Assembly: GCA_045613445.1 (NCBI GenBank)
Contig: JAZLAZ010000027.1
Location: 674 to 64,673, forward strand
Reading direction: 5' to 3'
Source of the DNA: Candidatus Enterousia sp.
GTDB taxonomy: Bacteria; Pseudomonadota; Alphaproteobacteria; Rs-D84
DNA: 64,000 nucleotides
A program made the position numbers and the translations under genes. Below, piece after piece: positions 1 to 64,000 of the stretch (positions within the stretch are counted from its first letter, which is position 1; each line of letters starts with the position of its first letter). The notes below the pieces were generated by a model. That model saw only the letters and a list, made by a program, of their open reading frames with translations, did no database searches and had not been told where the DNA came from.

Positions 1-1167
1 AACATCCAACAGCAATACATCCTTTACATCACCTTTTAATACACCACCCTGAATTGCAGCACCCATACCAACAACTTCATCTGGGTTTACACCCTTGTGT
101 GGTTCACGACCAAAGAATTCTTTTACTGTTTCTGCAACCTTTGGCATACGGGTTTGCCCACCAACCAAGATAACTTCATTGATTTGTGATTTTTCCAAAC
201 CTGCATCCTTTAACGCTTTCTTGCATGGTTCGATTGTGCGTTCAATCAAATCAGCAACCAATGATTCCAACTTTGCGCGTGTCAGTGTTGTATTAAAGTG
301 TTTTGGTCCTGTGGCATCTGCTGTCAAGTATGGCAAATTGATATCTGTTGTTGTCTTTGATGACAATTCGATTTTTGCCTTTTCTGCCGCTTCTTTCAAA
401 CGTTGTAATGCCAATTTATCACCGGACAAATCAATACCGGTCTGCGATTTGAATTCTGCAATCAAATGTTCCAAGATACGCGCGTCAAAGTCAGAACCAC
501 CCAATGCCGTATCACCATTTGTAGATTTTACTTCGAATACACCATCAACAATTTCCAAAATAGACACATCGAATGTTCCACCACCAAGGTCATAAACAGC
601 AATTACACCGTCTTTACCTTTGTCTAAACCATATGCCAACGCGGCGGCTGTTGGTTCATTGACGATACGCAAAACATTTAACCCCGCGATACGACCAGCA
701 TCTTTTGTTGCTTGGCGTTGGGAATCGTTAAAGTATGCAGGCACTGTAATAACAGCATCTGTTACCGTTTCACCCAGATAACTTTCAGCATCTTTCTTTA
801 ATTTTGCTAAAATCATTGCAGAAATCTGAGACGGTGCATATTTTTTACCATCCATTTCAACCCATGCATCACCGTTTTCGCCCGCAACGATTTTATATGG
901 TACGCGTGCAGCGATTTCTTTGACAGCAGGGCTGTCAAAGCGCAACCCCATCAAGCGTTTGATTTCATAGATTGTATTTTCAGGATTTGTTACCGCCTGA
1001 TTTTTGGCAGTAATACCAACCAACTGTTCTCCGTTATTTGTCAACGCAACAACCGAAGGTGTTGTTCGTTGTCCTTCGGAATTTTCAATAATTTTTGGTT
1101 CTGTTCCGTCCATGAACGCCATGGCCGAATTAGTTGTTCCAAGGTCAATACCTAGTACTTTTCCCAT
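1..1167 (-). CDS. dnaK: Molecular chaperone DnaK (Hsp70), N-terminal ~389 codons; the gene runs off the window start
   Basis: Reverse-strand translation from the ATG at 1167 reads [19 protein letters not shown] and continues in frame to position 1 (..[21 protein letters not shown]). Missing from the ORF track only because it is truncated by the window edge. Confidence 0.92.
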
Positions 1168-1299
1168 AATTTCACTCCTTAAAATTTTCGCTTACCCACC
1201 ATATAGTTATGCAAAAAATGTTTTCAAGGGGCAACAGACATATTTTCTTAAAAAAAATCCGTCCATGACGGACGGATAATTTGCAATATAATCAGAAGA

Positions 1300-1914
1300 T
1301 TATTTCTTTGAAGCAGCCATTGCAGCAGCTTTTGCTTTTTCATCTTCTTCCATTGGCATTTTTCCACCGATAATTGCGAATGCCAATTCTGCTTGATGCA
1401 AGCCCAATTCAATACCAGCTGGCAAAACCAAGTCTGAACCGTGAACTACATCGCCAATTGTCAAGTTAGCCAAATCAATAACGATTTTTTCTGGCATTGC
1501 ATCAACCAAGCCTCGCAAAGCAACTTTACGAACAGCAAAGTTCAATGTTCCACCCAATTTCAAACCTTTTGATGTTTCAGCGTTGACAACTTCGACAGGC
1601 ACAACGACATTTACAGGTTTTTTTACATCGATACGTTTAAAATCAACATGAATTGGCGCATCAGATACAGGATGATATTGAATATCCATCAACATTGCAT
1701 CTTCTGTACCTTCAGCTGTTTTGATTTGGAATAATTTTGTCCGCAAACTTGGTGTGTTCAACAACATCCCAAATTCATGACCATTTAATTCGATTGCGAC
1801 AGGGGCTTTCTTTTCCCCATAGATAACAGCAGGGATATTTTTATTATTGCGGATGCTACGTGCGGCCCCCTTGCCAGCAACATTGCGAATTTCTGCATTT
1901 ACATTGATTGCCAT
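1300..1914 (-). CDS. rplY: 50S ribosomal protein L25 / general stress protein Ctc
   Basis: 204-aa ORF with L25/Ctc-type N-terminal beta-barrel (MAINVNAEIRNVAGKGAARSIRNNKNIPAVIYG) and an Ala/Lys-rich acidic tail. Confidence 0.85.
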   Translation of the reverse strand: MAINVNAEIRNVAGKGAARSIRNNKNIPAVIYGEKKAPVAIELNGHEFGMLLNTPSLRTKLFQIKTAEGTEDAMLMDIQYHPVSDAPIHVDFKRIDVKKPVNVVVPVEVVNAETSKGLKLGGTLNFAVRKVALRGLVDAMPEKIVIDLANLTIGDVVHGSDLVLPAGIELGLHQAELAFAIIGGKMPMEEDEKAKAAAMAASKK

Positions 1915-2014
1915 TTTTTATCCTTTTTATAGCATTTTGTTACTCTTACACAGCCTCCAAGGGTGCTGTGCGGGGCATATTATTACTTAAAACATTGGAA
2001 AAATCAAGGACTTT

Positions 2015-3646
2015 TTACTTCCATGCACTTGGTATTGATGACCAATCTGCCAGTCCTGTATCTTCTGAATACATTTTACCGACATGTGAATTTGATGCGT
2101 CCGGCCAAATTTCATATAAATATTTGCCACCAATTTTTGCAGAATCACCCGTCAAGGAATAGTTACGATAAAAAGTTTCTGCGAACATCTGCGCCTGTGG
2201 TGTTCCTGTTAAATCACCAAACACACCATCTTGGATGCCAGTCAGACCTGAACAGTTAAAGAATGTTCTATAAAAGATTTGTGGTGCAACATTTCCGTAT
2301 ATTTTAGCAAACAAACCACTTGGCACATCGCCAGTCAATCCTGCACATCCCGCAAAGGTATTATAAAACATCTTTTCTGCAGGTGCGCCTTCTATATCTG
2401 CGAATAAATTGTGTGGGATTTGCCCGAACAAGCTATCACACATATTAAATGTACTTTCAAACATACGCTTTACGGGCGCGCCTGTAATTCCAGCAAATAA
2501 ATCCCCAGGAATTTCACCTGTCAACTGGCCGCATCCATAAAAAGTATTTCCAAACATCAATTCTTGTGGTCCTGCGTTAAATCGACCGAACAATCCTGCT
2601 GGTATGTTACCTGTCAATCCAGAACAACCTGAAAAAGTTGCATTATACATACGCTGGGCAGGCGCACCAAAAATACCTGCGAACAATCCTGTTGGAATCG
2701 CAGTCAGCCCAGAACAGCCTGAAAATGTCGAGTGAAACATATCGCGTGCAGGTGGTCCAGAAATTCCAGCAAACAATTTGGCAGGAATTTCTCCACTTAT
2801 TCCGGAACAATTTTCAAATGTTCTGTAAAACAAGCCTTCGGTTGGTTCACCTGTGATGCCGGCAAACAAGTCGCTTGGGATTTGACCAATCAGTTTGTTA
2901 TCCCCGTAAAAAGTTCCGTAAAACATATTTTTGGCAGGTTTGCCAGAAATCCCTGAAAACAACGATGGCGGTATCGTACCAGATAAGTTTGAATTATTTC
3001 CAAATGTATAATAGAACTTTGGCTGTGTTCCATTTGCCAATGTTGAAAAAACTTGACCCAAACTGCCAGATATTCCAGCGATATTTTGATTGTTGTTAAA
3101 ACTGATTGCAGCTGTTGTCCCACCGTTATTATATGCGGTTGCTTTACCATCTAATTCAACTATATATTTACCAGGTGTATCATATTTATGACTGTACAGA
3201 ACTTCGTTAGTATTTTGTTTATCTAACACTTCTTCGTGTCCGTCCCCCCATTTTACATAGAATTTTCCCTTGGCAGATATAGTAAATTCTATATCTTTGG
3301 CTGTGTCAGTTGTATTTAATTTGAATGGGAACCCAATGAATTTGATTAGTGTATCAACTGCTTGTTGTGCTGCGATGGTATCTGCGGCGGCAGTTGTTGC
3401 GTATTCTGTTTCGCCATAATTAGTTGTCGGCCAACCATTTAACTTATAGTTTGCGACATCTATTGCAGTCAATAAATACTTCATATTTACTGCTACACTA
3501 GTATCAGTCAACTGCTCATTGATAGGGACAACGATATTCCACTTTTGCAAAATCAACTTATGAACATAATCAACATTCACAATCTGCGCAGCCCGCACAT
3601 CTAGAACAGAAAGAATCCAAATAAATGCAGCAAACAACCATTTCAT
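2015..3646 (-). CDS. Secreted repeat protein: N-terminal PKD-like domain followed by ~10 degenerate ~30-aa BspA-type LRR-like repeats (consensus LFAGIxGxPAxxMFxxTFxGCxGLTGxIP)
   Basis: Long ORF with signal peptide MKWLFAAFIWILSVLDVRA. Start chosen at the internal ATG at 3646, which is translationally coupled to the upstream small ORF stop; the ORF track start at 3685 is the alternative. Contains a WGDG...H.Y...G.Y PKD-like signature and a clearly periodic repeat. Paralog of 51773..53521. Confidence 0.75.
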   Translation of the reverse strand: MKWLFAAFIWILSVLDVRAAQIVNVDYVHKLILQKWNIVVPINEQLTDTSVAVNMKYLLTAIDVANYKLNGWPTTNYGETEYATTAAADTIAAQQAVDTLIKFIGFPFKLNTTDTAKDIEFTISAKGKFYVKWGDGHEEVLDKQNTNEVLYSHKYDTPGKYIVELDGKATAYNNGGTTAAISFNNNQNIAGISGSLGQVFSTLANGTQPKFYYTFGNNSNLSGTIPPSLFSGISGKPAKNMFYGTFYGDNKLIGQIPSDLFAGITGEPTEGLFYRTFENCSGISGEIPAKLFAGISGPPARDMFHSTFSGCSGLTAIPTGLFAGIFGAPAQRMYNATFSGCSGLTGNIPAGLFGRFNAGPQELMFGNTFYGCGQLTGEIPGDLFAGITGAPVKRMFESTFNMCDSLFGQIPHNLFADIEGAPAEKMFYNTFAGCAGLTGDVPSGLFAKIYGNVAPQIFYRTFFNCSGLTGIQDGVFGDLTGTPQAQMFAETFYRNYSLTGDSAKIGGKYLYEIWPDASNSHVGKMYSEDTGLADWSSIPSAWK

Positions 3647-3650
3647 GACA

Positions 3651-3848
3651 CTAATCCGCTGGTGGTAATGGTGGGGTAGGTACATTAAACGAACCTGTTA
3701 CAGTATATTCTCCGGCCATTGTTTGTTTTGTATCTGCAGAAACACCGACACGCGTTTCGATAGCTTCGTTCACATAATTGGTAGACGGAATAGCTGCCCA
3801 AACAGGCAATACAAAAAACACCGCCAAAAATATGACGATAACACGCAT
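3651..3848 (-). CDS. Small secreted peptide, 65 aa (signal peptide plus ~40-aa mature part), copy 1
   Basis: ORF with a strong RBS (GAGGAAG 10 nt upstream of the ATG) and N-terminal signal peptide MRVIVIFLAVFFVLPVWA. Near-identical second copy at 4148..4345 within the tandem duplication. Confidence 0.6.
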   Translation of the reverse strand: MRVIVIFLAVFFVLPVWAAIPSTNYVNEAIETRVGVSADTKQTMAGEYTVTGSFNVPTPPLPPAD

Positions 3849-3922
3849 TAGATTCCGACTTCCTCTCGTTCCTTAAATATCTATGGTAAATAGGCTACAA
3901 AAAAATACAGACTGTATGCAAC

Positions 3923-4120
3923 TGTATTTTTATAAGATTCAAAAATCTGGCACGACCATATGTTTTGTCACGCAGAACACCCCATTTTATCGTATTTGGT
4001 GCTGTGAAGTTAGATACCTCTTGTTCCTAAACAACAATTGTTCCTGTGTGAACAATTTTTCCCAACCGTTTTACAAACGCCACACCTAAATTAGCCATTG
4101 TATATGGCGGATCAACAAAA
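3923..4120 (-). pseudogene. Orphan 3' fragment of rsmD created by tandem duplication. Retains ..VDPPYTMANLGVAFVKRLGKIV.. but carries an in-frame TAG where the intact copy has Trp
   Basis: Sequence 3849-4120 is near-identical to 4346-4617, the 3' end of the intact rsmD. Reverse-strand translation gives VDPPYTMANLGVAFVKRLGKIVHTGTIVV then a stop (plus-strand cctaaacaac here versus cccaaacaac in copy 2). Confidence 0.7.
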
Positions 4121-4147
4121 AACCACTAATCCTTTTCATATTATTCT

Positions 4148-4345
4148 TTATTCTGGTGACGGTAATGGCTGGGTAGGCACTTTTAAAGAACCTGTTACAG
4201 TATATTCTCCAGCCATTGTTTGTTTTGTATCCGCAGAAACGCCGACACGCGTTTCAATAGCTTCGTTCACATAATTGGTAGACGGAATAGCTGCCCAAAC
4301 AGGCAATACAAAAAACACCGCCAAAAATATGACGATAACACGCAT
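4148..4345 (-). CDS. Small secreted peptide, 65 aa, copy 2 (C-terminal 12 aa diverged from copy 1)
   Basis: Same signal peptide and RBS as copy 1. The C-terminus is LKVPTQPLPSPE here versus FNVPTPPLPPAD in copy 1. Confidence 0.6.
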   Translation of the reverse strand: MRVIVIFLAVFFVLPVWAAIPSTNYVNEAIETRVGVSADTKQTMAGEYTVTGSLKVPTQPLPSPE

Positions 4346-4418
4346 TAAATTCCGACTTCCTCTCGTTCCTTAAAGATCTATGGTAAATAGGCTACAAAAA
4401 AATACAGACTGTATGCAA

Positions 4419-4979
4419 CTATTTTTTTACAAGAATCAAAAATCTGGCACGACCATATGTTTTGTCACGCAGAACACCCCATTTCATCGTATTTGGTACT
4501 GTGAAGTTAGATGTCTCTTGTTCCCAAACAACAATTGTTCCTGTGCGAACAATTTTCCCCAACCGTTTTACAAACGCCACACCTAAATTAGCCATTGTAT
4601 ATGGCGGATCAACAAAAATAACATCTGAGATTGGGGCATATTGTGGAATGGCGGCAATTGCATCACCATGATATGTTTGTGCCCGCCCACCAACAGATAA
4701 CATTGCCAAATTACTACGCACAGTCTGTACAGAACTGAATGCAACATCACTGAACAAAACGCAAGACTGTGGATAACGTGACAGACATTCAATTCCTAAC
4801 GCCCCACTACCTGCAAACGCATCCCAAACAGTAAATTGGGAATATGGGTCTGCAATTATACCTTCCAGCATGTTAAACAACGCAATTCGCGCCATATTCT
4901 GTGTAGGACGTGCATTTGGTGGCAATTTCAAGCGTCGTCCATGAAACATCCCAGAAATAATTTGCAATTTTGAATCCAT
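4419..4979 (-). CDS. rsmD: 16S rRNA (guanine966-N2)-methyltransferase RsmD
   Basis: 186-aa ORF with the class I methyltransferase motifs DAFAGSGALGIE and DPPY typical of RsmD. Confidence 0.85.
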   Translation of the reverse strand: MDSKLQIISGMFHGRRLKLPPNARPTQNMARIALFNMLEGIIADPYSQFTVWDAFAGSGALGIECLSRYPQSCVLFSDVAFSSVQTVRSNLAMLSVGGRAQTYHGDAIAAIPQYAPISDVIFVDPPYTMANLGVAFVKRLGKIVRTGTIVVWEQETSNFTVPNTMKWGVLRDKTYGRARFLILVKK

Positions 4980-4996
4980 GCTGTAAAGTATAAACC

Positions 4997-5485
4997 ATGA
5001 AATTTATGAATCAAGCCCTTGTTTTAGCAAAAAAAGCATTTGAACACGACGATGTACCAATCGGCGCTGTGATTGTTCGTGATGGCAAAATAATTGCGCG
5101 TGGTGAAAATCAGGTACAAATGCGCAAAAATCCAACATTACACGCAGAAATAGTCGCAATAAATCGTGCCTGTAAAAAACTGGGAACAAAATTTTTAGAC
5201 GGCTGTGATATTTATGTATCTTTGGAACCTTGTGCGATGTGTGCAACCGCAATATCTTTGGCACGCATAAATAACATTTACTTTGCAGCAACTGATGAAA
5301 AGGGCGGTGGAATTACATCAAACGCACGCATTTATGAAACAGACAAACACCTATGGAAACCAAAAGTGTATCAAGTCCCAGAATATGCAGACGAATCCGC
5401 ACAATTATTGAAAGTTTTTTTTCAAAAACAACGAAATAAGAAAAAGGACGTAAAATGCAAAAAGAAACAACACACTATTTTATGA
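4997..5485 (+). CDS. tadA: tRNA-specific adenosine deaminase TadA, with a Lys-rich C-terminal extension
   Basis: CMP/dCMP-type deaminase zinc motifs HAE(x)nPCAMC are present (PTLHAEIVAI .. SLEPCAMCATAI). Confidence 0.9.
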   Translation: MKFMNQALVLAKKAFEHDDVPIGAVIVRDGKIIARGENQVQMRKNPTLHAEIVAINRACKKLGTKFLDGCDIYVSLEPCAMCATAISLARINNIYFAATDEKGGGITSNARIYETDKHLWKPKVYQVPEYADESAQLLKVFFQKQRNKKKDVKCKKKQHTIL

Positions 5486-5892
5486 TAGACAAAGATTCTT
5501 TCGACAATGGTACCGCAGAAAGATGTTCAGTAATATCATTAGATGCAACATCTGAAAATCCTTTTCGTACAGCAATTTTTCACACAAGATACGAAGCAAA
5601 CCCATGTGGATTTGGCTCTATTATCAAAATGAACGACAATAATTACTGGGTAAGAACTCTCAAATACAATGAACATAATTATGATTATGTCGTTGTTTTG
5701 GAAAAAGGTACTGATAAGTTAGTTGTTTATGGCAACAAAACGGGTGAGCGCACTATTAAAAGTCCAATTAAAGCAGAACGTGGCGATTATTTGTTGTTAC
5801 ACACAAAACATAATACAATTATTCATAATGTGACCCGTGCCAAGATGAAATTTGAAATACAAAAAATGCTGATAAACTTTAAAGAAAAATAA
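5455..5892 (+). CDS. Hypothetical protein, 145 aa
   Basis: ORF overlapping the tadA 3' end by 31 nt, with an RBS-like AAGGACG upstream of its ATG. I recognise no motifs. Confidence 0.5.
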   Translation: MQKETTHYFMIDKDSFDNGTAERCSVISLDATSENPFRTAIFHTRYEANPCGFGSIIKMNDNNYWVRTLKYNEHNYDYVVVLEKGTDKLVVYGNKTGERTIKSPIKAERGDYLLLHTKHNTIIHNVTRAKMKFEIQKMLINFKEK

Positions 5893-5897
5893 TATTA

Positions 5898-7364
5898 TCA
5901 CACCAACGAATTACCAGTCATTTCGGCTGGTTTTTGTATCCCTAAGATTTTCAAAATTGTTGGGGCAACATCTGCCAATCCACCATTATGCACAGATTTA
6001 ATGCCGTCCCCAACAACAATAAAATTCACAGGATTCGTTGTGTGTGCCGTCCATGGCAAACCGTTATCAGACATCTGTTCTGCATTTCCATGATCTGCAG
6101 TTATCAATACGACACCACCCATTTTTAACACAGCTGGTACCAAACGCGCCAATTGTGCATCTAATATTTCCAATGCTTTTATCGTTGCTATCATATTCCC
6201 TGTGTGTCCAACCATATCACCATTTGCATAGTTTAAAATAACGACATCATATTCTGGCAATACAGCCAATAATTTATCAGTAATTTCCCTTGCGGACATT
6301 TCAGGTTTCATATCAAATGTCGCCACATCTGGCGAAGGCACTAAAATCTTTTTACCGCCAACAAAATCAATATTTCTTTCTGCATCAAAAAAGTAAGTTA
6401 CATGATTATATTTTTCCGTTTCGGATATACGCAACTGTCGCAGACCGTTTTCTGCCAAAACATCCCCCAATGTGTTTTCAACCACCAAATCCGTCAACAG
6501 TGCAGGGCAACGCTCATTCAAACCTTCACCATATTGTGAAAAACATAAAATTTTTGCCCCAGTGGTCAATATCGTACGCATTATCTGTCTGGCGCGATCA
6601 CTACGATAATTTCCAAAAATAAATCCATCTTTATTTGTAATTGGCATATCACCACTAATTACAATTGGTTTAATAAATTCATCTGTTTCGCCATTTGAAT
6701 AAGCTGTTTTTAATGCAGAATCAATGTCCGGTGCAATACTATCAGATTGCGCCAACGCAATTGCATCAAAAGCCATTTTTGTTCGTTCGTTATTATTGTT
6801 TCTATCCATGGCATAATATCTGCCCGACACGGTACCAAAAAACACACTATTATCTTGTAATTCTGCAGCCAATTCTGATTTTATTAAATCGATATACTGC
6901 TGTGCAGATTGCGGTGGCGTATCGCGACCATCTGCGATAAAGTGCAAACATACACGCAATCCAGTTCCTGTAACATACTTTATTATCGTCAATATATCAT
7001 TTATATCAGAATGTACGCGCCCGTCAGACATCAGACCTGCAACATGCACAATCCCGCCAGACATTTTTACAGAACGCACAAAATCATTTAACGGCTGATT
7101 CTTTGTCCAATCTTCCAATTGAAATCTACGCAAGAATTGATTGACAACACGTCCAGCCCCAATTGTAATATGTCCAACTTCTGAATTTCCCATAACACCG
7201 TCTGGCAATCCAACAGATATACCACTGGCATTTAATTCAGAATGTGGATATTCTTTCAACAGTTTATTAAAAAAAGGCATATTTGCCTGTGCGACGGCAT
7301 TACTTTTTGTTTCTTTAGCTATACCCACACCATCCATGATACATAATACGATTGGTTTTGTCAT
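5898..7364 (-). CDS. gpmI: 2,3-bisphosphoglycerate-independent phosphoglycerate mutase
   Basis: 488-aa ORF with an iPGM N-terminus (IVLCIMDGVGI) and metal-binding regions (TADHGNAE). Confidence 0.9.
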   Translation of the reverse strand: MTKPIVLCIMDGVGIAKETKSNAVAQANMPFFNKLLKEYPHSELNASGISVGLPDGVMGNSEVGHITIGAGRVVNQFLRRFQLEDWTKNQPLNDFVRSVKMSGGIVHVAGLMSDGRVHSDINDILTIIKYVTGTGLRVCLHFIADGRDTPPQSAQQYIDLIKSELAAELQDNSVFFGTVSGRYYAMDRNNNNERTKMAFDAIALAQSDSIAPDIDSALKTAYSNGETDEFIKPIVISGDMPITNKDGFIFGNYRSDRARQIMRTILTTGAKILCFSQYGEGLNERCPALLTDLVVENTLGDVLAENGLRQLRISETEKYNHVTYFFDAERNIDFVGGKKILVPSPDVATFDMKPEMSAREITDKLLAVLPEYDVVILNYANGDMVGHTGNMIATIKALEILDAQLARLVPAVLKMGGVVLITADHGNAEQMSDNGLPWTAHTTNPVNFIVVGDGIKSVHNGGLADVAPTILKILGIQKPAEMTGNSLV

Positions 7365-7415
7365 AAATATTCCTTTGTTTCCTTACCATAACAGGGTATC
7401 ACAACTGTTTTTTAA

Positions 7416-7444
7416 TTGCAAAAGCAAAAGAAAAAATGTATAAC
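7416..7444 (+). promoter_or_regulatory. Putative sigma70 promoter for the XRE regulator gene (TTGCAA, 17-nt spacer, TATAAC)
   Basis: Hexamer match read directly from the sequence, about 40 nt upstream of the ATG at 7482. Confidence 0.35.
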
Positions 7445-7481
7445 ATTAGGATGTATATCTTAAACCAAGGAAACATACAAT

Positions 7482-7901
7482 ATGAGTGGCAAACCTTTTT
7501 TACCAACATCTACAGACGAACACATTGGTCAACGCATGCAATTGCGTCGCGTTATGATGGGTATGTCTCAGAAAGATTTGGCCAAAATCTGTGGTGTTAC
7601 ATTTCAGCAAATTCAAAAATATGAATCTGCTGGCAATCGCATATCTGCATCGCGTCTATTTGATTTAAGTGTTGCACTACAAACACCGATTGCATTTTTC
7701 TTTCATGGATTACCTGGACATATCGATCACGAATCCAGAAACGGAAAATTACCAAAAAATTATGTCAGTGATCAACCTGCGAACGATCCACTATCAAAAA
7801 ATGAATCTTTACAATTGATAAATTTATATTGGAAATTACCAAACGACAGCCAACGCGAAGCAATTATGAAAATGTTAAAGGCATTAAACGGTCAAGAATA
7901 A
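7482..7901 (+). CDS. XRE-family helix-turn-helix transcriptional regulator
   Basis: N-terminal Cro/C1-type HTH (LRRVMMGMSQKDLAKICGVTFQQIQKYESAGNRISASRLFDLSVAL). Confidence 0.8.
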   Translation: MSGKPFLPTSTDEHIGQRMQLRRVMMGMSQKDLAKICGVTFQQIQKYESAGNRISASRLFDLSVALQTPIAFFFHGLPGHIDHESRNGKLPKNYVSDQPANDPLSKNESLQLINLYWKLPNDSQREAIMKMLKALNGQE

Positions 7902-7904
7902 CAA

Positions 7905-7940
7905 AATAAAAAAGTCCCGAAATCGGGATTTTTTTATTAT
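7905..7940. terminator. Rho-independent terminator hairpin (GTCCCGAAATCGGGAT) flanked by an A-run and a T-run
   Basis: Inverted repeat followed by TTTTTTT, immediately after the XRE gene stop. Confidence 0.6.
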
Positions 7941-7943
7941 CTA

Positions 7944-8030
7944 TGGTGGGGATAGTGGGACTCGAACCCACACGGTCGCAATGACCAAAGGATTTTAAGT
8001 CCTCAGCGTCTACCATTCCGCCATATCCCC
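7944..8030 (-). tRNA. tRNA-Leu(TAA)
   Basis: 87-nt cloverleaf folded by hand: acceptor stem GGGGATA/TATCCCC, GGCGGAATGGTAGACGC D-arm typical of tRNA-Leu, anticodon loop CTTAAAA, long variable arm, T-arm GTGGGTTCGAGTCCCAC, encoded CCA. Confidence 0.85.
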
Positions 8031-8045
8031 GAAGACTTACATGTT

Positions 8046-8121
8046 TGGTGGAGCTGATGGGACTCAAACCCACGACCTCTACGATGCGAACGTAGCGCTC
8101 TATCAACTGAGCTACAACCCC
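8046..8121 (-). tRNA. tRNA-Ala(CGC)
   Basis: 76-nt cloverleaf GGGGTTGTAGCTCAGTTGATAGAGCGCTACGTTCGCATCGTAGAGGTCGTGGGTTTGAGTCCCATCAGCTCCACCA. Carries the G3:U70 alanine identity pair, anticodon loop TTCGCAT, encoded CCA. Confidence 0.8.
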
Positions 8122-8129
8122 AAAAAGCA

Positions 8130-8216
8130 TGGTGGGCGTAAGAAGACTCGAACTTCCAAGGTATTGCTACCACTAGTACCTGAAACTAGCGCGTCTACCA
8201 ATTCCGCCATACGCCC
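8130..8216 (-). tRNA. tRNA-Leu(CAG)
   Basis: 87-nt cloverleaf: acceptor stem GGGCGTA/TACGCCC, GGCGGAATTGGTAGACGC D-arm, anticodon loop TTCAGGT, long variable arm, encoded CCA. Confidence 0.85.
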
Positions 8217-8354
8217 ATAACAGCGACACTGATAATAATGCAAATTCAATATAATTGCAACAAGAAAATCGATTTTATTTTTTCATAAAACATTGGCAAA
8301 ATTTGATTATTCGCTTGCACAGAAAATCACAAATTTGCTAACATTTTACCAGAG

Positions 8355-10808
8355 ATGAAGAAAATTCTAGTTTTTGCAACAAATTTATTACTCTGTATTG
8401 GTGTCGCTGATGCAGCTGTTCGTGATGCTACTGGTATGCCACGTGCAAAAACAGACCGCACACCAACACAATCACGCGTTGCCACAACAAACAAGCGCGC
8501 TACAACAAAAAAAACTGTTTTGTCGCCACGCACACCCGCAACAAACAAGCGAACAACTACTGCACGTACTGCGATACAAACGACAAAGTCTGTTATATCA
8601 CGTGCAGGTGACACAATCGCAATATCTGATACACGCACCGGTGCGGAATACGAAAAATGTAAAAACACATACTTTACCTGTATGGATCAGTTTTGCACAC
8701 TAAAGAACGATGATTATCGACGCTGTTCATGCAGTGATCGTGTGTTTAACATGATTGATCAGCGCAACACTTTGGAAGACGCAAACGAACAATTGACAGT
8801 ATTTACAGAAAGTCTTGATGCAGTTGGCATGACAGCATCTCAGGCAGCGGCGATGAAGCAAGCATCCGAAGGTGAAAATGCTCTGACCAGTGACAAATCC
8901 GCATCCAAGGCATTATTACAGGCAATCATGAACTCTATTCGTGGCAAAGACGCCAATGTTGGTGGAAAATATTCTGATCTCAACAGTATCAATATATCTT
9001 TTGATACCGCCAACGCATTTGGCATGGCAGATGCTGGTCAGGCAATCGCAGCATACAATGGTGTTGCGCTGTATAACGCTGTATATCCACAATGTCGTCA
9101 GGCCGTCAAAAAAGATTGTTCTGACGCGTCATTACAACGTGCAGTAACCGCATATTTAATGGCCGTCGAACAAGATTGCAATACAGTACAATCAGCAATT
9201 GAAACAACACAAAAACAATTAAAATCCGCTGTCCGCGAAGGCAGCGCAATGTTGGATTTGGCACGTGTTGAAAATCGTCAAAAACACAATTCTTCAAATT
9301 TAACAACATGTATCAATGAAATCGAATCTGCAATACTCAGCGAAGAAGTTTGCGGTGCTAACTATCATAAATGCTTGGACAACGGTGAATACATAGATGT
9401 ATCAACAGGTAAACCAATCACTGGCGTATCTGACTTTTACAAACTGGGCGAACTGTTAAAATTTGCAGACGGTATTGATTCTGCGAATCAAAAACTGTCC
9501 AAACTGTCCAACAATCGCACATTCATTCAAAACTTTGAAAATCGGGTTAAAAAATTCGCAGAACCAGCATTGAACAAATGTACAGAACAGGCTGACATTG
9601 CATGGGCCAATTATCTAGACAAGGCATTATTAGATATTTATTATGCCCAACAATCAAAAGTTAGTGAAATCAAGCAAGCTTGTTTTGATTTCGTTTCATC
9701 CTGCTATATAAACGCAAATAAATCAATAACCACCGCTATGAGTGTATTGACCAATGGCAACGAAATCGTAATCAATCCTGACAAAATTGCATTGACTGAT
9801 AAAATGTGCAAAGATTATATAGATTCATGTGACGGCATGTTCAAAGATCCAGATGATCCAAATCTTGGAATTATTGCACAATACATCGAATCTCAGAAAC
9901 AAACTGATATGTTGGCGTCTTGTCGCGCTGTCGCAAAACAATGTTTTGATAAATACGGTGGGACAAATTATGAAAACTTTTATTATCCATACAGCGGTCT
10001 GTTCCAACCAGGATATGCACCGGATTGGTTTGCATTACATGAATATAACGTAATAGAAAAACAAGATAGCAACGGTAAAAATACATATGAATACCAGCTG
10101 CCTTCTGCTACATCCTATGTGTCAACATGTGCTGCACAATTGGCAGACATTGCATCTTGCAGCAAAACTGAAATAATGGAAAAAACATTTGGTGGATTTA
10201 ACAAATATATTGTTACAGACGAAAACAATAACAACAAATATGTTGTATACGGTACACATGCAGAAAATTCTACATCGGCACCAAACAATCGTTTTTCACG
10301 TTCATCAGGTGTCGCCACCGAAGTTTATAATCAAGTATTATCCGTCTTGTCTACACAATGTATGAATATTCAAGGACGTTTTGTAGAATATCAAAATGCA
10401 ATTACAGACAAAATTTATGACAATGGAACATGCAAGTTTGGAAAGCTGCCAGACTATACAGTGGTATACAAAAACTTATATAACATCCAACAGAACGAAT
10501 ATATATGCCCACGCGACTATGATATGAATGTTGACACAGAATCTTGGGGTATTTGTTCATGTTGGGCAAATGGTGCGCGTCGCAGCCAAAATAATTATAC
10601 CACAAAATGCGTTGAAAAATACAAAAACGCTAACAATGAATGGACTGATAAGGGCGTTGCCATATCTTCCAAGAATCAGGTTTGTGTATATTATATTTCA
10701 AAAACAGAAAACGCCACCTTACAAATAAAATGCACTTCTGAACCCAATTTAGAAAATAGCAATTTCGATATCATACCTGATGTTGCATATTTACCCGAAG
10801 GCATTTAA
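8355..10808 (+). CDS. Large secreted cysteine-rich protein, 817 aa, paralog A: signal peptide, then a basic Thr/Arg-rich low-complexity region, then a helical Cys-containing body
   Basis: Signal peptide MKKILVFATNLLLCIGVADA. Conserved motif YxxCxxTYFTCMDQFC...YRRCSCS and many further Cys positions shared with 12422..14893. Confidence 0.8.
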   Translation: MKKILVFATNLLLCIGVADAAVRDATGMPRAKTDRTPTQSRVATTNKRATTKKTVLSPRTPATNKRTTTARTAIQTTKSVISRAGDTIAISDTRTGAEYEKCKNTYFTCMDQFCTLKNDDYRRCSCSDRVFNMIDQRNTLEDANEQLTVFTESLDAVGMTASQAAAMKQASEGENALTSDKSASKALLQAIMNSIRGKDANVGGKYSDLNSINISFDTANAFGMADAGQAIAAYNGVALYNAVYPQCRQAVKKDCSDASLQRAVTAYLMAVEQDCNTVQSAIETTQKQLKSAVREGSAMLDLARVENRQKHNSSNLTTCINEIESAILSEEVCGANYHKCLDNGEYIDVSTGKPITGVSDFYKLGELLKFADGIDSANQKLSKLSNNRTFIQNFENRVKKFAEPALNKCTEQADIAWANYLDKALLDIYYAQQSKVSEIKQACFDFVSSCYINANKSITTAMSVLTNGNEIVINPDKIALTDKMCKDYIDSCDGMFKDPDDPNLGIIAQYIESQKQTDMLASCRAVAKQCFDKYGGTNYENFYYPYSGLFQPGYAPDWFALHEYNVIEKQDSNGKNTYEYQLPSATSYVSTCAAQLADIASCSKTEIMEKTFGGFNKYIVTDENNNNKYVVYGTHAENSTSAPNNRFSRSSGVATEVYNQVLSVLSTQCMNIQGRFVEYQNAITDKIYDNGTCKFGKLPDYTVVYKNLYNIQQNEYICPRDYDMNVDTESWGICSCWANGARRSQNNYTTKCVEKYKNANNEWTDKGVAISSKNQVCVYYISKTENATLQIKCTSEPNLENSNFDIIPDVAYLPEGI

Positions 10809-10861
10809 TAATACACAAATATTTTTCGGGGCAGGGAACAACCAATAAAAGTTACAGTCAA

Positions 10862-10893
10862 ATAAAAAATCCCCATTTTGGGGATTTTTTATT
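10862..10893. terminator. Bidirectional terminator hairpin of the AAAAAATCCCC..GGGGATTTTTT family
   Basis: AAAAAATCCCCATTTTGGGGATTTTTT, sitting between a plus-strand gene end and a minus-strand gene end. Confidence 0.65.
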
Positions 10894-12418
10894 TTTCAGA
10901 TATACATTTTTTATATTCATCTGGATTAGCCTTGGTCCAACATTGTTCATCCAACGACAGAATCGATTCGCTAACACCGACCAATTCACGCTGATTCAAT
11001 GGTGTTGCATCAACACATTGACCATCACTGTATACTTTACCAATTTCACATGTGATACACATACCATTCGCCCCCAGTCCCAAACGCTTTGGATGAATTG
11101 TTGCATCCGCAGATATTGCACAACTTACACATGTGTAATCACCGCTAATTTTTGGATCAGACGCGTATCCCATACCATCTTTACATACAAAAATTGTACA
11201 TGTTGCATCTGCGCTTGCATACAACTGATTGTATCTATCAGAACAAGATTTTGAACATATTTGTAATTCGTCACCTGTCTTCTGACTGCACGCAGAATTA
11301 CATTTGTCTGCAATCAGTGCATCTGTACCAGCTTCTTTTGTACGCCAATTCTTATATTCAAACTTATTGGTGTTTAATTCGTGAATTTTATTGTCGTACT
11401 TTGATCTATCAAAACCCGGACACAACAAATCCAAACCAGACAACTCAATTATTTTTGCCTGTTCCAATGCCGATTCATAGGCAGCTTTTTCAGTGTGACT
11501 GACATCCTGTACATCCGCCGTCTTTTGGCTGTATCCGATGCATCCACCATCATCACTATGTAAAAACTTTTCATTTGGACAATAATCTTTGGATTCTTTA
11601 CCAGTCCATGAAATCATTGGCCAACCTGTGTCAGCATAATTCTTGGCACTTGCCGCGCGAACAACCATTGGTTGTAATGTATATGTTACGCGCGCAATAC
11701 CATCTGTTTCAATATTTTTAATTGCCAGAACAACATCATGCTCTTGTGATTTCGACATTTTACGCAAGTCAACCTGTATACCACCAGAACACGCTGTATA
11801 ATTTCCATGAAAAAACATTGGAATACTGTTTTTTTGACCTGCGCCCTTCTTCAATGTTGCAACAGTTGAAGAATCTAATGGGTTTGCGTTTAAACCCGCT
11901 GCAATCTTTGCACGATTTTGAATTATTATGAAATCACTTCCATCACTATCAGGTTCTATTGCAGATGGGGTTGATGATGCACACTTATTACCATAATAAC
12001 CTTTTTCGCACAACCAAAAACAATTTTCGCCATTATCTTTATTGGCATCCGCCTTGGCAACATAGTTTGTAAATGGTGACTTTGTTATTCCGTTCCGATC
12101 TGCACCAACCGCAGTCTTACAGAATCTGTATCCATGATCATTCATTTCATGTGCAATCCAATACCATGCACCATATCCCAAATCCCCCTTACCAGACTCA
12201 GTAAAACTTGCCGCTAAATATTTACGCCATTTAAGATTTGTTTTAATATTTTCACTGCTGCCATCAAAACCAGCATCCGCACCACTACCTTTACATGTTG
12301 GATAACTGGCAGACACTTCCCATTTTGTACGATATGCAGCACCATCTTCTTTTGCAGCAAGGGCATCAGAAACAAATGAAATTGAAACCAACAAAGCAAC
12401 GAATGATATCTTATTCAT
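10889..12418 (-). CDS. Secreted cysteine-rich hypothetical protein, 509 aa
   Basis: Signal peptide MNKISFVALLVSISFVSDALA and about 30 Cys residues. Its start lies 4 nt downstream of the stop of the 823-aa paralog, so co-transcription is likely. Confidence 0.75.
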   Translation of the reverse strand: MNKISFVALLVSISFVSDALAAKEDGAAYRTKWEVSASYPTCKGSGADAGFDGSSENIKTNLKWRKYLAASFTESGKGDLGYGAWYWIAHEMNDHGYRFCKTAVGADRNGITKSPFTNYVAKADANKDNGENCFWLCEKGYYGNKCASSTPSAIEPDSDGSDFIIIQNRAKIAAGLNANPLDSSTVATLKKGAGQKNSIPMFFHGNYTACSGGIQVDLRKMSKSQEHDVVLAIKNIETDGIARVTYTLQPMVVRAASAKNYADTGWPMISWTGKESKDYCPNEKFLHSDDGGCIGYSQKTADVQDVSHTEKAAYESALEQAKIIELSGLDLLCPGFDRSKYDNKIHELNTNKFEYKNWRTKEAGTDALIADKCNSACSQKTGDELQICSKSCSDRYNQLYASADATCTIFVCKDGMGYASDPKISGDYTCVSCAISADATIHPKRLGLGANGMCITCEIGKVYSDGQCVDATPLNQRELVGVSESILSLDEQCWTKANPDEYKKCISEK

Positions 12419-12421
12419 TTC

Positions 12422-14893
12422 TTATTCCCCCTGAACATAATAACAAGTGTTATTTTCATAATACCCGCCAATCCATGCACATCTTTCTTGATGCCATTTT
12501 TCTGTAAATATACACTGATCTTTTTCCGCATCATACACTGCATATTCTTCGCCACCTTGGGCTTCACATTGAATTTGAACAGAATTTTGATAACAAGTAC
12601 CATACGATCCAGCAATTTTATCTGCACTTGCCCCAATTGCATCATAGAATTTCAATTCGGTTGCACCATTTAATGTTCTTGCACCATCAGAACCCGCTGA
12701 TCCCATATTACATACCTTCTTGGTCCAATCGCTGCCAGTCCCTGTTGCACCGGTATCTTCTTCACAAGTTGCATCGACCCATAAACCACCAAACTTATCA
12801 CATTCATCCGCCAACATTGTTCCCACTTCGGCATAAATTGTATCGACCAGTCTTGTAACAGTTGTATTCGGATCGATTAAAGTATCATTTAATGTACCAT
12901 CCGTGTTATTGACAGCACAATATACAGTCGCCCGTGAGTCAAAACTAGCGGCTAAATCCGCGGGTTTCATTGAACGACAGCCCCATGGATATTGATGTGA
13001 AGAATCTGACGATGCAGGCGCACATGTTTCACGAGCATACTTTGCCATCGCATCTGCGCAACCTTCTGCTATCTTGGTACTGTCAACTGTTGCAACATAC
13101 GCCAACAATTCCGATAATCCGCACTGTGTTGCATTTAAGACACGACCTTGATTATCAAAGTTACAATTTGCACCATTTCCATACAATGCAGCACAAGCTG
13201 CAACCTTGTCAGAACACATTGCACGCGCAGCATTGGCCGCAATTGCACCTGCAGACTGTGCAGATGTTGTATCAAAATCTTTTAATGCACCAGATTGTTT
13301 GTCATAACAATCACCCATTGTTGCAACGCAAGTCGATTTGACTTCTTCGATTTTTTCATCTTGAGCCTGGGCAATTTCGATAATTGCAGTACGTTTGAAT
13401 TCTGTCCAAACTGTATCAGCAATATCACGACAAGAATCCAATGCTGTTGTTGCAAACATCTTTTTCGAATCTAAGAATTTATTGAATTCTGTATTATTAG
13501 TCAATACATCACCAAATGAATCAGAACCTGAAGAATACAGATTTATCATTTCTGTCAATTTGAACAACAATGGGGAATAAATTGCTTCACCTGTTGTCTG
13601 ATTGATATATTGCCCAGAATAGTCCAAACAACGGTTATAATCCGAACCACATGCAGTATCTTGCAACATTGCACTGCGAACCTTGGAAATACATTCGTTC
13701 ACATCTGCCGAATTATGTGCACGATATTCTTCCAATCGAGCATCGCGCAACATTTTTTCCGCTTCGCGTACAGTGTTCATAATTGCTTGACGCTGAGTAT
13801 CCAACTTCTTTTCATACAAATTACAATCTTGAGTAATCATCAAACTGTATGAACTGGTTGCCATATTCAATATTGCATTTGAAGAACAAGAATCAGCAAT
13901 AATTTCTAAGCATTGTTTGTTTGATTCATTGTACAATTGCTGTCCCGACATTTCTGTCATATTTGGACCACCACGGCTGGAACCGCCACCAAATATGGAA
14001 TCAACAGAACCACCACCCCATAAATCATCCATGTCGATCGAAAAGCCATTTGTTAAACTGCTAAAATCCAAGGTATTTAATTTCTTTTCTTCTGTTTTTT
14101 TCTTTTTACCAGACAACAAATCACCAATCTCATTCAAAACAGATTGCGCGCCACTTACATCTTTTTTAATTGCAGCTTCGCCAACAGTTGCTGTATACAT
14201 TGCCTTTACTTCTGCAGCAGTTTTATCAACGGCATTCAAATTATTATCTTCAAAGCGCTGTAATAATGTTTTTACTTCTTCAAACATAGCTTCGGTTTCT
14301 TGAAACTGAGTAAACTTTTCACTGCAATAACAGCGGCGAAAAGTATCGTTTGCGTTTGCACAAAACTGATCCATACATGTCGCATAAGAATCACGACACT
14401 GTGCATATCCACCACCAATCTTAGAAATATCGTTAAATACAGCTGTTGCACGCGCCATATTTGCTACACGTGCCATCCCCATATTTGAAACAGATTTAGA
14501 AGCACTGCGCGCATTGTTTTTCATCCCAACAACTGCGCTACGCACCGGATTCGCCTTGGTTGCACTGCGAACAGTTGTCGTTGCCGAACGATTCGACACA
14601 GTTGCATGACGCGTAACATCGCGCCCCGTTCTGGCCACAGTTGATTTATTTGTCGCACCACGCGCTGTAACACTACCAGAATTACGGGCTTTGACAGCAC
14701 CACGGCTGACCACAGGTGCCGACGAACCATCACCACGCGTCATAACCCTGGACGATGAATTTCGCACTGCATTCACATCAGCAGAAACTGCACTGCGCGG
14801 ATTTGGCGCCTGATCTGCAACCCCAGATGTCGCACACAAACACATTGTCAAAACCGCAGGAAACCGATAAAAATGTTTAAACATGGCCTTCAC
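12422..14893 (-). CDS. Large secreted cysteine-rich protein, 823 aa, paralog B of 8355..10808
   Basis: Signal peptide, then a basic Ser/Arg/Thr-rich low-complexity region, then YAQCRDSYATCMDQFC..FRRCYCS. Collinear similarity to paralog A across most of the length (e.g. DCNxx..L..AR.E..R..HNS..N.CI..V.SA.L....CG..Y..CLD). Confidence 0.8.
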   Translation of the reverse strand: MKAMFKHFYRFPAVLTMCLCATSGVADQAPNPRSAVSADVNAVRNSSSRVMTRGDGSSAPVVSRGAVKARNSGSVTARGATNKSTVARTGRDVTRHATVSNRSATTTVRSATKANPVRSAVVGMKNNARSASKSVSNMGMARVANMARATAVFNDISKIGGGYAQCRDSYATCMDQFCANANDTFRRCYCSEKFTQFQETEAMFEEVKTLLQRFEDNNLNAVDKTAAEVKAMYTATVGEAAIKKDVSGAQSVLNEIGDLLSGKKKKTEEKKLNTLDFSSLTNGFSIDMDDLWGGGSVDSIFGGGSSRGGPNMTEMSGQQLYNESNKQCLEIIADSCSSNAILNMATSSYSLMITQDCNLYEKKLDTQRQAIMNTVREAEKMLRDARLEEYRAHNSADVNECISKVRSAMLQDTACGSDYNRCLDYSGQYINQTTGEAIYSPLLFKLTEMINLYSSGSDSFGDVLTNNTEFNKFLDSKKMFATTALDSCRDIADTVWTEFKRTAIIEIAQAQDEKIEEVKSTCVATMGDCYDKQSGALKDFDTTSAQSAGAIAANAARAMCSDKVAACAALYGNGANCNFDNQGRVLNATQCGLSELLAYVATVDSTKIAEGCADAMAKYARETCAPASSDSSHQYPWGCRSMKPADLAASFDSRATVYCAVNNTDGTLNDTLIDPNTTVTRLVDTIYAEVGTMLADECDKFGGLWVDATCEEDTGATGTGSDWTKKVCNMGSAGSDGARTLNGATELKFYDAIGASADKIAGSYGTCYQNSVQIQCEAQGGEEYAVYDAEKDQCIFTEKWHQERCAWIGGYYENNTCYYVQGE

Positions 14894-14955
14894 TTTCTTT
14901 CTCTCTTTTATTGTATTTTATCATTTTTTGTACATTTGAATCAACAGCAAATTTT

Positions 14956-15348
14956 TTACTTTATATCCCCAGCATCAATCAATTCCATATTGATTCCCCA
15001 AAATAACGAATATTTTTCATACGCGCTGTCATATAACTTATAAGCTTCAGCATTGTTCCCACATGTCAACTGTTTATCACCATCGACCATCAGCCGCATC
15101 GATTCTAACAACAGTTGTTCAGATAACAATCTGTTTTTATCTGATTTTTTTACAATTTTATCCATCAGCTTTGATTGTATATTGTGCACTATTTTTGATA
15201 AATCAGAATCATTATTCAAATAGTCTTTGATAAACAACAAATTCATCATACCGATTGTCAAATCCTGATCCGAAGACAAATCAAGCGCATTGACTTTTTT
15301 TGCAGAATCCGCACATTCGACCATATGTTTCAAATCAATGTTTTTCAT
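14956..15348 (-). CDS. Hypothetical protein, 130 aa, sitting where ftsL would be expected after rsmH but with no transmembrane segment
   Basis: ORF overlapping the rsmH stop by 14 nt. No recognisable motifs and no hydrophobic helix. Confidence 0.5.
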   Translation of the reverse strand: MKNIDLKHMVECADSAKKVNALDLSSDQDLTIGMMNLLFIKDYLNNDSDLSKIVHNIQSKLMDKIVKKSDKNRLLSEQLLLESMRLMVDGDKQLTCGNNAEAYKLYDSAYEKYSLFWGINMELIDAGDIK

Positions 15349-16195
15349 TATAATTCCTTTTTATTACACCACGCATATGCGCTGATCTGGCACGCGAATT
15401 ATTTGCCAGTTCTATATCAGACGGTGTTTGCGCCCGTATCATATCAAATGGGGCAGGTTGCAACATAGGTAATCGCGGATTACCTAATGGTGTTGTCCAT
15501 TCACGAAAGGTATTCTTTACAATCCTATCTTCTAATGAATGGAAAGTCACACAAATACACTTTCCACCCGAATTTAATAATTCAGGCACCGCCAACAAAG
15601 CCCGTTCTAATTCACCCATTTCATCATTCACGGCGATACGCAACGCTTGAAAAACCGGTGCAACATCATTTGGATTATAAATCAAATCACGCAATTCAAA
15701 TGTTGTCTGTGGCTTTGCCTCTTTTATCGCATTGGCCAATATATTTGCTTTTTTTACATCACCATATTTACGCAAAATATCTGCCAATTCCGCCACTGAC
15801 ATCTGTTCTATCAACTGTGCTGCAGTGGTACCAACATTAGACATACGCATATCCAATGGCGCATCAAAACGGAACGAAAAACCACGCGTTGGCACATCTA
15901 TCTGCATCGAAGATATTCCTAAATCAAACACAATTGCATCAACAGACGACTTTAATTCAGATATGCAAGAAAAAGTCTTTGGCACAAAGCGAAAACGACT
16001 TCCAAACTCGCGCTGCATTTCATTTGCATCTGCGACAACATTTGAATCTCTGTCAAAAGCAATAACATTTGCGCCAGCATTCAAAAAAGCCCGTGAATAA
16101 CCACCAGCGCCAAAAGTACAATCAATAACTGTTTTGCCAGATATATCACCCAAAGCATTTAATACACAATCCAGCAGTACAGGTACATGTTTCAT
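15335..16195 (-). CDS. rsmH: 16S rRNA (cytosine1402-N4)-methyltransferase RsmH (MraW)
   Basis: 286-aa ORF with the RsmH motifs DCTFGAGGYS, FDLGISSMQID and VTFHSLEDRIVK. Confidence 0.9.
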   Translation of the reverse strand: MKHVPVLLDCVLNALGDISGKTVIDCTFGAGGYSRAFLNAGANVIAFDRDSNVVADANEMQREFGSRFRFVPKTFSCISELKSSVDAIVFDLGISSMQIDVPTRGFSFRFDAPLDMRMSNVGTTAAQLIEQMSVAELADILRKYGDVKKANILANAIKEAKPQTTFELRDLIYNPNDVAPVFQALRIAVNDEMGELERALLAVPELLNSGGKCICVTFHSLEDRIVKNTFREWTTPLGNPRLPMLQPAPFDMIRAQTPSDIELANNSRARSAHMRGVIKRNYNEKH

Positions 16196-19100
16196 TATTC
16201 CACCTCTATCCGCAGTCCCAACGCAGCCAAATCTGCGATTGTCGTATTTCCTAGTTCAACCCCCCCAGGCAATGCCAAAGTTGCCACTTTATCAGCGCCA
16301 TGCAAATTCAATACAACCTGCGTATAACCGCGTGGCAGGGCAATAATAGCCTTTTTAACATCTTGCAACACAGCCTTATCCCGAATATCCATTGTGATTC
16401 TTTTAGCGATTTTTGCTACCCACTGCGTCAATGGGATAATAGAATCAACAAATACAGATACGCGATCATCACGATTTGATGTTTTTCCTGATATCAAAAC
16501 AACCGTTTCGCTGGACAAAATCTGAGAAAATTCAATCGCAGAATCCCCAAATGCAACTGCATCGATATTCCCTAAACTGTCGGATGCATTTATTGTTATC
16601 ATTTCTTTACCTGTCTTGGTACGACGACGGCCAAAAGAATTCACATTCACTGCAATTTGAACAGATTTTCTGTCCCCCAATGTTGCCAATGTTGCACTGG
16701 TTGCCAAACCAGCTGATTTTATCAAATGCTTATATTGATCCAACGGATGCGCAGAAATATAAAACCCAAGTGCAGATAATTCGTGTTCCAACCGTTGTCC
16801 AAATGTCCAAGGCGTTGTTTTTGGCATGTTTTTATGCAATCTATCTTCAACAACATCATCTTCTACAGTATTTGCAAACAATGACAGCATATTTGCACCA
16901 TCACGCGATTTTGCAGCATACGATAAAATTGCATCTGCATTCATATAAATCGCGGCACGATTTGATTCCAAAGAATCCAACACACCTGTTTTTGCAAAAG
17001 CTTCCAATATTCGTTTGTTCATAATCGGTGCACAACGCTTGGCAAAATCGGTCAAATTCTTAAATTTGCCATTTGCTTTTCTTTCTGCAACAATTGCATC
17101 AGTTGCAACTGTTCCAACCCCTTTTAACGCTGCCAAACCATAAACAATCTTTCCGTCACGCACAGTAAACAACGATTCGCTTTCGTTTATATCTGGTGCA
17201 ACAATCTGGATTCCAAAATTAGACTTAGCATCATCAACAAACAACGCTAACTGATCTGTATCATTCAAGTTACTGGACATTGAAGCCGCTAAAAATTCTG
17301 GGGTATAGTTTGCTTTTAAATACGCACATTGATTTGCAACGATTGAATACGCGATAGCATGCGATTTATTAAACGCATATTTTGCGAATTCCTTAAATTT
17401 TTCCCATAAATCTTTTGCCGTTGCACGATCCAGTGTTTGTTCTTTTTCGCACCCCTCATAAAACTTACCTTCCAGTTCGTTCAACATTTCAATCAGTTTT
17501 TTACCCATTGCCTTACGCACATTATCTGATTGGCCACGGGTAAATCCTGCCAATGCGCGTGTCAACTGCATAACCTGTTCTTGGTAAACGATAATGCCGT
17601 ATGTTTCTTTTAAGATTGGTTCTGCCTTTGGATGAACATATTCGATCTGTTCTTCACCATGCATACGAGCGATAAACTGAGGAATAAATGCGATTGGCCC
17701 CGGACGGTTCAATGCATTCAGTGCAGAAATTTCCAAAAAACTTGTTGGATGCATCTTGCGCAGGGTCTGTTTAACAAACGGCGCATCGAACTGGAATATA
17801 CCTTCGGTCAGTCCTGCTTGCCATAACTTCATTGTTTTTGGATCATCTGTTGGGATTTGATCTAAATCGATATTGATCCCACGCGTTTGCTGAATCAAAC
17901 GCGTTGCATACTTTAACACCACCAGCGTTTCCAATCCCAAAAAGTCAAATTTTATCAGCCCAGATTTTTCCAAATATTTTCCATCAAATTGACATGATGG
18001 CAATGGGTTCGCAGGATCACGATACACTGGTGCAATCTTGGTTGTTGGTCTGTCGCCAATAACCACACCACACGCATGCTGTCCCAAATTACGCAACGAG
18101 CCTTCCAGTTCTTCGGCAATGGTTACAACTTTATTCAAATCTTGATCATTATTCAAAATTTCCTGTATTTCACCAGACATATCCACCGCATCTTTCAATG
18201 TTTTGGCATCCTGTGGAATCAGTTTAGATAATCTGTCTGACTTAGAATAGGGCATACCATACACGCGTCCAATATCACGAATTGCGCCACGCGCCTGCAA
18301 ACTGCCAAAAGTTATAATACGGCAAACAGAATCATGTCCATATTTATCACAAACATACGCCAAAACGCGTTCGATACCTGTTGGTTCAAAATCCACATCA
18401 AAGTCCGGCATCGATATACGATCAGGATTCAAGAATCTTTCGAACAGTAATCCATATTTTAACGGATCAACATTTGTAATCCCCAGCGCCCACGCAACAA
18501 TAGACCCAGCACCAGAACCACGCCCAGGCCCAGTCAAAACATCGTTATTCCGACACCAATCGATATAATCCGCAACAATCAAGAAATACCCTGGGAATCC
18601 CATACCAATAATAACACCCAGTTCAAATTCAGCCTGTTCATAATACGGTGCCGTATCAGTAATATTATGCTGTTCCAATCTGCGCTTTAAACCCGCCATC
18701 GTATTATCGCGCAGCATTTGACATTCTGTTTCTAAATCATCCCCAAATCGTGGCAACAGCGGTTTTTCATGAACATTTACCATAAAACCACAGCGTTTTG
18801 CGATACGAACAGTGTTTTCAACTGCTTCGGGCAAATCAGAAAATATTTTTGACATCTGTTCATATGATTTAAAATACTGTTCTGATGATTTACGTGGTCG
18901 TTCTGGATCAATCACCTTGGTCTGGCCCAGTACACATCCCAACGCGTCAGCAGATTCATAGTCATTATCTGCCGCAAAACAAACATCATTTGTCGCAACA
19001 ATTGGGATATTTAATTCTTGAGCAATTTTCAAAAATCCTGGTTCTGTTTTAATTTCTGCATCCAATCCATGTCGCTGAATTTCAATATAAAATCTGTTAC

Positions 19101-19641
19101 CAAACATTTTCAAGAAATCATTGGCATACATTTGCGCCTGACTATCTTGCCCATTTAACAATGCCATACCAATTGGTCCTGTATGCGCCCCTGACAAACA
19201 AATAAGTCCATTACTGTGCGCAATCAATTCTTCCATTGTTATATACGCCCCCAAATGATGATTATCAGCCCGCATATACATGACCTTATTCAATTCGCAC
19301 AAATTCAGATAACCGTCGTGATTTTGTGCCAGCAACACAATCTTTGACAAAGATTCAGAACGCAAAATTTTTGGATCTACATTATGATGATTCAATGATA
19401 TCTCAATACCAATAATTGGCTGTAATTTATTTTTTGGCATAACATCTGAAAATTCTGCACAACCAGACATTAAATTTGTATCAGTCAGCGCACACGCAGA
19501 CATCCCAGCCGCCACACATAACGCCGGTATTTTTTTTATTGTCAGCGTACTGGCCCCAACAGAAAACCTTGAATGTGTACGAAGATGAATGAATTGATTT
19601 TCCATGCTAAATACCATAGCAAAATGCCACACCCAAGGCAA
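16195..19641 (-). CDS. dnaE: DNA polymerase III subunit alpha
   Basis: 1148-aa ORF with the PHP domain (FIHLRTHSRFS) and the polymerase core. The annotated start is a TTG with an AGGA RBS. An internal ATG at about 19605 (MENQFIHL..) would match the usual DnaE N-terminus better. Confidence 0.9.
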   Translation of the reverse strand: MPWVWHFAMVFSMENQFIHLRTHSRFSVGASTLTIKKIPALCVAAGMSACALTDTNLMSGCAEFSDVMPKNKLQPIIGIEISLNHHNVDPKILRSESLSKIVLLAQNHDGYLNLCELNKVMYMRADNHHLGAYITMEELIAHSNGLICLSGAHTGPIGMALLNGQDSQAQMYANDFLKMFGNRFYIEIQRHGLDAEIKTEPGFLKIAQELNIPIVATNDVCFAADNDYESADALGCVLGQTKVIDPERPRKSSEQYFKSYEQMSKIFSDLPEAVENTVRIAKRCGFMVNVHEKPLLPRFGDDLETECQMLRDNTMAGLKRRLEQHNITDTAPYYEQAEFELGVIIGMGFPGYFLIVADYIDWCRNNDVLTGPGRGSGAGSIVAWALGITNVDPLKYGLLFERFLNPDRISMPDFDVDFEPTGIERVLAYVCDKYGHDSVCRIITFGSLQARGAIRDIGRVYGMPYSKSDRLSKLIPQDAKTLKDAVDMSGEIQEILNNDQDLNKVVTIAEELEGSLRNLGQHACGVVIGDRPTTKIAPVYRDPANPLPSCQFDGKYLEKSGLIKFDFLGLETLVVLKYATRLIQQTRGINIDLDQIPTDDPKTMKLWQAGLTEGIFQFDAPFVKQTLRKMHPTSFLEISALNALNRPGPIAFIPQFIARMHGEEQIEYVHPKAEPILKETYGIIVYQEQVMQLTRALAGFTRGQSDNVRKAMGKKLIEMLNELEGKFYEGCEKEQTLDRATAKDLWEKFKEFAKYAFNKSHAIAYSIVANQCAYLKANYTPEFLAASMSSNLNDTDQLALFVDDAKSNFGIQIVAPDINESESLFTVRDGKIVYGLAALKGVGTVATDAIVAERKANGKFKNLTDFAKRCAPIMNKRILEAFAKTGVLDSLESNRAAIYMNADAILSYAAKSRDGANMLSLFANTVEDDVVEDRLHKNMPKTTPWTFGQRLEHELSALGFYISAHPLDQYKHLIKSAGLATSATLATLGDRKSVQIAVNVNSFGRRRTKTGKEMITINASDSLGNIDAVAFGDSAIEFSQILSSETVVLISGKTSNRDDRVSVFVDSIIPLTQWVAKIAKRITMDIRDKAVLQDVKKAIIALPRGYTQVVLNLHGADKVATLALPGGVELGNTTIADLAALGLRIEVE

Positions 19642-19687
19642 CCCAATATTTCCTAAAAAACAATAAAAAATCGCCCAAAGGCGATAT

Positions 19688-20401
19688 CTATTTCAATTTA
19701 CTTTTATATCGATTCCAATACTTCAAAAATATTGTCGTATCAGTCGTCGGATTATTCGCAATCGACAGTGTATCCCAGTCGATAACAGAACAAATATTTA
19801 ATTCATCATCAAACAAGAAATTTAACATATTCAAATCAAAATGTGCCAGCACTTGTTTTGGTTTGCGACACGGCTGTTCAACCGTTCTTCGTTGTAGACT
19901 GTATATAAATCTTTCTTTATTTGGTATATCATCTACCTTGATGCGTTGCAATTGACGAATAACGCCATGTGCTTGTTTTAATATTTTATCATAATTATCT
20001 GCGACATACTTTTTATCAAAATCAGTTATTGACTTTCCTGCAACGCGTTCACACACATACATTGGTATTTTTTTATGAACAATCACATGAGGCACAGTGA
20101 CCTTCATTCGTCGTTCGACATATTCTGATAAAAATTCAAAATCTTTTAACTGTTGAATAGTCACATTTCTGAAAACTTTTACAAAATATCTGTCATTTAC
20201 AACACATACCATACGGTTCAGTGTAATCTGACGAATAAAACGTACAGATTTTACACGCACCCCATATGTTTTCTTTACGAACCGAATAACAAATGGACGA
20301 AATAACAAAGTATTTATTCGTCCACGCCATTTTTGGCGATTTTTTGATCCATAAATAAAACAAGAAATTAAATTACTGATAAAAAACGGTATTTTATACA
20401 T
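19688..20401 (-). CDS. Kinase-like phosphotransferase-fold protein, 237 aa
   Basis: Catalytic-loop-like HFDLNMLNFL (HxDxxxxN) followed by IDWD, as in the APH / choline-kinase / Kdo-kinase families. Substrate unknown. Confidence 0.5.
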   Translation of the reverse strand: MYKIPFFISNLISCFIYGSKNRQKWRGRINTLLFRPFVIRFVKKTYGVRVKSVRFIRQITLNRMVCVVNDRYFVKVFRNVTIQQLKDFEFLSEYVERRMKVTVPHVIVHKKIPMYVCERVAGKSITDFDKKYVADNYDKILKQAHGVIRQLQRIKVDDIPNKERFIYSLQRRTVEQPCRKPKQVLAHFDLNMLNFLFDDELNICSVIDWDTLSIANNPTTDTTIFLKYWNRYKSKLK

Positions 20402-20485
20402 TTACATCCCCTAAAATCGTTAAAAATTGTAACGAATTAGCACAATTTTATCAAGAAAAACTTTCCTATGTTTCAGCAAAATAAA

Positions 20486-20516
20486 AACCCTGTTTAATTA
20501 TCAGGGTTTTATTTTT
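20486..20516 (-). terminator. Rho-independent terminator downstream of secA (AAAACCCTG..CAGGGTTTT plus T-run on the minus strand)
   Basis: Inverted repeat with flanking A/T runs, read from the sequence. Confidence 0.55.
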
Positions 20517-23128
20517 TAATGTAACTTGCCACAACAATGTTTATATTTTAACCCAGAACCACATGGGCAAGGCGCATTTCTGCGACCATTACCAATGGCC
20601 TGATTCAGTTTTTCATCATGTTTTTCTTGTTCAACTTGTTTAGCAGCCACATCTTCACGCGTCAATTCCATACGACTGATATAAGACACAGACATAATTT
20701 TGAAATTATTGACTGTATTCTTAAACAAATCTAGTGCTTCGCGTTTATATTCATACAATGGGTTTTTCTGGGCATAACCACGCAAACCGATTGCACTTTG
20801 CAGGTAATCCATCTGTTGCAGATGTTTTTTCCACACGGCATCCAAAGCCCCCAACATCATTTGTCTTGATGCCATTTGCATCAATTCTGGGCCATATTTA
20901 GCAGTCTGTTGTTCATAACGACGATTTGCCAAATTTACCAATGCTTCATAAGCTTTACGTTCTGTAATTAAATCGTCTGTTTTCCATTTTTCTATATCTG
21001 TAATATCCATTGCGAACACTCGCAACATTGCATTATGAATTGCTTCTACATTCCAATCCGCAGATGTTGATTTTTCTGGCATACTGTTTTCACAAATGAT
21101 TTCCACAACATCAGCAATCATTTCATGTGCCAATGGTGTCAAATCTTCTGAAACCATCAAATCATCGCGTTGCTTGTATATAACAGTTCTTTGTTCATTC
21201 ATAACATCGTCATATTTCAACAATTCTTTACGCGCTTCGAAATATCTTGCTTCGACGCGTTTTTGAGCTTTTTCCAATGCCTTTGTTATCCATGGATGAG
21301 TAATTGCTTCACCTGTTTTCAACCCCAGCGTTGTCAACATCCCCTGTAAACGCGCTGCACCAAAAATACGCATTAAATCGTCATCCAACGCCAAAAAGAA
21401 CTTTGAATCACCTGGATCACCTTGGCGACCAGAACGCCCACGCAATTGATTATCAATACGACGCGATTCATGTCTTTCTGTACCAATTACATATAAACCA
21501 CCAGCATCCAAAACTTGTTTTTTATTAGTTTCGATTGTCGCATATATTTCTTTCTTTTTATCTTCATAATCTGGCGCAGTCGAATCTAATTCTGCAATCA
21601 GCGCTTCTGCATTACCGCCCAGTTTAATATCCGTACCGCGTCCTGCCATATTTGTTGCAATTGTAACTGCACCTGGCGCACCGGCCTGAGCAACGATTTT
21701 TGCTTCAGATTCATGGTGTTTTGCATTTAATACCGCAGGATTGATATTCAATTGTTTACGAACAATCGCAGCCAATTCTTCGGACTTTTCAATTGAAACA
21801 GTACCAACCAACACAGGCTGTTTTCGTTGTACACAATCAGAAATTTGCTTTAATATCGCATCATATTTTTCTGTTTTATTCAAGTATATTTCATCATGAT
21901 GGTCTATACGCGCCACAGGACGATTTGTTGGAATTGAAACTACACGCAATTTATAAATTTCTTCAAATTCTGATGCTTCGGTCATTGCTGTACCGGTCAT
22001 ACCAGACAATGTTGGATACAAACGGAACAGGTTTTGGTATGAAATACTAGACACAGTCTGATTTTCTGGCTGAACTTTCACATGTTCTTTGGCTTCGATT
22101 GCCTGATGCAACCCTTTACCAAATCGACGACCAGACATAACACGACCTGTAAATTCATCAACAATTAAAATTTCACCATTACGGACAACATAATTTACAT
22201 TTTTCTGGAACAAATGATGTGCCAACAACGATTGTTGAATATGCATAACCAAGGCAGCATTTTCCGCAGCATATAAATTATCCCCTGTCAACAAACCAGC
22301 GTCTTTTAACAAACGAGTTGCATTATCAACACCAATTTCTGTCAATGTAACATGTCTGTCTTTTTCATCTTTTTTGAAATCAACATCTGTCAACTGTGCA
22401 ACCACCGCATCAACCTTGGCGTATAATTCGCTGGTATCTTCTGCTGGACCAGAAATAATCAGCGGGGTACGTGCTTCATCGATTAAAATACTATCAACTT
22501 CGTCAACAATCGCATAAAAGAACGGGCGCAAAACCTGTTGTTTTTTTGTAAATTTCATATTATCACGCAGATAATCAAACCCTAATTCTGAATTTGTTAC
22601 ATATGTAATATCGCATGCATATGCATCTCTGCGTTCATCATCTGTCATATCGTGTTGAATAATACCCACAGACATACCCAAGAATCTGTATATTTCGCCC
22701 ATCCATTCTGCGTCACGCGACGCCAAATAGTCATTGACAGTAATTAAATGAGCGCCTTTACCGTGTAATGCCTTTAAGAACATAGCCAATGTTGCAACCA
22801 GTGTTTTACCTTCACCAGTTTTCATTTCTGCGATTTGCCCATTATTCAAAACCATCCCGCCAATCATTTGAACATTAAAATGTCGCAATCCAATTGTACG
22901 AACAGAAGCTTCTCGCACCAACGCAAATGCATCAGGCAAAATATCTTTTTCTTTTTCCCCAGCTGCCAATCTTGCCCGCAGCAAATTTGTCTGTTCGCGC
23001 AACTGTTCATCTGACATTGCATGATACTTCGGCTCTAAATCATTGATTAAAGACACAGTTTTATCATAACTTTTAACCAAACGGTCATTTGCAGACCCTA
23101 ATAATTTACCAATAATATTTTTTACCAT
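20516..23128 (-). CDS. secA: Preprotein translocase ATPase SecA
   Basis: 870-aa ORF with a DEAD-motor N-terminus (MVKNIIGKLLGSANDRLVK) and the C-terminal zinc finger CPCGSGLKYKHCCG. Confidence 0.95.
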   Translation of the reverse strand: MVKNIIGKLLGSANDRLVKSYDKTVSLINDLEPKYHAMSDEQLREQTNLLRARLAAGEKEKDILPDAFALVREASVRTIGLRHFNVQMIGGMVLNNGQIAEMKTGEGKTLVATLAMFLKALHGKGAHLITVNDYLASRDAEWMGEIYRFLGMSVGIIQHDMTDDERRDAYACDITYVTNSELGFDYLRDNMKFTKKQQVLRPFFYAIVDEVDSILIDEARTPLIISGPAEDTSELYAKVDAVVAQLTDVDFKKDEKDRHVTLTEIGVDNATRLLKDAGLLTGDNLYAAENAALVMHIQQSLLAHHLFQKNVNYVVRNGEILIVDEFTGRVMSGRRFGKGLHQAIEAKEHVKVQPENQTVSSISYQNLFRLYPTLSGMTGTAMTEASEFEEIYKLRVVSIPTNRPVARIDHHDEIYLNKTEKYDAILKQISDCVQRKQPVLVGTVSIEKSEELAAIVRKQLNINPAVLNAKHHESEAKIVAQAGAPGAVTIATNMAGRGTDIKLGGNAEALIAELDSTAPDYEDKKKEIYATIETNKKQVLDAGGLYVIGTERHESRRIDNQLRGRSGRQGDPGDSKFFLALDDDLMRIFGAARLQGMLTTLGLKTGEAITHPWITKALEKAQKRVEARYFEARKELLKYDDVMNEQRTVIYKQRDDLMVSEDLTPLAHEMIADVVEIICENSMPEKSTSADWNVEAIHNAMLRVFAMDITDIEKWKTDDLITERKAYEALVNLANRRYEQQTAKYGPELMQMASRQMMLGALDAVWKKHLQQMDYLQSAIGLRGYAQKNPLYEYKREALDLFKNTVNNFKIMSVSYISRMELTREDVAAKQVEQEKHDEKLNQAIGNGRRNAPCPCGSGLKYKHCCGKLH

Positions 23129-23259
23129 TTTTCTTCCTTAAACTTATCACGAAATATATAGCAATTTTGAGTCTTGCGGTCAAGACACTTTATGATATAA
23201 TGACAATAAACTTATTAAACAAGTACAAAACAATTTTTTTTACCAATGGGGGGATAAAT

Positions 23260-23478
23260 ATGCCAGAACCAGCTGTACAGCAGTTAAATCCAGAATCAAT
23301 TACCAGCGATGTTTATATAATTGCACCAACACAAATCGAATACATTGCGCACATTTTTGGTAATACTGTTGCAGACACAATGAACATGCGAACATTTGCA
23401 CCAAAAATTCGCCAAATTGCCGAACAAGCGTTACGACATGCATTACAATCTGCGAAACACATGGGCGAAAAGAAATAA
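23260..23478 (+). CDS. Hypothetical small protein, 72 aa
   Basis: ATG at 23260 preceded by a GGGGGGA RBS. The ORF track's longer 23167 start lacks an RBS. Confidence 0.4.
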   Translation: MPEPAVQQLNPESITSDVYIIAPTQIEYIAHIFGNTVADTMNMRTFAPKIRQIAEQALRHALQSAKHMGEKK

Positions 23479-23517
23479 AATATTGAATTTTACCAGAATA
23501 ATGATAATATACCCCAC

Positions 23518-23842
23518 GCAAGATAGACTGGACATGGCTGATGTTTATCAGAGGAAAGTCCGGGCTGCATGGGACAACGCACCGGCTAATATACCGGGCA
23601 GGGCGACCTGACGATAAGAGCAACAGTGACGAAACGATTTAATTCGAGTGAAACGGGCAATCTCTGCGTGCAGCAACTTCAAATAGACCCCCTCATATGC
23701 GTCCCACATCGGGGGCGGGTAGAAGGCTTGACATATGCAGTAATGCAATATGCAGACTAATCATGTCCACTACCGTTATACGGTATACGAAAATATACTG
23801 AATACCGGCAGAACAGAACCCGGCTTATATGTTTATCTTCAC
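23518..23842 (+). ncRNA. rnpB: RNase P RNA (bacterial type A), a compact ~325-nt version
   Basis: Universally conserved GAGGAAAGTCCGGGCT (23551 onward) and 3'-terminal ACAGAACCCGGCTTAT motifs. P2 pairing TGGACATG/CATGTCCA, P3 hairpin CTGATGTTTATCAG, P1 pairing AAGATA/TATCTT. Followed directly by a terminator. Confidence 0.85.
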
Positions 23843-23868
23843 CACGCACCTACGGGTGCGTGTTTTTT
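23843..23868 (+). terminator. Intrinsic terminator of rnpB (CACGCACC-TACG-GGTGCGTG plus TTTTTT)
   Basis: Perfect 8-bp stem and T-tract. Confidence 0.7.
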
Positions 23869-24952
23869 ATTTTTGTTTGCTGCAAAATTCCAAAAATCCG
23901 AACATTGATTTATACATATCATATGTAGTCTCTATTGCAGCCTGACGCCATTCTGCATCTGATGGGCAAAAAATCTGTTTCAGTGCGCTCTTGGTCTGCG
24001 GGCTAACTTCCTTGAAATATCTGTATTCATATTTAGCGTTTCCCATATGATAAAATTTATTCATTTGGGCCTTATTTGCATCTACATCTGTACAAACACA
24101 AAAATCTGCACCATAGACACGATTGTGTGGTATATCATAACGTTGCTCCAACACACGCAACAAACCACCATTTATACACAACGGCAACTGTGTAGTTGTA
24201 TAATAAAATCGCTCAAAGAATCTGTGTTGGTTGTAATGATTCCCATATGGGCTGTGGAATTGGCCGTCACCTGGAACACTGTTATATCTGTAATACAATT
24301 CATTACCAGTAACCATCGCTATCGGAAACAAACCAGTTGCATTTTCTGCAATTTTATCGAACACAGACAACAGCATCTTGTTTTCAATAGTTGGGGCATT
24401 ACCGCCATAAAATAATCCTGTTGATTGTTTATATTGCCCCTGTTGAATCGCACTCCATTCTTTGAAAATCATATCGCGTTGTCGTATAATATCAATATGA
24501 TTCATCTTTTCGGCATGTGGTTTTTTAACCAAATATTTATGCACAGCGCTGTACAATGGGTTTAATGGTTTATGTTGAAAATCTGGAACAAAATTTCTAC
24601 CTAAATCTACTAATGTACCGTTTGAATCGCATGTTTCATGCATACCGTTATCCATTCCCCAACCGTTTACGACATGAATCAACACAATTGTATACTTTTT
24701 ACGCAAATCATACGATAAATTCGGTGCAAACTTATCCAAGAACAAATTCTGGGCAGCACTACCATAAAACGCATCAAGCCCACTGACACCAGAATAAAAC
24801 ACTACCTTTTCTGGTCCATCACCGATGATAACATATGGAATATCATACGAATGATTTTTTGCTACACACCAATTCAAATCACCTACATTGTGTGCATTAT
24901 GAACAAATTTTTCTGTTGCGTGCTGCCAATTTATCGGAAAGTAATTCTGCAT
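23867..24952 (-). CDS. Hypothetical protein, 361 aa; possibly an M14/AstE-AspA-like (DUF2817-like) metallohydrolase fold
   Basis: Long ORF with His/Glu-rich N-terminal region (HATEKFVHNAHN). The family assignment is from memory of sequence style only. Confidence 0.4.
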   Translation of the reverse strand: MQNYFPINWQHATEKFVHNAHNVGDLNWCVAKNHSYDIPYVIIGDGPEKVVFYSGVSGLDAFYGSAAQNLFLDKFAPNLSYDLRKKYTIVLIHVVNGWGMDNGMHETCDSNGTLVDLGRNFVPDFQHKPLNPLYSAVHKYLVKKPHAEKMNHIDIIRQRDMIFKEWSAIQQGQYKQSTGLFYGGNAPTIENKMLLSVFDKIAENATGLFPIAMVTGNELYYRYNSVPGDGQFHSPYGNHYNQHRFFERFYYTTTQLPLCINGGLLRVLEQRYDIPHNRVYGADFCVCTDVDANKAQMNKFYHMGNAKYEYRYFKEVSPQTKSALKQIFCPSDAEWRQAAIETTYDMYKSMFGFLEFCSKQK

Positions 24953-25008
24953 TTCATAAGTGCCTTTGGTTTTATATTATCTCTCCACCCCGCCGGCCCA
25001 CATATCTC

Positions 25009-25746
25009 CTACATGACTTTGCCTTGATTTGGGTAAAAAGTCAACTGAATATCACGCCATTTTTCGAATTCATTGACCGGCAACATACGAAATGGCTGAC
25101 ATGTATCAATTGCTTCCTGAATGGTTTCTAACACATATGCGAACGCTGGATCTGTTTCTGCACGCACAGCAGATTCAAACCAAACACCCTGAACAGTACC
25201 ATTTTTACGCATTTTCAAATGTGCCACTGCACGAATATCAGCAATATCAGACCGCCCATTATCAATCACCCAGCATCGCGTCATTGCAACACGCAACGCA
25301 TCAACAACCGATATTGTCAATGTTCTATCCAAAGACAAAACCTCGCGGTTTACTTTAATTACACGTTTTTTCTTTGGCGCATTTTCGTTTTTTTGTTCTG
25401 TTTTTTTATCTTGTTTTTCTTTTTCAATCTCTTTTATATCATTTTCAACCAAAGTCGTTGTTTTTATTTCAGTTTTTTCAACCGGCACCTCTTTTTTTTC
25501 TGGGCTAGTATCTTGTTTTTTTTCTGCCTTATTTTCTGGAACACCAGTATTATACAATTTTGTCTCATCGCCAGACACAACAACCTTATCCAAGTCTATT
25601 TCAATAATCTGGATTCTATCTGGCACAACTAATTTTGCGCGATTTACAACAACAGCGAACGAAGTGATCATTATCGCCACTAAAACCAAATGTCCACAAA
25701 CGGACATCAGTAAATTTTCTGTTGAAAATTGATTAAATTTACCCAT
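25009..25746 (-). CDS. tolA: TolA-like protein: N-terminal transmembrane anchor, Lys/Glu-rich linker, small C-terminal domain
   Basis: Position after tolQ-tolR. One N-terminal hydrophobic helix, then a KEKQDKKTEQKNE-type charged linker. Confidence 0.6.
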   Translation of the reverse strand: MGKFNQFSTENLLMSVCGHLVLVAIMITSFAVVVNRAKLVVPDRIQIIEIDLDKVVVSGDETKLYNTGVPENKAEKKQDTSPEKKEVPVEKTEIKTTTLVENDIKEIEKEKQDKKTEQKNENAPKKKRVIKVNREVLSLDRTLTISVVDALRVAMTRCWVIDNGRSDIADIRAVAHLKMRKNGTVQGVWFESAVRAETDPAFAYVLETIQEAIDTCQPFRMLPVNEFEKWRDIQLTFYPNQGKVM

Positions 25747-25749
25747 GTT

Positions 25750-26148
25750 TTATTCCGGTTGTGTTCGCAATCCAACTTTTTGAAATCCTGCATCCTTCAA
25801 TTTTCCCATCACAGACATAACAGCACCATAGTCTGCATGCGTATCACCACTAATCATAATTGTCAAATTTGGATTTTCACCACGCATTGCAACTGCACGT
25901 TTTACCACTTCATCACGCGACAACTGCGTTTCTGACAAGAAATAGCGTCCACTAGAATCCACACTGATTTGAATTGCGTGATCATTACCTGTCATAGCAG
26001 AAGCACCAGCACGGGGCAGTTCCAAATCGATACCGGTTGTCATCATTGGTGTTGTAACCATAAATACCGCCAACAGCACTGTCATAACATCAATCATTGG
26101 TGTCAACTGAATACTGCCATCAGATTGTCTTTTTCTTATTCTGGACAT
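25750..26148 (-). CDS. tolR: Biopolymer transport protein TolR/ExbD
   Basis: 132-aa ORF with the ExbD/TolR signature (IQLTPMIDVMTVLLAVFMV). Confidence 0.85.
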   Translation of the reverse strand: MSRIRKRQSDGSIQLTPMIDVMTVLLAVFMVTTPMMTTGIDLELPRAGASAMTGNDHAIQISVDSSGRYFLSETQLSRDEVVKRAVAMRGENPNLTIMISGDTHADYGAVMSVMGKLKDAGFQKVGLRTQPE

Positions 26149-26157
26149 TGTTCTGCC

Positions 26158-26649
26158 TTATTTTTTACACTTTAATTCGCAAACATCCTGGGTCAATTTA
26201 TCGTATAAATCATCCGACTTTTTTGCAAAATACTGATAAGCAATTGCTGCTGGCACTGCTGCAATCAATCCCAACGCAGTTGTTCCCAACGCAGCCGCCA
26301 ACCCAGGTGCGATTACACCAATACTGACTGATTGATTTACGCCAATTGCTGCAAAAGAATCCATAACCCCCCACACAGTCCCAAACAAACCGATAAAAGG
26401 AGAAATATAGGCGACCATTGACAAGAACCATAAATTTTTATCAAAGGGCGCAATTATTTTATCTGCAACTGTTTCTAAAACACAATTATTTTTCACAGAA
26501 ACAGGTGTTCTTTTAACAGATTTCCATAAACGAATTTTTTCAATAATAATCGCCCAAGACCAAACACTGAAACCAACCAAAACCAACGACACGAATAATG
26601 TCATTAAATCACCAGTAAATAAATTTAACATTGAAAAATTATTTTCCAT
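26158..26649 (-). CDS. tolQ: MotA/TolQ/ExbB-family proton-channel protein, a short 163-aa form
   Basis: Hydrophobic helices and a conserved C-terminal helix region (GLFGTVWGVMDSF). Sits downstream of ybgC as in tol operons. Confidence 0.8.
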   Translation of the reverse strand: MENNFSMLNLFTGDLMTLFVSLVLVGFSVWSWAIIIEKIRLWKSVKRTPVSVKNNCVLETVADKIIAPFDKNLWFLSMVAYISPFIGLFGTVWGVMDSFAAIGVNQSVSIGVIAPGLAAALGTTALGLIAAVPAAIAYQYFAKKSDDLYDKLTQDVCELKCKK

Positions 26650-26673
26650 ATTCCTTTCCTTTTTTATTTTTCC

Positions 26674-27048
26674 TTAAATCAAACCACTAATCAACTTTGT
26701 TGGTATTCGTTTTGGACGCATATCCGCCCCCAAATACGCCACTTTTAAGTTTATTATAGCACATTCAACCCCATTTTTCACGAACTTTTGTTCTATCTTG
26801 ACAGTTGCAGCCCCAGCATCTGTCATTTTTGTTTCTACGATAAATTCATCTGCAACTTTTAATGGTTGAATATACTTTATATTTAATTCACGGACAACGA
26901 ATCCAATATCTTCACTTTCTACCATATAACCATGCAACCAATTCATTCTGGCACGTTCCGCAATTTCCAGATATCTGGCATGATAAACAATACCTTCTGC
27001 ATCTGTGTCCGCATACGCAATTGTAAATGGGAATTTATGTATTTTCAT
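26674..27048 (-). CDS. ybgC: Tol-Pal-associated acyl-CoA thioesterase YbgC (4HBT fold)
   Basis: 124-aa ORF with the hotdog-thioesterase motif YADTDAEGIVYHARYLE. Confidence 0.8.
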   Translation of the reverse strand: MKIHKFPFTIAYADTDAEGIVYHARYLEIAERARMNWLHGYMVESEDIGFVVRELNIKYIQPLKVADEFIVETKMTDAGAATVKIEQKFVKNGVECAIINLKVAYLGADMRPKRIPTKLISGLI

Positions 27049-27653
27049 TTTATCAAATCTCTCTCGTCAACACCTAATTCATTTTTTAATCGCAATGCGA
27101 CACGATGACGAATTTCATCAAATATGCCACGCAAAGCAGGTTCAAAATCAAACATAGTCGCAATTTCGTTACCAAAAAACATTTTCCAATAAAAACCATC
27201 AGCATATTCACCAACATATGCCAAATTCTGGGCACACATATGCTGTACAGCTGTATCTAAAACATCCAATGCCTTGACCAGTCTAGATTCATAACTTTGA
27301 CGTGCATCATACTCATCAAAACGCACACGAACAACATCATCTCTTAGCAGTTCTACAATCTTTGCAACTGCAGCACTCTCATCAATCTGCTTTTGTATAC
27401 GCACAGAATTCGTCTGTTCGTGCAACGGTATATCATGTGCAATTGCTTCAGGCAAATCGTGCAACATACACAACTCATAAACCCGTTCCATATTGACCGA
27501 TTTTTTCAAGTACGGTCGCAACACCATTGCCATCATCGCCATATTCCAAGAATGAGCTGCCACAGATTGCTGTTTACCATCACTTTTCCGTGTCAATCGA
27601 TACTCGCATTCAAGCCGTTCGGCAATCTCAAAAAAATCCACTAAGTTATGCAT
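27045..27653 (-). CDS. HD-domain hydrolase, YfbR-like 5'-deoxynucleotidase family
   Basis: HD motif region HSWNMAMMAMVL...MLHDLPEAIAHD. Confidence 0.7.
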   Translation of the reverse strand: MHNLVDFFEIAERLECEYRLTRKSDGKQQSVAAHSWNMAMMAMVLRPYLKKSVNMERVYELCMLHDLPEAIAHDIPLHEQTNSVRIQKQIDESAAVAKIVELLRDDVVRVRFDEYDARQSYESRLVKALDVLDTAVQHMCAQNLAYVGEYADGFYWKMFFGNEIATMFDFEPALRGIFDEIRHRVALRLKNELGVDERDLIK

Positions 27654-27658
27654 ATTAT

Positions 27659-28648
27659 TTACTTTTCTAACCCCAAATGTGCATATCCTAAATCTGTAAT
27701 AACGCGCCCACGTGGCGTACGCTGAACAAACCCCAATTGCATCAAATAAGGTTCAATAACATCTTCAATTGTATCGGATGGTTCTGACAGTGCGGCGGCC
27801 AAATTTTCAATACCAACCGGACCACCCGCATAAAATTTGATAATTGTATTCATATACTCGCGATCAATTTCATCCAGTCCACAATCATCGATATGTAATT
27901 GGAACAGGGTGGTTTTTATTATATCTGCTGTGATTTGTTGTTTATTTAGCGCACATGCAAAATCACGTGCACGTTTTAACAAACGGTTGGCAATACGCGG
28001 TGTTCCGCGTGCGGACCGCGCCAACATCAACGCGCCATCATCATCAATTGGTGTACCCAAAATATTTGCACTGCGCTTTATAATTTTAGCCAAATCTTCG
28101 GGTGAATAGAAAGACAATCTTAAATCGATACCAAACCTGTCACGCAATGGGTTAGACAGCAATCCAGTTCGCGTTGTTGCCCCAACCAATGTAAACGGAG
28201 GCAGGTCGATACGCACACTTTTTGCACTTGGACCTTCGCCCAGCATGATATCCAACTTAAAGTCTTCCATTGCAGAATACAAAACTTCTTCAATCGCGGT
28301 TGGCAAACGATGTATTTCATCAATAAACAAAACATCCATTGGTTCCAACGCTGTCAGAATAGCCGCCAAATCACCTTGTTTTGTCAACATTGGCGCTGAA
28401 GTCGCCCTAAAATTAGTCCCTAATTCATTGGCAACAATGTGTGCCAATGTCGTTTTCCCCAATCCTGGGGGACCATATAACAAAACATGATCCATCGCTT
28501 CGCCACGACTGCGGGCACCGGACACAAACACGGACAGATTTTGTTTCAAACTATCATGACCAATAAAGTCCAACAAACTGCGCGGACGAATTGTTGCAGC
28601 CATATCATCTGGAATATTTGCATCTAAAAATCTTTCTTTGTTTTGCAT
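27659..28648 (-). CDS. ruvB: Holliday junction branch-migration helicase RuvB
   Basis: Walker [14 protein letters not shown], Walker [10 protein letters not shown], sensor regions and the winged-helix C-terminus. Confidence 0.95.
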
Positions 28649-28650
28649 GA

Positions 28651-29310
28651 TTACAACAACTTATCTTCTTCGTTTTCGCGACCAACATATGCTTTCAAAT
28701 CATTGTACATTTGACGCAAATCAGCAGGCTGGCTGTACATCGAATCCGCACCTTTGACCCGAATTGTTTCCAAATCGATTTGCGCCTGTTTTTTCAAAAT
28801 CTGTGTTAAATGCGATCCAAACGCGCGTGCATCATCAGATTCTGATGCGCCTTGCAACAACAATCCACGATTTGGTCGTGGCGATAAAAATGCAAAATCT
28901 GAAACCGACGCATCAGGCGACACCAGTGCAAAACCAGAAATTTCAGGTCGACGCATCATTGCCTGCAACACATACCACGCGCCTAATTGATGACCTGCCA
29001 ACCAAATTTTATCACTATCTTCATTATGGTTTTGAATCCAATCGATAACAGTTGCGATATCCAGCATATTTTCTGATGTTGTACCAATCACACCTTCGGA
29101 ATCGCCGACACCACGATAATTAAATCTGACCACAGAAAAACCGATATCCATAAACGCACGAAACATCGCATACGATACACGATCATTCATATGATATTTT
29201 TGTCGTGGATTACCTGACAGAACAACAGCCAACGGTGCAGCCTCGTTTGCAGACTTATGATACACAGCATGTAATTTACCAGTTTCTCCTGAAATAATGA
29301 TATCAACCAT
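28651..29310 (-). CDS. Alpha/beta-hydrolase-fold protein (COG2945-like) whose nucleophile elbow reads G-H-Q-L-G, not G-x-S-x-G
   Basis: [11 protein letters not shown] motif typical of small alpha/beta hydrolases. The elbow is AGHQLGA (codon CAA checked on the reverse strand). It occupies the position normally held by ruvA. Confidence 0.65.
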
Positions 29311-29391
29311 ACCTTTATACCTTTCTTTATATTTAATTCACAGATAACTTAGAACAAAGCGAACACAAATTTCAATAAAAATATTTTTGTT

Positions 29392-29421
29392 TTGACACAA
29401 ATATCTAAAATGTTCTAAGAT
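29392..29421 (+). promoter_or_regulatory. Putative sigma70 promoter (TTGACA, 18-nt spacer, TAAGAT) with a 9-bp inverted repeat CTTAGAACA...TGTTCTAAG; one arm overlaps the -10
   Basis: Perfect -35 hexamer at 29392-29397. Repeat arms at 29348-29356 and 29411-29419. Sits upstream of the secreted-protein / response-regulator / kinase operon. Confidence 0.4.
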
Positions 29422-29448
29422 TTACCTGAGAGAACAAAAGGTCATATC

Positions 29449-30366
29449 ATGATGAAACTGTTTTTGACATCGGTTTTTGCAGTAATTTGCGGTTTTTCCG
29501 CCTATGCTCAGGATGAATTTATGTATCAAGATTTTCAGACAATCTATACAGAAACACCTGTGCAATCATATTATGCATATCCAGACGATCCAAACTTTAT
29601 TCCAGAAACAGAATTTATGGAACGCGCAGACAGCTTAAATTACGACCAAAACATAATTGATGCACGCAATGCAGAATCTGTAGCACACCCTGGTGTGATG
29701 TTTGCAGATCGTCCGATGGTAATTTGCAGAAACTTTGGTTGCACTCGTCTGAACGACCGTATTACCCGTTCATTTTTATTCAACAGTTTGGCCAACATGT
29801 TCATGATGAACGCCCATTCTCGCGTTTATATTTGCGAAGCAGACCCATTTTCCCGCGACTGTCTGCAATCTGGTATTTCATTTCCTGTCCGCAGCGGTAT
29901 TGCAAATGCAATGCTCAAAATTCCAAAGGCGACAATATCACAAGTCAGCGTTTCTACTGGTTTATCCAAGGCAACTGTTGGTATGACATATGAATTTTTG
30001 GTAAATGGTATTGATCGCAAATGCGAACCAACTGTGATGGACATTATGGTTCCTGTAAATTCCGAAGCAGTATTATCAAATCGTGAATTTGCATGTAACA
30101 TGACCAGCGACGGCATCAGCAGTGTATCATTGATTGTCAGCTTGGATTACATTGATTTAGATTATGGTATTCTGGGTGGTTATTATTCACTGGGAATGCA
30201 GGGACCAACCACAGGTGGTGGCACAGGATATGCACTGTTCAAGACAGAATTTACAACTGGTGGAATGCAATTCCGTGCATCTACATATAACACAGACAGC
30301 ATACCGGCCAACGGCGCGCGCACAATTCAGCCTGGCGAATACGCTGTTGAACCAATGAAAAGATGA
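29449..30366 (+). CDS. Secreted hypothetical protein, 305 aa, first gene of a three-gene two-component operon
   Basis: Signal peptide MMKLFLTSVFAVICGFSAYA. Its stop overlaps the response-regulator start (ATGA). Confidence 0.7.
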   Translation: MMKLFLTSVFAVICGFSAYAQDEFMYQDFQTIYTETPVQSYYAYPDDPNFIPETEFMERADSLNYDQNIIDARNAESVAHPGVMFADRPMVICRNFGCTRLNDRITRSFLFNSLANMFMMNAHSRVYICEADPFSRDCLQSGISFPVRSGIANAMLKIPKATISQVSVSTGLSKATVGMTYEFLVNGIDRKCEPTVMDIMVPVNSEAVLSNREFACNMTSDGISSVSLIVSLDYIDLDYGILGGYYSLGMQGPTTGGGTGYALFKTEFTTGGMQFRASTYNTDSIPANGARTIQPGEYAVEPMKR

Positions 30367-31022
30367 ACAAAACCATACTTGTTATAGACGACGACGATAT
30401 TTTACGCAACACTTTATCCAAGGGTTTGCGTCAAGACGGCTTTAATGTTGTCGCGGCCAAATCAGCTGAAATTGCGGACGAAATTTTATCCAGAATACGT
30501 GTTGATGCAATTGTACTGGATCGTATGATGGCCGGCATGGACGGTTTAACTTTTTTGAAAAAGATACGCACATGTGGCAATAAAACACCTGTAATTATGC
30601 TGACAGCGATGACAGGTCCAGATAACACAATTGATGGTTTGTCCCATGGTGCAAACGATTATCTGGCAAAACCTTTTCAAATGCGTGAACTGGTACTGCG
30701 CTTGAACAACATAATATCACAAGTTACTGCAACACCATCAAATATGCCAAATGGATTAAATTTTACAGATAACGAATTCTTTATAACCAACCCAGCAAAC
30801 AACACATCACATATACTGGCGTTGTCTGGCGAAGAAAAGAAACTGTTACAAAATTTGACCAACCCCACAGGCAATATTGTGCCCGCATCTGCGATGGTCG
30901 CAAAACGCTTGCGAAGTAAATTAAATTTAGTATTATCAAACCTAGATATAATAACTGTTCGTGGTCGTGGTTATAAATTATTAGACACAACAACGAACAC
31001 AACCAACAAGGACACAATATGA
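30363..31022 (+). CDS. OmpR-family two-component response regulator (receiver domain plus winged helix)
   Basis: Receiver motifs ILVIDDDD..D..VLDRMMAGMDG..TAMT..KPF. C-terminal ..TVRGRGYKL. Confidence 0.85.
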   Translation: MNKTILVIDDDDILRNTLSKGLRQDGFNVVAAKSAEIADEILSRIRVDAIVLDRMMAGMDGLTFLKKIRTCGNKTPVIMLTAMTGPDNTIDGLSHGANDYLAKPFQMRELVLRLNNIISQVTATPSNMPNGLNFTDNEFFITNPANNTSHILALSGEEKKLLQNLTNPTGNIVPASAMVAKRLRSKLNLVLSNLDIITVRGRGYKLLDTTTNTTNKDTI

Positions 31023-32299
31023 GATTGACACCACGCAGTTTCTTATGGCGTACAATATTGATGATTTTAATTCCGCTGGTCGTTGCACAAATAATCGTTG
31101 CGAACGCATTTTTCAGCAACCATTGGTCACGTGTTCATAATACATTGGCCCGAACACTATCTGGCGAAATTGTAACTATGATGAACTTTATCGACCAAAA
31201 CAAAATCTCAGAATCCCAACAACTGGCGCGTGACATTGGCATCAATTTCAGTATAAATCAGAAATTAAATCGCCCAAAGCACAATGATAATAATGCACAT
31301 GAAACAGGCGAACTGGCATCTGAATTGTCAAAACGGTTAAAGCGTCCTGCAAACATTTACATGGACAAGGGCAAACGACTGGTATTTATTGATGTTCCAA
31401 CCAAAGATAACCAGATTGCAACATTTGGCACATCACTGTACCGCATATATTCAACCAGCACCGAAGTATTTATAATCTGGTTGTTGGGTTCTATATTGAT
31501 TGTATCAATATTGATATCTCCATTTATCATAATGCACACACGCAGCATCAGACGCATTGCACGTGCCGCCAATCGTTTCGGACGCGGGTTGGACGCACCA
31601 GGGTTTGTACCCAGTGGTTCCAAAGAAATTCGTGAAGCCGCAGCATCCATGATTACGATGAAAGAAAGACTGGACAGATACAACCGTACTCGCACAGACA
31701 TGTTAAATGCAGTCAGTCATGATTTAAAAGCACCATTGACTCGTATGCGCTTGGCCGTTGAAACCAACACTGCATCTAATGATGATTTAATCCGTGACAT
31801 TGATCGTATGACAGAAATGGTAAATGGATATCTGGCGTTTGCGCGTGGCGAAACCCCAGAAATCGAACAAGCAACAGAATTACCACCAATGCTGACACGA
31901 ATTGCACGCGACGCAGCATCAGATAAAAAGATTATTACAAACTTTCCTGACACACCCGTACAATTCTATGCCAGACCAATGGCATTAGCACGCGCATTTG
32001 GAAATATAATTGAAAATGCTGCACGATACGCAAAATCCAAGATAAAAATCACAGAAATAGACTCAACCGACAGTGTTGAAATCATTATCGAAGACGACGG
32101 CATCGGTATACCAGATGAACGCAAAAAAGACGCATTACGCCCATTTGTACGTTTGGACGACTCGCGCAGTTCTGACACTGGCGGAACAGGACTGGGGTTA
32201 TCTATTGCCCAAACAGCAATTGAAAACCATGGCGGTCAATTATTCTTAGAAAACAGCGAACTGGGCGGATTAAAAGCTAGAATAGTATTACCGATATAA
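31019..32299 (+). CDS. Sensor histidine kinase: two transmembrane segments, HAMP-like linker, HisKA and HATPase_c domains
   Basis: H-box AVSHDLKAPLTRMRL. N, G1 and G2 boxes (NIIENAARYA .. EDDGIGIP .. GGTGLGLSIA). Confidence 0.85.
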   Translation: MRLTPRSFLWRTILMILIPLVVAQIIVANAFFSNHWSRVHNTLARTLSGEIVTMMNFIDQNKISESQQLARDIGINFSINQKLNRPKHNDNNAHETGELASELSKRLKRPANIYMDKGKRLVFIDVPTKDNQIATFGTSLYRIYSTSTEVFIIWLLGSILIVSILISPFIIMHTRSIRRIARAANRFGRGLDAPGFVPSGSKEIREAAASMITMKERLDRYNRTRTDMLNAVSHDLKAPLTRMRLAVETNTASNDDLIRDIDRMTEMVNGYLAFARGETPEIEQATELPPMLTRIARDAASDKKIITNFPDTPVQFYARPMALARAFGNIIENAARYAKSKIKITEIDSTDSVEIIIEDDGIGIPDERKKDALRPFVRLDDSRSSDTGGTGLGLSIAQTAIENHGGQLFLENSELGGLKARIVLPI

Positions 32300-32317
32300 T
32301 GTAAAAGGCAAAAAAAG

Positions 32318-34024
32318 ATGAATTTATATAAATATGTATCAAACGCAATAAATGAAAAATTAGGCACAACTGTAAATTTGGAAGTACCAAGGAATCGTGA
32401 TTTTGGGGATTTTTCAACAAATGCAGCAATGGTTATGGCAAAATCTGCTGGCAAAAACCCGCGCGAACTTGCATCAGAAATTGCGCCCAAATTAAATGAA
32501 CTTGATTTTATTGCAGAAACATCTGTTGCAGGCCCTGGATTCATCAACATCAAATTAAAAGATGACTTCATTTGGTCTGCTGTAACCCAGCCACAAAACC
32601 CAAAATCAACCACAATACAAACAATTGATTTGGATTACGGCGCATACAATGTTGCAAAATCATTACACATTGGACACCTGCGCACATCTATTGTAGGAGA
32701 TACATTTAATCGAATTGCCAAATTATTAGGGCATAAAACTTTTTCATGGAATCATATTGGTGACTGGGGGAAACCAATGGCGCTGGTAATTGCATGGATT
32801 GAAAGGCTGCACCCAGAATTACCATATTTCCAAGACAATTTTGATCCAAAAACATCCGTAGATTTTGAAATTAGTCCATCTGAACTGAATACATATTATC
32901 CATCTGCCAGTACATTGGCAAAACAAGACCCTGAATTTCAAGCACATGCACAAGAAATCAAGGCAAAATTCCAAGACGGTCACGCAGGATACTTTGCGCT
33001 GTATGAAAAGTTTTTGAAAATTTCTTTGGAAATGATGAACGAAACAGTCCAGCGTCTGAATATTTTACCTTTTGATTATGATCTGGGCGAACGCAATGCC
33101 GCGCAATACTTGCCAGAAGTTGAAAAAATTCTGCGCGCTAAAAATTTAATCCAAGAAAGTGATGGCGCCGAAGTTATTATTGTAAAGAAAGAAACAGATA
33201 ACAAACCAATGCCACCTTATATGTGGACAGATTCACGTGGTGCAGACACATATGATTCCACTGACTTAGCCGCTGTATATTGCCGTAAAAAAACTGACAA
33301 TCCAGACAAGATCATATACTTTACAGACCTGCGCCAAGGCTTACATTTTGAACAACTATTTCGTGCATCAGAACTATCTGGAATATACAACTATTCAGAT
33401 TTAGAACATATCGGATATGGCACAATAAATGGCAATGATGGCAAACCTTTCAAAACGCGTGATGGCAACGCCGCAGGACTTGACGACATTATTGACGCAG
33501 TAAACGACGCAGTCAAAGCACGCGTATCTGAATCTGGTAAAACACTTGACGACGACACAATCGGTGCGATTGCATTAGCCGCCGTTAAATTCAACGATTT
33601 AATGCACGATGTTCGTTCTGATTATATATTTGACCCAACATCTGTCACCAGTTTCGAAGGCAGAACAGGGCCATACATTTTGTATACTGCGGTGCGCCTA
33701 AACAGCGTATTGAAACGCGCAACATTTGACGCATCGTCAACATATATGCCAATAACATCAGATGAACGCAATCTGCTGATTGGGATACTTGATTTTGAAC
33801 GCACTGTCTTGACTGCTTTTGAAAATCGTGCGACGGACATGATTGCAAATTATGCATATGATTTGTGTCAATTGATAAACACATTCTATCATAACTGCCC
33901 CATTTTGCGCGATGATATCCCCACAGAAGTACGGGCAGGGCGTCTATATATTGTTCACAAAGCACGCGAAACACTGACCACAACTATTGATTTAATGGGT
34001 CTAAAAATTCCGAATGAAATGTAA
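32318..34024 (+). CDS. argS: Arginine--tRNA ligase
   Basis: HIGH-type motif SLHIGHLR, class I fold and the ArgRS N-terminal domain. Confidence 0.9.
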   Translation: MNLYKYVSNAINEKLGTTVNLEVPRNRDFGDFSTNAAMVMAKSAGKNPRELASEIAPKLNELDFIAETSVAGPGFINIKLKDDFIWSAVTQPQNPKSTTIQTIDLDYGAYNVAKSLHIGHLRTSIVGDTFNRIAKLLGHKTFSWNHIGDWGKPMALVIAWIERLHPELPYFQDNFDPKTSVDFEISPSELNTYYPSASTLAKQDPEFQAHAQEIKAKFQDGHAGYFALYEKFLKISLEMMNETVQRLNILPFDYDLGERNAAQYLPEVEKILRAKNLIQESDGAEVIIVKKETDNKPMPPYMWTDSRGADTYDSTDLAAVYCRKKTDNPDKIIYFTDLRQGLHFEQLFRASELSGIYNYSDLEHIGYGTINGNDGKPFKTRDGNAAGLDDIIDAVNDAVKARVSESGKTLDDDTIGAIALAAVKFNDLMHDVRSDYIFDPTSVTSFEGRTGPYILYTAVRLNSVLKRATFDASSTYMPITSDERNLLIGILDFERTVLTAFENRATDMIANYAYDLCQLINTFYHNCPILRDDIPTEVRAGRLYIVHKARETLTTTIDLMGLKIPNEM

Positions 34025-34090
34025 TAAAGCGCCCAAACGGGCGTTTTATTATAATTATCATACGGTACAATAATACCGCATTGATTTTTC

Positions 34091-34119
34091 TTGACTTTTC
34101 TGCTGGTTTGCGTCATAAT
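34091..34119 (+). promoter_or_regulatory. Putative sigma70 promoter for rplM-rpsI (TTGACT, 17-nt spacer, CATAAT)
   Basis: Hexamers read from the sequence, 40 nt upstream of the rplM ATG. Confidence 0.45.
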
Positions 34120-34158
34120 GCCTGACGCTATAACAATAAAACAATAGGAAAAACAAAA

Positions 34159-34632
34159 ATGGCAGCGACAAAATCGTTAAAAAAGTGCGAATTAGAAGCC
34201 AAATGGTATCTGATTGACGCAACAGATTGCACGCTGGGTCGTTTGGCAGCATACACTGCAAACATCTTGCGCGGCAAACATAAACCAACATGGACACCAA
34301 ATATGGATTGTGGCGATCATGTTATCATCATCAACGCTGACAAGGTTGCATTATCTGGTCACAAGGCTGACAAAGATCGCTTCTTCTGGCACTCTTTGTG
34401 GACAGGTTCTTTGAAATCTCGCACATTGGGTCAGATGCGTGATGAAAAACCAGAAAAATTGGTTTTCAACGCAGTTAAACGCATGATGGGCCGCCGCACA
34501 GCAGTTGCATTGGCGAATCAACGTCTGACAAAATTGCATGTGTACGCAGGCAGCGAACACAAACATTCTGCACAAAACCCACAGGTTATTGATTTCGCAG
34601 GATTGAACCGTAAAAACAAAAGGGGCGAATAA
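34159..34632 (+). CDS. rplM: 50S ribosomal protein L13
   Basis: Conserved L13 N-terminus ([29 protein letters not shown]). Confidence 0.92.
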
Positions 34633-35114
34633 TGGCAGAAACAAAGAAAACAGCAACAAAGACAGTTAAAAAAGCTGCCCCTGCAAAGAAAACAGCACCA
34701 AAGGCAGCAGTTGCAACACCAAAATTAAACGACGCAACATACGCAACAGGCAAACGTAAAGATTCTGTTGCACGCGTATACTTGATGCCAGGCAAAGGCA
34801 ACATCACAATCAATGGCAAAGCATCAAATGAATACTTCCGTCGCGCAGTATTACAAATGATTATTGCACAACCATTTGAAATCACAAAACGCGAATCTGC
34901 ATACGACATCGTCGCAATGGTTGAAGGTGGTGGCTTGTCTGGTCAAGCAGGCGCAGTAAAACACGGCATTTCCAAAGCATTGGAAAAAGCAGAACCAGAA
35001 TTACGCGCAGCATTGAAGTCAGCTGGCTTCTTGACACGCGACAGCCGTGTTGTTGAACGTAAACACTATGGTTACCGCAAGGCTCGTCGTTCAACTCAGT
35101 TCTCTAAACGTTAA
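34632..35114 (+). CDS. rpsI: 30S ribosomal protein S9
   Basis: Conserved C-terminus [15 protein letters not shown]. Confidence 0.92.
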
Positions 35115-35127
35115 ATCGTTTGGTTCA

Positions 35128-35160
35128 GAAAAAAATCCCCGTTTGGGGATTTTTTTATTA
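35128..35160. terminator. Bidirectional terminator hairpin of the AAAAAATCCCC..GGGGATTTTTT family
   Basis: AAAAAATCCCCGTTTGGGGATTTTTTT after rpsI. Confidence 0.65.
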
Positions 35161-35188
35161 TTGCTTTCAATCAAAAACATTGTATAAT
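35161..35188 (+). promoter_or_regulatory. Putative sigma70 promoter for tig (TTGCTT, 16-nt spacer, TATAAT)
   Basis: Hexamers read from the sequence, ~35 nt upstream of the tig ATG. Confidence 0.4.
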
Positions 35189-35222
35189 CACGGGGCAATA
35201 AAAATAATATTAGGGGAAACAT

Positions 35223-36530
35223 ATGTTCAAAAAAGAAAAAATCAAAGATTTACATTATTCGGTCAATGGCTTGATTTCTGCCGCTGATTTACAGACTGCC
35301 GCAGATGAAATATTATTAGAATACGGCAAAAAGGCTAAAATGCCAGGTTTCCGTGCCGGTAAAATTCCATTATCTATCTTGCGTCAAAAATACAATGCAT
35401 CTGCATACGGTGAAGCAATCGATAAATTGATGAATCAAGATTTGAACAACTATACCGCTGAAAAGAAAATCCGTTTGGCCGGCGCACCAAAAGCTGACTT
35501 GGCTGGTTGGGAAATCGGCAAAGATGTTGAATACTCTTTGGAATTTGATATTTTGCCAACATTGCCAGAAATTGATTTAGAAAAAATCACTGTAACAAAA
35601 AAAATTGCAGAACTGGATGAAAAAGAAGTTGATACAGCATTGGAAAACATCCGTAAAAGTCGCAGTATTGCTGAAAAACAGGACGAAAAATACCAGGCTG
35701 CAAACGGCGATGTTGCTGTAATCGATTTTACAGGCTTTATTGGCGACGACGCATTCGAAGGTGGCGCCGCAACAAAACATCATCTGATTTTGGGTTCTGG
35801 TTCGTTCATCCCAGGATTCGAAGACCAAATTATCGGTCACAAAATCAATGATGAGTTTGATGTAATTGTAAAATTCCCATCTGATTATCATGCAGAAAAC
35901 CTGGCTGGCAAAGACGCACGTTTTGCAGTCAAAATTCATGAAATCCGCAAACATATCTTGCCAGAATTAAACGATGATTTGGCAAAGCAGGTCGGTCAAG
36001 AAACAGTTGACGCATTAAAAGAACACATTCGTAAAATCATCAACGAACAATATGTCGAAGCTGCACAACGCGATATGCGCAACGAATTACTGGATATCTT
36101 GGCTGATAAAGTAAAATTAGAATTGCCAGAAACATTGGTCGAACAAGAAATGAATATGGCAAAATCTGAATTTGAACGTTCACACGCACATTGCCATGAT
36201 GCAAAATGTGAACACAAATGGGATGAAAAAGCAGAACGCAAAGAAGCAGAACGCCGTGTAAAACTGGGTTTAATCTTGGCAGAATGGGGCACCCAGAACA
36301 AGGTCGAAGTAACACGCGAAGATCTGCAACAAGCCATCTGGGCCGAAGCATCACGTTACCCAGACCCAAAACAAGTATTTGAATTCTATAACAAGAATCA
36401 GAACGCATTGGCAATGTTGCGTGGCATGTTGTTTGAACGCAAAGCACTGGATGCAATGCTGACACATGTAAAAACAAAAGAAAAGAAAGTCAACGCAGAC
36501 GACTTATTCAAACAGGCATCTGTAAAATAA
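35223..36530 (+). CDS. tig: Trigger factor
   Basis: Ribosome-binding N-domain motif GFRAGKIPL and PPIase-like central domain. 435 aa. Confidence 0.9.
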   Translation: MFKKEKIKDLHYSVNGLISAADLQTAADEILLEYGKKAKMPGFRAGKIPLSILRQKYNASAYGEAIDKLMNQDLNNYTAEKKIRLAGAPKADLAGWEIGKDVEYSLEFDILPTLPEIDLEKITVTKKIAELDEKEVDTALENIRKSRSIAEKQDEKYQAANGDVAVIDFTGFIGDDAFEGGAATKHHLILGSGSFIPGFEDQIIGHKINDEFDVIVKFPSDYHAENLAGKDARFAVKIHEIRKHILPELNDDLAKQVGQETVDALKEHIRKIINEQYVEAAQRDMRNELLDILADKVKLELPETLVEQEMNMAKSEFERSHAHCHDAKCEHKWDEKAERKEAERRVKLGLILAEWGTQNKVEVTREDLQQAIWAEASRYPDPKQVFEFYNKNQNALAMLRGMLFERKALDAMLTHVKTKEKKVNADDLFKQASVK

Positions 36531-36562
36531 CAACAAACGCACCATCTGGTGCGTTTTTTTCG
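36531..36562 (+). terminator. Intrinsic terminator after tig (ACGCACCATCTGGTGCGT plus TTTTTTT)
   Basis: Inverted repeat plus T-tract. Confidence 0.6.
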
Positions 36563-36576
36563 GAGATTTATAAATA

Positions 36577-37518
36577 ATGAAAGCATATCTTGATATCCTG
36601 AACAACTGTTTAAACAACGGAACAATGTCTGATAATCGCACAGGCATAAAAACTCTTCGTATTCCATGGGGCGCAACATTTGAACACGATATGTCAACTG
36701 GATTCCCATTGGTTACAACAAAAAAAATGGGATTAAAAAATATCGCAACAGAACTAGAATTCTTTATACACGGAATAACAGACAAAAAATGGTTGATTGA
36801 CAGAAAGTGCCACATTTGGGACGAATGGTCCAACCCAACAAAATGGCAACAAAAATACGAACAAGCCATCAAAACCAACCCAAACTTGTCTGACGCAGAA
36901 AAAACAGAGATAAAAAATCAACTTATGTCATCTGAACGCGATTTAGGCCCAATATACGGATGGCAATGGCGCCACTTTGGCGGAAAATACCAATGGAATC
37001 CAGAAAACACACATGATAATTACGACATCAAGCAACCTGGTATCGACCAACTGGCAAATGCAATAAACACAATAAAGAAAGATCCAAACAACCGTCGCAT
37101 CATTGTAAACGCATGGAATCCAGTTGACCAACATCAAATGGCATTACCGCCATGTCACATTATGCATCAGGTTCTGGTACACAATAATAAACTGAATTTG
37201 ATTTGGACCCAGCGTTCATGCGATATGTTTCTGGGTATTCCGTATAACATTGCATCATATGCACTGTTATTGATGTTATACGCCAAAGAAGCAGGGCTGC
37301 AACCGGGTATATTGCGTGGCGAACTGCACGATGTTCACATTTACGAAAATCATATCGATCAAGCACACAAACAAATCGCACGCACACCATATAAATTACC
37401 AACTGTTGAAATACCGAACGAAAATTGGAAAGGCATGCTGAATTGGCATGCCCACGATGGTTTTCAATTAAACGATTACATCTGTCACGAACGCTTGCGC
37501 GGTGATGTTGCCCGATAA
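36577..37518 (+). CDS. thyA: Thymidylate synthase ThyA, long form with a ~45-aa insertion
   Basis: Motifs TGFPLVTTKK, GPIYGWQWRHFG and the catalytic-Cys region ALPPCHIMHQ. Extra segment between ..WDEW.. and ..DLGPIYG... Confidence 0.9.
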   Translation: MKAYLDILNNCLNNGTMSDNRTGIKTLRIPWGATFEHDMSTGFPLVTTKKMGLKNIATELEFFIHGITDKKWLIDRKCHIWDEWSNPTKWQQKYEQAIKTNPNLSDAEKTEIKNQLMSSERDLGPIYGWQWRHFGGKYQWNPENTHDNYDIKQPGIDQLANAINTIKKDPNNRRIIVNAWNPVDQHQMALPPCHIMHQVLVHNNKLNLIWTQRSCDMFLGIPYNIASYALLLMLYAKEAGLQPGILRGELHDVHIYENHIDQAHKQIARTPYKLPTVEIPNENWKGMLNWHAHDGFQLNDYICHERLRGDVAR

Positions 37519-37548
37519 AAAAATCCCCCAAAAACTGGGGCTTTTTTG
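37517..37548. terminator. Terminator hairpin after thyA (AAAAAAATCCCCCAAAAACTGGGGCTTTTTTG)
   Basis: Member of the same hairpin family. Confidence 0.55.
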
Positions 37549-37599
37549 TGGACATCTGCTGTTTTTATTATACAATCACAAAAAATCAAAGGTAAAGAT

Positions 37600-37935
37600 A
37601 TGTCAATGGAACACGAATTTTGCGACGGATGCAACCAACATTGTAAACTGGGGGCCGTTATTACAGCAAACGCCAATTGGATAATAACCACCAAACCAAC
37701 CATAAACAATAAAATTTTATTCGGTTATTATGACGAAAAAGATAATTTCAAATTGATAAAAGGCAACCAGGCAGTGGTCAGACAAGAAAAAGACAATAAC
37801 AATGTAGAAACAGCCTTGAACAAATCAAAAAAAGAAGCAATCAAATACGCCCAAATATGCGCAAAACAATACTTAGATTACACCAAACGGGCAATATTTC
37901 TAAATGAAGTAGTAGCGTTACAGCTACACAAATAA
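37600..37935 (+). CDS. Hypothetical protein, 111 aa, with an N-terminal CxxC..C cluster (CDGCNQHC)
   Basis: ATG at 37600 with an AAAGGTAAAG RBS. The longer GTG start at 37546 lies inside the upstream terminator. Confidence 0.5.
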   Translation: MSMEHEFCDGCNQHCKLGAVITANANWIITTKPTINNKILFGYYDEKDNFKLIKGNQAVVRQEKDNNNVETALNKSKKEAIKYAQICAKQYLDYTKRAIFLNEVVALQLHK

Positions 37936-37957
37936 ATCAAAATTATGCAAATAAAAA

Positions 37958-38010
37958 GAAATCGGAAATCGTAGTGAACAGACGCTACATAAGATTTCCG
38001 ATTTATTTTT
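37958..38010. terminator. Large bidirectional terminator: 12-bp perfect stem AAATCGGAAATC/GATTTCCGATTT, 22-nt loop, T-runs on both strands
   Basis: Sits between convergent genes (37600..37935 plus-strand and 38038..40155 minus-strand). Confidence 0.65.
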
Positions 38011-38037
38011 AGATAAATTACTATAATTTATTTACCC

Positions 38038-40155
38038 CTACATAGGTGGGAAACATTCCCCGGTACTTTCTGCACAACAGGCCCGTTCACCATCTGGGAA
38101 CAAAATAAATTCTTCACCTGTACAGCAACCATACATATCAGGCGGATTTCCATCAGAACATGTTTCTTCTTCGACAATCAGTTCATCGGTATATTCTGTA
38201 ACAATCTCAGGCTTATCCATTGTAACAACAGGATTTTGCACAACAGTTTCTGTTTCATATTCTGGTGATGCAACAAACATTTCATCAGAACGAGAAGCCG
38301 CACCATATGCAGGTTTTGAAGCCAAAACCTCATCTTCTGTTGGAACATATGGTTTTTCTTCAACTGGCGCTTCTGCCATTGGTCCAATCACAGGCCCCAA
38401 AGTCTCCAATTCTATAAACGGACTAACGATTTCTGGTGCATCATTTATCGGTTCTTTTTCAATAATAACAGGCTCTGTTTTTTGCTCTGTCACGGGTACA
38501 ATTTCTGCTTCCACAGCAGATTCAATCACTGGTTCTATAACTTCTACTACAACTGGTTCAATTTCTGGCACTATCACAGGTTCAACGGTCACAGATTCAA
38601 CCACAGCCGGTTCAACCACAACAGGTTCTACATCAACGACAGATTCAACCTCTGTAACAACGGGTTCTGTTTTAGCCCCCAACACAGGCATTGTATCATT
38701 CATAGACCGTTGATACACCCACAATGTAAAAACAGACAATATAATCAAAACACCCAACAAAACATAATATAACATTGTCGGTTTAACACGATTTACATCA
38801 TTTCCAACAGATGTCACAGCCATTGGTACTTCGTTTGTAATTGGTGACACAGGACGAAAATCCGATGAAACAGGCGCAGGCTCAATATCATCTGATGCAT
38901 ATTCAGGCGCAACCACAGGTTCCAGCACATCCTGAACAGGTTTCTGTTCCTGCATTACAACCGGTTCTGATTTTTTTTGCCAAACTTCATCTGTCTGAAC
39001 ATCAGCCATTGGAATCGGTGTAAACCCATCAAAAAGCGGTGTAGTTTCAATTTCTTCTTGAACATCGACATGTACATCATCTGGGCTAAAATCGGTTGGT
39101 GGCGTAAAAGACAATGGTTGAACAAATGTTTCTTGTTCAGATACCTCAACATCTGGCACATCCACAGGCTCAATCATCGGCACAACTGGGGCAGGGGTAC
39201 TTTCCTCAACCACAGGTGCAACAACAGGCACAACCGGTTCCGGCATCACTGCTGGTGCATTAAAATCAATTGGTTTGAACGCAATTTCTTCATCGATAAT
39301 ATCCGGATTAGTATCAAACAGCGGTTTAACTTCTTCGGCCATCGTTTCTGCCTTTGTTTCAATAATTTCAGTTTTTGTTTCTGTGATTTCTGCCGGCACA
39401 GGTGCAGATTTCGCAACAACAATTTCCGCCGGTGCAGGCACAACAGGCAAATTGATATTCAGCTTATCCAATATTGACTGTGCAACATCAATTTCATCTT
39501 GCGCAGCCGCCAGTCTGTTCTGAGCATTAGTTAAACGTTTTTTTGCCCGTTTCAGCTTATCATTCACAGAATCAATCTGGGACTCAATACGCAAAATCTT
39601 GGCAGCAGACTGTTTTGTAGGTTCTTTACCAATCGCACGCTTCGCATCTGTCAGCTTTTGACGCAAAGTCTTTATACGATTTTGCAATTCGATAATTTTT
39701 TCATTTGTCTTGTCAATCGTTTCACGACTGCGACTGACAGTAAGTTCCGCAGCCCCCAAGCGTTCAATCGCCGCGCGTTTAGCTGCGACATGACGAAATT
39801 CAACCAACGCATGCAACGGCTCATTTAACACATCATCTGATTCATATGCATGAATCAAGTCATCGTATTGTGCCAGTCCTGCATACTCAATATCCAGTTT
39901 TTGATATTTATTATCCTTCTTTGGGCGAACTGTTTCTAAATCGACACCATAGTCATTTTCCAGAATATCATCCCACTTGCGGTCCCCAACAGGATTTATA
40001 ACCAACAATACATTCGGTTTAATATCGTCAACCAAGAAATCTATGATGAACACCAATTTATTATCAGCGTCATAATACGCCCGAAAAGAATATCCTGCGA
40101 TACTATAATCGACTGATGTCAATGGTTGAAAAAATGTTTCTCTCTCGTTTGTCAT
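38038..40155 (-). CDS. Bitopic membrane protein, 705 aa: cytoplasmic N-domain plus coiled coil, one transmembrane helix, long Pro/Val/Glu-rich low-complexity periplasmic region, Cys-rich C-terminal knot
   Basis: Coiled-coil segment (IELQNRIKTLRQKLTDAKRAI..), transmembrane helix LYYVLLGVLIILSVFTLWVY, EPVVV-type repeats, C-terminal CSDGNPPDMYGCCTGEEFILFPDGERACCAESTGEC. Its start is 16 nt downstream of the gcrA stop. Confidence 0.75.
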   Translation of the reverse strand: MTNERETFFQPLTSVDYSIAGYSFRAYYDADNKLVFIIDFLVDDIKPNVLLVINPVGDRKWDDILENDYGVDLETVRPKKDNKYQKLDIEYAGLAQYDDLIHAYESDDVLNEPLHALVEFRHVAAKRAAIERLGAAELTVSRSRETIDKTNEKIIELQNRIKTLRQKLTDAKRAIGKEPTKQSAAKILRIESQIDSVNDKLKRAKKRLTNAQNRLAAAQDEIDVAQSILDKLNINLPVVPAPAEIVVAKSAPVPAEITETKTEIIETKAETMAEEVKPLFDTNPDIIDEEIAFKPIDFNAPAVMPEPVVPVVAPVVEESTPAPVVPMIEPVDVPDVEVSEQETFVQPLSFTPPTDFSPDDVHVDVQEEIETTPLFDGFTPIPMADVQTDEVWQKKSEPVVMQEQKPVQDVLEPVVAPEYASDDIEPAPVSSDFRPVSPITNEVPMAVTSVGNDVNRVKPTMLYYVLLGVLIILSVFTLWVYQRSMNDTMPVLGAKTEPVVTEVESVVDVEPVVVEPAVVESVTVEPVIVPEIEPVVVEVIEPVIESAVEAEIVPVTEQKTEPVIIEKEPINDAPEIVSPFIELETLGPVIGPMAEAPVEEKPYVPTEDEVLASKPAYGAASRSDEMFVASPEYETETVVQNPVVTMDKPEIVTEYTDELIVEEETCSDGNPPDMYGCCTGEEFILFPDGERACCAESTGECFPPM

Positions 40156-40170
40156 TTACAAACCCCTGTC

Positions 40171-40776
40171 TTATTTCTTTTTTGGTGGTGCAAATTGATA
40201 TGCCTGCTTGCAGTGTTCATAACAATAAGGCTTTCCCACAAAAACCGTTTCCCCACAGAAATGAAAATGTTCAGAATCAGGATCCCCGATTGGCCAACGA
40301 CACTGATTAGGCTTCAAGTTAGCCATTTCTAGTGAATGTTGAATAATACGCTGATGAACAGCCAAACTCTTGGCATCATTTCTAACAGCAGTCACTGTTT
40401 TTTTTGTATTTTCTTTTGGTTCTTCAACTTTTTTAGTCGCTGTCGTTTTTTTAACAGTACTTTTTTCTGTCACTTTTTCTACAGGTTTCACCGCCGCTTT
40501 CTTCGTGACAGATTTTACAGTCGTTTTCTTTTCAGCTGTTGCAGATTTTGCAGTCTTCGCTGTACTGGCCACTTTTTTTACGATTCCAGTCTTTTTTTCT
40601 GGGATTTCGACAGTTGATGCACCACCCGCCTTGGCATTCCAACCAAGTCTGTTTAATTTACCCACAATTGCATTTTTTGACATCCCCAGTCTTTTACCAA
40701 TTTCAGATGTAGACAGTCCTTTGCCAGTCAATGCTTTTAACTTTTTTAATGTTGCGTTATCCCAACCTTTGCTCAT
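40171..40776 (-). CDS. gcrA: Cell-cycle transcriptional regulator GcrA
   Basis: N-terminal GcrA DNA-binding signature W..ATLKKLKALTGKGLSTSEIGKRLGMSKNAIVGKLNRLG. C-terminal CRWPIGDPDSEHFHFCGE...GKPYCYEHC..AYQ. Lys/Ala/Thr-rich linker. Confidence 0.88.
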   Translation of the reverse strand: MSKGWDNATLKKLKALTGKGLSTSEIGKRLGMSKNAIVGKLNRLGWNAKAGGASTVEIPEKKTGIVKKVASTAKTAKSATAEKKTTVKSVTKKAAVKPVEKVTEKSTVKKTTATKKVEEPKENTKKTVTAVRNDAKSLAVHQRIIQHSLEMANLKPNQCRWPIGDPDSEHFHFCGETVFVGKPYCYEHCKQAYQFAPPKKK

Positions 40777-40849
40777 TTTACAAAACCCTTAGATTACATT
40801 ATAATATAATTGTAACATAATTCCGATTCGAAACGCAAGGGAGAAAAAT

Positions 40850-41308
40850 ATGATTTCTTATATCTTTTTCATTATTTTACTAGCTTTTGCGGCATTTTTG
40901 TCTATTAAAATATCAATTGCTGACCTGCGTCGCAGAATCATACCAGACGCATACTTATTTCCATTGATGCTGATTGGGTTGACTTTGATATCATTTTATT
41001 CTTTTCCAACAAACATTCAAACAGCAACTATTGGCGCTATATTTGGCTATACAATGGCGGCCATTATCGGAATCATATTTGAAAAAACAAAGAAATCTAA
41101 CGATGCACCGATTGGCATGGGCGACCTAAAATTATTAGGGGTAGGCGGGATATGGCTGGGCACAAATGGACTGGCAATTGCACTGATCATCGCATGCATT
41201 TCCGGCATGATATGGTCAAGACAAAAACAACAAAAATATATCCCTTTTGCACCATTCTTTATATTTGGGGGATTTTTATCTTTTATTATAAATCTGTTTT
41301 TGTTATAA
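40850..41308 (+). CDS. A24-family prepilin peptidase (CpaA/TadV-like), orphan: no pilus-assembly genes nearby
   Basis: 152-aa polytopic ORF with the two Asp motifs (ISIADLRRRIIPD and GMGDLKLLG) characteristic of Flp prepilin peptidases. Confidence 0.7.
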   Translation: MISYIFFIILLAFAAFLSIKISIADLRRRIIPDAYLFPLMLIGLTLISFYSFPTNIQTATIGAIFGYTMAAIIGIIFEKTKKSNDAPIGMGDLKLLGVGGIWLGTNGLAIALIIACISGMIWSRQKQQKYIPFAPFFIFGGFLSFIINLFLL

Positions 41309-41330
41309 TCAATCAAACAGGGAACCGGAA

Positions 41331-43511
41331 GTGAGAAACAGTTTCAATAAATTTCTTTGTATTTTCATTGGATTATCTGCGCTTTGTGCAGTTGCACATG
41401 CAGTAACGCCATTTTCAAAATATGGCGTGATTCAGAATGTTCAGAATTATTCTACGAACCCGTTTTGGAATCCAAATTCACCATATCATAATACAAATAT
41501 GCCACAACCGGTATATGCCACTGGTCCAGATGTAAACACAGATGAATGTCAACGCATCGTAACCAGTTTGGTCACAGTTCAATGTATGAACATGAACAAC
41601 TGTATTGATGCACAAATCAGCGATATACGACCTGCAATTATGTTGCAGTTATCGCGCATGACTGGTGGCAATTATGCAACTGCATGCGGTGGCTATTTAG
41701 ACGGTGCGTTTAATGATTATGTTGCACAATACGCAAATGCTGCGCCACATGGTGCTGCAACAGCATTTCCAAATGCAGTCATGCCAAATCCAAACGCATC
41801 TGGCACAGCAATCCAAATTCCAAATCCATTGGCACCCCAAGCACCTGATTGGGCAACCGACATGATGGAACGCAAACAGGAATTACAAGAATTACAATCA
41901 TTAAACGGTGCTGGCAATTCTGGTGTATATGCTGCAAATTTTCCAACCACATATGCCGATTTATCTTTTTCAGAACGCATGGAAAACGCCCAGGCTGGAT
42001 ATGAACCATATAAAGACACCAAGGTGTTTCATGAAATAAAAATTGAAGACGAAAAAACATATCTCAATCGCATAAATCGACCAGCAACCACAACAACAAA
42101 TAATTCCGCAACAACAAATAATTCTACAACAACAAACAACGCCCAACCATCACCGGTTGACACGGGTAGCAATACACCAGCAACACCGGCAGAAACCAAC
42201 ACTCCCGCATTGATAACCGAAGATATTCCTGACGAATTCGAAGCCTTACTGCCATGGTATGGCATTTTAATTGTAAAAGCAGGCAGTCTTGACAGATATG
42301 CCAGCCTTGATTTACCAATTGTATCGACAGAATATATGAAATCGCATCGCGATGAATTTTTTCCCGCAAATTCAGACAGGGCACTTGGACTCAGACGTGG
42401 CTGTACACACTCTAATCATACCGCGCACGACAAAGATGTTATCAATCGTGCTGCGCATAAAACAATGGGCGAACAAGACAGTTTTTGGTCAGGCAGTGAT
42501 TTTTATGTATATGATGGCCAAGATGTATATTGGGGATGGGCAACAATTGTTGGCGAAGTTGTATTGGCATTGCTAACCATGGGGATTAGTGCCGAGGCCA
42601 GCGCCGCAGCAGCTGCAGGACAGGCCGCATCTGCAGGACAGGCCGCAGTCGCTGGTGCACAAACAGCACATGGTGCTGTTGCTGCTGCAAGGGGGGTACG
42701 TATATCATCAAATGCATTAAAAATATTCGAATCATCCAGTTCTGCAATCAAGGCTGTAAAACTGACAAAAAATGGAAGCAAAATAGATGACGCTATCAGA
42801 TTGGCCAAAGCTGCAAAAAGCGGCCAAGATACTGCTGCGATAAAGTCGCGTGCCGATGCAGTAAAAGCATTGGCGGACGCTGGCATTACCGTAAAAAAAG
42901 GTCCAAACGCAAATACATTGAAAGCTATTGGTAGAGCATTAGCAACAGCAAAATCTACCGTCAAACCACTAACATGGACATCATCACTGTACAGACCATG
43001 GCGCTTGGTTGCAGCTGGGGTAAAAAACATAAAACCAACAACATCTAAATATCTGGGACGTGGTGCAACATGGGCAACCCGTTTCAAAACGCTGGGGGTT
43101 GTTGGTGGTGCGGTTGGACTAAACTATTTCGGACGTGAACTTCTAAAAGGATTTGGTTACAGTTCTGCTGTGTTACAAGATCCGACAACTGGTGATGTTG
43201 GATTTAACAGTTTTGGATTATTATCCGACGACAATGTCGAAGGACGCGAAAATGTCATATCACATGGCACATGGGTACAATTCGATGCCGTGGGCGGTGC
43301 CAACGAAGACGATGCATTGAACGAGGCAATGCGATTTGCTGAAGAATTGACCAAAGACATCAATTCTATCAATGCATCCGATCCATTATGCGATGTTGAT
43401 ATCTATGTTGTACAACCAGCAATCAGTAACCCAGAAAAAATACCTGGCGCCAGATCAATATATTATATATTGATGAATGACGACATGAAATTAAAAGTTC
43501 GTACAAAATAA
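41331..43511 (+). CDS. Secreted hypothetical protein, 726 aa, tandem paralog 1
   Basis: GTG start with an AGGGAA RBS. Signal peptide MRNSFNKFLCIFIGLSALCAVAHA, Thr/Asn-rich linker, internal hydrophobic segment WATIVGEVVLALLTMGISA, Ala/Lys-rich region. C-terminal domain ..PLCDVDIYVVQPAISNP...YYILMND.. is shared with 43512..45185. Confidence 0.75.
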   Translation: MRNSFNKFLCIFIGLSALCAVAHAVTPFSKYGVIQNVQNYSTNPFWNPNSPYHNTNMPQPVYATGPDVNTDECQRIVTSLVTVQCMNMNNCIDAQISDIRPAIMLQLSRMTGGNYATACGGYLDGAFNDYVAQYANAAPHGAATAFPNAVMPNPNASGTAIQIPNPLAPQAPDWATDMMERKQELQELQSLNGAGNSGVYAANFPTTYADLSFSERMENAQAGYEPYKDTKVFHEIKIEDEKTYLNRINRPATTTTNNSATTNNSTTTNNAQPSPVDTGSNTPATPAETNTPALITEDIPDEFEALLPWYGILIVKAGSLDRYASLDLPIVSTEYMKSHRDEFFPANSDRALGLRRGCTHSNHTAHDKDVINRAAHKTMGEQDSFWSGSDFYVYDGQDVYWGWATIVGEVVLALLTMGISAEASAAAAAGQAASAGQAAVAGAQTAHGAVAAARGVRISSNALKIFESSSSAIKAVKLTKNGSKIDDAIRLAKAAKSGQDTAAIKSRADAVKALADAGITVKKGPNANTLKAIGRALATAKSTVKPLTWTSSLYRPWRLVAAGVKNIKPTTSKYLGRGATWATRFKTLGVVGGAVGLNYFGRELLKGFGYSSAVLQDPTTGDVGFNSFGLLSDDNVEGRENVISHGTWVQFDAVGGANEDDALNEAMRFAEELTKDINSINASDPLCDVDIYVVQPAISNPEKIPGARSIYYILMNDDMKLKVRTK

Positions 43512-45185
43512 ATGATATCACGAATCGTTTGTCTTTTTATCTCAATATGTTTACTGCCATCATTATCGCATGCGGTTCAGATCGAAACACCATGTGCAAC
43601 GCAAATTTACGCATCAAAACTGGCACAAACTGTAAGTACAATTGACGAATCCGATGACGAAGAAGTTATCAAACAATGGATTTATTCTATATTTACAAAC
43701 AAAGATACTGTATCCGATATCTTAAAATGTCCAGAATTAAATATCTCTGATAACGCTACGATAAAATTTACCCCCATAAAATATGTATTTCCAATGGGGC
43801 GCGAAGTCGTCATAAATTATGAAACCCAACCAAAAATATTAAAACAACGATTGGCACTGGCAGACAAGCGCGACTTGCCACCTTATGACGCAAACCCACG
43901 CATCGGCGAAATGGGGGATGGAACAATATGGACAAATACAGATCCTGCATGGTATGCAATAATGGTTGTTGAATCTGGTGCATTAAACAATTTTGTTGGT
44001 GAACATAAAAACAACACCATATCAGTTCAATATATACATGATAATATTGACGCCCTGTACCCAAAAAATCGTGGTTGTACAACAAAACACGCACTGGCCC
44101 GTGATTCCAAACCAATCAATCGTGCTGTAAAACAGGCTGTTGATATTGAAAATGATTCAAATGACTATTATGTGGCAGGTGATGCAAATCTGGCATGGAT
44201 TGGATATGCAGAAATCGCAATGGATGTTGCAATAACTGTTGCAACCATGGGCGGTGGCGTATTGATATCAGGCGCCACAAAATCTGCCCGTGCATCACGC
44301 GCATTAAAGGGCATGGCCACATCACTGAAACAATTACGCAATCTGGATTCTGTTCGTGATTACATAAAATATACATCACGCGCAGCACAACTGACAGATG
44401 AAATAAAAAAGTTAGACAAAGTTACCGATGCTGCAAAAATCGCAGAAAAAACAGCCGAACTTGATAAATTAAAAGATGCTATCAAGGGTTTAGAATCAAT
44501 CGATGATGTAAAAAAATATAAGCAGACATCCGAAACCTTTTCAGATTTGAATAAATATCGCAGAACTTTGAACGGAATCAAAGCGTTAAAACAGGCACAG
44601 CGTGGAAATATAATCGCACGCGGCGTCAAGGTTGCAAAAAGTGCAAACGCCGCCATGTCAGGCAATAAATTGATTGCAAAAGGTGCAAAACTAGGTCGCG
44701 CCAGCAAAGTGTCAACCCGTGTAAACGATTGGCTGTTTCATTCAACATTGAAAAACATTGGCATGCTGGGAAAAATGGAAACATTTGGTGGTGCAATTTA
44801 CGGTGGCATACAATTTATTGGTGGCATGATGTATGACTTTACAGAAACCAGCACAGGCGAATTTACAAACGATATTCAATTTCAACCTTTGTTATTATTA
44901 TCCGCAGACGATTTGCAAGGCGGTCAAGCCGATAAAATAAATTATGGAATGTGGTTGATGTGGTCTGGGGATTCGACCAATCCCGCCGATGATGACGCAG
45001 CATATTTGCAAGCAATGGACTTTGCTGCAAAATTCCACGAAGATTTAATGGATGTTCAAAATAACACAAACCGTCCATGTAATGTTGATATATATGTTGC
45101 AAAGCCTATCATACGCAACCCAGGTTCGGCCAATCCAGAATTATACTATCTGATTATGAACGATACGCCATGGACAACAAAATAA
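43512..45185 (+). CDS. Secreted hypothetical protein, 557 aa, tandem paralog 2
   Basis: Starts 1 nt after the stop of the previous gene. Signal peptide MISRIVCLFISICLLPSLSHA. Shares RGCT..H....INRA...hydrophobic segment, Lys/Ala-rich region and the C-terminal RPCNVDIYVAKPIIRNP..LYYLIMND with 41331..43511. Confidence 0.75.
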   Translation: MISRIVCLFISICLLPSLSHAVQIETPCATQIYASKLAQTVSTIDESDDEEVIKQWIYSIFTNKDTVSDILKCPELNISDNATIKFTPIKYVFPMGREVVINYETQPKILKQRLALADKRDLPPYDANPRIGEMGDGTIWTNTDPAWYAIMVVESGALNNFVGEHKNNTISVQYIHDNIDALYPKNRGCTTKHALARDSKPINRAVKQAVDIENDSNDYYVAGDANLAWIGYAEIAMDVAITVATMGGGVLISGATKSARASRALKGMATSLKQLRNLDSVRDYIKYTSRAAQLTDEIKKLDKVTDAAKIAEKTAELDKLKDAIKGLESIDDVKKYKQTSETFSDLNKYRRTLNGIKALKQAQRGNIIARGVKVAKSANAAMSGNKLIAKGAKLGRASKVSTRVNDWLFHSTLKNIGMLGKMETFGGAIYGGIQFIGGMMYDFTETSTGEFTNDIQFQPLLLLSADDLQGGQADKINYGMWLMWSGDSTNPADDDAAYLQAMDFAAKFHEDLMDVQNNTNRPCNVDIYVAKPIIRNPGSANPELYYLIMNDTPWTTK

Positions 45186-45258
45186 TTCAAATAGATTCCC
45201 ATTGTATTTTTTATAATTTTTAACTATAATGAATATGAGAAAGGCAAGGGGTTAAAAC

Positions 45259-45576
45259 ATGAAAAAGATTTTAGCGTCTACAATTGCTGTAATAATGACA
45301 ATTGCATCTGCAAATGCATATCAGGTTTTATCATCCAAAGAACTGGGTAAAAACGATGCAAAGAATCAAAATATTGTTGTAAAATGCACAACTGATGCGG
45401 GTCGCATATCGAATCAAACATGTTCTTTACGCAGATACGCAAAATGTACCGGCACCGGGAATAACAAGCGTTGCAGCGGCTGGCAACCATGGCGTGATTT
45501 GCGTAATCCATCCACAGCACACAGCAGTTGGCAATCTGCCGCATCTGCATGTTGTCGTGCAAAAGGCTTAAGATAA
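45259..45576 (+). CDS. Small secreted Cys-rich protein, 105 aa
   Basis: Signal peptide MKKILASTIAVIMTIASANA. Eight Cys in the mature part. Confidence 0.6.
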   Translation: MKKILASTIAVIMTIASANAYQVLSSKELGKNDAKNQNIVVKCTTDAGRISNQTCSLRRYAKCTGTGNNKRCSGWQPWRDLRNPSTAHSSWQSAASACCRAKGLR

Positions 45577-45607
45577 TAAAAAAACACCCACTTGGGTGTT
45601 TTTTATT
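45577..45607. terminator. Bidirectional terminator hairpin (AAAAAAACACCCACTTGGGTGTTTTTTATT)
   Basis: Sits between convergent gene ends at 45576 and 45617. Confidence 0.65.
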
Positions 45608-45616
45608 AAATCTTTT

Positions 45617-45874
45617 TTATTCAATCCACATCAATGCACGACCTTCAACAGGCTGAACTTTTTCTGGTTTACCCAATGGTACACTATCAAATCTGTTATC
45701 GTTACCAGCAGCCACAGAACGCGCATCCGTACCAACCGGCAAGCGTTCAACATTTACCGTACCCTTGGTTAAATTGCTAGCATTGCTGACATACGACACA
45801 GTTGGCACACTGCCGACCTGTGCAAATGCGCAAAAACAAAACATGCAGAAAAACACCATTGATACAAAACGCAT
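45617..45874 (-). CDS. Small secreted protein, 85 aa
   Basis: ATG at 45874 with a strong AAGGAG RBS at 8-nt spacing. Signal peptide MRFVSMVFFCMFCFCAFAQ. The ORF track's earlier start lacks an RBS. Confidence 0.6.
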   Translation of the reverse strand: MRFVSMVFFCMFCFCAFAQVGSVPTVSYVSNASNLTKGTVNVERLPVGTDARSVAAGNDNRFDSVPLGKPEKVQPVEGRALMWIE

Positions 45875-45940
45875 ATTCTTTCTCCTTGAACTTATGTTCA
45901 TAATCATAACATATTTTGCTACCCAAATCCAACATTTTTT

Positions 45941-47068
45941 TTATTTCAATACATCTGCCGCAATCAAAGCTGCCGCCCCCCCATCTGGTTTACGCCACAA
46001 ATCATCTGCACCTGCCAATGCTTCTACCATTTTTTTGCGCTTTGACGGTATTATTACCTGTTGTACTGCTTCCAAAACACATTCTGCATTTGCATCCCCG
46101 CCCAAACATTCTGGATATACACCACAATTTAACAAAATATTTACCAGTGACACCCACTTTACTTGAATCAATTTGCGCCCAATCCAAGTCGTTATCGGAT
46201 TCATTTTATACACAACAACAGTTGGAATATGCAACATTGCCAGTTCCGCTGACACGGTGCCACTGGCTGCAATCGCGATATATGTTTTGGCATATACATT
46301 ATATCTATCAGACGAACTAATCAACTGTGGTTTAACAGGCCATTTTTTCACTACCTGTCTGATATAATCATCAGTCGTTTCAACTGTTGGTATCACGAAT
46401 TGATATTTACTGTAGCCATTACGCACCAACATGTCCACAACATCACGCATCAACGGCAACAATCGTTTAACCTCACTAATTCTGCTGCCTGGAATAAGAG
46501 TAATAATTTTATCTGCATTTTCTGTTTTATACTTACCAATCAAACCATCTGCAATCGGATGCCCAACCGCAACTGTATCCAAACCATACTTGGTAAAATA
46601 GGGCACTTCAAAATCAAAAAAAGCATACAACTTATCAAAAAGTTTTGCATATTTTTTTGCACGCCCAGATCGCCATGCCCAAACCTGAGGCGCAACAACA
46701 TGATGGAACTTTAATCCATTTTTAATCAACGCCTTGCCTGCATCACTGTTACGCACTTGTTTGATTACGCTTCTTGCAAACCCAGGAGAATCGATAGTTA
46801 GAACAACATCTGGCTGACATTCTAATATTGCATCCACCGTCTGTTTAATACGACGGGTCAATGTTTTTGCATGCATTAAAACTTCTATGATTCCCATAAC
46901 AGATAAATCACCCATCGGGAACAATGATTTTAGCCCTGCGCGTTGCATATTTTCACCACCAATACCGACGAATTCAGCCGATTTAGCATGTGACATAATA
47001 TGCCCGCCTAAAACATCACCAGAAACTTCACCAGCAATTATAAAGATGCGTTTTTTCTTATTCTGCAT
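45941..47068 (-). CDS. lpxB: Lipid-A-disaccharide synthase
   Basis: Conserved N-terminus KKRIFIIAGEVSGDVLGGHIM and the GT19 family body. Start chosen at MQNKKKRIF; the ORF track start at 47131 is the alternative. Confidence 0.85.
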   Translation of the reverse strand: MQNKKKRIFIIAGEVSGDVLGGHIMSHAKSAEFVGIGGENMQRAGLKSLFPMGDLSVMGIIEVLMHAKTLTRRIKQTVDAILECQPDVVLTIDSPGFARSVIKQVRNSDAGKALIKNGLKFHHVVAPQVWAWRSGRAKKYAKLFDKLYAFFDFEVPYFTKYGLDTVAVGHPIADGLIGKYKTENADKIITLIPGSRISEVKRLLPLMRDVVDMLVRNGYSKYQFVIPTVETTDDYIRQVVKKWPVKPQLISSSDRYNVYAKTYIAIAASGTVSAELAMLHIPTVVVYKMNPITTWIGRKLIQVKWVSLVNILLNCGVYPECLGGDANAECVLEAVQQVIIPSKRKKMVEALAGADDLWRKPDGGAAALIAADVLK

Positions 47069-47867
47069 TTTTGGCTGTACCAATTCCGCGTTTTGAACGA
47101 TTTTCAATAAAATCAATTGCATCCATTGCATACTTGTTGTTTTTTACTTCTTTGCGCACCTTGGCCAACCGTTCTGCAACAGTACCGTCATCTGCACGGA
47201 ACACAGCAGAATAAACAGCATGAATTGCATGCATATCTTCATTTGAAAAACCGTGACGCATCAAACCGACACGATTGATTGTACGATATACAGCACGCGC
47301 ACCATCATAAATTGCATATGGCAATACATCATTTCCAACCCCAGACATACCGCCAACAAATGCGTTACGCCCAATACGCGCAAATTGCAATACCATTGCA
47401 CCACCAGACAAAATTGCAAAATCTTCAACTTCTACATGTCCAGCAACCTGAACCAAATTAGACATAACAACACTGTTTCCAATTTTACAGTCATGTCCGA
47501 CATGCGCATTTACCATAATTTGACAATCATCACCAATTACCGTGCCATCAGATGCCGGCGTTCCAGAATGTATTGTAACATATTCGCGAATTTTGCATCT
47601 TTTACCGATACGCAATCCGGTCATCGTAGCTTCATCTTGCCATTTCAAATCCTGACTCATTACGCCCAGCACTGCGAAAGGATAGACAATTGAATCATCA
47701 CCAATCGATGTTTTACCATCAATAACAACATGTGAAATCAGTTCAACACGATCACCCAAAACGACATTTGGGCCAACAATACAATATGGACCAATTTTAC
47801 AATCTGCGCCCAATTTTGCACCTTCTTGAATAATTGCTGTTGGATGTATTTGCATAATAATTCTCAC
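47058..47867 (-). CDS. lpxA: Acyl-ACP--UDP-N-acetylglucosamine O-acyltransferase
   Basis: Left-handed beta-helix hexapeptide repeats. N-terminus IHPTAIIQEGAKLGADCKIGPYCIVGPNV. Confidence 0.9.
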   Translation of the reverse strand: MRIIMQIHPTAIIQEGAKLGADCKIGPYCIVGPNVVLGDRVELISHVVIDGKTSIGDDSIVYPFAVLGVMSQDLKWQDEATMTGLRIGKRCKIREYVTIHSGTPASDGTVIGDDCQIMVNAHVGHDCKIGNSVVMSNLVQVAGHVEVEDFAILSGGAMVLQFARIGRNAFVGGMSGVGNDVLPYAIYDGARAVYRTINRVGLMRHGFSNEDMHAIHAVYSAVFRADDGTVAERLAKVRKEVKNNKYAMDAIDFIENRSKRGIGTAKNAE

Positions 47868-47939
47868 TTTTACTATATATTAAACATGCTGAATAATATA
47901 CTATTGTGGCAAGAATTTGTATTCAATAAATATAACAAA

Positions 47940-48938
47940 TTATAACAACACCTTGAAATCATTCCAGAAATCTACTTTGGAAGTATCTTTGGAAACAACC
48001 TTCCAAAAAATCAATCCCATCGCACATATCACAGGCATTACTGTAATAATACCAAAACTGATTAAACTGATTGCAAACAGTTTATTTCCCAGTCCATACA
48101 GTGGATTTGTAGCATGAATCACAGACAACACAAACATCGCAGCACATATTACCATTACCCCAGCATAAACAGGCACAGCTTCGGTCAAAACGAACAATGA
48201 CATCGCCAACAAAGTCAAAACACGTCCCAACCACTTTAATTTTACAAACACTGATTTATGAATTTTACCCAACGGCTTGACATTTGACGCCACAACTGCT
48301 CCAACCGCCGAAACAACAAATACCAACACAGATAATAAATGCCAAACTGTCAAATTTCCCAACTGACCAAATCTAAAAAATTCAGGCTGCATCAATATCG
48401 CCATCATTGTTGTCATCATAACCAAAACACAACCGCCCATCGGCCGCATTTTTCCACCTGCGACACGACCGCAAACAGCACCTAAAAACAACGCGCTGAT
48501 TTGCAATATTGGCCCCCACCACGCATGCATATCCGACATGCCAACAAACAACAAAACCACAAATACAACCAACCATTGTTTCCACCCCTTGTGTGGCAAG
48601 GGATATTCGCGTACATGTGAAGACACAAATAACGCTGACAAAAATACAATAACTGCAGTCAACATCGGCAAAACAGACAAATCATCACGCAAAACGGCAT
48701 AATTACCACCAAACAAGACAACCCATATAAAAATAAAAATTACAGTCCAAACAGATACTTGCGACAACAAATTATCACGATTCCAACCGATGCGTTTGAT
48801 AAAATCACCCGCGTATAAATAAACCATATAGAATAACGGCAACATCAAAACAGCCCACCATAAAAACGCAGGGCCAACCAATGCAGCATTATTAAATGCA
48901 CTAACTGCGCTTTGCACAACAGAAACATAATCAAACAT
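47940..48938 (-). CDS. Polytopic inner-membrane protein, ~10 transmembrane helices, function unknown
   Basis: 332-aa ORF made almost entirely of hydrophobic helices. Occupies the position where fabZ usually precedes lpxA. Confidence 0.65.
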   Translation of the reverse strand: MFDYVSVVQSAVSAFNNAALVGPAFLWWAVLMLPLFYMVYLYAGDFIKRIGWNRDNLLSQVSVWTVIFIFIWVVLFGGNYAVLRDDLSVLPMLTAVIVFLSALFVSSHVREYPLPHKGWKQWLVVFVVLLFVGMSDMHAWWGPILQISALFLGAVCGRVAGGKMRPMGGCVLVMMTTMMAILMQPEFFRFGQLGNLTVWHLLSVLVFVVSAVGAVVASNVKPLGKIHKSVFVKLKWLGRVLTLLAMSLFVLTEAVPVYAGVMVICAAMFVLSVIHATNPLYGLGNKLFAISLISFGIITVMPVICAMGLIFWKVVSKDTSKVDFWNDFKVLL

Positions 48939-48978
48939 ATACTTGCCTTTTAACTTTTTATATTTATTATAAATACCA

Positions 48979-49665
48979 ATGAGTACAAAACAAGCAATTT
49001 TTACCTTGATGGGTGGTCGTGTCGAAATGCACCGCAGTTTTTACAACCCGACATCAGATGCTGTGTGGTTGGCCGCATTTGCACCGACACACGCAAAAAC
49101 CGTTCTGGATGTTGGCATTGGTACAGGCGGCGTATCATTGTGTTTATTAGCACACAATTCAGAAGCCCAAATTACAGGCATTGACAATTCACCAGAAATG
49201 CTGGACGAATGTCGCAAGAACATCGTACTAAACAATCGCACAATAGAGTTGATAGAAGAGGATATATTCAAATGGAAAACCGAACGCACATTTGATTTAG
49301 TCATCACGAATCCTCCTTATTTTACAGGCACACCAGCGCGTCATCATGCGCATCATAATGTTGATTTGACCAGATGGGTTGCGCGTTGCATGTGCAGACT
49401 ACGTTCAATGGGAACATTTTGCATAATCACAGACGCAACAACAATTGCGATTGTTTTACCAGAAATGACAAAAAAGCTGGCCGACATTAAAATATTTCCA
49501 TTATTTGGTGGCAAAGATACTGCCGAACGCGTTTTAATATCTGGCCGCTTAGGCACACGCGGTATCAGTTCTGTTCATCGCGGATTATCAATGAATTATG
49601 AACCAGTTTTGCGTGATGGCTTGACTATTGAAGAAGCGTTGTCTAAAATATCCCAGACATGTTAA
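48979..49665 (+). CDS. SAM-dependent methyltransferase, TrmN6/YfiC-like (tRNA m6A37 type)
   Basis: Motif I VLDVGIGTGGVSL and motif IV DLVITNPPYF. Confidence 0.7.
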   Translation: MSTKQAIFTLMGGRVEMHRSFYNPTSDAVWLAAFAPTHAKTVLDVGIGTGGVSLCLLAHNSEAQITGIDNSPEMLDECRKNIVLNNRTIELIEEDIFKWKTERTFDLVITNPPYFTGTPARHHAHHNVDLTRWVARCMCRLRSMGTFCIITDATTIAIVLPEMTKKLADIKIFPLFGGKDTAERVLISGRLGTRGISSVHRGLSMNYEPVLRDGLTIEEALSKISQTC

Positions 49666-50939
49666 ACTTTATAACACGATATTTTACATCACTGTGGGCA
49701 TTTGTCACATCGCCATTTCGTGCGATATGGCGTATAATTTCACGCATTTTCCCACCGCGTCAGTTTACAGTAATGGACACCCCGAACGGTAATGTGTATT
49801 CGTACGAACAAAGCAGTTTTTGGCGTTTTACACGCTTTTGTGGCAAGGTTGGATTATTTTTATGGGCAACATGGTCTACATATGTTTTTGTGTACCATCG
49901 TCCATTATTACAAATGCGCACACAACAGCTGGAACAAGTTCGTGACACGCATTCACGTCACATGACAGACTTACAAACATACCTGGCAAAGTACACAACA
50001 TTGGCGCGCGACTTGAACATTATCGACGACAAAATCCTGAATGCCAAAGACAAAACAGACAAAGAAAAAGAATCATTGATGAACAGTCGCAGCAAGACAT
50101 GGGGCGAATTAGAATTCTTGCGCACACGCATTGTCGAAATGTTAAAAGACGAAGATTACACCCCAGAACATACAAAAATGTCAGAACTATCGACTGAATA
50201 TGAGCTGACACGCGCTGAAAATGACGAATTAAAGAAACGCAACACTCAAATGCTAGAAGCAATGTTACAAATTGCCGAAGCAGACAACATCATCGTTGAT
50301 ACTGTGGGCAGTTTAACCAAGACCAACACTGATGAATTACACAAAAATATAAAACAAATCAATAACACTCTTTCGACATTGGGGTTAAACGAAAAAGCAC
50401 TTATACGCAGTGTAAATAAATACTCTAATCCACTGGTCGGATCTGCATTTACACCTATTGAATTTAACAAAGATTTAGATGAAAAATATCAAAAACTAGC
50501 AGATGGTTTGGAACGCTGGAACGGTCTGCGTCGCTTAAATGAAGTTTTACCACTGGGCAAGCCTGTTAAATCCAGAATTACATCAAATTATGGTACACGC
50601 AACGATCCATTTACAGGCAAACCGAAAAAGCATCGTGGCATTGATTTTGCAGGAAAAATCGGCACAGAATTGATGGCTGTCGCCCCAGGTCGTGTTGTAT
50701 CTGCGGGCGAACGCGTTGGGTATGGCACAACCGTTGAAATTGATCATGGACTTGGGTTTACAACACTGTATGCACACTTGTCCCAAATAAATGTATCGCG
50801 TGGCGACTGGGTTCGCCCAGGCACAGTAATTGGTTTGGCTGGTTCTTCTGGCCGTTCAACTGGTCCGCACTTGCATTACGAAATCAGATACAAGGGCGCA
50901 CCATTTGATCCAACAAAATTCGTACAAGGGGAAAAATAA
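49659..50939 (+). CDS. M23-family metallopeptidase (LytM domain) with N-terminal transmembrane helix and coiled coil (LmdC-like)
   Basis: C-terminal HRGIDFAG...GYGTTVEIDHGLGFTTLYAHLS...GSSGRSTGPHLHYEIR. Confidence 0.85.
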   Translation: MLNFITRYFTSLWAFVTSPFRAIWRIISRIFPPRQFTVMDTPNGNVYSYEQSSFWRFTRFCGKVGLFLWATWSTYVFVYHRPLLQMRTQQLEQVRDTHSRHMTDLQTYLAKYTTLARDLNIIDDKILNAKDKTDKEKESLMNSRSKTWGELEFLRTRIVEMLKDEDYTPEHTKMSELSTEYELTRAENDELKKRNTQMLEAMLQIAEADNIIVDTVGSLTKTNTDELHKNIKQINNTLSTLGLNEKALIRSVNKYSNPLVGSAFTPIEFNKDLDEKYQKLADGLERWNGLRRLNEVLPLGKPVKSRITSNYGTRNDPFTGKPKKHRGIDFAGKIGTELMAVAPGRVVSAGERVGYGTTVEIDHGLGFTTLYAHLSQINVSRGDWVRPGTVIGLAGSSGRSTGPHLHYEIRYKGAPFDPTKFVQGEK

Positions 50940-50940
50940 A

Positions 50941-51306
50941 ATGCTGGCATTTACAAACGCATCAGAAAAACAATCGCCGACCGTCATTGGGGCAGGCTGC
51001 AAACTAACAGGCGACATAAAAACAGACCATAATGTACAAATTCATGGTGAAGTTGTTGGTAATATCACAGCAGAAACAGTTGTTATTGGTCGTGGTGGGA
51101 TTGTTATTGGTGACATAAATGCACCTGTATTATTTTTACATGGCACACTGGATGGTTCTGCAACGGTCAACACAGCCAATATTTTTAATGCCGCAAAAAT
51201 GACAGGGACACTGGCATACAACACATTGAACATTACAGGCAACACAGGTCTGGATTGTAAATTATCGAAACGCAAGGAAAATAAAAAAGGAAAAACCAAT
51301 GAATAA
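50941..51306 (+). CDS. Bactofilin (DUF583 beta-helical cytoskeletal protein)
   Basis: ATG directly after the M23 stop. Repetitive Gly/Val/Ile-rich beta-helix sequence (GDIKTDHNVQIHGEVVGNITAETVVIGRGGIVIGDI). Confidence 0.8.
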   Translation: MLAFTNASEKQSPTVIGAGCKLTGDIKTDHNVQIHGEVVGNITAETVVIGRGGIVIGDINAPVLFLHGTLDGSATVNTANIFNAAKMTGTLAYNTLNITGNTGLDCKLSKRKENKKGKTNE

Positions 51307-51745
51307 AAATGTATCACGTGTTTTTATTGCGGCAGACCATCGTGGGGTCGGTCTAAAGTTATACTTGATTGAAATGTTGGCCGCAGCCGGATACAACACT
51401 GTAAATCTGGGCGTTGACGACCCGAACACATCTGTTGATTATCCTGATATTGCGGCGACACTGGCGGATGCCATGTTGAACGAACCAGATTCCCGTGGCA
51501 TTATTATTTGTGGTACAGGAGCAGGAATTATGATTGCTGCAAACAGATACAAGCACATTCGCGCATCGCGTTGCAATACACCAAATCAGGCACGCGACGA
51601 CCGTTTTCACGATGACACAAATGTAATTGCATTGGCGGCAGATGATATCGATATCGAAGTTGCATTTCTGTGTGTCCAAGCATTCTTGGAATCACCATTT
51701 GATGCATCAGAGCGTCGCATTCGTCGCATACAAAAGATATCATAA
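51299..51745 (+). CDS. rpiB: Ribose-5-phosphate isomerase B
   Basis: RpiB/LacAB family motifs (IAADHRGVGLK ... GIIICGTGAGIMIAANR). Confidence 0.85.
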   Translation: MNKNVSRVFIAADHRGVGLKLYLIEMLAAAGYNTVNLGVDDPNTSVDYPDIAATLADAMLNEPDSRGIIICGTGAGIMIAANRYKHIRASRCNTPNQARDDRFHDDTNVIALAADDIDIEVAFLCVQAFLESPFDASERRIRRIQKIS

Positions 51746-51776
51746 AAAAATCCCCCAAACTGGGGGATTTTTTTAC
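51744..51776. terminator. Bidirectional terminator hairpin AAAAAAATCCCCCAAACTGGGGGATTTTTTT, 31-nt core identical to the copy at 53844
   Basis: Shared between the rpiB 3' end (plus strand) and the 3' end of the minus-strand repeat-protein gene. Confidence 0.7.
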
Positions 51777-53521
51777 ATTGGCACAATCGTAGTTATATCA
51801 TAAACATGATAAATCATATCGTTATATTTTATTTTTAGTTTATTTGTACTATCCCGCATGATATTTGTTTCAATTGGTGTCATTGCCCCATAGTACAAAG
51901 CATCATCAACAACGACATGTAATGCAGGTTCAGTTGTTTTATACGACAACAAACCCACCGTATCATCATTTACATGTAACTTTCGCAAATTCCCACGATA
52001 ACACATACGAGCATCTGTTGCGCCAAGAACAGAATTCGGAAAGTCATCAGGGCACGGCGCACACGCAACTTTTTTGTTCCAATCTTGTTCAAACCCAGTA
52101 ATATACTGATAATATCTTGGCGGACATTTGGTAGTCAAACTAGTCGCATTAAAAATACCACCCATCACCCCTAATTTATTGTCATTATTTAACCCAGCGA
52201 ACAAAGTATCTGGCACAAAACCAGACAAATTTGAACATCCACCGAACATATATCCGAACATTTCAACATCTAAGGTTCCAGAAATATTTCCAAACAATTT
52301 TTCAGGTAATTTTGTCAAACCAGAACAATAATAAAAAGTTGAATAAAACATACTTTTTGCAATTCCACTTACACCGGCAAACAAATTTTCTGGTATCGAC
52401 TTTATCCCAGAACATCTGCTAAAAGTTCCTTTGAACATTGAATCTGCTGCACCATACACTCCTGCAAATAAGTTTTCTGGTATTGCGGTTATGTTTGTAC
52501 ATCCATTAAAAGTATTCTCAAACATCCCAATACTTGAACCACTAATTCCCAAAAATAAATTCTTTGGAATTTCAGTCAGTTTTGAGCATCCATAAAAGGT
52601 ATGTGAAAATGCAGCACGTGCATTACCTGTTACATGAGAAAATAAATTTTCAGGAATTTTTTTCAAATTTGAGCACCCCGAAAAAGTAGCACAAAACAAC
52701 CATTCCCCCGCTACTGTAATACCAGCGAACAGATTTTCTGGGATATTTTCTAATTTACTGCACCCATAAAAAGTATAGTAAAACACAGAATTATTTATAC
52801 CCGTAATACTTGCAAATAATCCTGTTGGCACATTTACTAAACTAGTACATTCTGCAAATGTATACGAAAACAAACTATAACCAATGCCATGAACACCAGA
52901 AAACAAATCTGCGGGCACAGTTGTTAAACCCGTACAACCACGAAAAGTTTCTTTGAACATCGCATCACCAATATTTACAATAAAATTTGGGAACAAATTT
53001 TCTGGCAATTCCTTCAACCCAACACAGCCAGCAAATGCTTGCGCAAACATATTGCTAAATCCATAATAATCACCCGCAAACAAATTTTTTGGAATCGATA
53101 CAAGATTTTTACAATTTTGAAAAACACCGTTAAATCGGACTGGCAAATATGTACCACTGCTATTACGTAATGTCGGAAACAACGCTGTCAAAGAGCCCTC
53201 TAAACGACTGATATTCAAATTATTCGCAAACGATATTGACGCTGTAGCAGAAGTATATCCAGTTGCAACACCATCAAATCCAATTATATACTCATTGGCA
53301 ATGTCATATATATGCGAATACACTGTTTGAATCGTATCTGTTCTATTTATCGTTTCAACAGTTCCATCTCCCCAATCCACCGTAAAAAAACCTTGTGCCG
53401 ACATACTAAAACTGAATTCCACTGTATCAGGTGTGGTCACAACCGTAAACTTCGGCTTTATTGACTCCGCATGTGCAACAGAACATAGCATAATTAAACA
53501 TATACATAAAATTTTTATCAT
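51773..53521 (-). CDS. Secreted PKD-like plus BspA-type LRR-like repeat protein, paralog 2
   Basis: ATG at 53521 with a GGGGGG RBS; the TTG at 53548 is the alternative. Signal peptide MIKILCICLIMLCSVAHA, VDWGDGTVE..YSHIYD PKD-like signature, then ~12 repeats of FxxTFxGCxxLxxIPxNLFAGIxG. Confidence 0.75.
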   Translation of the reverse strand: MIKILCICLIMLCSVAHAESIKPKFTVVTTPDTVEFSFSMSAQGFFTVDWGDGTVETINRTDTIQTVYSHIYDIANEYIIGFDGVATGYTSATASISFANNLNISRLEGSLTALFPTLRNSSGTYLPVRFNGVFQNCKNLVSIPKNLFAGDYYGFSNMFAQAFAGCVGLKELPENLFPNFIVNIGDAMFKETFRGCTGLTTVPADLFSGVHGIGYSLFSYTFAECTSLVNVPTGLFASITGINNSVFYYTFYGCSKLENIPENLFAGITVAGEWLFCATFSGCSNLKKIPENLFSHVTGNARAAFSHTFYGCSKLTEIPKNLFLGISGSSIGMFENTFNGCTNITAIPENLFAGVYGAADSMFKGTFSRCSGIKSIPENLFAGVSGIAKSMFYSTFYYCSGLTKLPEKLFGNISGTLDVEMFGYMFGGCSNLSGFVPDTLFAGLNNDNKLGVMGGIFNATSLTTKCPPRYYQYITGFEQDWNKKVACAPCPDDFPNSVLGATDARMCYRGNLRKLHVNDDTVGLLSYKTTEPALHVVVDDALYYGAMTPIETNIMRDSTNKLKIKYNDMIYHVYDITTIVPM

Positions 53522-53548
53522 ACACCCCCCGATATAATGGTGGGGCAA

Positions 53549-53843
53549 TAATTACTGTCAAGGTTTCGGTCAGAAATATTACCCCAAAAGAAAACCGCCA
53601 CAAAAATGACGGTCGGGAAGGTTGATAAACATACAAAGTAATGCCCCCATGGTCTTTAGGAAATTTCCCTGAACATACACCACAGGCCCCCCAACCACAA
53701 TCAGGGTAAAAACGGTGCGATGGCACCGAATTGCTTCGGATTACGATGCATTCGCACCGACTTTGTATGAGCTTATCAAGGCCCGAACCGACATCCCTGT
53801 CAGTTCAGTTTACATTTTATTAAAATAACATATGCTATTTCAA
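53549..53843 (-). other. 325-bp noncoding leader upstream of the repeat-protein gene, with nested inverted repeats
   Basis: No credible ORF. Minus-strand transcript would contain GGTGCGA..(CCGAA-GCAA-TTCGG)..TCGCACC and further hairpins. Confidence 0.4.
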
Positions 53844-53877
53844 TAAAAAAATCCCCCAAACTGGGGGATTTTTTTAT
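53844..53877. terminator. Bidirectional terminator hairpin AAAAAAATCCCCCAAACTGGGGGATTTTTTT, identical to the copy at 51744
   Basis: Immediately downstream of the minus-strand gene 53874..54593. Confidence 0.7.
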
Positions 53878-54593
53878 TTCATTTTACATCCAATCGCTTT
53901 TTTCAAACCTGCTGTTATATCTTTGTTATTTTCATATATTTTTAACACATTTTCTGTTTCAGCCGCATGCGTTCTTAAATAACCATCTAAAATTGCAACA
54001 GCCATATCTGTAAATACTTTATCATCTTTAATAGAAATTTTACCACTTGATAACATATCAAAATAAACACGTTCTTTCGCAGACATACGACCAATAATAT
54101 CCCCAGATGCCGCCACCAATTTTGCAACTTGCGTATCACTTAAACGATGTTTTCCTTGCAGTTCTTTTAACTCGCTCATCATATCAATTGTATCTAAATC
54201 CATTTTTGTTTGCTTAAAATACCATGCAGTAACAGACAACCACCATAATGACAACAGCAGATTTGCCAGCCAAGTACCATGCGCACGAAATCCAGGATTT
54301 GGATTGACTTTTAATTCACCTGTTTTATATGTGTTATCATCAACAATATACTTATCCACAGGAATATATGCATCATGGATTGCCTTTTTATACGGCATAT
54401 AGATTTTATTTTTCGCACGACACAGCATTGTATCCGGTGTAGATTGCAAAAACATCCAAGAAACATTTCCTATAAAAAACAACGCAATTGCACCCGCAAT
54501 ATTCGTTTGAACAAAATTCGAAAACATTAAATCTTTACGAGTAAAATTTGTATACTTTTTATACAAAGCATCATTTTTTTCGTTTTTTTGCAT
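53874..54593 (-). CDS. Hypothetical membrane protein, 239 aa (two hydrophobic helices)
   Basis: ORF with predicted transmembrane helices (IAGAIALFFIGNVSWMF and LLLSLWWLSVTAWYF). Confidence 0.55.
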   Translation of the reverse strand: MQKNEKNDALYKKYTNFTRKDLMFSNFVQTNIAGAIALFFIGNVSWMFLQSTPDTMLCRAKNKIYMPYKKAIHDAYIPVDKYIVDDNTYKTGELKVNPNPGFRAHGTWLANLLLSLWWLSVTAWYFKQTKMDLDTIDMMSELKELQGKHRLSDTQVAKLVAASGDIIGRMSAKERVYFDMLSSGKISIKDDKVFTDMAVAILDGYLRTHAAETENVLKIYENNKDITAGLKKAIGCKMK

Positions 54594-54612
54594 ATTCTAC
54601 CCCCATTGCCTC

Positions 54613-55335
54613 TTATTGTAATTTTTTCGTCCATTCGTTATCTGGGAAATTCAGTTTCAGCATCTGCGCATATCCATCTGCTTGTTCTGGCAACCCAATC
54701 GCAGTATAACATTCTGTCAAACGATACATTGCCTCTGCTGTCATAACTGTTTCTTGGGCATCTGTCACAACAGACTGTAAACGATTTATTGCACTGGCCC
54801 AATTTTCTTTTTTCATATCATTTCGTGCAGAATACATAACTTTACCTGCGATATAGTTTTTTAAGATAACAATCTTGTTTTCTGCATTTTTTGCATACGG
54901 GCTGCGCGGGAAACGTTTTACCAGTGCTTGAAACTGTTGCAACGCATACGCACTCATCCCTGGTTCGCGACGCACATCACTGACCTGACGGTAATAGCAC
55001 ATTCCGCGCAAATACATTACATACGGAACATCCTTATGTCCCGGATGAAAGCGCATAAATCTGTCTGTGGCCAATATTGCACCAGGGAAATCCCCATCCA
55101 TATACTGCGAATACGCTGCCATAATCAATGCGTCTGCAGCCCACGGACTGGCCGGATATTGTGTTTCTGCCTTTAAGAAATCTGCAGCGGCCTGTTCATA
55201 ATTTTCATCGTTAAATTCTTCATACGCAGATGTATATATATCCACCAAAGGCAATTCTGTAACAACAAAATCTTCTGTTCCAGCACATCCTGTCAGAACA
55301 GATGTCAACACCATAAGCATTACAATTTTTTTCAT
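54613..55335 (-). CDS. bamD: Outer-membrane protein assembly factor BamD (lipoprotein with TPR repeats)
   Basis: Lipobox LTGCAG after the signal peptide, and TPR-like repeats typical of BamD/YfiO/ComL. Confidence 0.8.
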   Translation of the reverse strand: MKKIVMLMVLTSVLTGCAGTEDFVVTELPLVDIYTSAYEEFNDENYEQAAADFLKAETQYPASPWAADALIMAAYSQYMDGDFPGAILATDRFMRFHPGHKDVPYVMYLRGMCYYRQVSDVRREPGMSAYALQQFQALVKRFPRSPYAKNAENKIVILKNYIAGKVMYSARNDMKKENWASAINRLQSVVTDAQETVMTAEAMYRLTECYTAIGLPEQADGYAQMLKLNFPDNEWTKKLQ

Positions 55336-55387
55336 AACTTAAATCCTGTCTTGATTTTCAATTTCATAACGCAGTATAATCTAAACT

Positions 55388-56848
55388 ATGAAACTAGGCA
55401 AACATATTTTCGGCGTTGGCGCAATGACTGGAATCAGTCGCATATTTGGATTTATTCGTGACATGCTGATTGCGCGCGTTTTGGGAGCAGGGCGTCTGTC
55501 CGACATATTCTTGGCTGCGTTCAAGTTACCAAACATGTTTCGTGATCTATTGGGCGAAGGCGCATTGTCTGCCATATTTATTCCAATGTATACAGATTCT
55601 AAAAAAGACGAAGGATTTGCACGAAATGCTTTTTCTTGGCTGATGGTTATATTACTAGGCATAACTATTCTGTTTGAAATATTTATGCCATTAGTCATAT
55701 GGTTCTTGGCACCTGGGTTTGATGCCACACCTGGCAAAATGGAAATGACAATCATTATATCACGCATAATGTTTGTATATGTAATCTTTATATGTGGCGC
55801 TGCTTTTTTATCTGCGATATTAAATGCATTTTCAAGATTTTTACTGGCTGCATTTATGCCTGTACTATTAAATATTATGCTGATATGCACATTACTGTTT
55901 GCCATGCTGTTTGGCAGTACACATATACTATATCTAATGGCTATTACAGTTGTATTATCTGGCATTATTCAGTTTGGTGTTTTGTGGTCGCGTATTCGCC
56001 GAAAACATTTCGGTCTGTATTTAGTAAAACCGCGTTGGACACCGAAAATCAGCAGCATGTTCAAGCGTCTTGGGGTCAGCATTATTGGTAATGGTTTTTA
56101 TCAGATTACCATTATTATCGGCACACTGGTTGCCAGTTTCCAAAGCGGGGCAGTATCATGGCTATATTATTCTGACAGAATTGTACAATTACCATTTGCG
56201 ATGATTGGTCTGGCGGTTGGCACAGTTTTAATGTCATCAATATCAAACGCTTTGACCAACAACAACATGCGCAGTGTATATATTCAGCAAAATTCAACAC
56301 TTCGTCGTTCAATGATGTTGATATTACCGTGCGTTGCGGGGTTATTTGTACTGGCCGAACCGATTATAAAGTTCTTGTTTGAATATGGTGCATGGACATC
56401 TGAATCGACCCATGCTGTTGCACTGGCGATTATGATCCAAGTATTTGTATTACCAGCGATGCTTATCAGTCAGATATATAACAAAACACTGTACGCATCC
56501 CAAGATGTAAAAACCCCTGTAAAGACCAGTATAATATCACTTAGTGTTGCTGCGTTATTGTATTTAGCATTATTCCCAGTCACAGGATATCTGGCGATAC
56601 CAATTGGCATTGTTGTCAGCGGTTATCTTAAAAACTATTTATTGGGGCGCGCGTGTCACAAGCGCGGTTTGGCGCAGCACGACAGCCGTACTATCCGTGC
56701 AATCATTACATTTGGCATACTGGCCACAATTTTAGGTGCTATATTATCAATGATTACTATTTCTAATATATGGACTCTGGGATTGGCGATTGTCGGATAC
56801 GGCATCATATATCTACCAATTGCGTATTTAATCGACCGCAAAATTTAA
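55388..56848 (+). CDS. murJ: Lipid II flippase MurJ (MviN)
   Basis: 486-aa polytopic ORF with the MurJ N-terminal signature ISRIFGFIRDMLIARVLGAG. Confidence 0.88.
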   Translation: MKLGKHIFGVGAMTGISRIFGFIRDMLIARVLGAGRLSDIFLAAFKLPNMFRDLLGEGALSAIFIPMYTDSKKDEGFARNAFSWLMVILLGITILFEIFMPLVIWFLAPGFDATPGKMEMTIIISRIMFVYVIFICGAAFLSAILNAFSRFLLAAFMPVLLNIMLICTLLFAMLFGSTHILYLMAITVVLSGIIQFGVLWSRIRRKHFGLYLVKPRWTPKISSMFKRLGVSIIGNGFYQITIIIGTLVASFQSGAVSWLYYSDRIVQLPFAMIGLAVGTVLMSSISNALTNNNMRSVYIQQNSTLRRSMMLILPCVAGLFVLAEPIIKFLFEYGAWTSESTHAVALAIMIQVFVLPAMLISQIYNKTLYASQDVKTPVKTSIISLSVAALLYLALFPVTGYLAIPIGIVVSGYLKNYLLGRACHKRGLAQHDSRTIRAIITFGILATILGAILSMITISNIWTLGLAIVGYGIIYLPIAYLIDRKI

Positions 56849-56925
56849 TACAAAAATAAAATTTGAATACAGGTCTTTTTTATGATAAAATAAAATCATA
56901 AATGTAATGGAAGGAGTCCTAAATC

Positions 56926-57807
56926 ATGAAAAAATTAGTTTCTTTGGCGGCATTGACCGCAATTCTGACAGGATGCGCAGATCTAAGTACAACAGGCCGC
57001 AGCACTAATTACGGTGCAGACGGTTTTGGCGAAGAACCATTGGTTGCAACAGCTGCGCCAGCTGAATCACTAAACGACGCATATTTATTGGCAGCTGCAC
57101 CAAAATATTATGTTGGATCTGCATACAAGGTTGATGATGTACAATACATCCCTGTAGAAGATATGACATACAATCAAACAGGTATCGCGGGTATAATCCC
57201 TACTGAATTAAACAGCAGCAAAACCAGTAACGGCGAAGTGTTTGATATAAATCAAATGGTCGCAACCAGCAAAACATTACCATTGCCAACAATTGCCCGT
57301 GTAACTAATTTAGACAACGGTCAATCTGTTATTGTACGCGTAAACAATCGCGGTCCGTTTGTAAACACTCGTTTAATGGACTTATCGCCAGCAGCCGCAC
57401 AAAAAATCGGTCTAAACGGTCAAGCAAAAGTACAAATTCAAGTTATGCCAGAACAATCAACTGCTGTTAAAAACGCAACATTGGGTGCATCTACACCACA
57501 ACCAGTTGTACAGCCAACAGCAACGACACCGATTGAAACAACAACAGTTGCTGCAACACCAGCATCTGGCCCATACAGCATCCAATTGGCCGCTTTCTAT
57601 GCACAAGACAGCGCAGATGCATTAGCAAACCGTATAAAAACATACGGCGATGCAGTCGTCGTCAACGAAGGCGACCTGTTCAAAGTCCGCATTATCAACA
57701 TGGATGCCACCAAGGCACGTAGCGTTATTGATGCATTACGCACAAACGAAGGCATGGCCCCAGGCTTATTAAAAGATGGTCGTTGGGTAAACGCTGACAG
57801 CATTTAA
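56926..57807 (+). CDS. rlpA: Septal-ring lytic transglycosylase RlpA-like lipoprotein (DPBB domain plus C-terminal SPOR domain)
   Basis: Lipobox LTGCAD. DPBB region ..IARVTNLDNGQSVIVRVNNRGPF... C-terminal SPOR-like YSIQLAAFYAQDSADALANRI. Confidence 0.8.
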   Translation: MKKLVSLAALTAILTGCADLSTTGRSTNYGADGFGEEPLVATAAPAESLNDAYLLAAAPKYYVGSAYKVDDVQYIPVEDMTYNQTGIAGIIPTELNSSKTSNGEVFDINQMVATSKTLPLPTIARVTNLDNGQSVIVRVNNRGPFVNTRLMDLSPAAAQKIGLNGQAKVQIQVMPEQSTAVKNATLGASTPQPVVQPTATTPIETTTVAATPASGPYSIQLAAFYAQDSADALANRIKTYGDAVVVNEGDLFKVRIINMDATKARSVIDALRTNEGMAPGLLKDGRWVNADSI

Positions 57808-57840
57808 TAAAAATCCCCCAAAATGGGGGATTTTTATTTC
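57807..57840. terminator. Bidirectional terminator hairpin (AAAAATCCCCCAAAATGGGGGATTTTT), same family
   Basis: Sits between rlpA (plus strand) and a convergent minus-strand gene. Confidence 0.65.
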
Positions 57841-58664
57841 TTTTTGAATACAGGCAATTGGCCTGACTTTATCAACTCTTTATACTTTTTTATATTTTCA
57901 TATTTTTGTTCAACGAGTTTCTTTGAATCATGATATACATCCCGCACATCATCCATTGTTGAGCAATAAACTTCCATCGCTTCATCAAACAATTTTTGAC
58001 GTGCTTCAAACCGATATTCATACACAGAAACAATATCCGGATAATCAGGCCACAAAACATTTGCGAATTCCAGCCTTGCCTTATCACTCTGCAATTTCAA
58101 ATAAAAGCACAAAATTTGAAATACCAATTCAGTACCATACAGACAGAAAGCACGCAAGCACCCAAGCTTTACCAACAAAATATCCACTTTCTTGGAATCA
58201 TTATAAATATAATCAGACCGATAATCTAAGCCAAATTTATTCAGCACATTATCACGTTCAGACAATTTTAATACAGCTTCTTCTGTTTTTGGACTATTTG
58301 CAATCAGCTCATTGATAAAACTATCATTTTTCTTGTCCAATTTTGGATTATCAATCAATTTAACAAAAGCACGATATCCGGCGATATCACCATTTGACCC
58401 CGCCTTTATATCCGCCAAAACCTGTTTTCTAGATCGTTTGTATTGATCCGGATCTATCAATTTAATCCACTGTAACAACCTGTGCAGTTTTCGTGCCAAT
58501 TTTACATCTGGCGCGGTTTTCCATTTGTATTCAACAACCATACGCACCAAAGAAAAGTTATCACAAAACATACGATGTAATTCCACAGGCCCACGACGCA
58601 TCAGCCGCCTTGCAACCAATGAATCCCAGCACCCTAAACCAACATCATAATTTTCTTCTGCCAC
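57834..58664 (-). CDS. Hypothetical protein, 276 aa
   Basis: Long ORF with a soluble, helical look and no recognisable motifs. Confidence 0.55.
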   Translation of the reverse strand: MAEENYDVGLGCWDSLVARRLMRRGPVELHRMFCDNFSLVRMVVEYKWKTAPDVKLARKLHRLLQWIKLIDPDQYKRSRKQVLADIKAGSNGDIAGYRAFVKLIDNPKLDKKNDSFINELIANSPKTEEAVLKLSERDNVLNKFGLDYRSDYIYNDSKKVDILLVKLGCLRAFCLYGTELVFQILCFYLKLQSDKARLEFANVLWPDYPDIVSVYEYRFEARQKLFDEAMEVYCSTMDDVRDVYHDSKKLVEQKYENIKKYKELIKSGQLPVFKKK

Positions 58665-58678
58665 AGACTAACAAACCC

Positions 58679-61075
58679 TTACTTTTTTACAACAAAATTG
58701 ACCAGCTTCTTTGGCACAACAATTGTTTTAATTATTTCACAACCGTCTAATTTTGTACCCACAGCAATTTTAGCAGCATCAACAATCGCCCGTTCATCTG
58801 CATCGGCCGCAGCTACAAAGTCCGTTGCGCGTTTACCATTTATCGACGCAACGATTGTCATTTGCGTTTCAACCAACTTTGACGCATCAAATGTTGGCCA
58901 CGGTTCAAACACCAGCATATCCGCATGTCCCAGTTTTTCCCACATTTCTTCGGTCAAATGCGGTGCAAATGGGTTCAATACTTGCAATAATGTTTCGTAT
59001 GCAGGGCGGGGCATTTTACCACCAAACGCATTGATATATTCCATCATTGCAGAAATTGTTGTATTAAATTTCATACTTTCCAGACGTTCTGTTGCATCTG
59101 CAATCAGTTTATGTTGCAAACGTTCTTGCTCTGCGGTCATCGGTTCTTCTGTTAAATTATCAGCCAAATTTTCCACACGTTTCAAAAACCTTTCAACACC
59201 GCGCAATGTGTCTTCGGACCAATTCGCACTTTGTTCCCATGGTCCAAGATACAAAATAGCCAAACGACACGCATCTGCACCACTGCGTTCAACAACATCG
59301 GAACTTGGTACCGTATTCCCACGCGACTTTGACATTTTTGTACCATCTGCCGCCATAATCAAACCATTGCTGGTGCGTTTTTTATATGGTTCAACGCCTG
59401 GAACAAAACCTAAATCGAACAACACCTTGTACCAAAATCTTGAATACAAAACATGACGTGTCGTGTGTTCCATACCGCCATTATAGTGATCAATTGGCAT
59501 CCACTTATCTAGCTGAGCAGGTTCACAAAACGCATTATTATTTTTCGAATCTAAATATCGCAAGAAATACCATGACGAACCCGCCCATTGTGGCATCGTA
59601 TCTGTTTCGCGCTTTGCAGGCGCACCACAATGCGGACAAGTTGTATTTACCCAATCTGTTGCACGTGCCAATGGACCTTCGCCATCATCTGTTGGTTTAT
59701 AATCAGACATATATGGTTGCATCAGTGGCAATTCTGATTCTGGCACAGGCACCCAACCACATTTTTCACAATGAACCATTGGAATTGGTTCACCCCAGTA
59801 CATTTGACGCGAAAATCCCCAGTCCTTTAATTTATACTTGGTTGTGCCACGTGCAAAACCATGTTCTGTACCATATTTAATAGCGACTGCAATTGCATCT
59901 TCTTTGCCCATACCATCCAAGAAAGATGAATTTATATGCGCACCATCACCTTCCCAAACAATGTCTGGTTCACCACCCGCCAACACTGGGATAATATCCA
60001 AACCAAACTTTTTTGCAAACTCCCAATCACGACCATCATGTGCAGGTACCGCCATAATTGCACCAAAACCATAATCTGCCAAAACATAATCAGAAATAAA
60101 AATTGGAATTTGACGCCCATTAAATGGATTTGTTGCCATAACACCCCGTAATTGCACACCTGTCTTTTCACGTGTAACATCTGTACGTTCAATTTCTGTT
60201 TTTGCACGTGCAGCGGCAATATATTCATTTACAGCATCAGAATTTTCAATTTTACCTTCGTTCAACCATTTTTTTACCAATGCATGTTCCGGCGCCAACA
60301 CACAGAATGTTACACCAAATATGGTATCAATACGTGTTGTATAAACAGTCATAACATCATCACCGACCTGAAACTTCACATCTGCACCATGCGAACGACC
60401 AATCCAGTTAATCTGTTCTGTTTTAACACGTTCTGGATAGTCAACCAATTCCAAATCATCAATCAATCTGTCTGCATATTTTGTAATCGCCAGATTCCAT
60501 TGCAATTTCATTTTCTTTTCAACAGGACCGTGACAGCGTTCACATTTACCATCTTCCAGTTCTTCGTTTGTCAGATTTGTTTTACAATTTGGACACCAGT
60601 TCATTGGCAATTCTGATTTATATGCCAAACCAGCCTTAAAAAACTGAATAAACATCCACTGTGTCCATTTTATAAATTCCGGATCAGATGTTGACAGCTT
60701 TGATTCTGGATTAAAAGACAGCCCCATTATAGAAATATCGCGTTCAAAAATTTTAATCAATTCTGCAACAGATTCACTGGGGTGTTTACCAATTTTTGTT
60801 GCATAATTTTCAGACGAAATCCCCATTGAATCATATCCAATTGGATACAACACATCAAATCCACGCATACGACGATAGCGCGCCAAAACATCCATACCTG
60901 TATACGGCAACATATGTCCAACATGCAACCCAGACCCACTTGGGAACGGAAATTCGATCAAATTATAATATTTTGGCTTTGAACCATCATTTTTTGGCAC
61001 AAACGCACGTGCATCACGCCATTTATTTTGCCATTTTATTTCACGCTCATGAATTTTTTTGATATCATCTGCCAT
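58679..61075 (-). CDS. leuS: Leucine--tRNA ligase
   Basis: HIGH-type motif (PSGSGLHVGHM) and KMSKS. Start chosen at MADDIKK (ATG at 61075); the ORF track start at 61150 is the alternative. Confidence 0.92.
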   Translation of the reverse strand: MADDIKKIHEREIKWQNKWRDARAFVPKNDGSKPKYYNLIEFPFPSGSGLHVGHMLPYTGMDVLARYRRMRGFDVLYPIGYDSMGISSENYATKIGKHPSESVAELIKIFERDISIMGLSFNPESKLSTSDPEFIKWTQWMFIQFFKAGLAYKSELPMNWCPNCKTNLTNEELEDGKCERCHGPVEKKMKLQWNLAITKYADRLIDDLELVDYPERVKTEQINWIGRSHGADVKFQVGDDVMTVYTTRIDTIFGVTFCVLAPEHALVKKWLNEGKIENSDAVNEYIAAARAKTEIERTDVTREKTGVQLRGVMATNPFNGRQIPIFISDYVLADYGFGAIMAVPAHDGRDWEFAKKFGLDIIPVLAGGEPDIVWEGDGAHINSSFLDGMGKEDAIAVAIKYGTEHGFARGTTKYKLKDWGFSRQMYWGEPIPMVHCEKCGWVPVPESELPLMQPYMSDYKPTDDGEGPLARATDWVNTTCPHCGAPAKRETDTMPQWAGSSWYFLRYLDSKNNNAFCEPAQLDKWMPIDHYNGGMEHTTRHVLYSRFWYKVLFDLGFVPGVEPYKKRTSNGLIMAADGTKMSKSRGNTVPSSDVVERSGADACRLAILYLGPWEQSANWSEDTLRGVERFLKRVENLADNLTEEPMTAEQERLQHKLIADATERLESMKFNTTISAMMEYINAFGGKMPRPAYETLLQVLNPFAPHLTEEMWEKLGHADMLVFEPWPTFDASKLVETQMTIVASINGKRATDFVAAADADERAIVDAAKIAVGTKLDGCEIIKTIVVPKKLVNFVVKK

Positions 61076-61162
61076 AATACAAACCCTGTTGTTATAAATT
61101 ATTCCAACAGGAATTTTAGCCACAACTACCACATATTTCAAGAAAAACATTACATAAAAAAA

Positions 61163-61660
61163 CTATTCATCCATACCAACCGTCGCCAGAATCGATACTC
61201 TAAAATTATTATAATTATCTTTCATTCCATCACTTGCACAATATTTCGCACAGGTTTCGTTACACTTATTTGAATAAGTCCATATATTTACCCACTTTGA
61301 TTCAAACGGATGTATAATTTTACACCAGCATCTGTTACCATCATCACGGCCCTGAAAATTCGCATTTGTATCTGCACCATTTTTCGCATACGGACAACCA
61401 GCATATTGTGAAAAAACACCATTCACTATATTTGGACATTTTGTTGTATCTGAATCCAGCGATATGCACGAAGAAATCCCCGACACCGTCCCAAAACCAT
61501 TATAAAACACACGCCATTCATATGAACCATTATCATACGAAACAGATGTCGGTGCCTTTGGCGCCAAACCAATAACAACATTATTATCACGCGCACACAC
61601 AGTTGCGCCGTTCGCGCAAAAACAATATAAACTCAATAAGATAATCATTATTCTTTTCAT
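61163..61660 (-). CDS. Small secreted Cys-rich protein, 165 aa, CWC-motif family member 1
   Basis: Signal peptide MKRIMIILLSLYCFCANGA. Mature part has ~12 Cys, including GNRCWCKI. Confidence 0.7.
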   Translation of the reverse strand: MKRIMIILLSLYCFCANGATVCARDNNVVIGLAPKAPTSVSYDNGSYEWRVFYNGFGTVSGISSCISLDSDTTKCPNIVNGVFSQYAGCPYAKNGADTNANFQGRDDGNRCWCKIIHPFESKWVNIWTYSNKCNETCAKYCASDGMKDNYNNFRVSILATVGMDE

Positions 61661-61681
61661 GTTTTATCAACCTTTTTATTA

Positions 61682-62158
61682 TTACCAAACCGCCTCAAAA
61701 AAATTATCTCGGAATACATAGCTTTCAATCAAACTATCTGTACATAAACGCGCACAATTCGAAACACATGCATCAACATCATCATACACACGGACAAACA
61801 TTGGATATGTTGTCGCCGGCCGCAACATTGAACACCAGCAATTTTTACCACTATTATCACCAGCCACAACTATACCAGATGTATTTACATCATACATATC
61901 ACCACCGCCTGCAAATTCCGAACACGACACAATACCACGAATATTGCGCTGAGCACCGTACATTGTTGCCAATGTGTCATAATTTACATCAATACGCCAA
62001 TTCATACCATCAATAGACGGAACACCATATTTAACCACCCCATCTGCATCCTTGTCCAATACAATCAAGATCGAATAATCAGCCATACATATTTTCGCAT
62101 CCGCAACACCCGAACAACAAAAATAACAAGCCAACAAACAAAAATGCTTCATTTTCAC
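61682..62158 (-). CDS. Small secreted Cys-rich protein, 158 aa, CWC-motif family member 2
   Basis: GTG start. Signal peptide MKMKHFCLLACYFCCSGVADA. Contains GKNCWCSM and a collinear Cys pattern with member 1. Confidence 0.7.
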   Translation of the reverse strand: MKMKHFCLLACYFCCSGVADAKICMADYSILIVLDKDADGVVKYGVPSIDGMNWRIDVNYDTLATMYGAQRNIRGIVSCSEFAGGGDMYDVNTSGIVVAGDNSGKNCWCSMLRPATTYPMFVRVYDDVDACVSNCARLCTDSLIESYVFRDNFFEAVW

Positions 62159-62165
62159 CCTCTCT

Positions 62166-62942
62166 CTAATTCACCGTATGATACAGCGCATCATTATATT
62201 TAACATTTATCGCCCCCACAGCAGATTCCGGCAACATGTTCACATAACATGTTTTCGACGAACCAGATCGTATATTTAACGATGGCGTCGTCAATTTGCT
62301 GTTATACACCGGTGCAATAACACCTGTACTGGTCCGCAAATAGCGCAACCCCGAAACATTACACAATGCAACACAGTTACCTAAATAATTCATTTCATAG
62401 CCCACAGCACACATACGCAACACAATCATATTATCTGGAACATCCACATATGGATACGACCAAACATACATTTGCTGCTCATCCGACACATGCGAACCAT
62501 CATACCCACCCAAAACACTCAAACCAGACGGACATTCTGTATCATCAGAGGCCAACCGAACCGTATCCGCCGTAAACATATCACGATAACCCGACGGACA
62601 CAATTCGGCATTTTCAGTATACTTCACACATTCACTACCATTATAAAACCCATCATCACACACCACATTATCTTCAGCCATTAGCATATACACACCTTTG
62701 CCTTGGGCCGCCGCTGTGGCACACTTTCCATCAAACGACACCCCACTGTGATAAATTACGCGACGCGTATAACCAGTCATACACTTATCATTATCATACC
62801 GTTGACATCCATATGTTGCAGTACCATCAGAATCACTGGTCACCATTGTTGGAAACCCGCCATCACACAGCACCGTATCGGGCAGGGCGCCATTCGCCCC
62901 ACACATATACACACAACAAAAACAACAGACAATATATTTCAA
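62166..62942 (-). CDS. Secreted Cys-rich protein, ~259 aa from the proposed TTG start; third member of the tandem cluster
   Basis: An internal TTG gives the signal peptide (M)KYIVCCFCCVYMCGANGA, which resembles the CFCANGA signal-peptide end of member 1. The ORF track's 63119 start would add 58 non-signal residues. The start is uncertain by a few nt. Confidence 0.55.
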   Translation of the reverse strand: MKYIVCCFCCVYMCGANGALPDTVLCDGGFPTMVTSDSDGTATYGCQRYDNDKCMTGYTRRVIYHSGVSFDGKCATAAAQGKGVYMLMAEDNVVCDDGFYNGSECVKYTENAELCPSGYRDMFTADTVRLASDDTECPSGLSVLGGYDGSHVSDEQQMYVWSYPYVDVPDNMIVLRMCAVGYEMNYLGNCVALCNVSGLRYLRTSTGVIAPVYNSKLTTPSLNIRSGSSKTCYVNMLPESAVGAINVKYNDALYHTVN

Positions 62943-63249
62943 CCCAACACCCCCTACACATAAAAAAAAACCACCGCGACTTATCAGGTGGTTGGAGTTG
63001 GTAACAATAGCAAGAATTGCATGCTTATTCAATATATTCGCATACTCCAACCAACAGTTGGAATATGTTTTTACGTCTTTTCTGACGCTTGCTATATAGT
63101 GGGTTACCAGCCCAATCAACAGAACACCTGCAGACCCTATTAGTATATCACATCACTTTAACACATGTCAAACACATACATAAAAACACCTAGACTTTTG
63201 TTCCTATTTTCGTATAAAATTATCCCAACATAAATCCAGGGAAACTATT

Positions 63250-63795
63250 ATGTTCATTTTAAAACCATTTATTCTTACACTTATTGCGTGTGCTGTAACG
63301 ATTCCAAATATCGTACACGCAAACGATTTTGACATTGAACGAATTGGTGACTTATTGATGGTTATAACACCTGCATATGCACTGGGCATGACCAGTCGAG
63401 AAAACAATTTCGACGGCACAATTCAATTTATAAAAAGTTTTGCTGCAACACAATTAGCCACCGAAGGCATCAAAGCTTTTGAATTAGAAGAACGGCCAAA
63501 CGGTTCCAATCGTCGCTCTTTCCCCAGCGGTCACACTGCTGCTGCATTCAGTGGCGCAATGTTCATCCACAAACGATATGGATGGCAACCTGCAGTTATT
63601 CCATACATTATGGCCGGCGTAACAGGATGGACACGCGTACATGCAAAAATGCATTATTGGCACGATGTGTTCGCTGGTGCTGCAGTTGCTGCACTATGCA
63701 CATGGACATTAGTAGACAAATACAACACCGGATCATATATTACCGTTTCTGCAGATACAACTGGTGCAACGCTAAACTTTTCAACACAATTTTAA
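63250..63795 (+). CDS. PAP2-superfamily phosphatase (LpxE/LpxF-like candidate lipid phosphatase)
   Basis: The three PAP2 motifs: ..ERPNGSNRR.. (KxxxxxxRP-like), PSGH, and TRVHAKMHYWHD (SRxxxxxHxxxD-like). N-terminal signal/anchor. Confidence 0.7.
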   Translation: MFILKPFILTLIACAVTIPNIVHANDFDIERIGDLLMVITPAYALGMTSRENNFDGTIQFIKSFAATQLATEGIKAFELEERPNGSNRRSFPSGHTAAAFSGAMFIHKRYGWQPAVIPYIMAGVTGWTRVHAKMHYWHDVFAGAAVAALCTWTLVDKYNTGSYITVSADTTGATLNFSTQF

Positions 63796-64000
63796 GATTA
63801 TATATCTAAAAAGATATAGACTTTTAATCCTATTTAGATTACAAATACTTTCGTGTAAGATATACTTCATATATCTTTCACAAAGACATAGTTAGTGGCT
63901 TTGGCTTAGAACACCAAAACATTGATTTTTTGCCTCTGGCATGTCCCGACCAACGTGGTCGGGATGTCGTTATTCGCAAGGATAGCGAGGTCATTTCAAT

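What the first reader, a model, noticed from the sequence alone, without database searches (positions are those of the whole stretch)
2015..3646. Two-member family of secreted PKD-domain plus BspA-like LRR-like repeat proteins
2015..3646 and 51773..53521 are paralogs. Both have a signal peptide, a PKD-like N-domain (xWGDG...YSHxYD...G.Y.I), then 10-12 tandem ~30-aa repeats with the core (A/T)FxGCxGLTGxIPxxLFAGIxG. The core resembles the AFxxCxxLTSIxIP BspA-type LRR, but with a longer period. BspA-like proteins are adhesins or invasins in host-associated bacteria, so these are candidate host-interaction proteins of this organism. The repeat period and the PKD fusion look unusual for the family.
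Basis: partly seen in the sequence, partly recalled or inferred. Interest (0 to 1): 0.55.

Follow-up and report, generated by a model that had tools for sequence, protein, structure and literature searches.

The report
Secreted PKD-plus-solenoid repeat proteins of Enterousia
Two genes of a tiny-genome gut bacterium (Candidatus Enterousia) encode secreted proteins made of a PKD-like domain and a long-period, BspA/LRR-like repeat array. They belong to a very large uncharacterised family, also used in phage tail proteins, that most likely binds other cells or surfaces.

Summary
Both genes are on the minus strand: p1 is 2015..3646 (543 aa) and p2 is 51773..53521 (582 aa). They are paralogs (38% identity, E 2e-72). 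Each has a Sec-type signal peptide, a WGDG...YSHxY beta-sandwich domain and a repeat array. p1 has 9 clear repeats of 31 aa; p2 has 11 of 29 aa.

- The N-domain is PKD-like only at family level.
- The repeats belong to the FxGCxxL (BspA/LRR_5, DUF285, TIGR02167 'PARCEL') superfamily but are not canonical. They give 0 matches to the 23-residue TpLRR pattern. p2 scores 26.0 bits against LRR_5 (cut-off 27.7); p1 is not recognised.
- Both AlphaFold models are confident (pLDDT 92 and 90), helix-free, and have no Foldseek neighbour in the PDB.

The family is far larger than two members: 2314 clusters at 50% identity, proteins up to 7626 aa, and at least 14 loci in one related MAG. The PKD-plus-repeat module also occurs in a Klebsiella P2-like phage tail protein.

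New here:
- p1 sits in conserved synteny (rsmD-p1-L25).
- p1 is preceded by a conserved 65-aa secreted, fibre-like small protein, tandemly duplicated in this window.

Most likely function is extracytoplasmic binding or adhesion in a partner-dependent bacterium. It is a new variant of a known kind, of moderate interest.

The parts
2015..3646 (-). p1 coding sequence (543 aa plus stop): signal peptide, helical N-region, PKD-like domain, 31-aa repeat array, C-cap
   Evidence: ORF. Orthologues of 543-557 aa at 61-75% identity in conserved synteny. AF2 pLDDT 92.2.
3590..3646 (-). p1 signal peptide (aa 1-19, MKWLFAAFIWILSVLDVRA|AQ)
   Evidence: Sequence inspection (n-, h- and c-regions, V-R-A cleavage motif). 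Model helix 2-16, then pLDDT below 50 at 15-19. No SignalP was available.
3335..3589 (-). p1 N-terminal region (aa 20-104): three 'beta-bridge plus helix' units (QIVNVDYVHKLI, VAVNMKYLLTAIDVAN, YATTAAADTIAAQQAVDTLI)
   Evidence: DSSP of the model. Conserved in orthologues and paralogues, with invariant N24 Y27 H29 N54 M55 Y57. An HMM of this region hits 77 ORFs in the fetched loci. No Pfam hit.
3062..3334 (-). p1 PKD-like beta-sandwich plus transition (aa 105-195; WGDG at 133-136, YSHKYD at 151-156)
   Evidence: Seven strands at 108-194 in the model. The family profile hits PKD domains 4xed and 1wgo, and 21 of 56 members hit Pfam PKD. p1 itself has no Pfam hit.
2147..3061 (-). p1 repeat array (aa 196-500): N-cap plus 9 clear units of 31 (30) aa, xxMFxxTFxGCSGLTGxIPxxLFAGIxGxPx
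   Evidence: Anchor spacing. pLDDT 94-98. No helix. Beta-bridges recur at the LTG and IxG positions with period 31. phrog_9915 E 1.3e-32.
2018..2146 (-). p1 C-terminal cap (aa 501-543, ...GKYLYEIWP...TGLADWSSIPSAWK)
   Evidence: Conserved in orthologues. The same ending type (..GLDDYDDLPGNW..) occurs in the Klebsiella phage tail protein.
3651..3848 (-). Small ORF B: 65-aa secreted protein (MRVIVIFLAVFFVLPVWA|AIPSTNYVNEAIETRV...YTVTGSFNVPTPPLPPAD). Its stop lies 4 nt before the p1 start.
   Evidence: ORF. Homologues lie directly upstream of family genes in 35 of 65 loci, and longer fibre-like versions in about 5 more. It is called as a gene in public data (P0196, 100% identical).
4148..4345 (-). 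Small ORF A: a second copy of the 65-aa gene (95% identical over the first 62 residues)
3664..4618 (.). 497-bp tandem duplication (1.9 copies, 94% identity) carrying the small ORF, its upstream region and the 3' end of rsmD. The internal rsmD copy (about 3925-4130) contains stop codons.
   Evidence: TRF, the repeat finder, sequence reading.
51773..53521 (-). p2 coding sequence (582 aa plus stop): signal peptide, PKD-like domain, 29-aa repeat array, Cys-rich plus beta C-terminal domain
   Evidence: ORF. P0121 is 100% identical (NCBI gene call of 572 aa, which must begin about 10 codons downstream) and P0122 is 81% identical. AF2 pLDDT 89.6.
53468..53521 (-). p2 signal peptide (aa 1-18, MIKILCICLIMLCSVAHA|ES)
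   Evidence: Inspection. pLDDT below 50 for residues 1-19.
53192..53467 (-). p2 PKD-like domain (aa 19-110; WGDG at 50-53, YSHIYD at 67-72)
   Evidence: Strands 25-109 in the model. Aligns with the p1 domain. Family-level PKD evidence.
52127..53191 (-). p2 repeat array (aa 111-465): 11 units of 29 aa, xxMFxxTFxGCSxLxxIPENLFAGIxG
   Evidence: LRR_5 26.0 bits, below the 27.7 cut-off. TIGR02167 66.7 bits, above 30, but the best stretch covers only profile positions 1-12. phrog_9915 E 2.9e-82.
51776..52126 (-). p2 C-terminal extension (aa 466-582): Cys-rich module (CPPRYYQYITGFE..C.PCP..C) and a beta-rich domain (LHVNDD...YHVYDITT)
   Evidence: Weak Ephrin_rec_like hit (E 0.015-0.056). Relative P0164 passes that model at 24.8 against 23.1 bits. 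Shared with the 409-420-aa paralogues P0137, P0141 and P0142 and others. Strands 513-573 in the model.
53518..53601 (-). 27-aa ORF upstream of p2 (MAVFFWGNISDRNLDSNYCPTIISGGV). Its stop overlaps the p2 ATG. It may be a remnant of the small-ORF signal peptide.
   Evidence: Only a weak similarity (VIFVAVFF, E about 1) to the small ORF. Speculative.
51742..51775 (.). Hairpin ATAAAAAAATCCCCCAAACTGGGGGATTTTTTTA (terminator-like, bidirectional) at the 3' end of p2
53843..53876 (.). Identical copy of the same hairpin upstream of p2, between orf53874 and the p2 promoter region

Best explanation
p1 and p2 are Sec-exported binding proteins of Candidatus Enterousia (order Rs-D84, gut Alphaproteobacteria with ~0.75-1.0 Mb genomes). 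Each consists of a divergent PKD-like beta-sandwich that leads into a helix-free stacked-repeat (solenoid-like) array. The repeat is a long-period (29-31 aa) derivative of the FxGCxxL repeat shared by BspA/LRR_5, DUF285 and TIGR02167 ('PARCEL') proteins.

The array most likely provides an extended ligand-binding surface. Invariant aromatic and hydrophobic residues (MF, TF, C, L, IP, LF, I) would form the core. The intervening positions, which are specific to each repeat, would form the surface.

p1 is a conserved, vertically inherited gene. It is probably co-transcribed with a small secreted fibre-like protein whose mature N-terminus resembles that of p1. I infer that the two assemble through these N-terminal segments into a stalk-plus-head structure outside the cytoplasm.

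p2 is a lineage-specific paralogue. It lacks that N-terminal segment and the intact small gene, and it carries a different C-terminal Cys-rich/beta domain.

The proposed role is attachment to a partner cell, a host surface or a gut polymer. This parallels the use of the same module at the distal end of a P2-like phage baseplate/tail protein.

Shown: sequence anatomy, family membership, synteny, gene pairing and the model's regularity. Inferred: export beyond the periplasm, assembly with the small protein, and binding function.
For: - Paralogy and repeats.
- Signal peptides by inspection.
- Confident models without helices in the array. Beta-bridges recur at the same motif positions every 31 residues.
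- Foldseek against BFVD gives 23 hits with E<=1e-3. They are proteins named LRR, LRR_5, BspA family, 26-residue repeat or PKD. The top hit is full-length (E 5e-20, TMq 0.55).
- PKD at family level.
- Relatives and the phage protein pass LRR_5 and DUF285 and TIGR02167. NCBI names relatives 'BspA family leucine-rich repeat surface protein' or 'leucine-rich repeat protein'.
- The same PKD-like domain, repeats and C-cap are fused to gpI and Big_2 in Klebsiella phage ST16-OXA48phi5.4.
- p1 is syntenic between rsmD and L25 in 12 or more genomes. Orthologue column conservation in the repeats (0.80) is comparable to the other domains. Repeat-specific residues are conserved, while the xIPxxLF and GIxG positions vary.
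- Small ORF pairing is seen in 35 of 65 loci, and it accompanies tandem paralogues too. Longer upstream versions weakly match a tail-fibre PHROG (E 0.003).
- The small-protein HMM also matches the N-terminus of large family proteins.
- The organism is predicted to be an obligate symbiont or parasite lacking standard transporters (PMC12306168).
- The family is large: at least 14 loci in one MAG, 2314 clusters, proteins up to 7626 aa.
Against: - There is no experimental datum on localisation, expression or ligand.
- A Sec signal peptide in a diderm only guarantees the periplasm. No outer-membrane anchor, autotransporter domain, lipobox or secretion-system gene was seen next to the genes.
- About 25 of 65 p1-type genes have no small ORF upstream, so the pairing is not obligatory.
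- Assembly with the small protein rests on motif resemblance and gene order only.
- No solved structure matches either model (best PDB E 0.03 and 0.39). The fold assignment therefore rests on predicted structures, and I could not inspect coordinates.
- p1's orthologue conservation is like that of housekeeping genes. That fits a fixed cellular partner as well as an external ligand.
Confidence: 0.55

Rival explanations
1. The proteins are periplasmic or envelope structural proteins with a housekeeping role, such as envelope scaffolding or cell-shape/division accessory. They would not be adhesins.
For: - They carry only a Sec signal peptide and no recognisable surface-anchoring or secretion signal.
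- p1 lies in conserved synteny among housekeeping genes and has native composition.
- p1 orthologue identity (61-75%) is similar to RsmD and GpmI.
- p2 sits among envelope genes: bamD, murJ, M23 peptidase and bactofilin.
Against: - Housekeeping envelope proteins are rarely expanded to at least 14 paralogous loci per genome, or built into 4000-7600-aa multi-module proteins.
- The same module sits on a phage tail protein and in proteins named surface proteins.
- p2-type genes are poorly conserved; only 100% and 81% homologues exist, the rest at or below 51%.
Confidence: 0.2
2. The genes are phage-derived receptor-binding (tail-fibre-like) genes: remnants of prophages or components of a tailocin-like particle.
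For: - Strong match to phrog_9915 (E 2.9e-82 and 1.3e-32).
- BFVD structural hits to phage proteins, including a full-length one.
- A Klebsiella P2-like tail protein I carries the same module.
- The upstream small or longer proteins have tail-fibre-like motifs.
- p2 and the adjacent orf53874 have lower GC and GC3 than their neighbours and are bracketed by identical hairpins.
Against: - No phage structural, integrase or lysis genes are among the ORFs adjacent to either gene.
- Both proteins have Sec signal peptides, which tail proteins normally lack.
- p1 is syntenic across 12 or more species with native GC3.
- An IMG/VR scan with p1 patterns found no relative.
- Transfer may well have gone from bacterium to phage.
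Confidence: 0.1
3. The genes form a variable surface-antigen repertoire for immune or phage evasion, analogous to PARCEL-containing Mycoplasma lipoproteins. Diversity would be generated by recombination among paralogues.
For: - A multi-copy family with tandem paralogues and module duplication.
- The TIGR02167/PARCEL hit of p2.
- A recent 497-bp tandem duplication next to p1.
Against: - No near-identical DNA repeats or simple-sequence tracts lie within the genes.
- There is no dyad symmetry beyond synonymous-codon shuffles.
- p1 orthologues are conserved repeat by repeat across species.
- There is no lipobox.
Confidence: 0.1

Closest known systems
BspA-type / TpLRR leucine-rich repeat surface proteins (Pfam PF13306 LRR_5; Tannerella forsythia BspA, Treponema denticola LrrA, TvBspA)
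   Same: - The [AT]FxxCxxL core followed by I/L-P.
- Secreted or surface proteins with long tandem arrays, found in host-associated microbes.
- Relatives of p2 (P0172, P0164) and the phage homologue pass LRR_5.
- NCBI names one relative (a Clostridia MAG protein, MBO5143849.1) 'BspA family leucine-rich repeat surface protein'.
- BspA and LrrA mediate adhesion and co-aggregation (PMC2843621).
   Different: - The period is 29-31 residues, not 23.
- The TpLRR pattern matches none of 197 family proteins.
- p2 is just below and p1 far below the LRR_5 threshold.
- The extra segment GxPxxxMFxx carries a second aromatic pair.
- No solved LRR structure reached E 1e-3 by Foldseek (best: TLR8 at E 0.03 for p1).
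PARCEL / TIGR02167 (Liste_lipo_26) / DUF285 26-residue repeat surface proteins (Roske et al. 2010, PMC2996958)
   Same: - p2 exceeds the TIGR02167 cut-off (66.7 against 30 bits).
- The shared motif is MFxGCxxLt.
- The family is modular and multi-copy, has a punctate distribution that includes phages, and has unknown function.
   Different: - Only the first 12 of 26 profile positions align.
- The canonical second half (WDTSNVTxM) is absent.
- The period is 29-31, not 25-26.
- No excess DNA dyad symmetry.
- p1 does not reach the cut-off (15.3 bits).
PKD domain (Pfam PF00801 / PF18911)
   Same: - The WxxGDG ... HxY..xGxYxV/I motif, about 85 residues, with 7 predicted strands.
- The family profile hits the PDB PKD domains 4xed (E 1.3e-4) and SorCS2 1wgo (E 8.5e-4).
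- 21 of 56 N-domains hit Pfam PKD.
   Different: - p1 and p2 themselves give no Pfam PKD hit.
- Matches cover only the central ~40 profile positions.
- Foldseek ranks PKD 4xed at only E 1.0.
- The last strand runs into the N-cap of the repeat array.
Klebsiella phage ST16-OXA48phi5.4 'tail protein I' gp35 (NC_049450, 1008 aa) and PHROG phrog_9915
   Same: The same module order: a YGDG PKD-like domain, then FxGCxSL..IP..LF repeats, then a ..GL.DY..LP..W cap. Identity to p1 repeats is 30-33%. phrog_9915 matches at E 2.9e-82 for p2.
   Different: - The phage module is fused behind gpI and Big_2 and has no signal peptide.
- Its repeat period is 27, with obvious 13/14-residue half-repeats.
- Its function is also untested.

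Membership tests
BspA-type LRR (Pfam PF13306 LRR_5 / TpLRR) | Whole-protein score at or above the Pfam gathering threshold (27.7 bits) | tested here: not met
   p2 scores 26.0 bits (E 9.5e-6). p1 has no hit. Relatives P0172 (39.4) and P0164 (30.4) and the phage gp35 (41.3) do pass.
BspA-type LRR (Pfam PF13306 LRR_5 / TpLRR) | [quoted passage not shown] | tested here: not met
   0 matches in p1, p2 and 195 homologues, including with a relaxed version for p1 and p2. The period is 29-31.
BspA-type LRR (Pfam PF13306 LRR_5 / TpLRR) | LRR solenoid fold comparable to solved LRR structures | tested here: inconclusive
   The models are confident and periodic. They match predicted phage proteins named LRR_5 or BspA. 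No PDB chain reaches E<=1e-3, and coordinates could not be inspected.
PARCEL / TIGR02167 26-residue repeat | NCBIfam TIGR02167 score at or above 30 bits | tested here: met
   Met for p2 (66.7 bits). Not met for p1 (15.3 bits).
PARCEL / TIGR02167 26-residue repeat | Full 25-26-residue unit in tandem | tested here: not met
   The printed best stretches cover only profile positions 1-12 of 26. The period is 29-31.
PARCEL / TIGR02167 26-residue repeat | Dyad symmetry of the repeat-coding DNA (PMC2996958) | tested here: not met
   Counts of reverse-complement k-mers do not exceed synonymous-codon shuffles in p1. They are only marginal in p2 (15 of 300 shuffles at k=7). The antisense similarity seen by tblastn (E 1e-4) comes from the PENLF codons.
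PKD domain (PF00801 / PF18911) | Profile match at or above the gathering threshold | tested here: inconclusive
   p1 and p2 have no hit. Paralogues P0013, P0026, P0009 and P0010 pass marginally. 21 of 56 N-domains hit PKD at E<=0.01. The family profile hits PDB PKD domains at E 1.3e-4 and 8.5e-4.
PKD domain (PF00801 / PF18911) | Beta-sandwich of ~80-90 residues with the PKD topology | tested here: inconclusive
   There are seven predicted strands over ~87 residues. Foldseek places PKD 4xed only at E 1.0, while cupin and CPE-like sandwiches score similarly.
Sec-secreted protein | N-terminal signal peptide with an AxA-type cleavage site | tested here: met
   This was judged by inspection only: n-, h- and c-regions with VRA|AQ and AHA|ES. 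It is conserved in orthologues. No dedicated predictor was available.

The most novel reading that the evidence does not exclude
The family defines an undescribed two-component surface appendage of the reduced-genome gut Alphaproteobacteria (Rs-D84/Enterousia). A small fibre-like secreted protein and a large protein would share a mature N-terminal assembly motif. The large protein would display a PKD-like domain and a new helix-free solenoid fold built from 29-31-residue doublet repeats, with no solved homologue. The appendage would be the organism's means of attaching to the partner cell it depends on. Phages would have borrowed, or donated, the same head as a receptor-binding module.
Probability: 0.25. 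Interest if true: 0.65.

Novelty: new variant of a known kind. Interest (0 to 1): 0.4.

Why it matters
Rs-D84/Enterousia bacteria are widespread in animal and human guts. They have ~0.75-1.0 Mb genomes without respiration or standard transporters and are thought to live off other cells (PMC12306168). How they attach to a partner is not known.

This family has at least 14 loci in one related MAG, reaches thousands of residues in some proteins, and is partly paired with a fibre-like small protein. That makes it an obvious candidate for the attachment machinery.

The repeat is also a long-period branch of the BspA/PARCEL superfamily. Current Pfam and NCBIfam models mostly miss it, and it has no structural representative. 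A structure would fill a gap, and a dedicated profile would improve annotation of gut metagenomes and gut phages.

Without any experiment, however, it remains one more uncharacterised surface-repeat family.

Tried and rejected
- Foldseek of both models against the PDB found nothing at E<=1e-3.
- Profile search of full-length family alignment A1 against PDB sequences gave only weak hits: PKD 4xed at E 0.018 and FLS2 at E 0.03.
- An IMG/VR scan with p1-derived patterns gave 59 pattern matches, none a relative.
- Exact look-up of P0121's contig found nothing on record.
- Pfam on the small ORF, the p1 N-region and the p2 C-domain gave nothing above threshold. PHROGs on the 65-aa ORF gave nothing.
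- The PARCEL idea was followed because tblastn found an antisense match in p2. It was rejected as a defining property after the codon-shuffle control.
- The 'terminator' hairpins predicted at 3819-3840 and 4316-4337 lie inside the small ORF's signal-peptide coding sequence. They are artefacts of the scan.
- The small ORF is not universal. It is absent upstream of about 25 of 65 p1-type genes, including all copies seen in Mgla_MAG_35-bin_11.
- The recurrent sub-threshold NCBIfam hit to CPR pilus protein PamR (NF058578, 12-45 bits against a cut-off of 300) covers only the WGDG..H.Y beta-sandwich motif. I did not take it as meaningful.
Full report
**1. What is at the coordinates**

Both features are real genes on the minus strand.
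- p1 runs 2015..3646 (543 aa from MKWLF). The mechanical ORF extends to 3685.
- p2 runs 51773..53521 (582 aa from MIKIL). The mechanical ORF extends to 53548.

BLASTP of p1 against p2 gives 38% identity over 425 columns, E 2e-72. Further alignments in shifted registers (E 5e-39 to 1e-27) show that both contain the same internal repeat. tblastn finds no third copy in the window.

Anchoring on the P..LF motif gives the repeat counts.
- p1 has nine units spaced 31,31,30,31,31,31,31,30.
- p2 has eleven units spaced 29 (one 30, one 31).

Both proteins begin with a textbook Sec signal peptide: VRA|AQ in p1 and AHA|ES in p2. This was judged by inspection only. NCBI's own call of p2 (P0121) is 572 aa against the 582 aa used here. 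By length and position it begins at Met11 (MLCSVAHA...), which would cut off the signal peptide.

There are no DNA-level tandem repeats inside either gene. The arrays are therefore old and diverged, not contingency loci.

**2. Domain anatomy**

AlphaFold2 with family alignments gave confident models: p1 pLDDT 92.2 and pTM 0.80; p2 pLDDT 89.6 and pTM 0.85.

p1 comprises:
- a signal peptide (1-19);
- a seven-strand sandwich (105-195) carrying WGDG and YSHKYD;
- the repeat array (196-500);
- a cap ending IPSAWK.

p2 goes straight from the signal peptide to the sandwich. After its array it has a Cys-rich module and a beta-rich domain (466-582). The Cys-rich module matches Ephrin_rec_like weakly (E 0.015-0.056), and relative P0164 passes that model. 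The 409-420-aa paralogues P0137, P0141 and P0142 share this C-terminus.

In the arrays DSSP finds 0-1% helix and about 10% strand. In p1 the strand residues recur at the same motif positions, the LTG of GLTG and the IxG of AGIxG, every 31 residues. That is what parallel stacking of one unit per repeat would give. I could not inspect coordinates, so 'solenoid' is an inference from this periodicity, the confidence values and the structural matches below.

**3. PKD-like domain**

Neither p1 nor p2 hits Pfam PKD. The evidence is at family level.
- Several paralogues pass PKD or PKD_4 marginally.
- Of 56 diverse N-domains, 21 hit PKD and 20 hit PKD_4. No other family recurs.
- A profile of these domains finds the solved PKD domains 4xed (E 1.3e-4) and SorCS2 1wgo (E 8.5e-4), and more weakly ColH PKD domains.

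The matches cover the WGDG...HxY..GxYxI core only. Foldseek does not single out PKD folds. 'Divergent PKD-like' is a fair description; strict membership is not established for these two proteins.

**4. Relation of the repeat to BspA/LRR_5 and PARCEL**

The family consensus from 644 unique 31-mers is AGISGAPA..MF..TF.GCSGLTG.IPegLF. The TFxGCxxL..IP part is the signature shared by LRR_5, DUF285 and TIGR02167.

Test results:
- p2 scores 26.0 bits against LRR_5 (cut-off 27.7). p1 scores nothing.
- p2 scores 66.7 bits against TIGR02167 (cut-off 30), but the best stretch printed aligns only profile positions 1-12 of 26, as it does for three relatives. p1 scores 15.3 bits.
- The published 23-residue TpLRR pattern (PMC2843621) matches 0 of 197 family proteins.
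- The DNA dyad symmetry that gives PARCELs their name (PMC2996958) is not in excess of synonymous-codon shuffles. The antisense similarity seen by tblastn comes from the quasi-palindromic codons of P-E-N-L-F.

Evidence that the family nevertheless connects to these families:
- Relatives P0172 and P0164 and a phage homologue pass LRR_5, and P0172 and the phage protein also pass DUF285.
- NCBI names relatives 'BspA family leucine-rich repeat surface protein', 'leucine-rich repeat protein' or 'InlB B-repeat-containing protein'.

Recognition falls as the period lengthens: the 27-aa phage repeats are recognised, the 29-aa p2 repeats are borderline, and the 31-aa p1 repeats are invisible to the models. 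In the phage protein the F..C spacing alternates 13 and 14 residues. In the Enterousia unit, LFAGIsG resembles TFxGCsG. The long repeat therefore looks like a doublet of ~15-residue half-units. This is a lead, not a result.

**5. Structural neighbours**

Neither model has a PDB neighbour at E<=1e-3. The best hits are TLR8 at E 0.03 for p1 and E 0.39 for p2.

Against BFVD (predicted viral structures), p1 has 23 hits at E<=1e-3. The top hit is a 538-aa 'leucine-rich repeat protein' of a gut myovirus contig aligned end to end (E 5e-20, TMq 0.55). It is followed by proteins named LRR_5, '26-residue repeat', 'BspA family' and 'PKD domain-containing'.

The fold class is thus shared with sequence-annotated LRR_5/BspA proteins but is not represented among solved structures as Foldseek sees them.

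**6. Phage connection**

- tblastn against phage genomes finds the repeats in Bacillus phage G gp353 and in Klebsiella P2-like prophages.
- In phage ST16-OXA48phi5.4, gp35 ('tail protein I', 1008 aa) reads Tail_P2_I + Big_2 + a YGDG PKD-like segment + 27-aa FxGCxSL..IP..LF repeats + a ..GLDDYDDLPGNW cap. It lies between baseplate and tail-fibre genes.
- Both window proteins match phrog_9915, of unknown function, at E 2.9e-82 (p2) and 1.3e-32 (p1).

The whole PKD-like-plus-array-plus-cap cassette is therefore a mobile binding module. It is not an unusual fusion peculiar to this organism.

**7. Organism, family size and synteny**

The closest loci come from MAGs named Candidatus Enterousia or 'Alphaproteobacteria bacterium', from yak, sheep, goat, buffalo, chicken and human gut. 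Flanking L25 is 87-91% identical to theirs.

Enterousia (order Rs-D84) has 0.75-1.0 Mb genomes, no TCA cycle or respiration and no standard transporters. It is proposed to be an obligate symbiont or parasite (PMC12306168).

Family size:
- At least 357 relatives in species-representative genomes. One MAG contributes 14 of the best 80 loci.
- 2314 clusters at 50% identity (679 at E<=1e-30). Some proteins reach 7626 aa with up to 17 matched stretches, the best of them spanning the PKD-like domain plus array.
- Many proteins carry two or three WGDG modules.

p1 is a conserved gene. The order rsmD - p1 - L25 holds in 12 or more genomes at 61-75% identity, similar to RsmD and GpmI. In several genomes there are tandem paralogues. 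Its GC and GC3 are native.

Across p1 orthologues, the residues that differ between repeats (for example AKNMFYGTF, AQRMYNATF, VKRMFESTF) are conserved. The xIPxxLF and GIxG positions vary. That suggests a fixed, specific surface on one side of the array.

p2 is lineage-specific. Only 100% and 81% homologues exist, and the rest are at or below 51%. The 81% orthologue lies between bamD and rpiB without the extra orf53874. p2 and orf53874 have lower GC3 than their neighbours, and identical 34-nt hairpins bracket p2.

**8.

The stop codon of a 65-aa ORF (3651..3848, minus strand) lies four nucleotides before the p1 start codon. It encodes a signal peptide and the mature sequence AIPSTNYVNEAIETRVGVSADTKQTMAGEYTVTGSFNVPTPPLPPAD.

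A 497-bp tandem duplication (3664-4618, 94% identity) has produced a second copy at 4148..4345. It also left a stop-containing copy of the rsmD 3' end.

Homologues of the small ORF lie directly upstream of family genes, including tandem paralogues, in 35 of 65 loci with a p1-type N-region. About five more distant loci have longer upstream proteins of 150-270 aa with the same ends and YPSALAVKNAL-type repeats. One of these weakly matches a tail-fibre PHROG (E 0.003).

The small-protein HMM also aligns to the first residues of large family proteins. Both mature N-termini read [IL]-x-[SN]-x-x-Y-V followed by a helix.

p2 lacks this N-region. It has only a 27-aa ORF upstream with faint similarity to the small ORF. 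The p2-type loci examined also lack the small gene.

The pairing is frequent but not universal. About 25 of 65 p1-type genes lack it.

**9. Mechanism proposed**

Shown: exported proteins by sequence, a PKD-like domain plus regular repeat array, family and phage relationships, and gene pairing.

Inferred: the array is a ligand-binding scaffold. p1 and the small protein assemble through their similar N-terminal segments into a stalk-plus-head structure. The structure mediates attachment of a partner-dependent bacterium, in the same way the module is placed at the business end of a phage baseplate protein.

The main weakness is localisation. In a diderm a Sec signal peptide reaches only the periplasm, and I saw no anchor or secretion system nearby. 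A periplasmic or envelope role is the main rival (confidence 0.2). Prophage remnant and antigenic-variation readings are less likely (0.1 each), for the reasons given under the rival explanations.

**10. Verdict**

These are divergent, long-period relatives of BspA/LRR_5-PARCEL repeat proteins with a PKD-like domain. They belong to a very large uncharacterised family rather than a two-member curiosity.

The novelty lies in four points:
- the 29-31-residue helix-free repeat, which current profiles mostly miss and which has no solved structure;
- the expansion of the family in Rs-D84-related gut MAGs, an order whose characterised genomes are reduced to under about 1 Mb (PMC12306168);
- the conserved small partner gene;
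- the shared module with phage tail proteins.

Interest is moderate (0.4), because nothing here overturns expectations and no function has been tested.

Noticed in passing
window 3664-4618: A 497-bp tandem duplication (1.9 copies, 94% identity). It duplicates the 65-aa small ORF and its upstream region and leaves a stop-containing copy of the rsmD 3' end at about 3925-4130.
   Followed up: yes
window 51742-51775, 53843-53876, 57805-57838: A 34-nt palindromic hairpin, ATAAAAAAATCCCCCAAACTGGGGGATTTTTTTA, occurs twice identically on either side of p2 and once at 82% identity after the rlpA-like gene. It looks like a reused bidirectional terminator. It might also mark the boundaries of an inserted segment.
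   Followed up: partly
window 53874-54593 (-): A 239-aa ORF between bamD and p2 has very low GC (32.5%, GC3 0.246). It is absent from the 81%-identical relative, where the p2 orthologue directly follows bamD (L081). It is probably a recent insertion of unknown function.
   Followed up: partly
window 45617-45907 (-): A 96-aa ORF has a signal peptide followed by VPTVSYVSNASNLTKGTVNVERLPVGTDARSVAAGNDNRF. This is a fibre-like N-terminal motif resembling the small ORF upstream of p1, but the ORF is not next to a family gene.
   Followed up: no
window 41331-43511 (+) and 43512-45185 (+): Two adjacent paralogous secreted proteins (726 and 557 aa) share a C-terminal domain (...C.VDIYV..P.I.NP...YY.(L/I)MND). 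This is another secreted paralogue pair of unknown function.
   Followed up: no
L001 (NC_049450.1 23679-26705): The Klebsiella P2-like prophage 'tail protein I' is a 1008-aa fusion of gpI, Big_2, a PKD-like segment and about 20 FxGC repeats. The F..C spacing alternates 13 and 14 residues, which suggests the 27-31-aa repeat is a doublet of half-repeats.
   Followed up: partly
L014 1-8644: In a related Enterousia MAG, murJ-bamD lies directly next to gpmI-tadA-rsmD-p1-L25. In this window the two blocks are about 47 kb apart, so the genome has been rearranged between the lineages.
   Followed up: no
window 52374-52745 (+ strand, antisense of p2): The antisense strand of the p2 repeats translates to a periodic PANKFSGI...EHPLKV pattern with stops. 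The cause is that the codons for IPENLFAG are quasi-palindromic. This produced a spurious tblastn hit (E 1e-4).
   Followed up: yes
window 23520-23843 (+); 7947-8216 (-): An RNase P RNA (class A, 169.8 bits) and three tRNA genes lie in the window. They are ordinary housekeeping RNAs.
   Followed up: no

Follow-up and report, generated by a model that had tools for sequence, protein, structure and literature searches.

Why would a bacterium with a small genome commit ~6.5 kb, or ~0.7% of its coding capacity, at one locus to three proteins predicted to be exported? This is a substantial investment on such a scale. The locus lies in a window of 64,000 nucleotides, the whole stretch of DNA analyzed here, from Candidatus Enterousia sp., and encodes two large cysteine-rich proteins, A817 and B823 (A and B), and a smaller one, C509 (C). 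Candidatus Enterousia/Rs-D84 are gut Alphaproteobacteria with genomes of 0.7 to 1.0 Mb. Widespread but uncultured, with genomes of <1 Mb, the lineage is described as having neither standard transporters nor a respiratory chain, and dependence on a partner has been proposed (PMC12306168). Genes for BamD, MurJ, RlpA-SPOR, an M23 peptidase, and LpxA/B in the window mark the organism as a diderm with peptidoglycan and LPS. Nothing related to A, B, or C has a known function or structure, and the three are therefore prime candidates for components of the special envelope of this lineage.

Gene layout, export, and cysteine content

The features of the locus are collected in Table 1. All three ORFs were confirmed at the positions given by an initial annotation of the DNA, each with a signal peptide and rich in cysteine, and the three adjacent tRNA genes and XRE regulator that it described were recovered by ARAGORN and by a Pfam HTH_3 match, respectively. 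Its estimate of ~30 cysteines for C509 was too high; we counted 22. B823 starts with GTG, although gene callers on near-identical contigs take an ATG three codons in, which gives a protein of 820 aa. B is always co-oriented with an abutting C509: only 3 nt separate the B stop codon from the start of C509, with a GGGGGA ribosome-binding site inside the end of B, and in one relative (L007) the B stop and C start overlap. C509 is thus probably translationally coupled to B. Further upstream, rsmH and ORF130 overlap by 14 nt.

Table 1 Features of the locus, with positions in the window
Feature	Position	Strand	Description or evidence
XRE-family HTH regulator, 139 aa	7482..7901	+	Pfam HTH_3, E = 4.8e-12
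tRNA-Leu(TAA), tRNA-Ala(CGC), tRNA-Leu(CAG)	7944..8216	-	ARAGORN; divergent from A817
A817	8355..10808	+	ORF; helical protein rich in Cys (28 in mature form), predicted to be exported; monocistronic
A817 signal peptide, aa 1-20, MKKILVFATNLLLCIGVADA	8355..8414	+	Read from sequence
A817 basic Thr/Ser/Arg-rich disordered tail, aa 21-93	8415..8633	+	pLDDT 31-36
A817 predicted disulfide-stapled helical core, aa 94-545	8634..9989	+	AF2 helices, mostly pLDDT >85
A817 variable C-terminal part, aa 546-817	9990..10805	+	AF2 pLDDT 84-97, strands and helices
Candidate bidirectional intrinsic terminator	10863..10891	.	Hairpin bounded by A-run and T-run; sequence TAAAAAATCCCCATTTTGGGGATTTTTTA
C509	10889..12418	-	ORF; predicted exported Cys-rich protein, 22 Cys; second gene of B-C pair
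B823	12422..14893	-	ORF; A817 paralog, 30 Cys in mature form
ORF130	14956..15348	-	ORF; small conserved protein without signal peptide, between rsmH and B
rsmH, 16S rRNA m4C1402 methyltransferase	15335..16195	-	PF01795 Methyltransf_5 in orthologs (L090, L004-L008)
dnaE, DNA polymerase III alpha	16195..19641	-	PHP, DNA_pol3_alpha, HHH_6 domains in orthologs

A817 and C509 are convergent, and the hairpin between them covers the C509 stop codon. It was found by eye, being absent from the list of a consensus terminator scanner, and is likely to be a bidirectional intrinsic terminator for both genes. Orthologs of the XRE regulator (75 to 96% identity) lie across the tRNA cluster from A, or beside C, in relatives; we class the regulator as a neighbor of the cluster. 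Control by the cell-cycle regulator CtrA was rejected: a scan of the window for CtrA boxes (TTAA-N7-TTAA) gave no site near the three genes, and their number in the window was below chance expectation.

Sec-type signal peptides are predicted on A817, B823, and C509 (MNKISFVALLVSISFVSDALA in the last), and the mature N termini of A and B are conserved. That of A reads A-V-R-D-G/A, with A[AG][VI]RDG behind the hydrophobic stretch of almost every A-type sequence, and that of B is a conserved QAPNPRS. The signal peptide is the only hydrophobic 19-mer in A817, and neither A nor B has a second hydrophobic segment. Outer-membrane translocation signals, lipoboxes, and β-barrels were looked for in A and B, and none was seen. 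We rejected the assignment of A and B as lipoproteins, as the signal-peptide cysteine lacks both conservation and a lipobox context.

The number of cysteines is even in 101 of 104 mature A/B proteins and in 9 of 9 C proteins, with totals ranging from 26 to 46. Such counts are a disulfide signature, cysteines being gained and lost in pairs, and we therefore predict structural disulfides formed outside the cytoplasm; the parity favors fully paired, intramolecular bonds. No Dsb-type CPHC oxidoreductase is encoded in the window, where the only such motif is the zinc site of LeuRS. Given also the reported lack of a respiratory chain, the family raises the question of which oxidant such an anaerobe uses to form ~14 to 15 disulfides per protein.

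A new family with two ancient branches

In BLASTP, A and B align across 448 aa with 31% identity (E = 2e-55), with TCMDQFC, RRCxCS, QDCN, and CG..Y..CLD..G.YI in register, so that the match runs far beyond the CMDQFC motif. The initial annotation had anticipated ~25 to 35% identity across >600 aa; the identity agrees, but the alignable span is shorter, at ~450 to 500 aa. In a 104-sequence family alignment, each of the first 17 cysteines of A (C102 to C523) lies opposite a cysteine of B. The view of A and B as true paralogs with a common architecture and collinear cysteines therefore holds, both proteins having a signal peptide, an Arg-rich tail, a motif-bearing helical core, and the 17 collinear cysteines. 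Over the last ~270 aa, A and B can hardly be aligned (hhalign probability, 35%). A817 and B823 are ancient paralogs, each heading its own orthologous group; no further A/B paralog was found within the window.

The tails of A and B are low-complexity, Arg-rich segments of 75 to 143 aa, with a modal Arg-Arg spacing of 7. Those of the A type (75 to 113 aa) contain 12.8% Arg and 5.5% Lys, with a net charge of +0.14 per residue, and the B823 tail, rich in Ala, Ser, and Arg, extends for ~130 aa up to the helical core, which in turn precedes a divergent C-terminal part. Across the family the charge per residue is +0.13 to +0.14 in the tail versus −0.04 to −0.06 in the body, which, together with the low pLDDT of the A817 tail (Table 1), agrees with the basic, disordered N-terminal region noted at the outset. 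Tandem DNA repeats were looked for as a possible origin of the tails, and none was found. The A817 core holds TCMDQFC...RRCSCS, five CX6C pairs, and one CX7C pair. The AF2 model of A817 has a mean pLDDT of 78 but a pTM of only 0.54, such that the overall shape is uncertain. The C-terminal part is modeled as a compact, mostly mixed α/β domain with no barrel, and no Pfam match to a type V autotransporter β-barrel translocator was obtained.

Conservation is distributed unevenly along the chain. Residues 94 to 470 of A are 68 to 84% identical among orthologs and 30 to 39% identical to B; for residues 471 to 550 the values are 69% and 14%, and for the C-terminal part 41 to 49% and ~15%, while the tail is 41% identical among orthologs. 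Taking A and B together, ortholog identity is 67 to 84% in the core, 26 to 49% in the C-terminal part, and 41 to 43% in the tail.

The initial annotation did not recognize the family, and neither did our searches, which revealed no homology to a housekeeping family. Matches of A, B, C, and ORF130 in Pfam, NCBIfam, and PHROGs were all below threshold, at the level of noise; a PDB sequence-profile search returned 0 matches at E ≤ 10, and a whole-chain fold search of the PDB found no relative. A and B each have >900 homologs, all annotated "hypothetical protein," none with a Pfam domain, and all from Alphaproteobacteria, Enterousia, or Rickettsiales metagenome-assembled genomes. At least 589 coding stretches were found in GTDB species representatives (Candidatus Enterousia or uncultured Alphaproteobacteria), among which are closed genomes 0.72 and 0.96 Mb in size. 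Only 903 clusters emerged when 1.84 billion representatives were searched exhaustively with a profile. No matches to plasmids or phages were obtained, and no fused known domains were found in longer, distant members (1,020 to 1,176 aa). A and B thus appear to form a new, previously unnamed family, found only in Rs-D84 gut Alphaproteobacteria. They make a clean structural target, with a likely new disulfide-stapled helical fold, and a possible lineage marker.

C509 is unrelated to the A/B family: hhalign of the family alignments gave a probability of 0.2%, and BLASTP found no match. A word search recovered only 8 homologs, and models for Furin-like, VSP, and EGF-type Cys-rich repeats did not match C509. 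Its AF2 model is poor, with a pLDDT of 61, too low for a meaningful fold search.

Selection and synteny

Whole-gene dN/dS, calculated against a relative at a dS of ~0.9 to 1.7, was 0.067 for A, 0.085 for B, and 0.110 for C, with a range of 0.05 to 0.07 for A817. Between near-identical strains the ratio was ~0.3 for B and C, and the same for rsmH and gpmI, which we attribute to small numbers of substitutions. A and B are under purifying selection. They are also old: A orthologs are 54 to 85% identical in >100 clusters, B orthologs are 47 to 96% identical, and the two groups are kept at 47 to 87% identity across Candidatus Enterousia/Rs-D84. These results contradict the recent paralog expansion and diversifying selection suggested by the initial annotation, and make it unlikely that the proteins are surface or host-interaction adhesins, expanded by duplication and diversifying under selection. 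What evolves fast is C509, at 2 to 3 times the rate of A/B (syntenic C counterparts are 22 to 37% identical where B counterparts are 49 to 67%), and the C-terminal parts of A and B; these may have a role at the surface or in interaction with a partner.

Contrary to the initial annotation, the three genes do not form a unit. In most genomes A is separate from B-C, between its tRNA cluster and lpxB-lpxA (A adjoins the tRNA cluster and lpxB in ~57 of 80 genome loci), and B-C always stands behind rsmH-ORF130. In these comparisons the near-identical contig L090 served as a stand-in for the window locus; its rsmH is a near-identical ortholog of that in the window, and dnaE is 89 to 95% identical among loci. 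The order dnaE-rsmH-ORF130-B-C was kept wherever B was found (L004-L008, L010-L012, and L090, and in L089 and L091 as far as the contigs reach). ORF130 orthologs occupy the same position in L004, L006, and L007 (41 to 62% identity) and also occur in L010-L012, L089, and L090. In the cluster of three, two older blocks, tRNA(Leu/Ala/Leu)-A and dnaE-rsmH-ORF130-B-C, have come to lie side by side, an arrangement specific to the lineage.

In the dcw cluster, rsmH is normally followed by ftsL-ftsI. ORF130-B-C does replace ftsL-ftsI here, as the initial annotation had implied, but this is a conserved arrangement across the order rather than an interruption. The lineage-wide position directly downstream of rsmH would fit B and C as periplasmic proteins of division or wall growth, acting with the divisome or elongasome. 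Peptidoglycan could be a ligand of the basic tail, and peptidoglycan-related MurJ, RlpA, and M23 peptidase are encoded elsewhere in the window. We nevertheless consider this improbable. Models for FtsL and FtsI (PBP3) in Pfam and NCBIfam did not match B, C, or ORF130, and none of A, B, C, and ORF130 resembles FtsL, FtsI, or any PBP; ORF130 contains no hydrophobic stretch long enough to span a membrane; A, a paralog with the same core, lies in an unrelated context; and the adjacency to rsmH may reflect only the loss or relocation of dcw genes in a reduced genome.

There is very little chance that the proteins are toxins or effectors secreted against competitors or host cells, for example as helical pore-formers or bacteriocins. 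The fold match to the pore-forming toxin ClyA, with a root mean square deviation of 23.7 Å, led us to reject it as a model, and the proteins contain no hydrophobic or amphipathic segment for membrane insertion. No immunity or secretion genes lie nearby, and lineage-wide conservation under purifying selection, with no plasmid or phage matches, also argues against such a function.

A horizontally acquired island integrated at the tRNA cluster is effectively refuted. Three tRNA genes and an XRE regulator do adjoin A, and a strain-level rearrangement occurred just upstream of tRNA-A (L001 and L002 encode an identical A protein in different upstream contexts), but the same tRNA cluster precedes A genus-wide, with the three tRNAs immediately before the A ortholog in L001, L002, L011, L022, L044, and L086 and an additional tRNA-Val in L001, L022, and L044. 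The B-C block is likewise conserved genus-wide, the GC content (0.35 to 0.43) resembles that of the rest of the window, and there are no integrases, repeats, or mobile-element matches in a family confined to the Rs-D84 lineage. Proximity to tRNA genes is thus no mark of an island here.

A proposed role at the cell envelope

That A and B are core parts of the cell envelope or surface, and not fast-evolving host-interaction genes, is the most likely interpretation. We give roughly even chances to the specific proposal that A817 and B823 are core extracytoplasmic scaffold proteins of a lineage-restricted family, not recently expanded, diversifying adhesins. A, and a B-C complex suggested by gene order only, would then constitute a structural scaffold of the cell envelope or surface. 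Through the basic tail, the acidic body could conceivably be tethered to an anionic polymer of the envelope, be it peptidoglycan, LPS, or a neighboring subunit; the disulfide-stapled helical core would act as a rigid, invariant stalk, with C509 and the variable C-terminal part as distal elements facing the environment or a partner.

Chlamydial OmcB binds anionic glycans through a basic segment near its N terminus, and its fold is β-rich. Like A and B, OmcB and OmcA are rich in cysteine, exported by the Sec route, and encoded in a reduced genome, and they belong to the core envelope, as we propose for A and B; however, A and B gave no match to them in Pfam or NCBIfam at E ≤ 1, the AF2 model is helical, and Enterousia keeps its peptidoglycan and LPS genes. 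Alphaproteobacteria also have tethers between the outer membrane and peptidoglycan that involve N-terminal attachment of outer-membrane proteins. A and B share with these a short, conserved mature N-terminal motif followed by a flexible segment, as a tether or sorting signal would have, although A and B are not β-barrels and the motif differs. The twin-CXnC proteins (small Tims, CX3C; CHCH proteins, CX9C) are ~10-kDa chaperones of the mitochondrial intermembrane space with no homology to A and B, in which the motif is instead reiterated within an exported bacterial protein of 800 aa. A CXnC-type hairpin in C509 is missing from several of its homologs. Plasmodium RH5 and PvRBP2b, disulfide-containing helical adhesins, scored at the level of generic helical bundles or designed proteins; they have no sequence similarity to A and B and come from unrelated organisms, and serve as an analogy only.

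The family offers an entry point to the partner-dependence hypothesis. A bolder proposal, to which we assign a rather low probability, is that A, B, C, and further paralogs elsewhere in these genomes build a hitherto unseen, disulfide-stabilized extracellular or periplasmic structure that defines the Rs-D84 surface and mediates a partner-dependent (epibiotic) lifestyle. Candidates would be a protein lattice in the envelope or an organelle for attachment, with a new fold. The arginine-heptad tail would anchor it, and partners would be recognized by the surface that the C subunit and the variable C-terminal part provide. Such a structure would imply a route of oxidative protein folding in an anaerobe without a respiratory chain. 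Outside the window, a paralog of 728 aa in L060 also shows the architecture and motifs of the A/B family.

Two paralogous exported proteins

The three secreted Cys-rich ORFs reported in the initial annotation, the large A817 and B823 and the smaller C509, are present just as it gave them, beside three tRNA genes and an XRE regulator, and its description of the genes was right overall. BLASTP aligned A with B at 31% identity (E = 2e-55), within the anticipated range of ~25-35%, though over 448 aa and not the >600 aa expected. The alignment extends beyond the CMDQFC motif with the other shared motifs in register; in a 104-sequence alignment of the family, 17 A cysteines, from C102 to C523, each lie opposite a B cysteine, bearing out the collinearity noted earlier. 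The last ~270 residues are barely alignable (hhalign probability, 35%). Judged by sequence, A and B are true paralogs; no further copy was found within the window. In counterparts of B823 on near-identical contigs, gene callers chose an ATG three codons later, giving 820 aa.

Features of the locus and other ORFs of the window
Feature	Position	Strand	Remarks
A817	8355..10808	+	ORF
C509	10889..12418	-	ORF
B823	12422..14893	-	ORF; start codon GTG
ORF130	14956..15348	-	Conserved small protein; 14-nt overlap with rsmH
tRNA genes Leu-TAA, Ala-CGC, Leu-CAG	7944..8216	-	
HTH_3/XRE regulator	7482..7901		
Hairpin	10863..10891		Flanking A-run/T-run, between convergent A and C; by inspection
556-aa ORF	2015..3685	-	Signal-like N-terminus; no confident Pfam family
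145-aa ORF	5455..5892	+	No confident Pfam family; kept beside gpmI in relatives L009 and L090
705-aa ORF	38038..40155	-	No confident Pfam family
A24 peptidase, 726- and 557-aa proteins	40850..45185	+	Prepilin-type peptidase, then two secreted proteins
591-aa protein	51773..53548	-	Secreted; 20 Cys; BspA-type leucine-rich repeats
165-, 158- and 317-aa ORFs	61163..63119	-	Tandem; signal-peptide-like N-termini; 6-7% Cys

The signal peptides are of Sec type I; a lipoprotein assignment was rejected because the Cys within them is not conserved, leaving no lipobox. The mature N-termini are remarkably well conserved (A[AG][VI]RDG in A, QAPNPRS in B). The basic tails, 75-113 aa in A and 102-143 aa in B, are richer in Arg (12-13%) than in Lys (4-5%); their net charge per residue is +0.13 to +0.14, whereas that of the body is -0.04 to -0.06. 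The most frequent distance between Arg residues in the tails is 7, as in repeats of the kind [VT]-[AS]-R-[ST]; no tandem DNA repeats encode the tails. The AlphaFold2 model of A817 (mean pLDDT, 78; pTM, 0.54; 396 residues at pLDDT 90 or above) has long helices between residues 94 and 545 and a compact alpha/beta domain at about 555 to 800, a fold that is probably new. Five CX6C pairs and one CX7C pair are situated on the helices, consistent in the model with disulfides that staple neighboring helices.

The cysteine count is even in 101 of the 104 mature A/B proteins, with totals of 26 to 46 (binomial p = 2e-26, a value that overstates independence, the sequences being related), and in 9/9 C proteins (18, 20 or 22). 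Since the totals vary yet stay even, cysteines have been gained and lost in pairs. Oxidative folding is known to leave such a bias toward even cysteine counts among the exported proteins of a genome, and this parity is the strongest indirect evidence for the disulfides predicted in A and B. Oxidizing ~14-15 disulfides per protein would be a puzzle for an anaerobe that reportedly has no respiratory chain; the window contains no Dsb-like gene.

C509, credited earlier with ~30 Cys, has 22. It is unrelated to A and B (hhalign, 0.2%), and a fold search with its poor model (pLDDT 61) gave no match. Only a local twin-CX3C hairpin in it is reminiscent of small Tim proteins. Among characterized systems, the closest functional analogy is with OmcB/OmcA, the Cys-rich envelope proteins of chlamydiae, although neither sequence nor fold class agrees.

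Gene order around A and B-C

Every B ortholog retrieved on a long enough contig lies in the order secA-(APH-like)-dnaE-rsmH-ORF~130-B-C, even where its identity to B823 is as low as 49-67%. Across these loci the C genes are homologs of one another, at just 22-37% identity. ORF130 (41-62% identity across B loci) sits between rsmH and B at every locus seen; it has no signal peptide and no family match, and chaperone, regulator or another role are candidates. A promoter-like site precedes B. The B stop and C start codons are 3 nt apart, with GGGGGA as a ribosome-binding site inside the B 3' end; in one relative (L007) the two codons overlap. These local signals fit a B-C bicistron. The B-C slot after rsmH is an order-wide feature, and the genes do not interrupt an rsmH-ftsL-ftsI (dcw) neighborhood as first supposed.

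The A ortholog is usually found away from B-C, convergent with lpxB-lpxA in about 57 of 80 genome loci (the best 80 of at least 589 GTDB coding stretches), and the same tRNA Leu/Ala/Leu(+Val) cluster precedes it in 6/6 loci checked. The window's layout, with the tRNA-A block abutting the end of B-C, occurs only in the closest relatives (L009-L012, L089, L090); at 40-47 kb the window keeps the usual A home without A (gcrA, prepilin peptidase, two secreted paralogs, lpxB, lpxA). Because A usually lies elsewhere and the B-C order is conserved, we conclude that the three-gene cluster arose where two older, conserved units (tRNA-A and B-C) came to lie side by side in this lineage alone. Despite the adjoining tRNA genes, nothing marks an island: composition is uniform and there were no plasmid, phage or PHROG matches, making acquisition as a tRNA-associated island hardly credible.

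In most related genomes A lies between the counterpart of the window's A24-led cluster and lpxB. Two loci from different samples (L001, L002) encode an identical 839-aa A ortholog (P0059) and the same downstream genes and differ upstream of the tRNA cluster, with gcrA-A24 in one and gpmI-XRE in the other, which points to strain-level rearrangement there; the L001 A24 cluster holds different genes. Directly 3' of B-C in L004 (14741..22619) is a giant ORF whose product, >3,500 aa long, carries Flg_new (Listeria-Bacteroides repeat) domains, and a similar protein occurs near the family member in L093.

Distribution and host lineage

Searches with either paralog gave >900 homologs. They all come from MAGs of Alphaproteobacteria, are unnamed or annotated "hypothetical protein," and have no Pfam domain. 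At least 589 coding stretches turned up in GTDB species representatives; the 80 best came from "Candidatus Enterousia sp.," uncultured Alphaproteobacteria or "Rickettsiales" of ruminant, horse, chicken, human and mouse guts, and included two closed chromosomes (958,618 and 716,531 bp). When 1.84 billion representative proteins were searched exhaustively with a profile, only 903 clusters matched (428 at E <= 1e-30), and the family is therefore narrow. Its remotest members, of 1,020-1,176 aa, match the profile only over the N-terminal ~600 positions, and no known domains occur in their extra parts; those with a source name are labeled Alphaproteobacteria, Proteobacteria or "Rickettsiales" MAGs. 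The family is real, well-defined, previously uncharacterized and core to an enigmatic gut lineage.

Genomes of the order Rs-D84, which includes Enterousia, are mostly <1 Mb, lack the TCA cycle, respiratory chain, flagella and standard nutrient transporters, and encode RodA, MreB and MrdA (PMC12306168). The window encodes BamD, MurJ, RlpA-SPOR, an M23 peptidase and LpxA/LpxB, and the organism is therefore a diderm with peptidoglycan and LPS.

Relatives carry more paralog types (L060:6394..8580 [-], L082:1235..4216 [+], L092:10001..13531, L093:10001..13174). A 728-aa form has the same signal peptide, Arg tail and the motif YTSCMDNFC...GRCSCS; a 1,050-1,180-aa form adjoins pth-polA in 2/2 loci examined. 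Beside the distant paralog, L092:8081..9703 (-) encodes a match to PF17251 (Pom), a Protochlamydia outer-membrane protein family, with an alpha-2-macroglobulin/PBP1c pair farther upstream. Two records titled "uncultured Muribaculaceae bacterium" (L081, CAZJGX010000001.1; L086, OZ246409.1, 716,531 bp) have the A gene, lpx genes and tRNA cluster of the Enterousia type, so these labels are probably wrong.

Selection and possible roles

In a comparison with the diverged relative L089 (dS, 0.9-1.7), the Nei-Gojobori dN/dS of A was 0.067; B had 0.085, C 0.110 and ORF130 0.125. With the near-identical strain L090, B and C gave about 0.3, not above rsmH and gpmI, values that rest on few substitutions. 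A, B and C are under purifying selection, contrary to the diversifying selection first proposed; the accompanying idea of paralog expansion was not upheld either. Identity within orthologs is 67-84% in the helical core, 41-43% in the basic tail and 26-49% in the C-terminal part. Residues 161-180 and 199-224 of A, unplaced by AlphaFold, lie within a stretch (161-225) where A orthologs share 81% identity; these two segments may serve in interactions and become ordered upon binding.

These proteins are exported, disulfide-bonded and conserved in the lineage; their build is modular, the core being conserved and the ends variable, and B and C are coupled. We give roughly even credence to a reading in which A, and a B-C complex, would be structural scaffolds of the cell surface or envelope. 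In this reading the basic tail would fasten the acidic body to an anionic polymer or neighboring subunit, and the stapled helical core would form a rigid stalk, with the variable C-terminal part and C509 pointing outward. That the proteins are diversifying adhesins, as the surface or host-interaction proposal implied, is unlikely and can be entertained for the variable parts alone. Less probable still is a periplasmic role linked to division or the wall, to which the slot after rsmH points, and a function as toxins or effectors is very improbable. The mechanism holds no surprise so far; the family is a good target for structural and cell biology.

Other exported proteins are encoded in the window. 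The 591-aa BspA-type protein is, from its repeats, a likely surface adhesin. The 726- and 557-aa proteins match no Pfam family and are mutual paralogs (26% identity over 446 aa, E = 5e-30). The 165-, 158- and 317-aa ORFs, likewise without a Pfam family, are another Cys-rich exported set in this genome; two of them, of 158 and 165 aa, are paralogs of each other (24% identity, E = 1e-6).

Follow-up and report, generated by a model that had tools for sequence, protein, structure and literature searches.

A conserved gcrA gene pair, predicted to form an operon, encodes an orphan bitopic membrane protein in reduced-genome gut alphaproteobacteria

The gcrA locus, its neighbours and its control region

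The window analysed in this study, by which we mean the whole stretch of 64,000 nucleotides of Candidatus Enterousia DNA, carries on its minus strand two closely spaced open reading frames, both of which were found at the coordinates given in a first-pass annotation of the sequence. The upstream gene is gcrA (40171..40776), encoding a GcrA-family sigma-70 cofactor of 201 aa, and the downstream gene (38038..40155), which would be the second gene of an operon, encodes a 705-aa orphan bitopic membrane protein, here referred to as X. The alphaproteobacterial cell cycle has few master regulators, of which GcrA is one; to our knowledge, work on GcrA has hitherto been confined to free-living model species, in which its gene stands alone.

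The assignment of the upstream gene to the GcrA family is based on Pfam PF07750, which matched aa 5-196 with 95.9 bits (gathering score cutoff 26.9), and on alignment to Caulobacter GcrA. The protein comprises an N-terminal HTH DNA-binding domain, a Lys-rich linker and a C-terminal CCCH sigma-interacting domain, and both domains could be aligned to Caulobacter GcrA structures (7ye1_G/5yix_B/5yiu_A). The residues that form the m6A pocket and contact bases and backbone in C. crescentus, R33, N34, I37, G38, K39 and R42, correspond here to K34, N35, V38, G39, K40 and R43 (alignment to 7ye1_G/5yiu_A), with two conservative changes, R to K and I to V, and the Zn ligands C118, C133, C143 and H146 align with C159, C174, C185 and H188; the roles of all these residues have been described (PMC5887438). 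The DNA-reading and sigma-binding residues of GcrA are conserved. With 76.7 bits against a cutoff of 280, the protein missed the NCBIfam equivalog NF050816. Both domains match, but the Lys-rich linker has diverged, which marks the protein as a diverged member of the family and not a curated equivalog.

With regard to the junction between the two genes, the same strand and the close spacing noted earlier stand, but the gap is 15 nt (40156..40170, minus strand; TAA-GACAGGGGTTTGTAA-ATG) rather than 16 nt. It contains a Shine-Dalgarno sequence, AGGGG, at 40163..40167; no promoter-like or terminator-like site was detected at this junction, the finding that would have spoken against an operon, and no stable RNA structure was observed there (z = 0.03). 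The large bidirectional terminator that had been placed after the second gene only was recovered as a strong intrinsic hairpin followed by a U-run (37953..38010, minus strand; -23 kcal/mol, z = -3.4). As an A-run lies on its opposite flank, the hairpin can be predicted to work in both directions and could also end a convergent 129-aa ORF.

Upstream of gcrA, a co-conserved unit of three genes (40850..45185, plus strand) is read divergently. Its first gene encodes a Peptidase_A24 (prepilin peptidase) of 152 aa (40850..41308; Pfam PF01478, 55.6 bits) with IPD and GMGDLK motifs. Two further genes follow (41331..43511, 726 aa; 43512..45185, 557 aa), whose products are paralogs, secreted or membrane-bound, without known family. 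The window further contains lpxB as well as tolQ (PF01618) and tolR (PF02472), the latter two in a cluster (25009..26649) with a third gene for a 245-aa bitopic protein.

The gcrA-X pair and the prepilin-peptidase cluster share a divergent control region of 73 nt (40777..40849), a conserved block with promoter-like sites. A promoter of the A24 gene, TTTACA-17-TATAAT (40777..40805, plus strand), and, for gcrA, a -35-like TTGCGT (40833..40838) and an extended -10, TGTTACAAT (40809..40817), were predicted. A search for GANTC upstream of gcrA, suggested by the first-pass annotation, was positive and revealed a near-invariant GcrA-type box, CGATTCG (40824..40830), which is the only CGA[AT]TCG in the intergenic DNA of the window and fits the published GcrA/CcrM motif YGAKTCK/YGAKTCG (PMC4647560, PMC9976885). 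GANTC keeps its position in 82 of 83 loci, within the most conserved part of the control region, where the block CCCTTGC.TTTCGA.TCG is at least 95% identical (84 sequences); much of the conservation of the region is explained by the two ribosome-binding sites and two promoters that it also contains. Relative to the predicted A24 start site, the box is centred at about +16, and relative to the candidate gcrA start sites at -25 to -36. The latter position is ambiguous owing to the overlap of several -10-like hexamers; the published windows for GcrA boxes are -20+/-1, -30+/-2 and +5..+30 (PMC9976885).

No ccrM gene was found within the 64-kb window, in which only rRNA- or tRNA-methylase-like ORFs with DPPY/NPPY motifs were present. 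GANTC was neither depleted in the window (180 observed vs 162+/-11 expected) nor enriched in its intergenic DNA (1.8 vs 2.9 per kb), so that these statistics are uninformative as a proxy for CcrM. On the strength of the box and its conservation, GcrA probably feeds back on its own operon, with a methylation system in this organism as an assumption.

Architecture of X

No family in Pfam or NCBIfam scored above cutoff on X, for which only coiled-coil noise was obtained, and a sequence-profile search of the PDB likewise returned coiled-coil noise and no relative. All features described in this section are encoded on the minus strand. The protein begins with a beta-rich alpha/beta globule (aa 13-105, 39841..40119) that was modelled by AF2 with a pLDDT of 81-95. 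It is built around the core motif RKWDDIL.NDYGVDLETVRPKKDNKYQKLDIEY, with many invariant columns in the ortholog alignment, and aa 1-110 are acidic (net -12). Neither this N-domain alone nor aa 1-300 gave a Foldseek match at E<=1e-3 in PDB and BFVD. The N-domain, which the first-pass annotation had singled out for an ortholog search, belongs to no known family in Pfam or NCBIfam; as a confidently modelled domain without structural neighbour in PDB/BFVD, it can be regarded as new.

The N-domain is followed by a predicted antiparallel helical hairpin (aa 111-174 and 181-234, 39454..39825; pLDDT >90), which is basic (aa 111-235, net +9) and has a conserved turn, IGKEPTKQSAAKIL; together, the N-domain and the hairpin were modelled with a pLDDT of 82. 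Database matches of the hairpin are of the generic coiled-coil or hairpin type. Foldseek matches to p85 nSH2-iSH2 were rejected, as what they capture is a generic arrangement, a small domain with a hairpin after it. The label 'CdvB/Snf7' that two homologs bear at JGI was also regarded as annotation noise: the Snf7/PspA_IM30 matches are sub-threshold and of the coiled-coil type, no ESCRT-III or PspA structure is found among the top Foldseek matches, and the helical hairpin is the most likely origin of the label. Similarly, the name 'Microviridae sp.' attached to some homologs in nr was treated as annotation noise, with no relatives in phage records.

A single transmembrane helix, at aa 459-481 (38713..38781), was identified from the hydropathy maximum of 2.42 at aa 462-480, the sole such segment of the protein. 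It is present in all 75 complete orthologs and displays a conserved face of invariant columns (L467, L470, L473, L478, W479, Y481 and Q482). The helix divides the low-complexity stretch that had been described as some 350 aa following the membrane segment: its acidic, Pro/Val/Glu-rich character was borne out, but about 220 aa of it (236-455) are cytoplasmic and about 130 aa (482-612) periplasmic.

The cytoplasmic portion is an acidic Pro/Val/Glu-rich linker (aa 236-455, 38791..39450; net -36) that is predicted to be disordered (pLDDT <50). It is interspersed with conserved motifs, namely EEVKPLFDxxPxIxDEEIAFKPIDF (39262..39336), found in 69 of the 75 orthologs, and the short motifs QPLSFTPP (39097..39120), TPLFD (39010..39042) and RPVSPIT (38836..38856). 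P278, L279, P284, A292, F293, P295, F298 and P438 are invariant in this linker (alignment A1), and P[LIV]xF occurs 2.0 times per linker vs 0.22 times in shuffled sequences, an approximately 9-fold enrichment.

The periplasmic portion of the low-complexity stretch is an acidic Glu/Pro/Val spacer (aa 482-612, 38320..38712; V 23%, E 20%, P 14%). It leads into the motif KPAY(N/G)xSQxExMFVAxxxYET(D/E) (38248..38316; alignment A1), in which K614, P615 and F627 are near-invariant, and then into a C-terminal module, C-x10-CC-x14-CC-x6-C-FPPM (38041..38160). The C-terminal Cys module described previously was thus recovered with six cysteines (666, 677, 678, 693, 694 and 701), all C-terminal to the membrane helix and with no other cysteine in the protein. 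Exactly six cysteines, all after the helix, are found in 70 of 75 complete orthologs, whose N-terminal part of about 460 aa is devoid of cysteine; 56 of 75 share the same spacing, with 4-6 aa left between the module and the C-terminus. Its probable nature is that of a small disulfide-bonded knob. No Pfam domain matched the Cys module or the rest of the periplasmic part at E<=10, and when the C-terminal Cys region was used to search for homologs, with a sensitivity limited by the word index, only four close relatives and no other protein context were obtained.

The whole periplasmic part varies in sequence and, among the 75 orthologs, in length from 184 to 303 aa. In a rumen subclade, the six-Cys module is replaced by an acidic Tyr-rich tail, and the periplasmic tip is therefore not essential to the core function of X. 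The presence or absence of the knob does not co-vary with the 726-aa and 557-aa neighbours, as both genes occur in both subclades.

The presence of lpxB and tolQ/tolR in the window indicates a Gram-negative envelope. In accordance with the topology proposed at the outset, with a cytoplasmic N-domain and coiled coil, one membrane helix and an extracytoplasmic Cys module, the single helix, the lack of a signal peptide in X and the distribution of its cysteines support a single-pass inner-membrane protein in the N-in/C-out orientation.

Conservation of the gene pair

The conservation of the locus was assessed in 157 related loci with enough upstream sequence, from 83 species genomes and 74 metagenome contigs of Candidatus Enterousia and the order Rs-D84. 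In all 157 (83/83 and 74/74), gcrA lies directly upstream of X on the same strand at a distance of 2-74 nt. This recurrence places the arrangement far beyond chance. The spacer measures 2-65 nt (median 21) in 82 species loci, where it contains a conserved GGGG(A) ribosome-binding core, and 11-74 nt in the 74 metagenome loci. Together with the terminator that follows X only, the invariant order and strand, the short spacers and the conserved core provide strong comparative support for the co-transcription that had been suggested, and gcrA and X are likely to form one transcription unit; a promoter located within gcrA is nevertheless conceivable. We infer that gcrA-X is a conserved two-gene operon of reduced-genome gut alphaproteobacteria of the order Rs-D84.

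The surroundings of the pair are conserved unequally. The A24 gene is found at the same position in 83/83 genome loci, where loci that are short upstream may miss the two larger genes, and in 39/39 metagenome loci examined; all three divergent genes are present in 15 of the 21 metagenome loci of the Cys-less type and in 15 of the 18 of the Cys-containing type. Downstream of X, the genes vary between loci, with thyA and tig coming and going, and rearrangements directly after X have occurred in many species while the five-gene block is intact. The domains of GcrA are nearly invariant across the loci, and the sequence identity of X falls to about 35%. Relatives of X comprise 292 cluster representatives at E<=1e-3 and are encoded in at least 310 species genomes. 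All GcrA and X proteins share one phylogeny. An apparent GcrA::X fusion, P0055, was rejected as a chimera: the 752-nt scaffold begins with unrelated, GC-rich sequence at its 5' end, and at its 3' end the hairpin-coding sequence is repeated in inverted orientation.

All X loci fall within one lineage with compact genomes of 0.75-1.0 Mb (PMC12306168), and the window is about 90% coding. Part of the invariance of the pair may be inherited rather than selected, because a spacer of 20 nt is a small target for rearrangement.

Possible roles of X and comparison with known systems

The explanation that we favour, with a probability of roughly 45%, is that of a conserved and probably GcrA-autoregulated operon producing a bitopic N-in/C-out envelope scaffold along with GcrA. 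A promoter with a GcrA/CcrM-type methylation box would drive gcrA-X, and GcrA would feed back on this operon and possibly also on the divergent prepilin-peptidase operon, so that X would be made along with GcrA within the same cell-cycle window. Its cytoplasmic part of about 458 aa would combine a new globular N-domain with a long antiparallel hairpin, a possible means of self-association, and with a disordered acidic linker whose conserved P-[LIV]-x-F-type motifs could serve as docking sites. The periplasmic part of about 225 aa would consist of a TonB-like Glu/Pro/Val spacer ending in a small disulfide-bonded six-Cys knob. X could thereby act as a cell-cycle-timed scaffold or tether of the envelope, similar to PodJ, RodZ or MapZ, with the hairpin and motifs recruiting partners in the cytoplasm and the periplasmic tip contacting a partner in the envelope. 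In this manner, it may couple cell-cycle control to a surface structure.

Three other explanations were considered. The linkage may have no functional meaning, two unrelated genes having been packed together in the ancestor of the order and then inherited, in which case X would be an envelope or host/partner-interaction protein of a generic kind. This explanation is supported by the compactness of a genome of about 0.9 Mb with 90% coding sequence, by the restriction of all loci to a single lineage and by a spacer that offers almost no target for rearrangement; we nevertheless consider it doubtful, given that the five-gene block has remained intact next to rearrangements just downstream of X in many species, that the pair has been kept although X diverges to about 35% identity and exchanges its C-terminal module, and that the control region with its GcrA-type box is shared. 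X could alternatively be a membrane-anchored regulator of GcrA, comparable to an ECF anti-sigma factor, whose N-domain or acidic linker holds GcrA at the membrane until a periplasmic signal (envelope state, or redox via the Cys knob) or regulated proteolysis releases it. The gene order of sigma/anti-sigma pairs, with the regulator first and a single-pass N-in protein next, is found in 157/157 loci, the invariant part of X (N-domain, hairpin, motifs and membrane helix) is on the cytoplasmic side, with an exchangeable periplasmic tip, the Lys-rich linker of GcrA is complementary in charge to aa 1-110 and the linker of X, and control by sequestration is conceivable for a sigma-70 cofactor (PMC4647560). 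Such a role is unlikely all the same, as neither Pfam nor Foldseek detected an anti-sigma domain or fold in X, the protein is far larger than known anti-sigma factors and more hub-like in its several docking motifs, and the sole apparent fusion of the two proteins is an artefact of a chimeric scaffold. The more specific proposal that X is a dedicated trans-envelope partner, tethering or sequestering GcrA at the inner membrane and releasing it on a periplasmic or envelope cue, is slightly less likely still.

Finally, the resemblance of the periplasmic Glu/Pro/Val-rich spacer to the Pro-rich rod of TonB raises the question of whether X is the TolA or TonB of this lineage, a periplasm-spanning energy transducer powered by TolQR or ExbBD. 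This is highly improbable and was rejected: the membrane helix of X is central (aa 459-481) rather than N-terminal and lacks the conserved His of the SHLS motif, Pfam detected no TonB_C or TolA domain, and X lies outside the tolQ-tolR cluster, which has a bitopic third gene of its own.

Returning to the favoured scaffold reading, an order-wide invariant gcrA operon with a GcrA-motif promoter would point to a minimal, hard-wired link between cell cycle and envelope in bacteria stripped of most of their genome. As a scaffold, X would be a candidate to stand in for polarity or division factors that these reduced genomes lack. Should X bind GcrA, this would be a new level at which GcrA is controlled, and if X were a tether for GcrA, the pair would correspond to a sigma factor with its anti-sigma factor and would be the first known case of post-translational, envelope-linked GcrA control. 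In either case, the family is carried by common members of the ruminant, bird and human gut microbiota, with at least 310 species genomes.

The PodJ-, TolA- and TonB-like hints of the first-pass annotation did not hold as family membership, since the N-terminal anchor and C-terminal domains of TolA and TonB are absent and so are the periplasmic domains that define PodJ; the likeness is architectural only. With TonB and TolA, X shares an extended, acidic and Pro-rich spacer in the periplasm, with a small domain at its C-terminal end. With ECF sigma/anti-sigma pairs such as RpoE-RseA, it shares the succession of a regulator gene and a gene for a single-pass, N-in, C-periplasmic protein, co-transcription being likely here; however, GcrA is a sigma-70 cofactor (PMC4647560) and not a sigma factor, X is 3-7 times larger than anti-sigma factors, and it has no anti-sigma domain in Pfam (zf-HC2, RskA, RseA_N or similar) and an N-domain without fold neighbour. 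Bitopic scaffolds of the RodZ/MapZ type are markers or anchors for cytoskeletal machines. X resembles them, by architectural analogy only, in its cytoplasmic N-terminal interaction domain, its one membrane helix, its low-complexity extracytoplasmic linker and its small C-terminal domain, but it has neither the HTH of RodZ nor a MapZ domain.

PodJ is needed for pilus biogenesis and, like X, is a bitopic N-in/C-out protein with a cytoplasmic coiled coil (aa 111-234 in X) and a disordered linker (aa 236-455 in X), followed by a periplasmic C-terminal part. PodJ has periplasmic TPR/Sel1 and peptidoglycan-binding domains, whereas X has an acidic spacer and a six-Cys knob instead; X scores above cutoff with no family of Pfam or NCBIfam, and the fold of its N-domain has no known neighbour. 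The gene podJ, which encodes a bitopic polarity scaffold, is a direct target of GcrA in Caulobacter (PMC4647560). The expression of podJ is thus tied to GcrA through a regulon, whereas that of X would be tied to GcrA through a shared operon, which here also lies near a prepilin peptidase gene.

The gcrA-X gene pair

We found that gcrA (40171..40776, minus strand), a 201-aa ORF, is directly followed by a 705-aa ORF (38038..40155, minus strand) encoding an orphan bitopic membrane protein, referred to here as X, in agreement with the first-pass annotation, which had placed a large same-strand gene behind gcrA. The gap is very short, as claimed, but measures 15 nt instead of 16 (TAA-GACAGGGGTTTGTAA-ATG), and its AGGGG is the ribosome-binding site for X. 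A separate promoter or terminator between the two genes had been considered improbable, and no promoter-like or terminator-like site was found in the junction, whose folding was at the level of shuffled sequences (z = 0.03). The terminator announced after X was also recovered, as a hairpin at 37953..38010 (-23 kcal/mol, z = -3.4) preceded by an A-run and followed by a U-run. It also faces a convergent 129-aa ORF (37546..37935, plus strand) with a CxxCxxxC motif and is a bidirectional terminator common to this ORF and X. The 129-aa ORF matches no family, and a relative was detected next to X in only 3 of 83 genome-derived loci (L004, L005 and L008); the genes after X, namely this ORF, thyA and tig, adjoin it in some species and are not within 5 kb in others.

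With regard to GcrA itself, the window protein matches Pfam PF07750 with 95.9 bits (Pfam cutoff 26.9), and its two domains can both be aligned to Caulobacter crescentus GcrA (PDB 7ye1/5yix/5yiu). In this alignment, K34, N35, V38, G39, K40 and R43 correspond to R33, N34, I37, G38, K39 and R42, which form the m6A pocket and DNA contacts in C. crescentus, and C159, C174, C185 and H188 correspond to C118, C133, C143 and H146, the zinc ligands of the sigma-binding domain (PMC5887438). The NCBIfam equivalog cutoff is missed (76.7 versus 280) because the Lys-rich linker is divergent.

An exhaustive search yielded 292 cluster representatives of X (E<=1e-3); the majority measure 600-850 aa and can be aligned end to end. 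Scanning one genome per species returned 310 genomes with relatives of X, the best 80 of which are all MAGs from ruminant, bird, rabbit or human guts, named Candidatus Enterousia or uncultured Alphaproteobacteria/Rickettsiales. Among the matches listed, the family does not extend beyond a single uncultured order. Enterousia, whose genomes measure 0.75-1.0 Mb and lack flagella, the TCA cycle and respiration, is part of the uncultured order Rs-D84 (PMC12306168). In all 83 loci taken from genomes and single look-ups, the gene order is constant: one strand carries a 557-aa gene, a 726-aa gene and Peptidase_A24, and the other, divergently, gcrA and X. A median of 21 nt (range 2-65 nt) separates the gcrA stop from the X start, and GGGG(A) is the conserved core of this spacer. 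A metagenome scan seeded with the most divergent X subfamily placed gcrA directly upstream of X on the same strand, at 11-74 nt, in 74 of the 74 loci whose upstream sequence reached 650 nt or more. The pair is therefore kept in 157 loci without exception while X identity falls to about 35%, which supports an operon; judging from gene order, we regard this as highly likely.

In the window, gcrA and X share one reading frame (40155..40776, minus strand), interrupted by two in-frame stops (TAA-GAC-AGG-GGT-TTG-TAA); this looks coincidental, because most relatives have spacer lengths that cannot be divided by three. In one homolog, P0055 (locus L164, 1..752), the GcrA C-terminal domain is apparently fused to the X N-domain. 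As the 5' end of its scaffold is GC-rich and unrelated and the hairpin-coding region is repeated in inverted orientation at the 3' end, a natural fusion was rejected in favor of an assembly chimera as the most likely origin.

Architecture of X

The anatomy of X was derived from an alignment of 26 full-length members, AF2 models and composition. A beta-rich alpha/beta N-domain (aa 13-105, pLDDT about 85-95) with the nearly invariant core RKWDDIL.NDYGVDLETVRPKKDNKYQKLDIEY is followed by an antiparallel hairpin of two long helices (aa 111-234, pLDDT above 90) with the conserved turn IGKEPTKQSAAKIL; the net charge is -12 over aa 1-110 and +9 over aa 111-235. The disordered Pro/Val/Glu-rich linker (aa 236-455, net -36) contains the conserved islands EEVKPLFDxxPxIxDEEIAFKPIDF, QPLSFTPP, TPLFD/PVLD and RPVSPIT, and is enriched in P-[LIV]-x-F, with 2.0 copies per linker versus 0.22 in shuffles. 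The sole hydrophobic helix spans the membrane at aa 459-481, where L467, L470, L473, L478, W479, Y481 and Q482 are invariant in the region. Beyond it lie a Glu/Pro/Val spacer of variable length and sequence (aa 482-612), the motif KPAYxxSQxExMFVAxxxYET (from aa 614) and the module C-x10-CC-x14-CC-x6-C-FPP(M/L) (aa 666-705). The single transmembrane helix described in the first-pass annotation is thus correct, but it is central, and the low-complexity sequence falls on both sides of the membrane, in the cytoplasm and in the periplasm. The reported C-terminal Cys module is well conserved: 70 of the 75 complete orthologs have exactly six cysteines, all after the helix, with identical spacing in 56, and the module ends 4-6 residues from the C-terminus.

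X has no signal peptide, its roughly 460 N-terminal residues are Cys-free, and the window carries lpxB and tolQ/tolR. These features argue for a disulfide-bonded periplasmic knob and make an N-in/C-out topology very probable. In a rumen subclade (metagenome loci L086-L114 and L160), X lacks any Cys, and a conserved acidic, Tyr-rich tail (..EEAAYQA..YEE; e.g. FYDAEEAAYQAGDDGYDEY) takes the place of the six-Cys module. The C-terminal module is exchanged here within one family. Since this subclade retains the N-domain, the hairpin, the motifs, the transmembrane helix and the upstream gcrA, the conserved core of the family consists of the cytoplasmic part and the membrane helix.

The control region and neighboring units

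Conservation is extreme in the 73 nt that separate gcrA from the divergent Peptidase_A24 gene, the block CCCTTGC.TTTCGA.TCG being at least 95% identical across 84 sequences. A GANTC site upstream of gcrA, suggested earlier as a feature to look for, is present as CGATTCG (40824..40830), the sole CGA[AT]TCG in the window's intergenic DNA. It matches the published GcrA motif, given as TGATTCG / YGAKTCK (PMC4647560) or YGAKTCG (PMC9976885); some species have CGAATCG on the gcrA-coding strand, so that this 7-mer is read from the complementary strand. The position of GANTC is unchanged in 82 of 83 loci, a conservation to be read with the caveat that two ribosome-binding sites and two promoters occupy the same 73 nt. 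The predicted gcrA promoter has a weak -35 element, TTGCGT, and the extended -10 element TGTTACAAT, with further overlapping -10-like hexamers behind it; the promoter predicted for the A24 gene is a near-consensus TTTACA-17-TATAAT. The box would be centered at about +16 for the A24 unit and at -25, -31 or -36 for gcrA, depending on the -10 chosen. Given the published positions of -20+/-1, -30+/-2 or +5..+30 (PMC9976885), the box could serve either unit or both, and autoregulation of the gcrA operon is an even call. Across the window GANTC is not depleted, nor is it enriched in intergenic DNA, and ccrM was not found within these 64 kb.

The divergent unit (40850..45185, plus strand), conserved in both X subclades, begins with a short prepilin-peptidase-type Peptidase_A24 protein (40850..41308; 152 aa, catalytic motifs IPD and GMGDLK). 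Next come two paralogs of 726 and 557 aa that match nothing in Pfam or NCBIfam; each has a signal peptide and a hydrophobic, Ala-rich central part, and they share the C-terminal motif C(D/N)VDIYV...YY(I/L)(I/L)MND. The unit has no pilin or Tad genes next to it. A Tol-like cluster (23867..26649, minus strand) comprises tolQ (MotA_ExbB), tolR (ExbD) and a gene for a 245-aa bitopic protein of no family (these three at 25009..26649); a DUF2817 protein stands where TolB would be expected.

Possible roles of X and comparison with known systems

The best-supported reading, to which we assign a probability of roughly 0.45, is a conserved operon, probably under GcrA/CcrM-type control, that would make a bitopic scaffold along with GcrA. 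X may recruit cytoplasmic partners through its hairpin and linker motifs and position a small terminal module within the envelope by means of its periplasmic spacer, and it might work like PodJ, RodZ or MapZ; we put this scaffold role forward tentatively. The direct regulation of podJ by GcrA in Caulobacter (PMC4647560) is a precedent for the regulatory logic.

X could instead be an anti-sigma-like tether for GcrA. Gene order and topology favor this, as do the charge complementarity of GcrA and X and a cytoplasmic core that is conserved while the periplasmic tip is exchangeable; it is unlikely all the same, given that X contains no anti-sigma domain, is of hub-like size and is joined to GcrA only in the chimeric scaffold. 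That genome compaction brought the two genes together neutrally is also rather improbable, since rearrangements occur directly after X and never inside the block formed by the 557-aa, 726-aa, Peptidase_A24, gcrA and X genes. The searchable literature yielded no description of an invariant gcrA operon with a GcrA-type box, and Rs-D84 never appeared there together with GcrA.

Compared with Pfam and NCBIfam, X reached no family cutoff and gave only coiled-coil noise (aa 120-235); a profile search of PDB sequences returned only tropomyosin-type matches. Neither aa 1-300, whose top Foldseek matches are p85 nSH2-iSH2, a small domain plus hairpin (TM about 0.3), nor the isolated N-domain gave a Foldseek hit at E<=1e-3 in PDB or BFVD. 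Three homologs (P0258, P0275 and P0276) carry the precomputed Pfam accession PF28019.1; re-scanning P0258 and P0275 gave nothing above cutoff. Two others (P0279 and P0280) are named 'division protein CdvB (Snf7/Vps24/ESCRT-III)' by JGI, probably owing to the helical hairpin, and nr lists the 674-aa P0219, which occurs on contigs of up to 135 kb, as 'Microviridae sp.'. Family scans, Foldseek and a check of phage records, among which there is no relative, left both labels unsupported.

The likeness to TolA or TonB seen in the first-pass annotation does not hold as an identity and can be practically discounted: the membrane helix is central and His-free, TonB_C and TolA domains are absent, and the window has a separate Tol cluster. 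The resemblance to PodJ extends to the bitopic, scaffold-like architecture but not to the defining periplasmic domains, which X lacks. X is an unannotated family whose N-domain has no structural neighbor among PDB and BFVD entries, and its architecture is of a known general kind, that of a bitopic envelope scaffold or tether.
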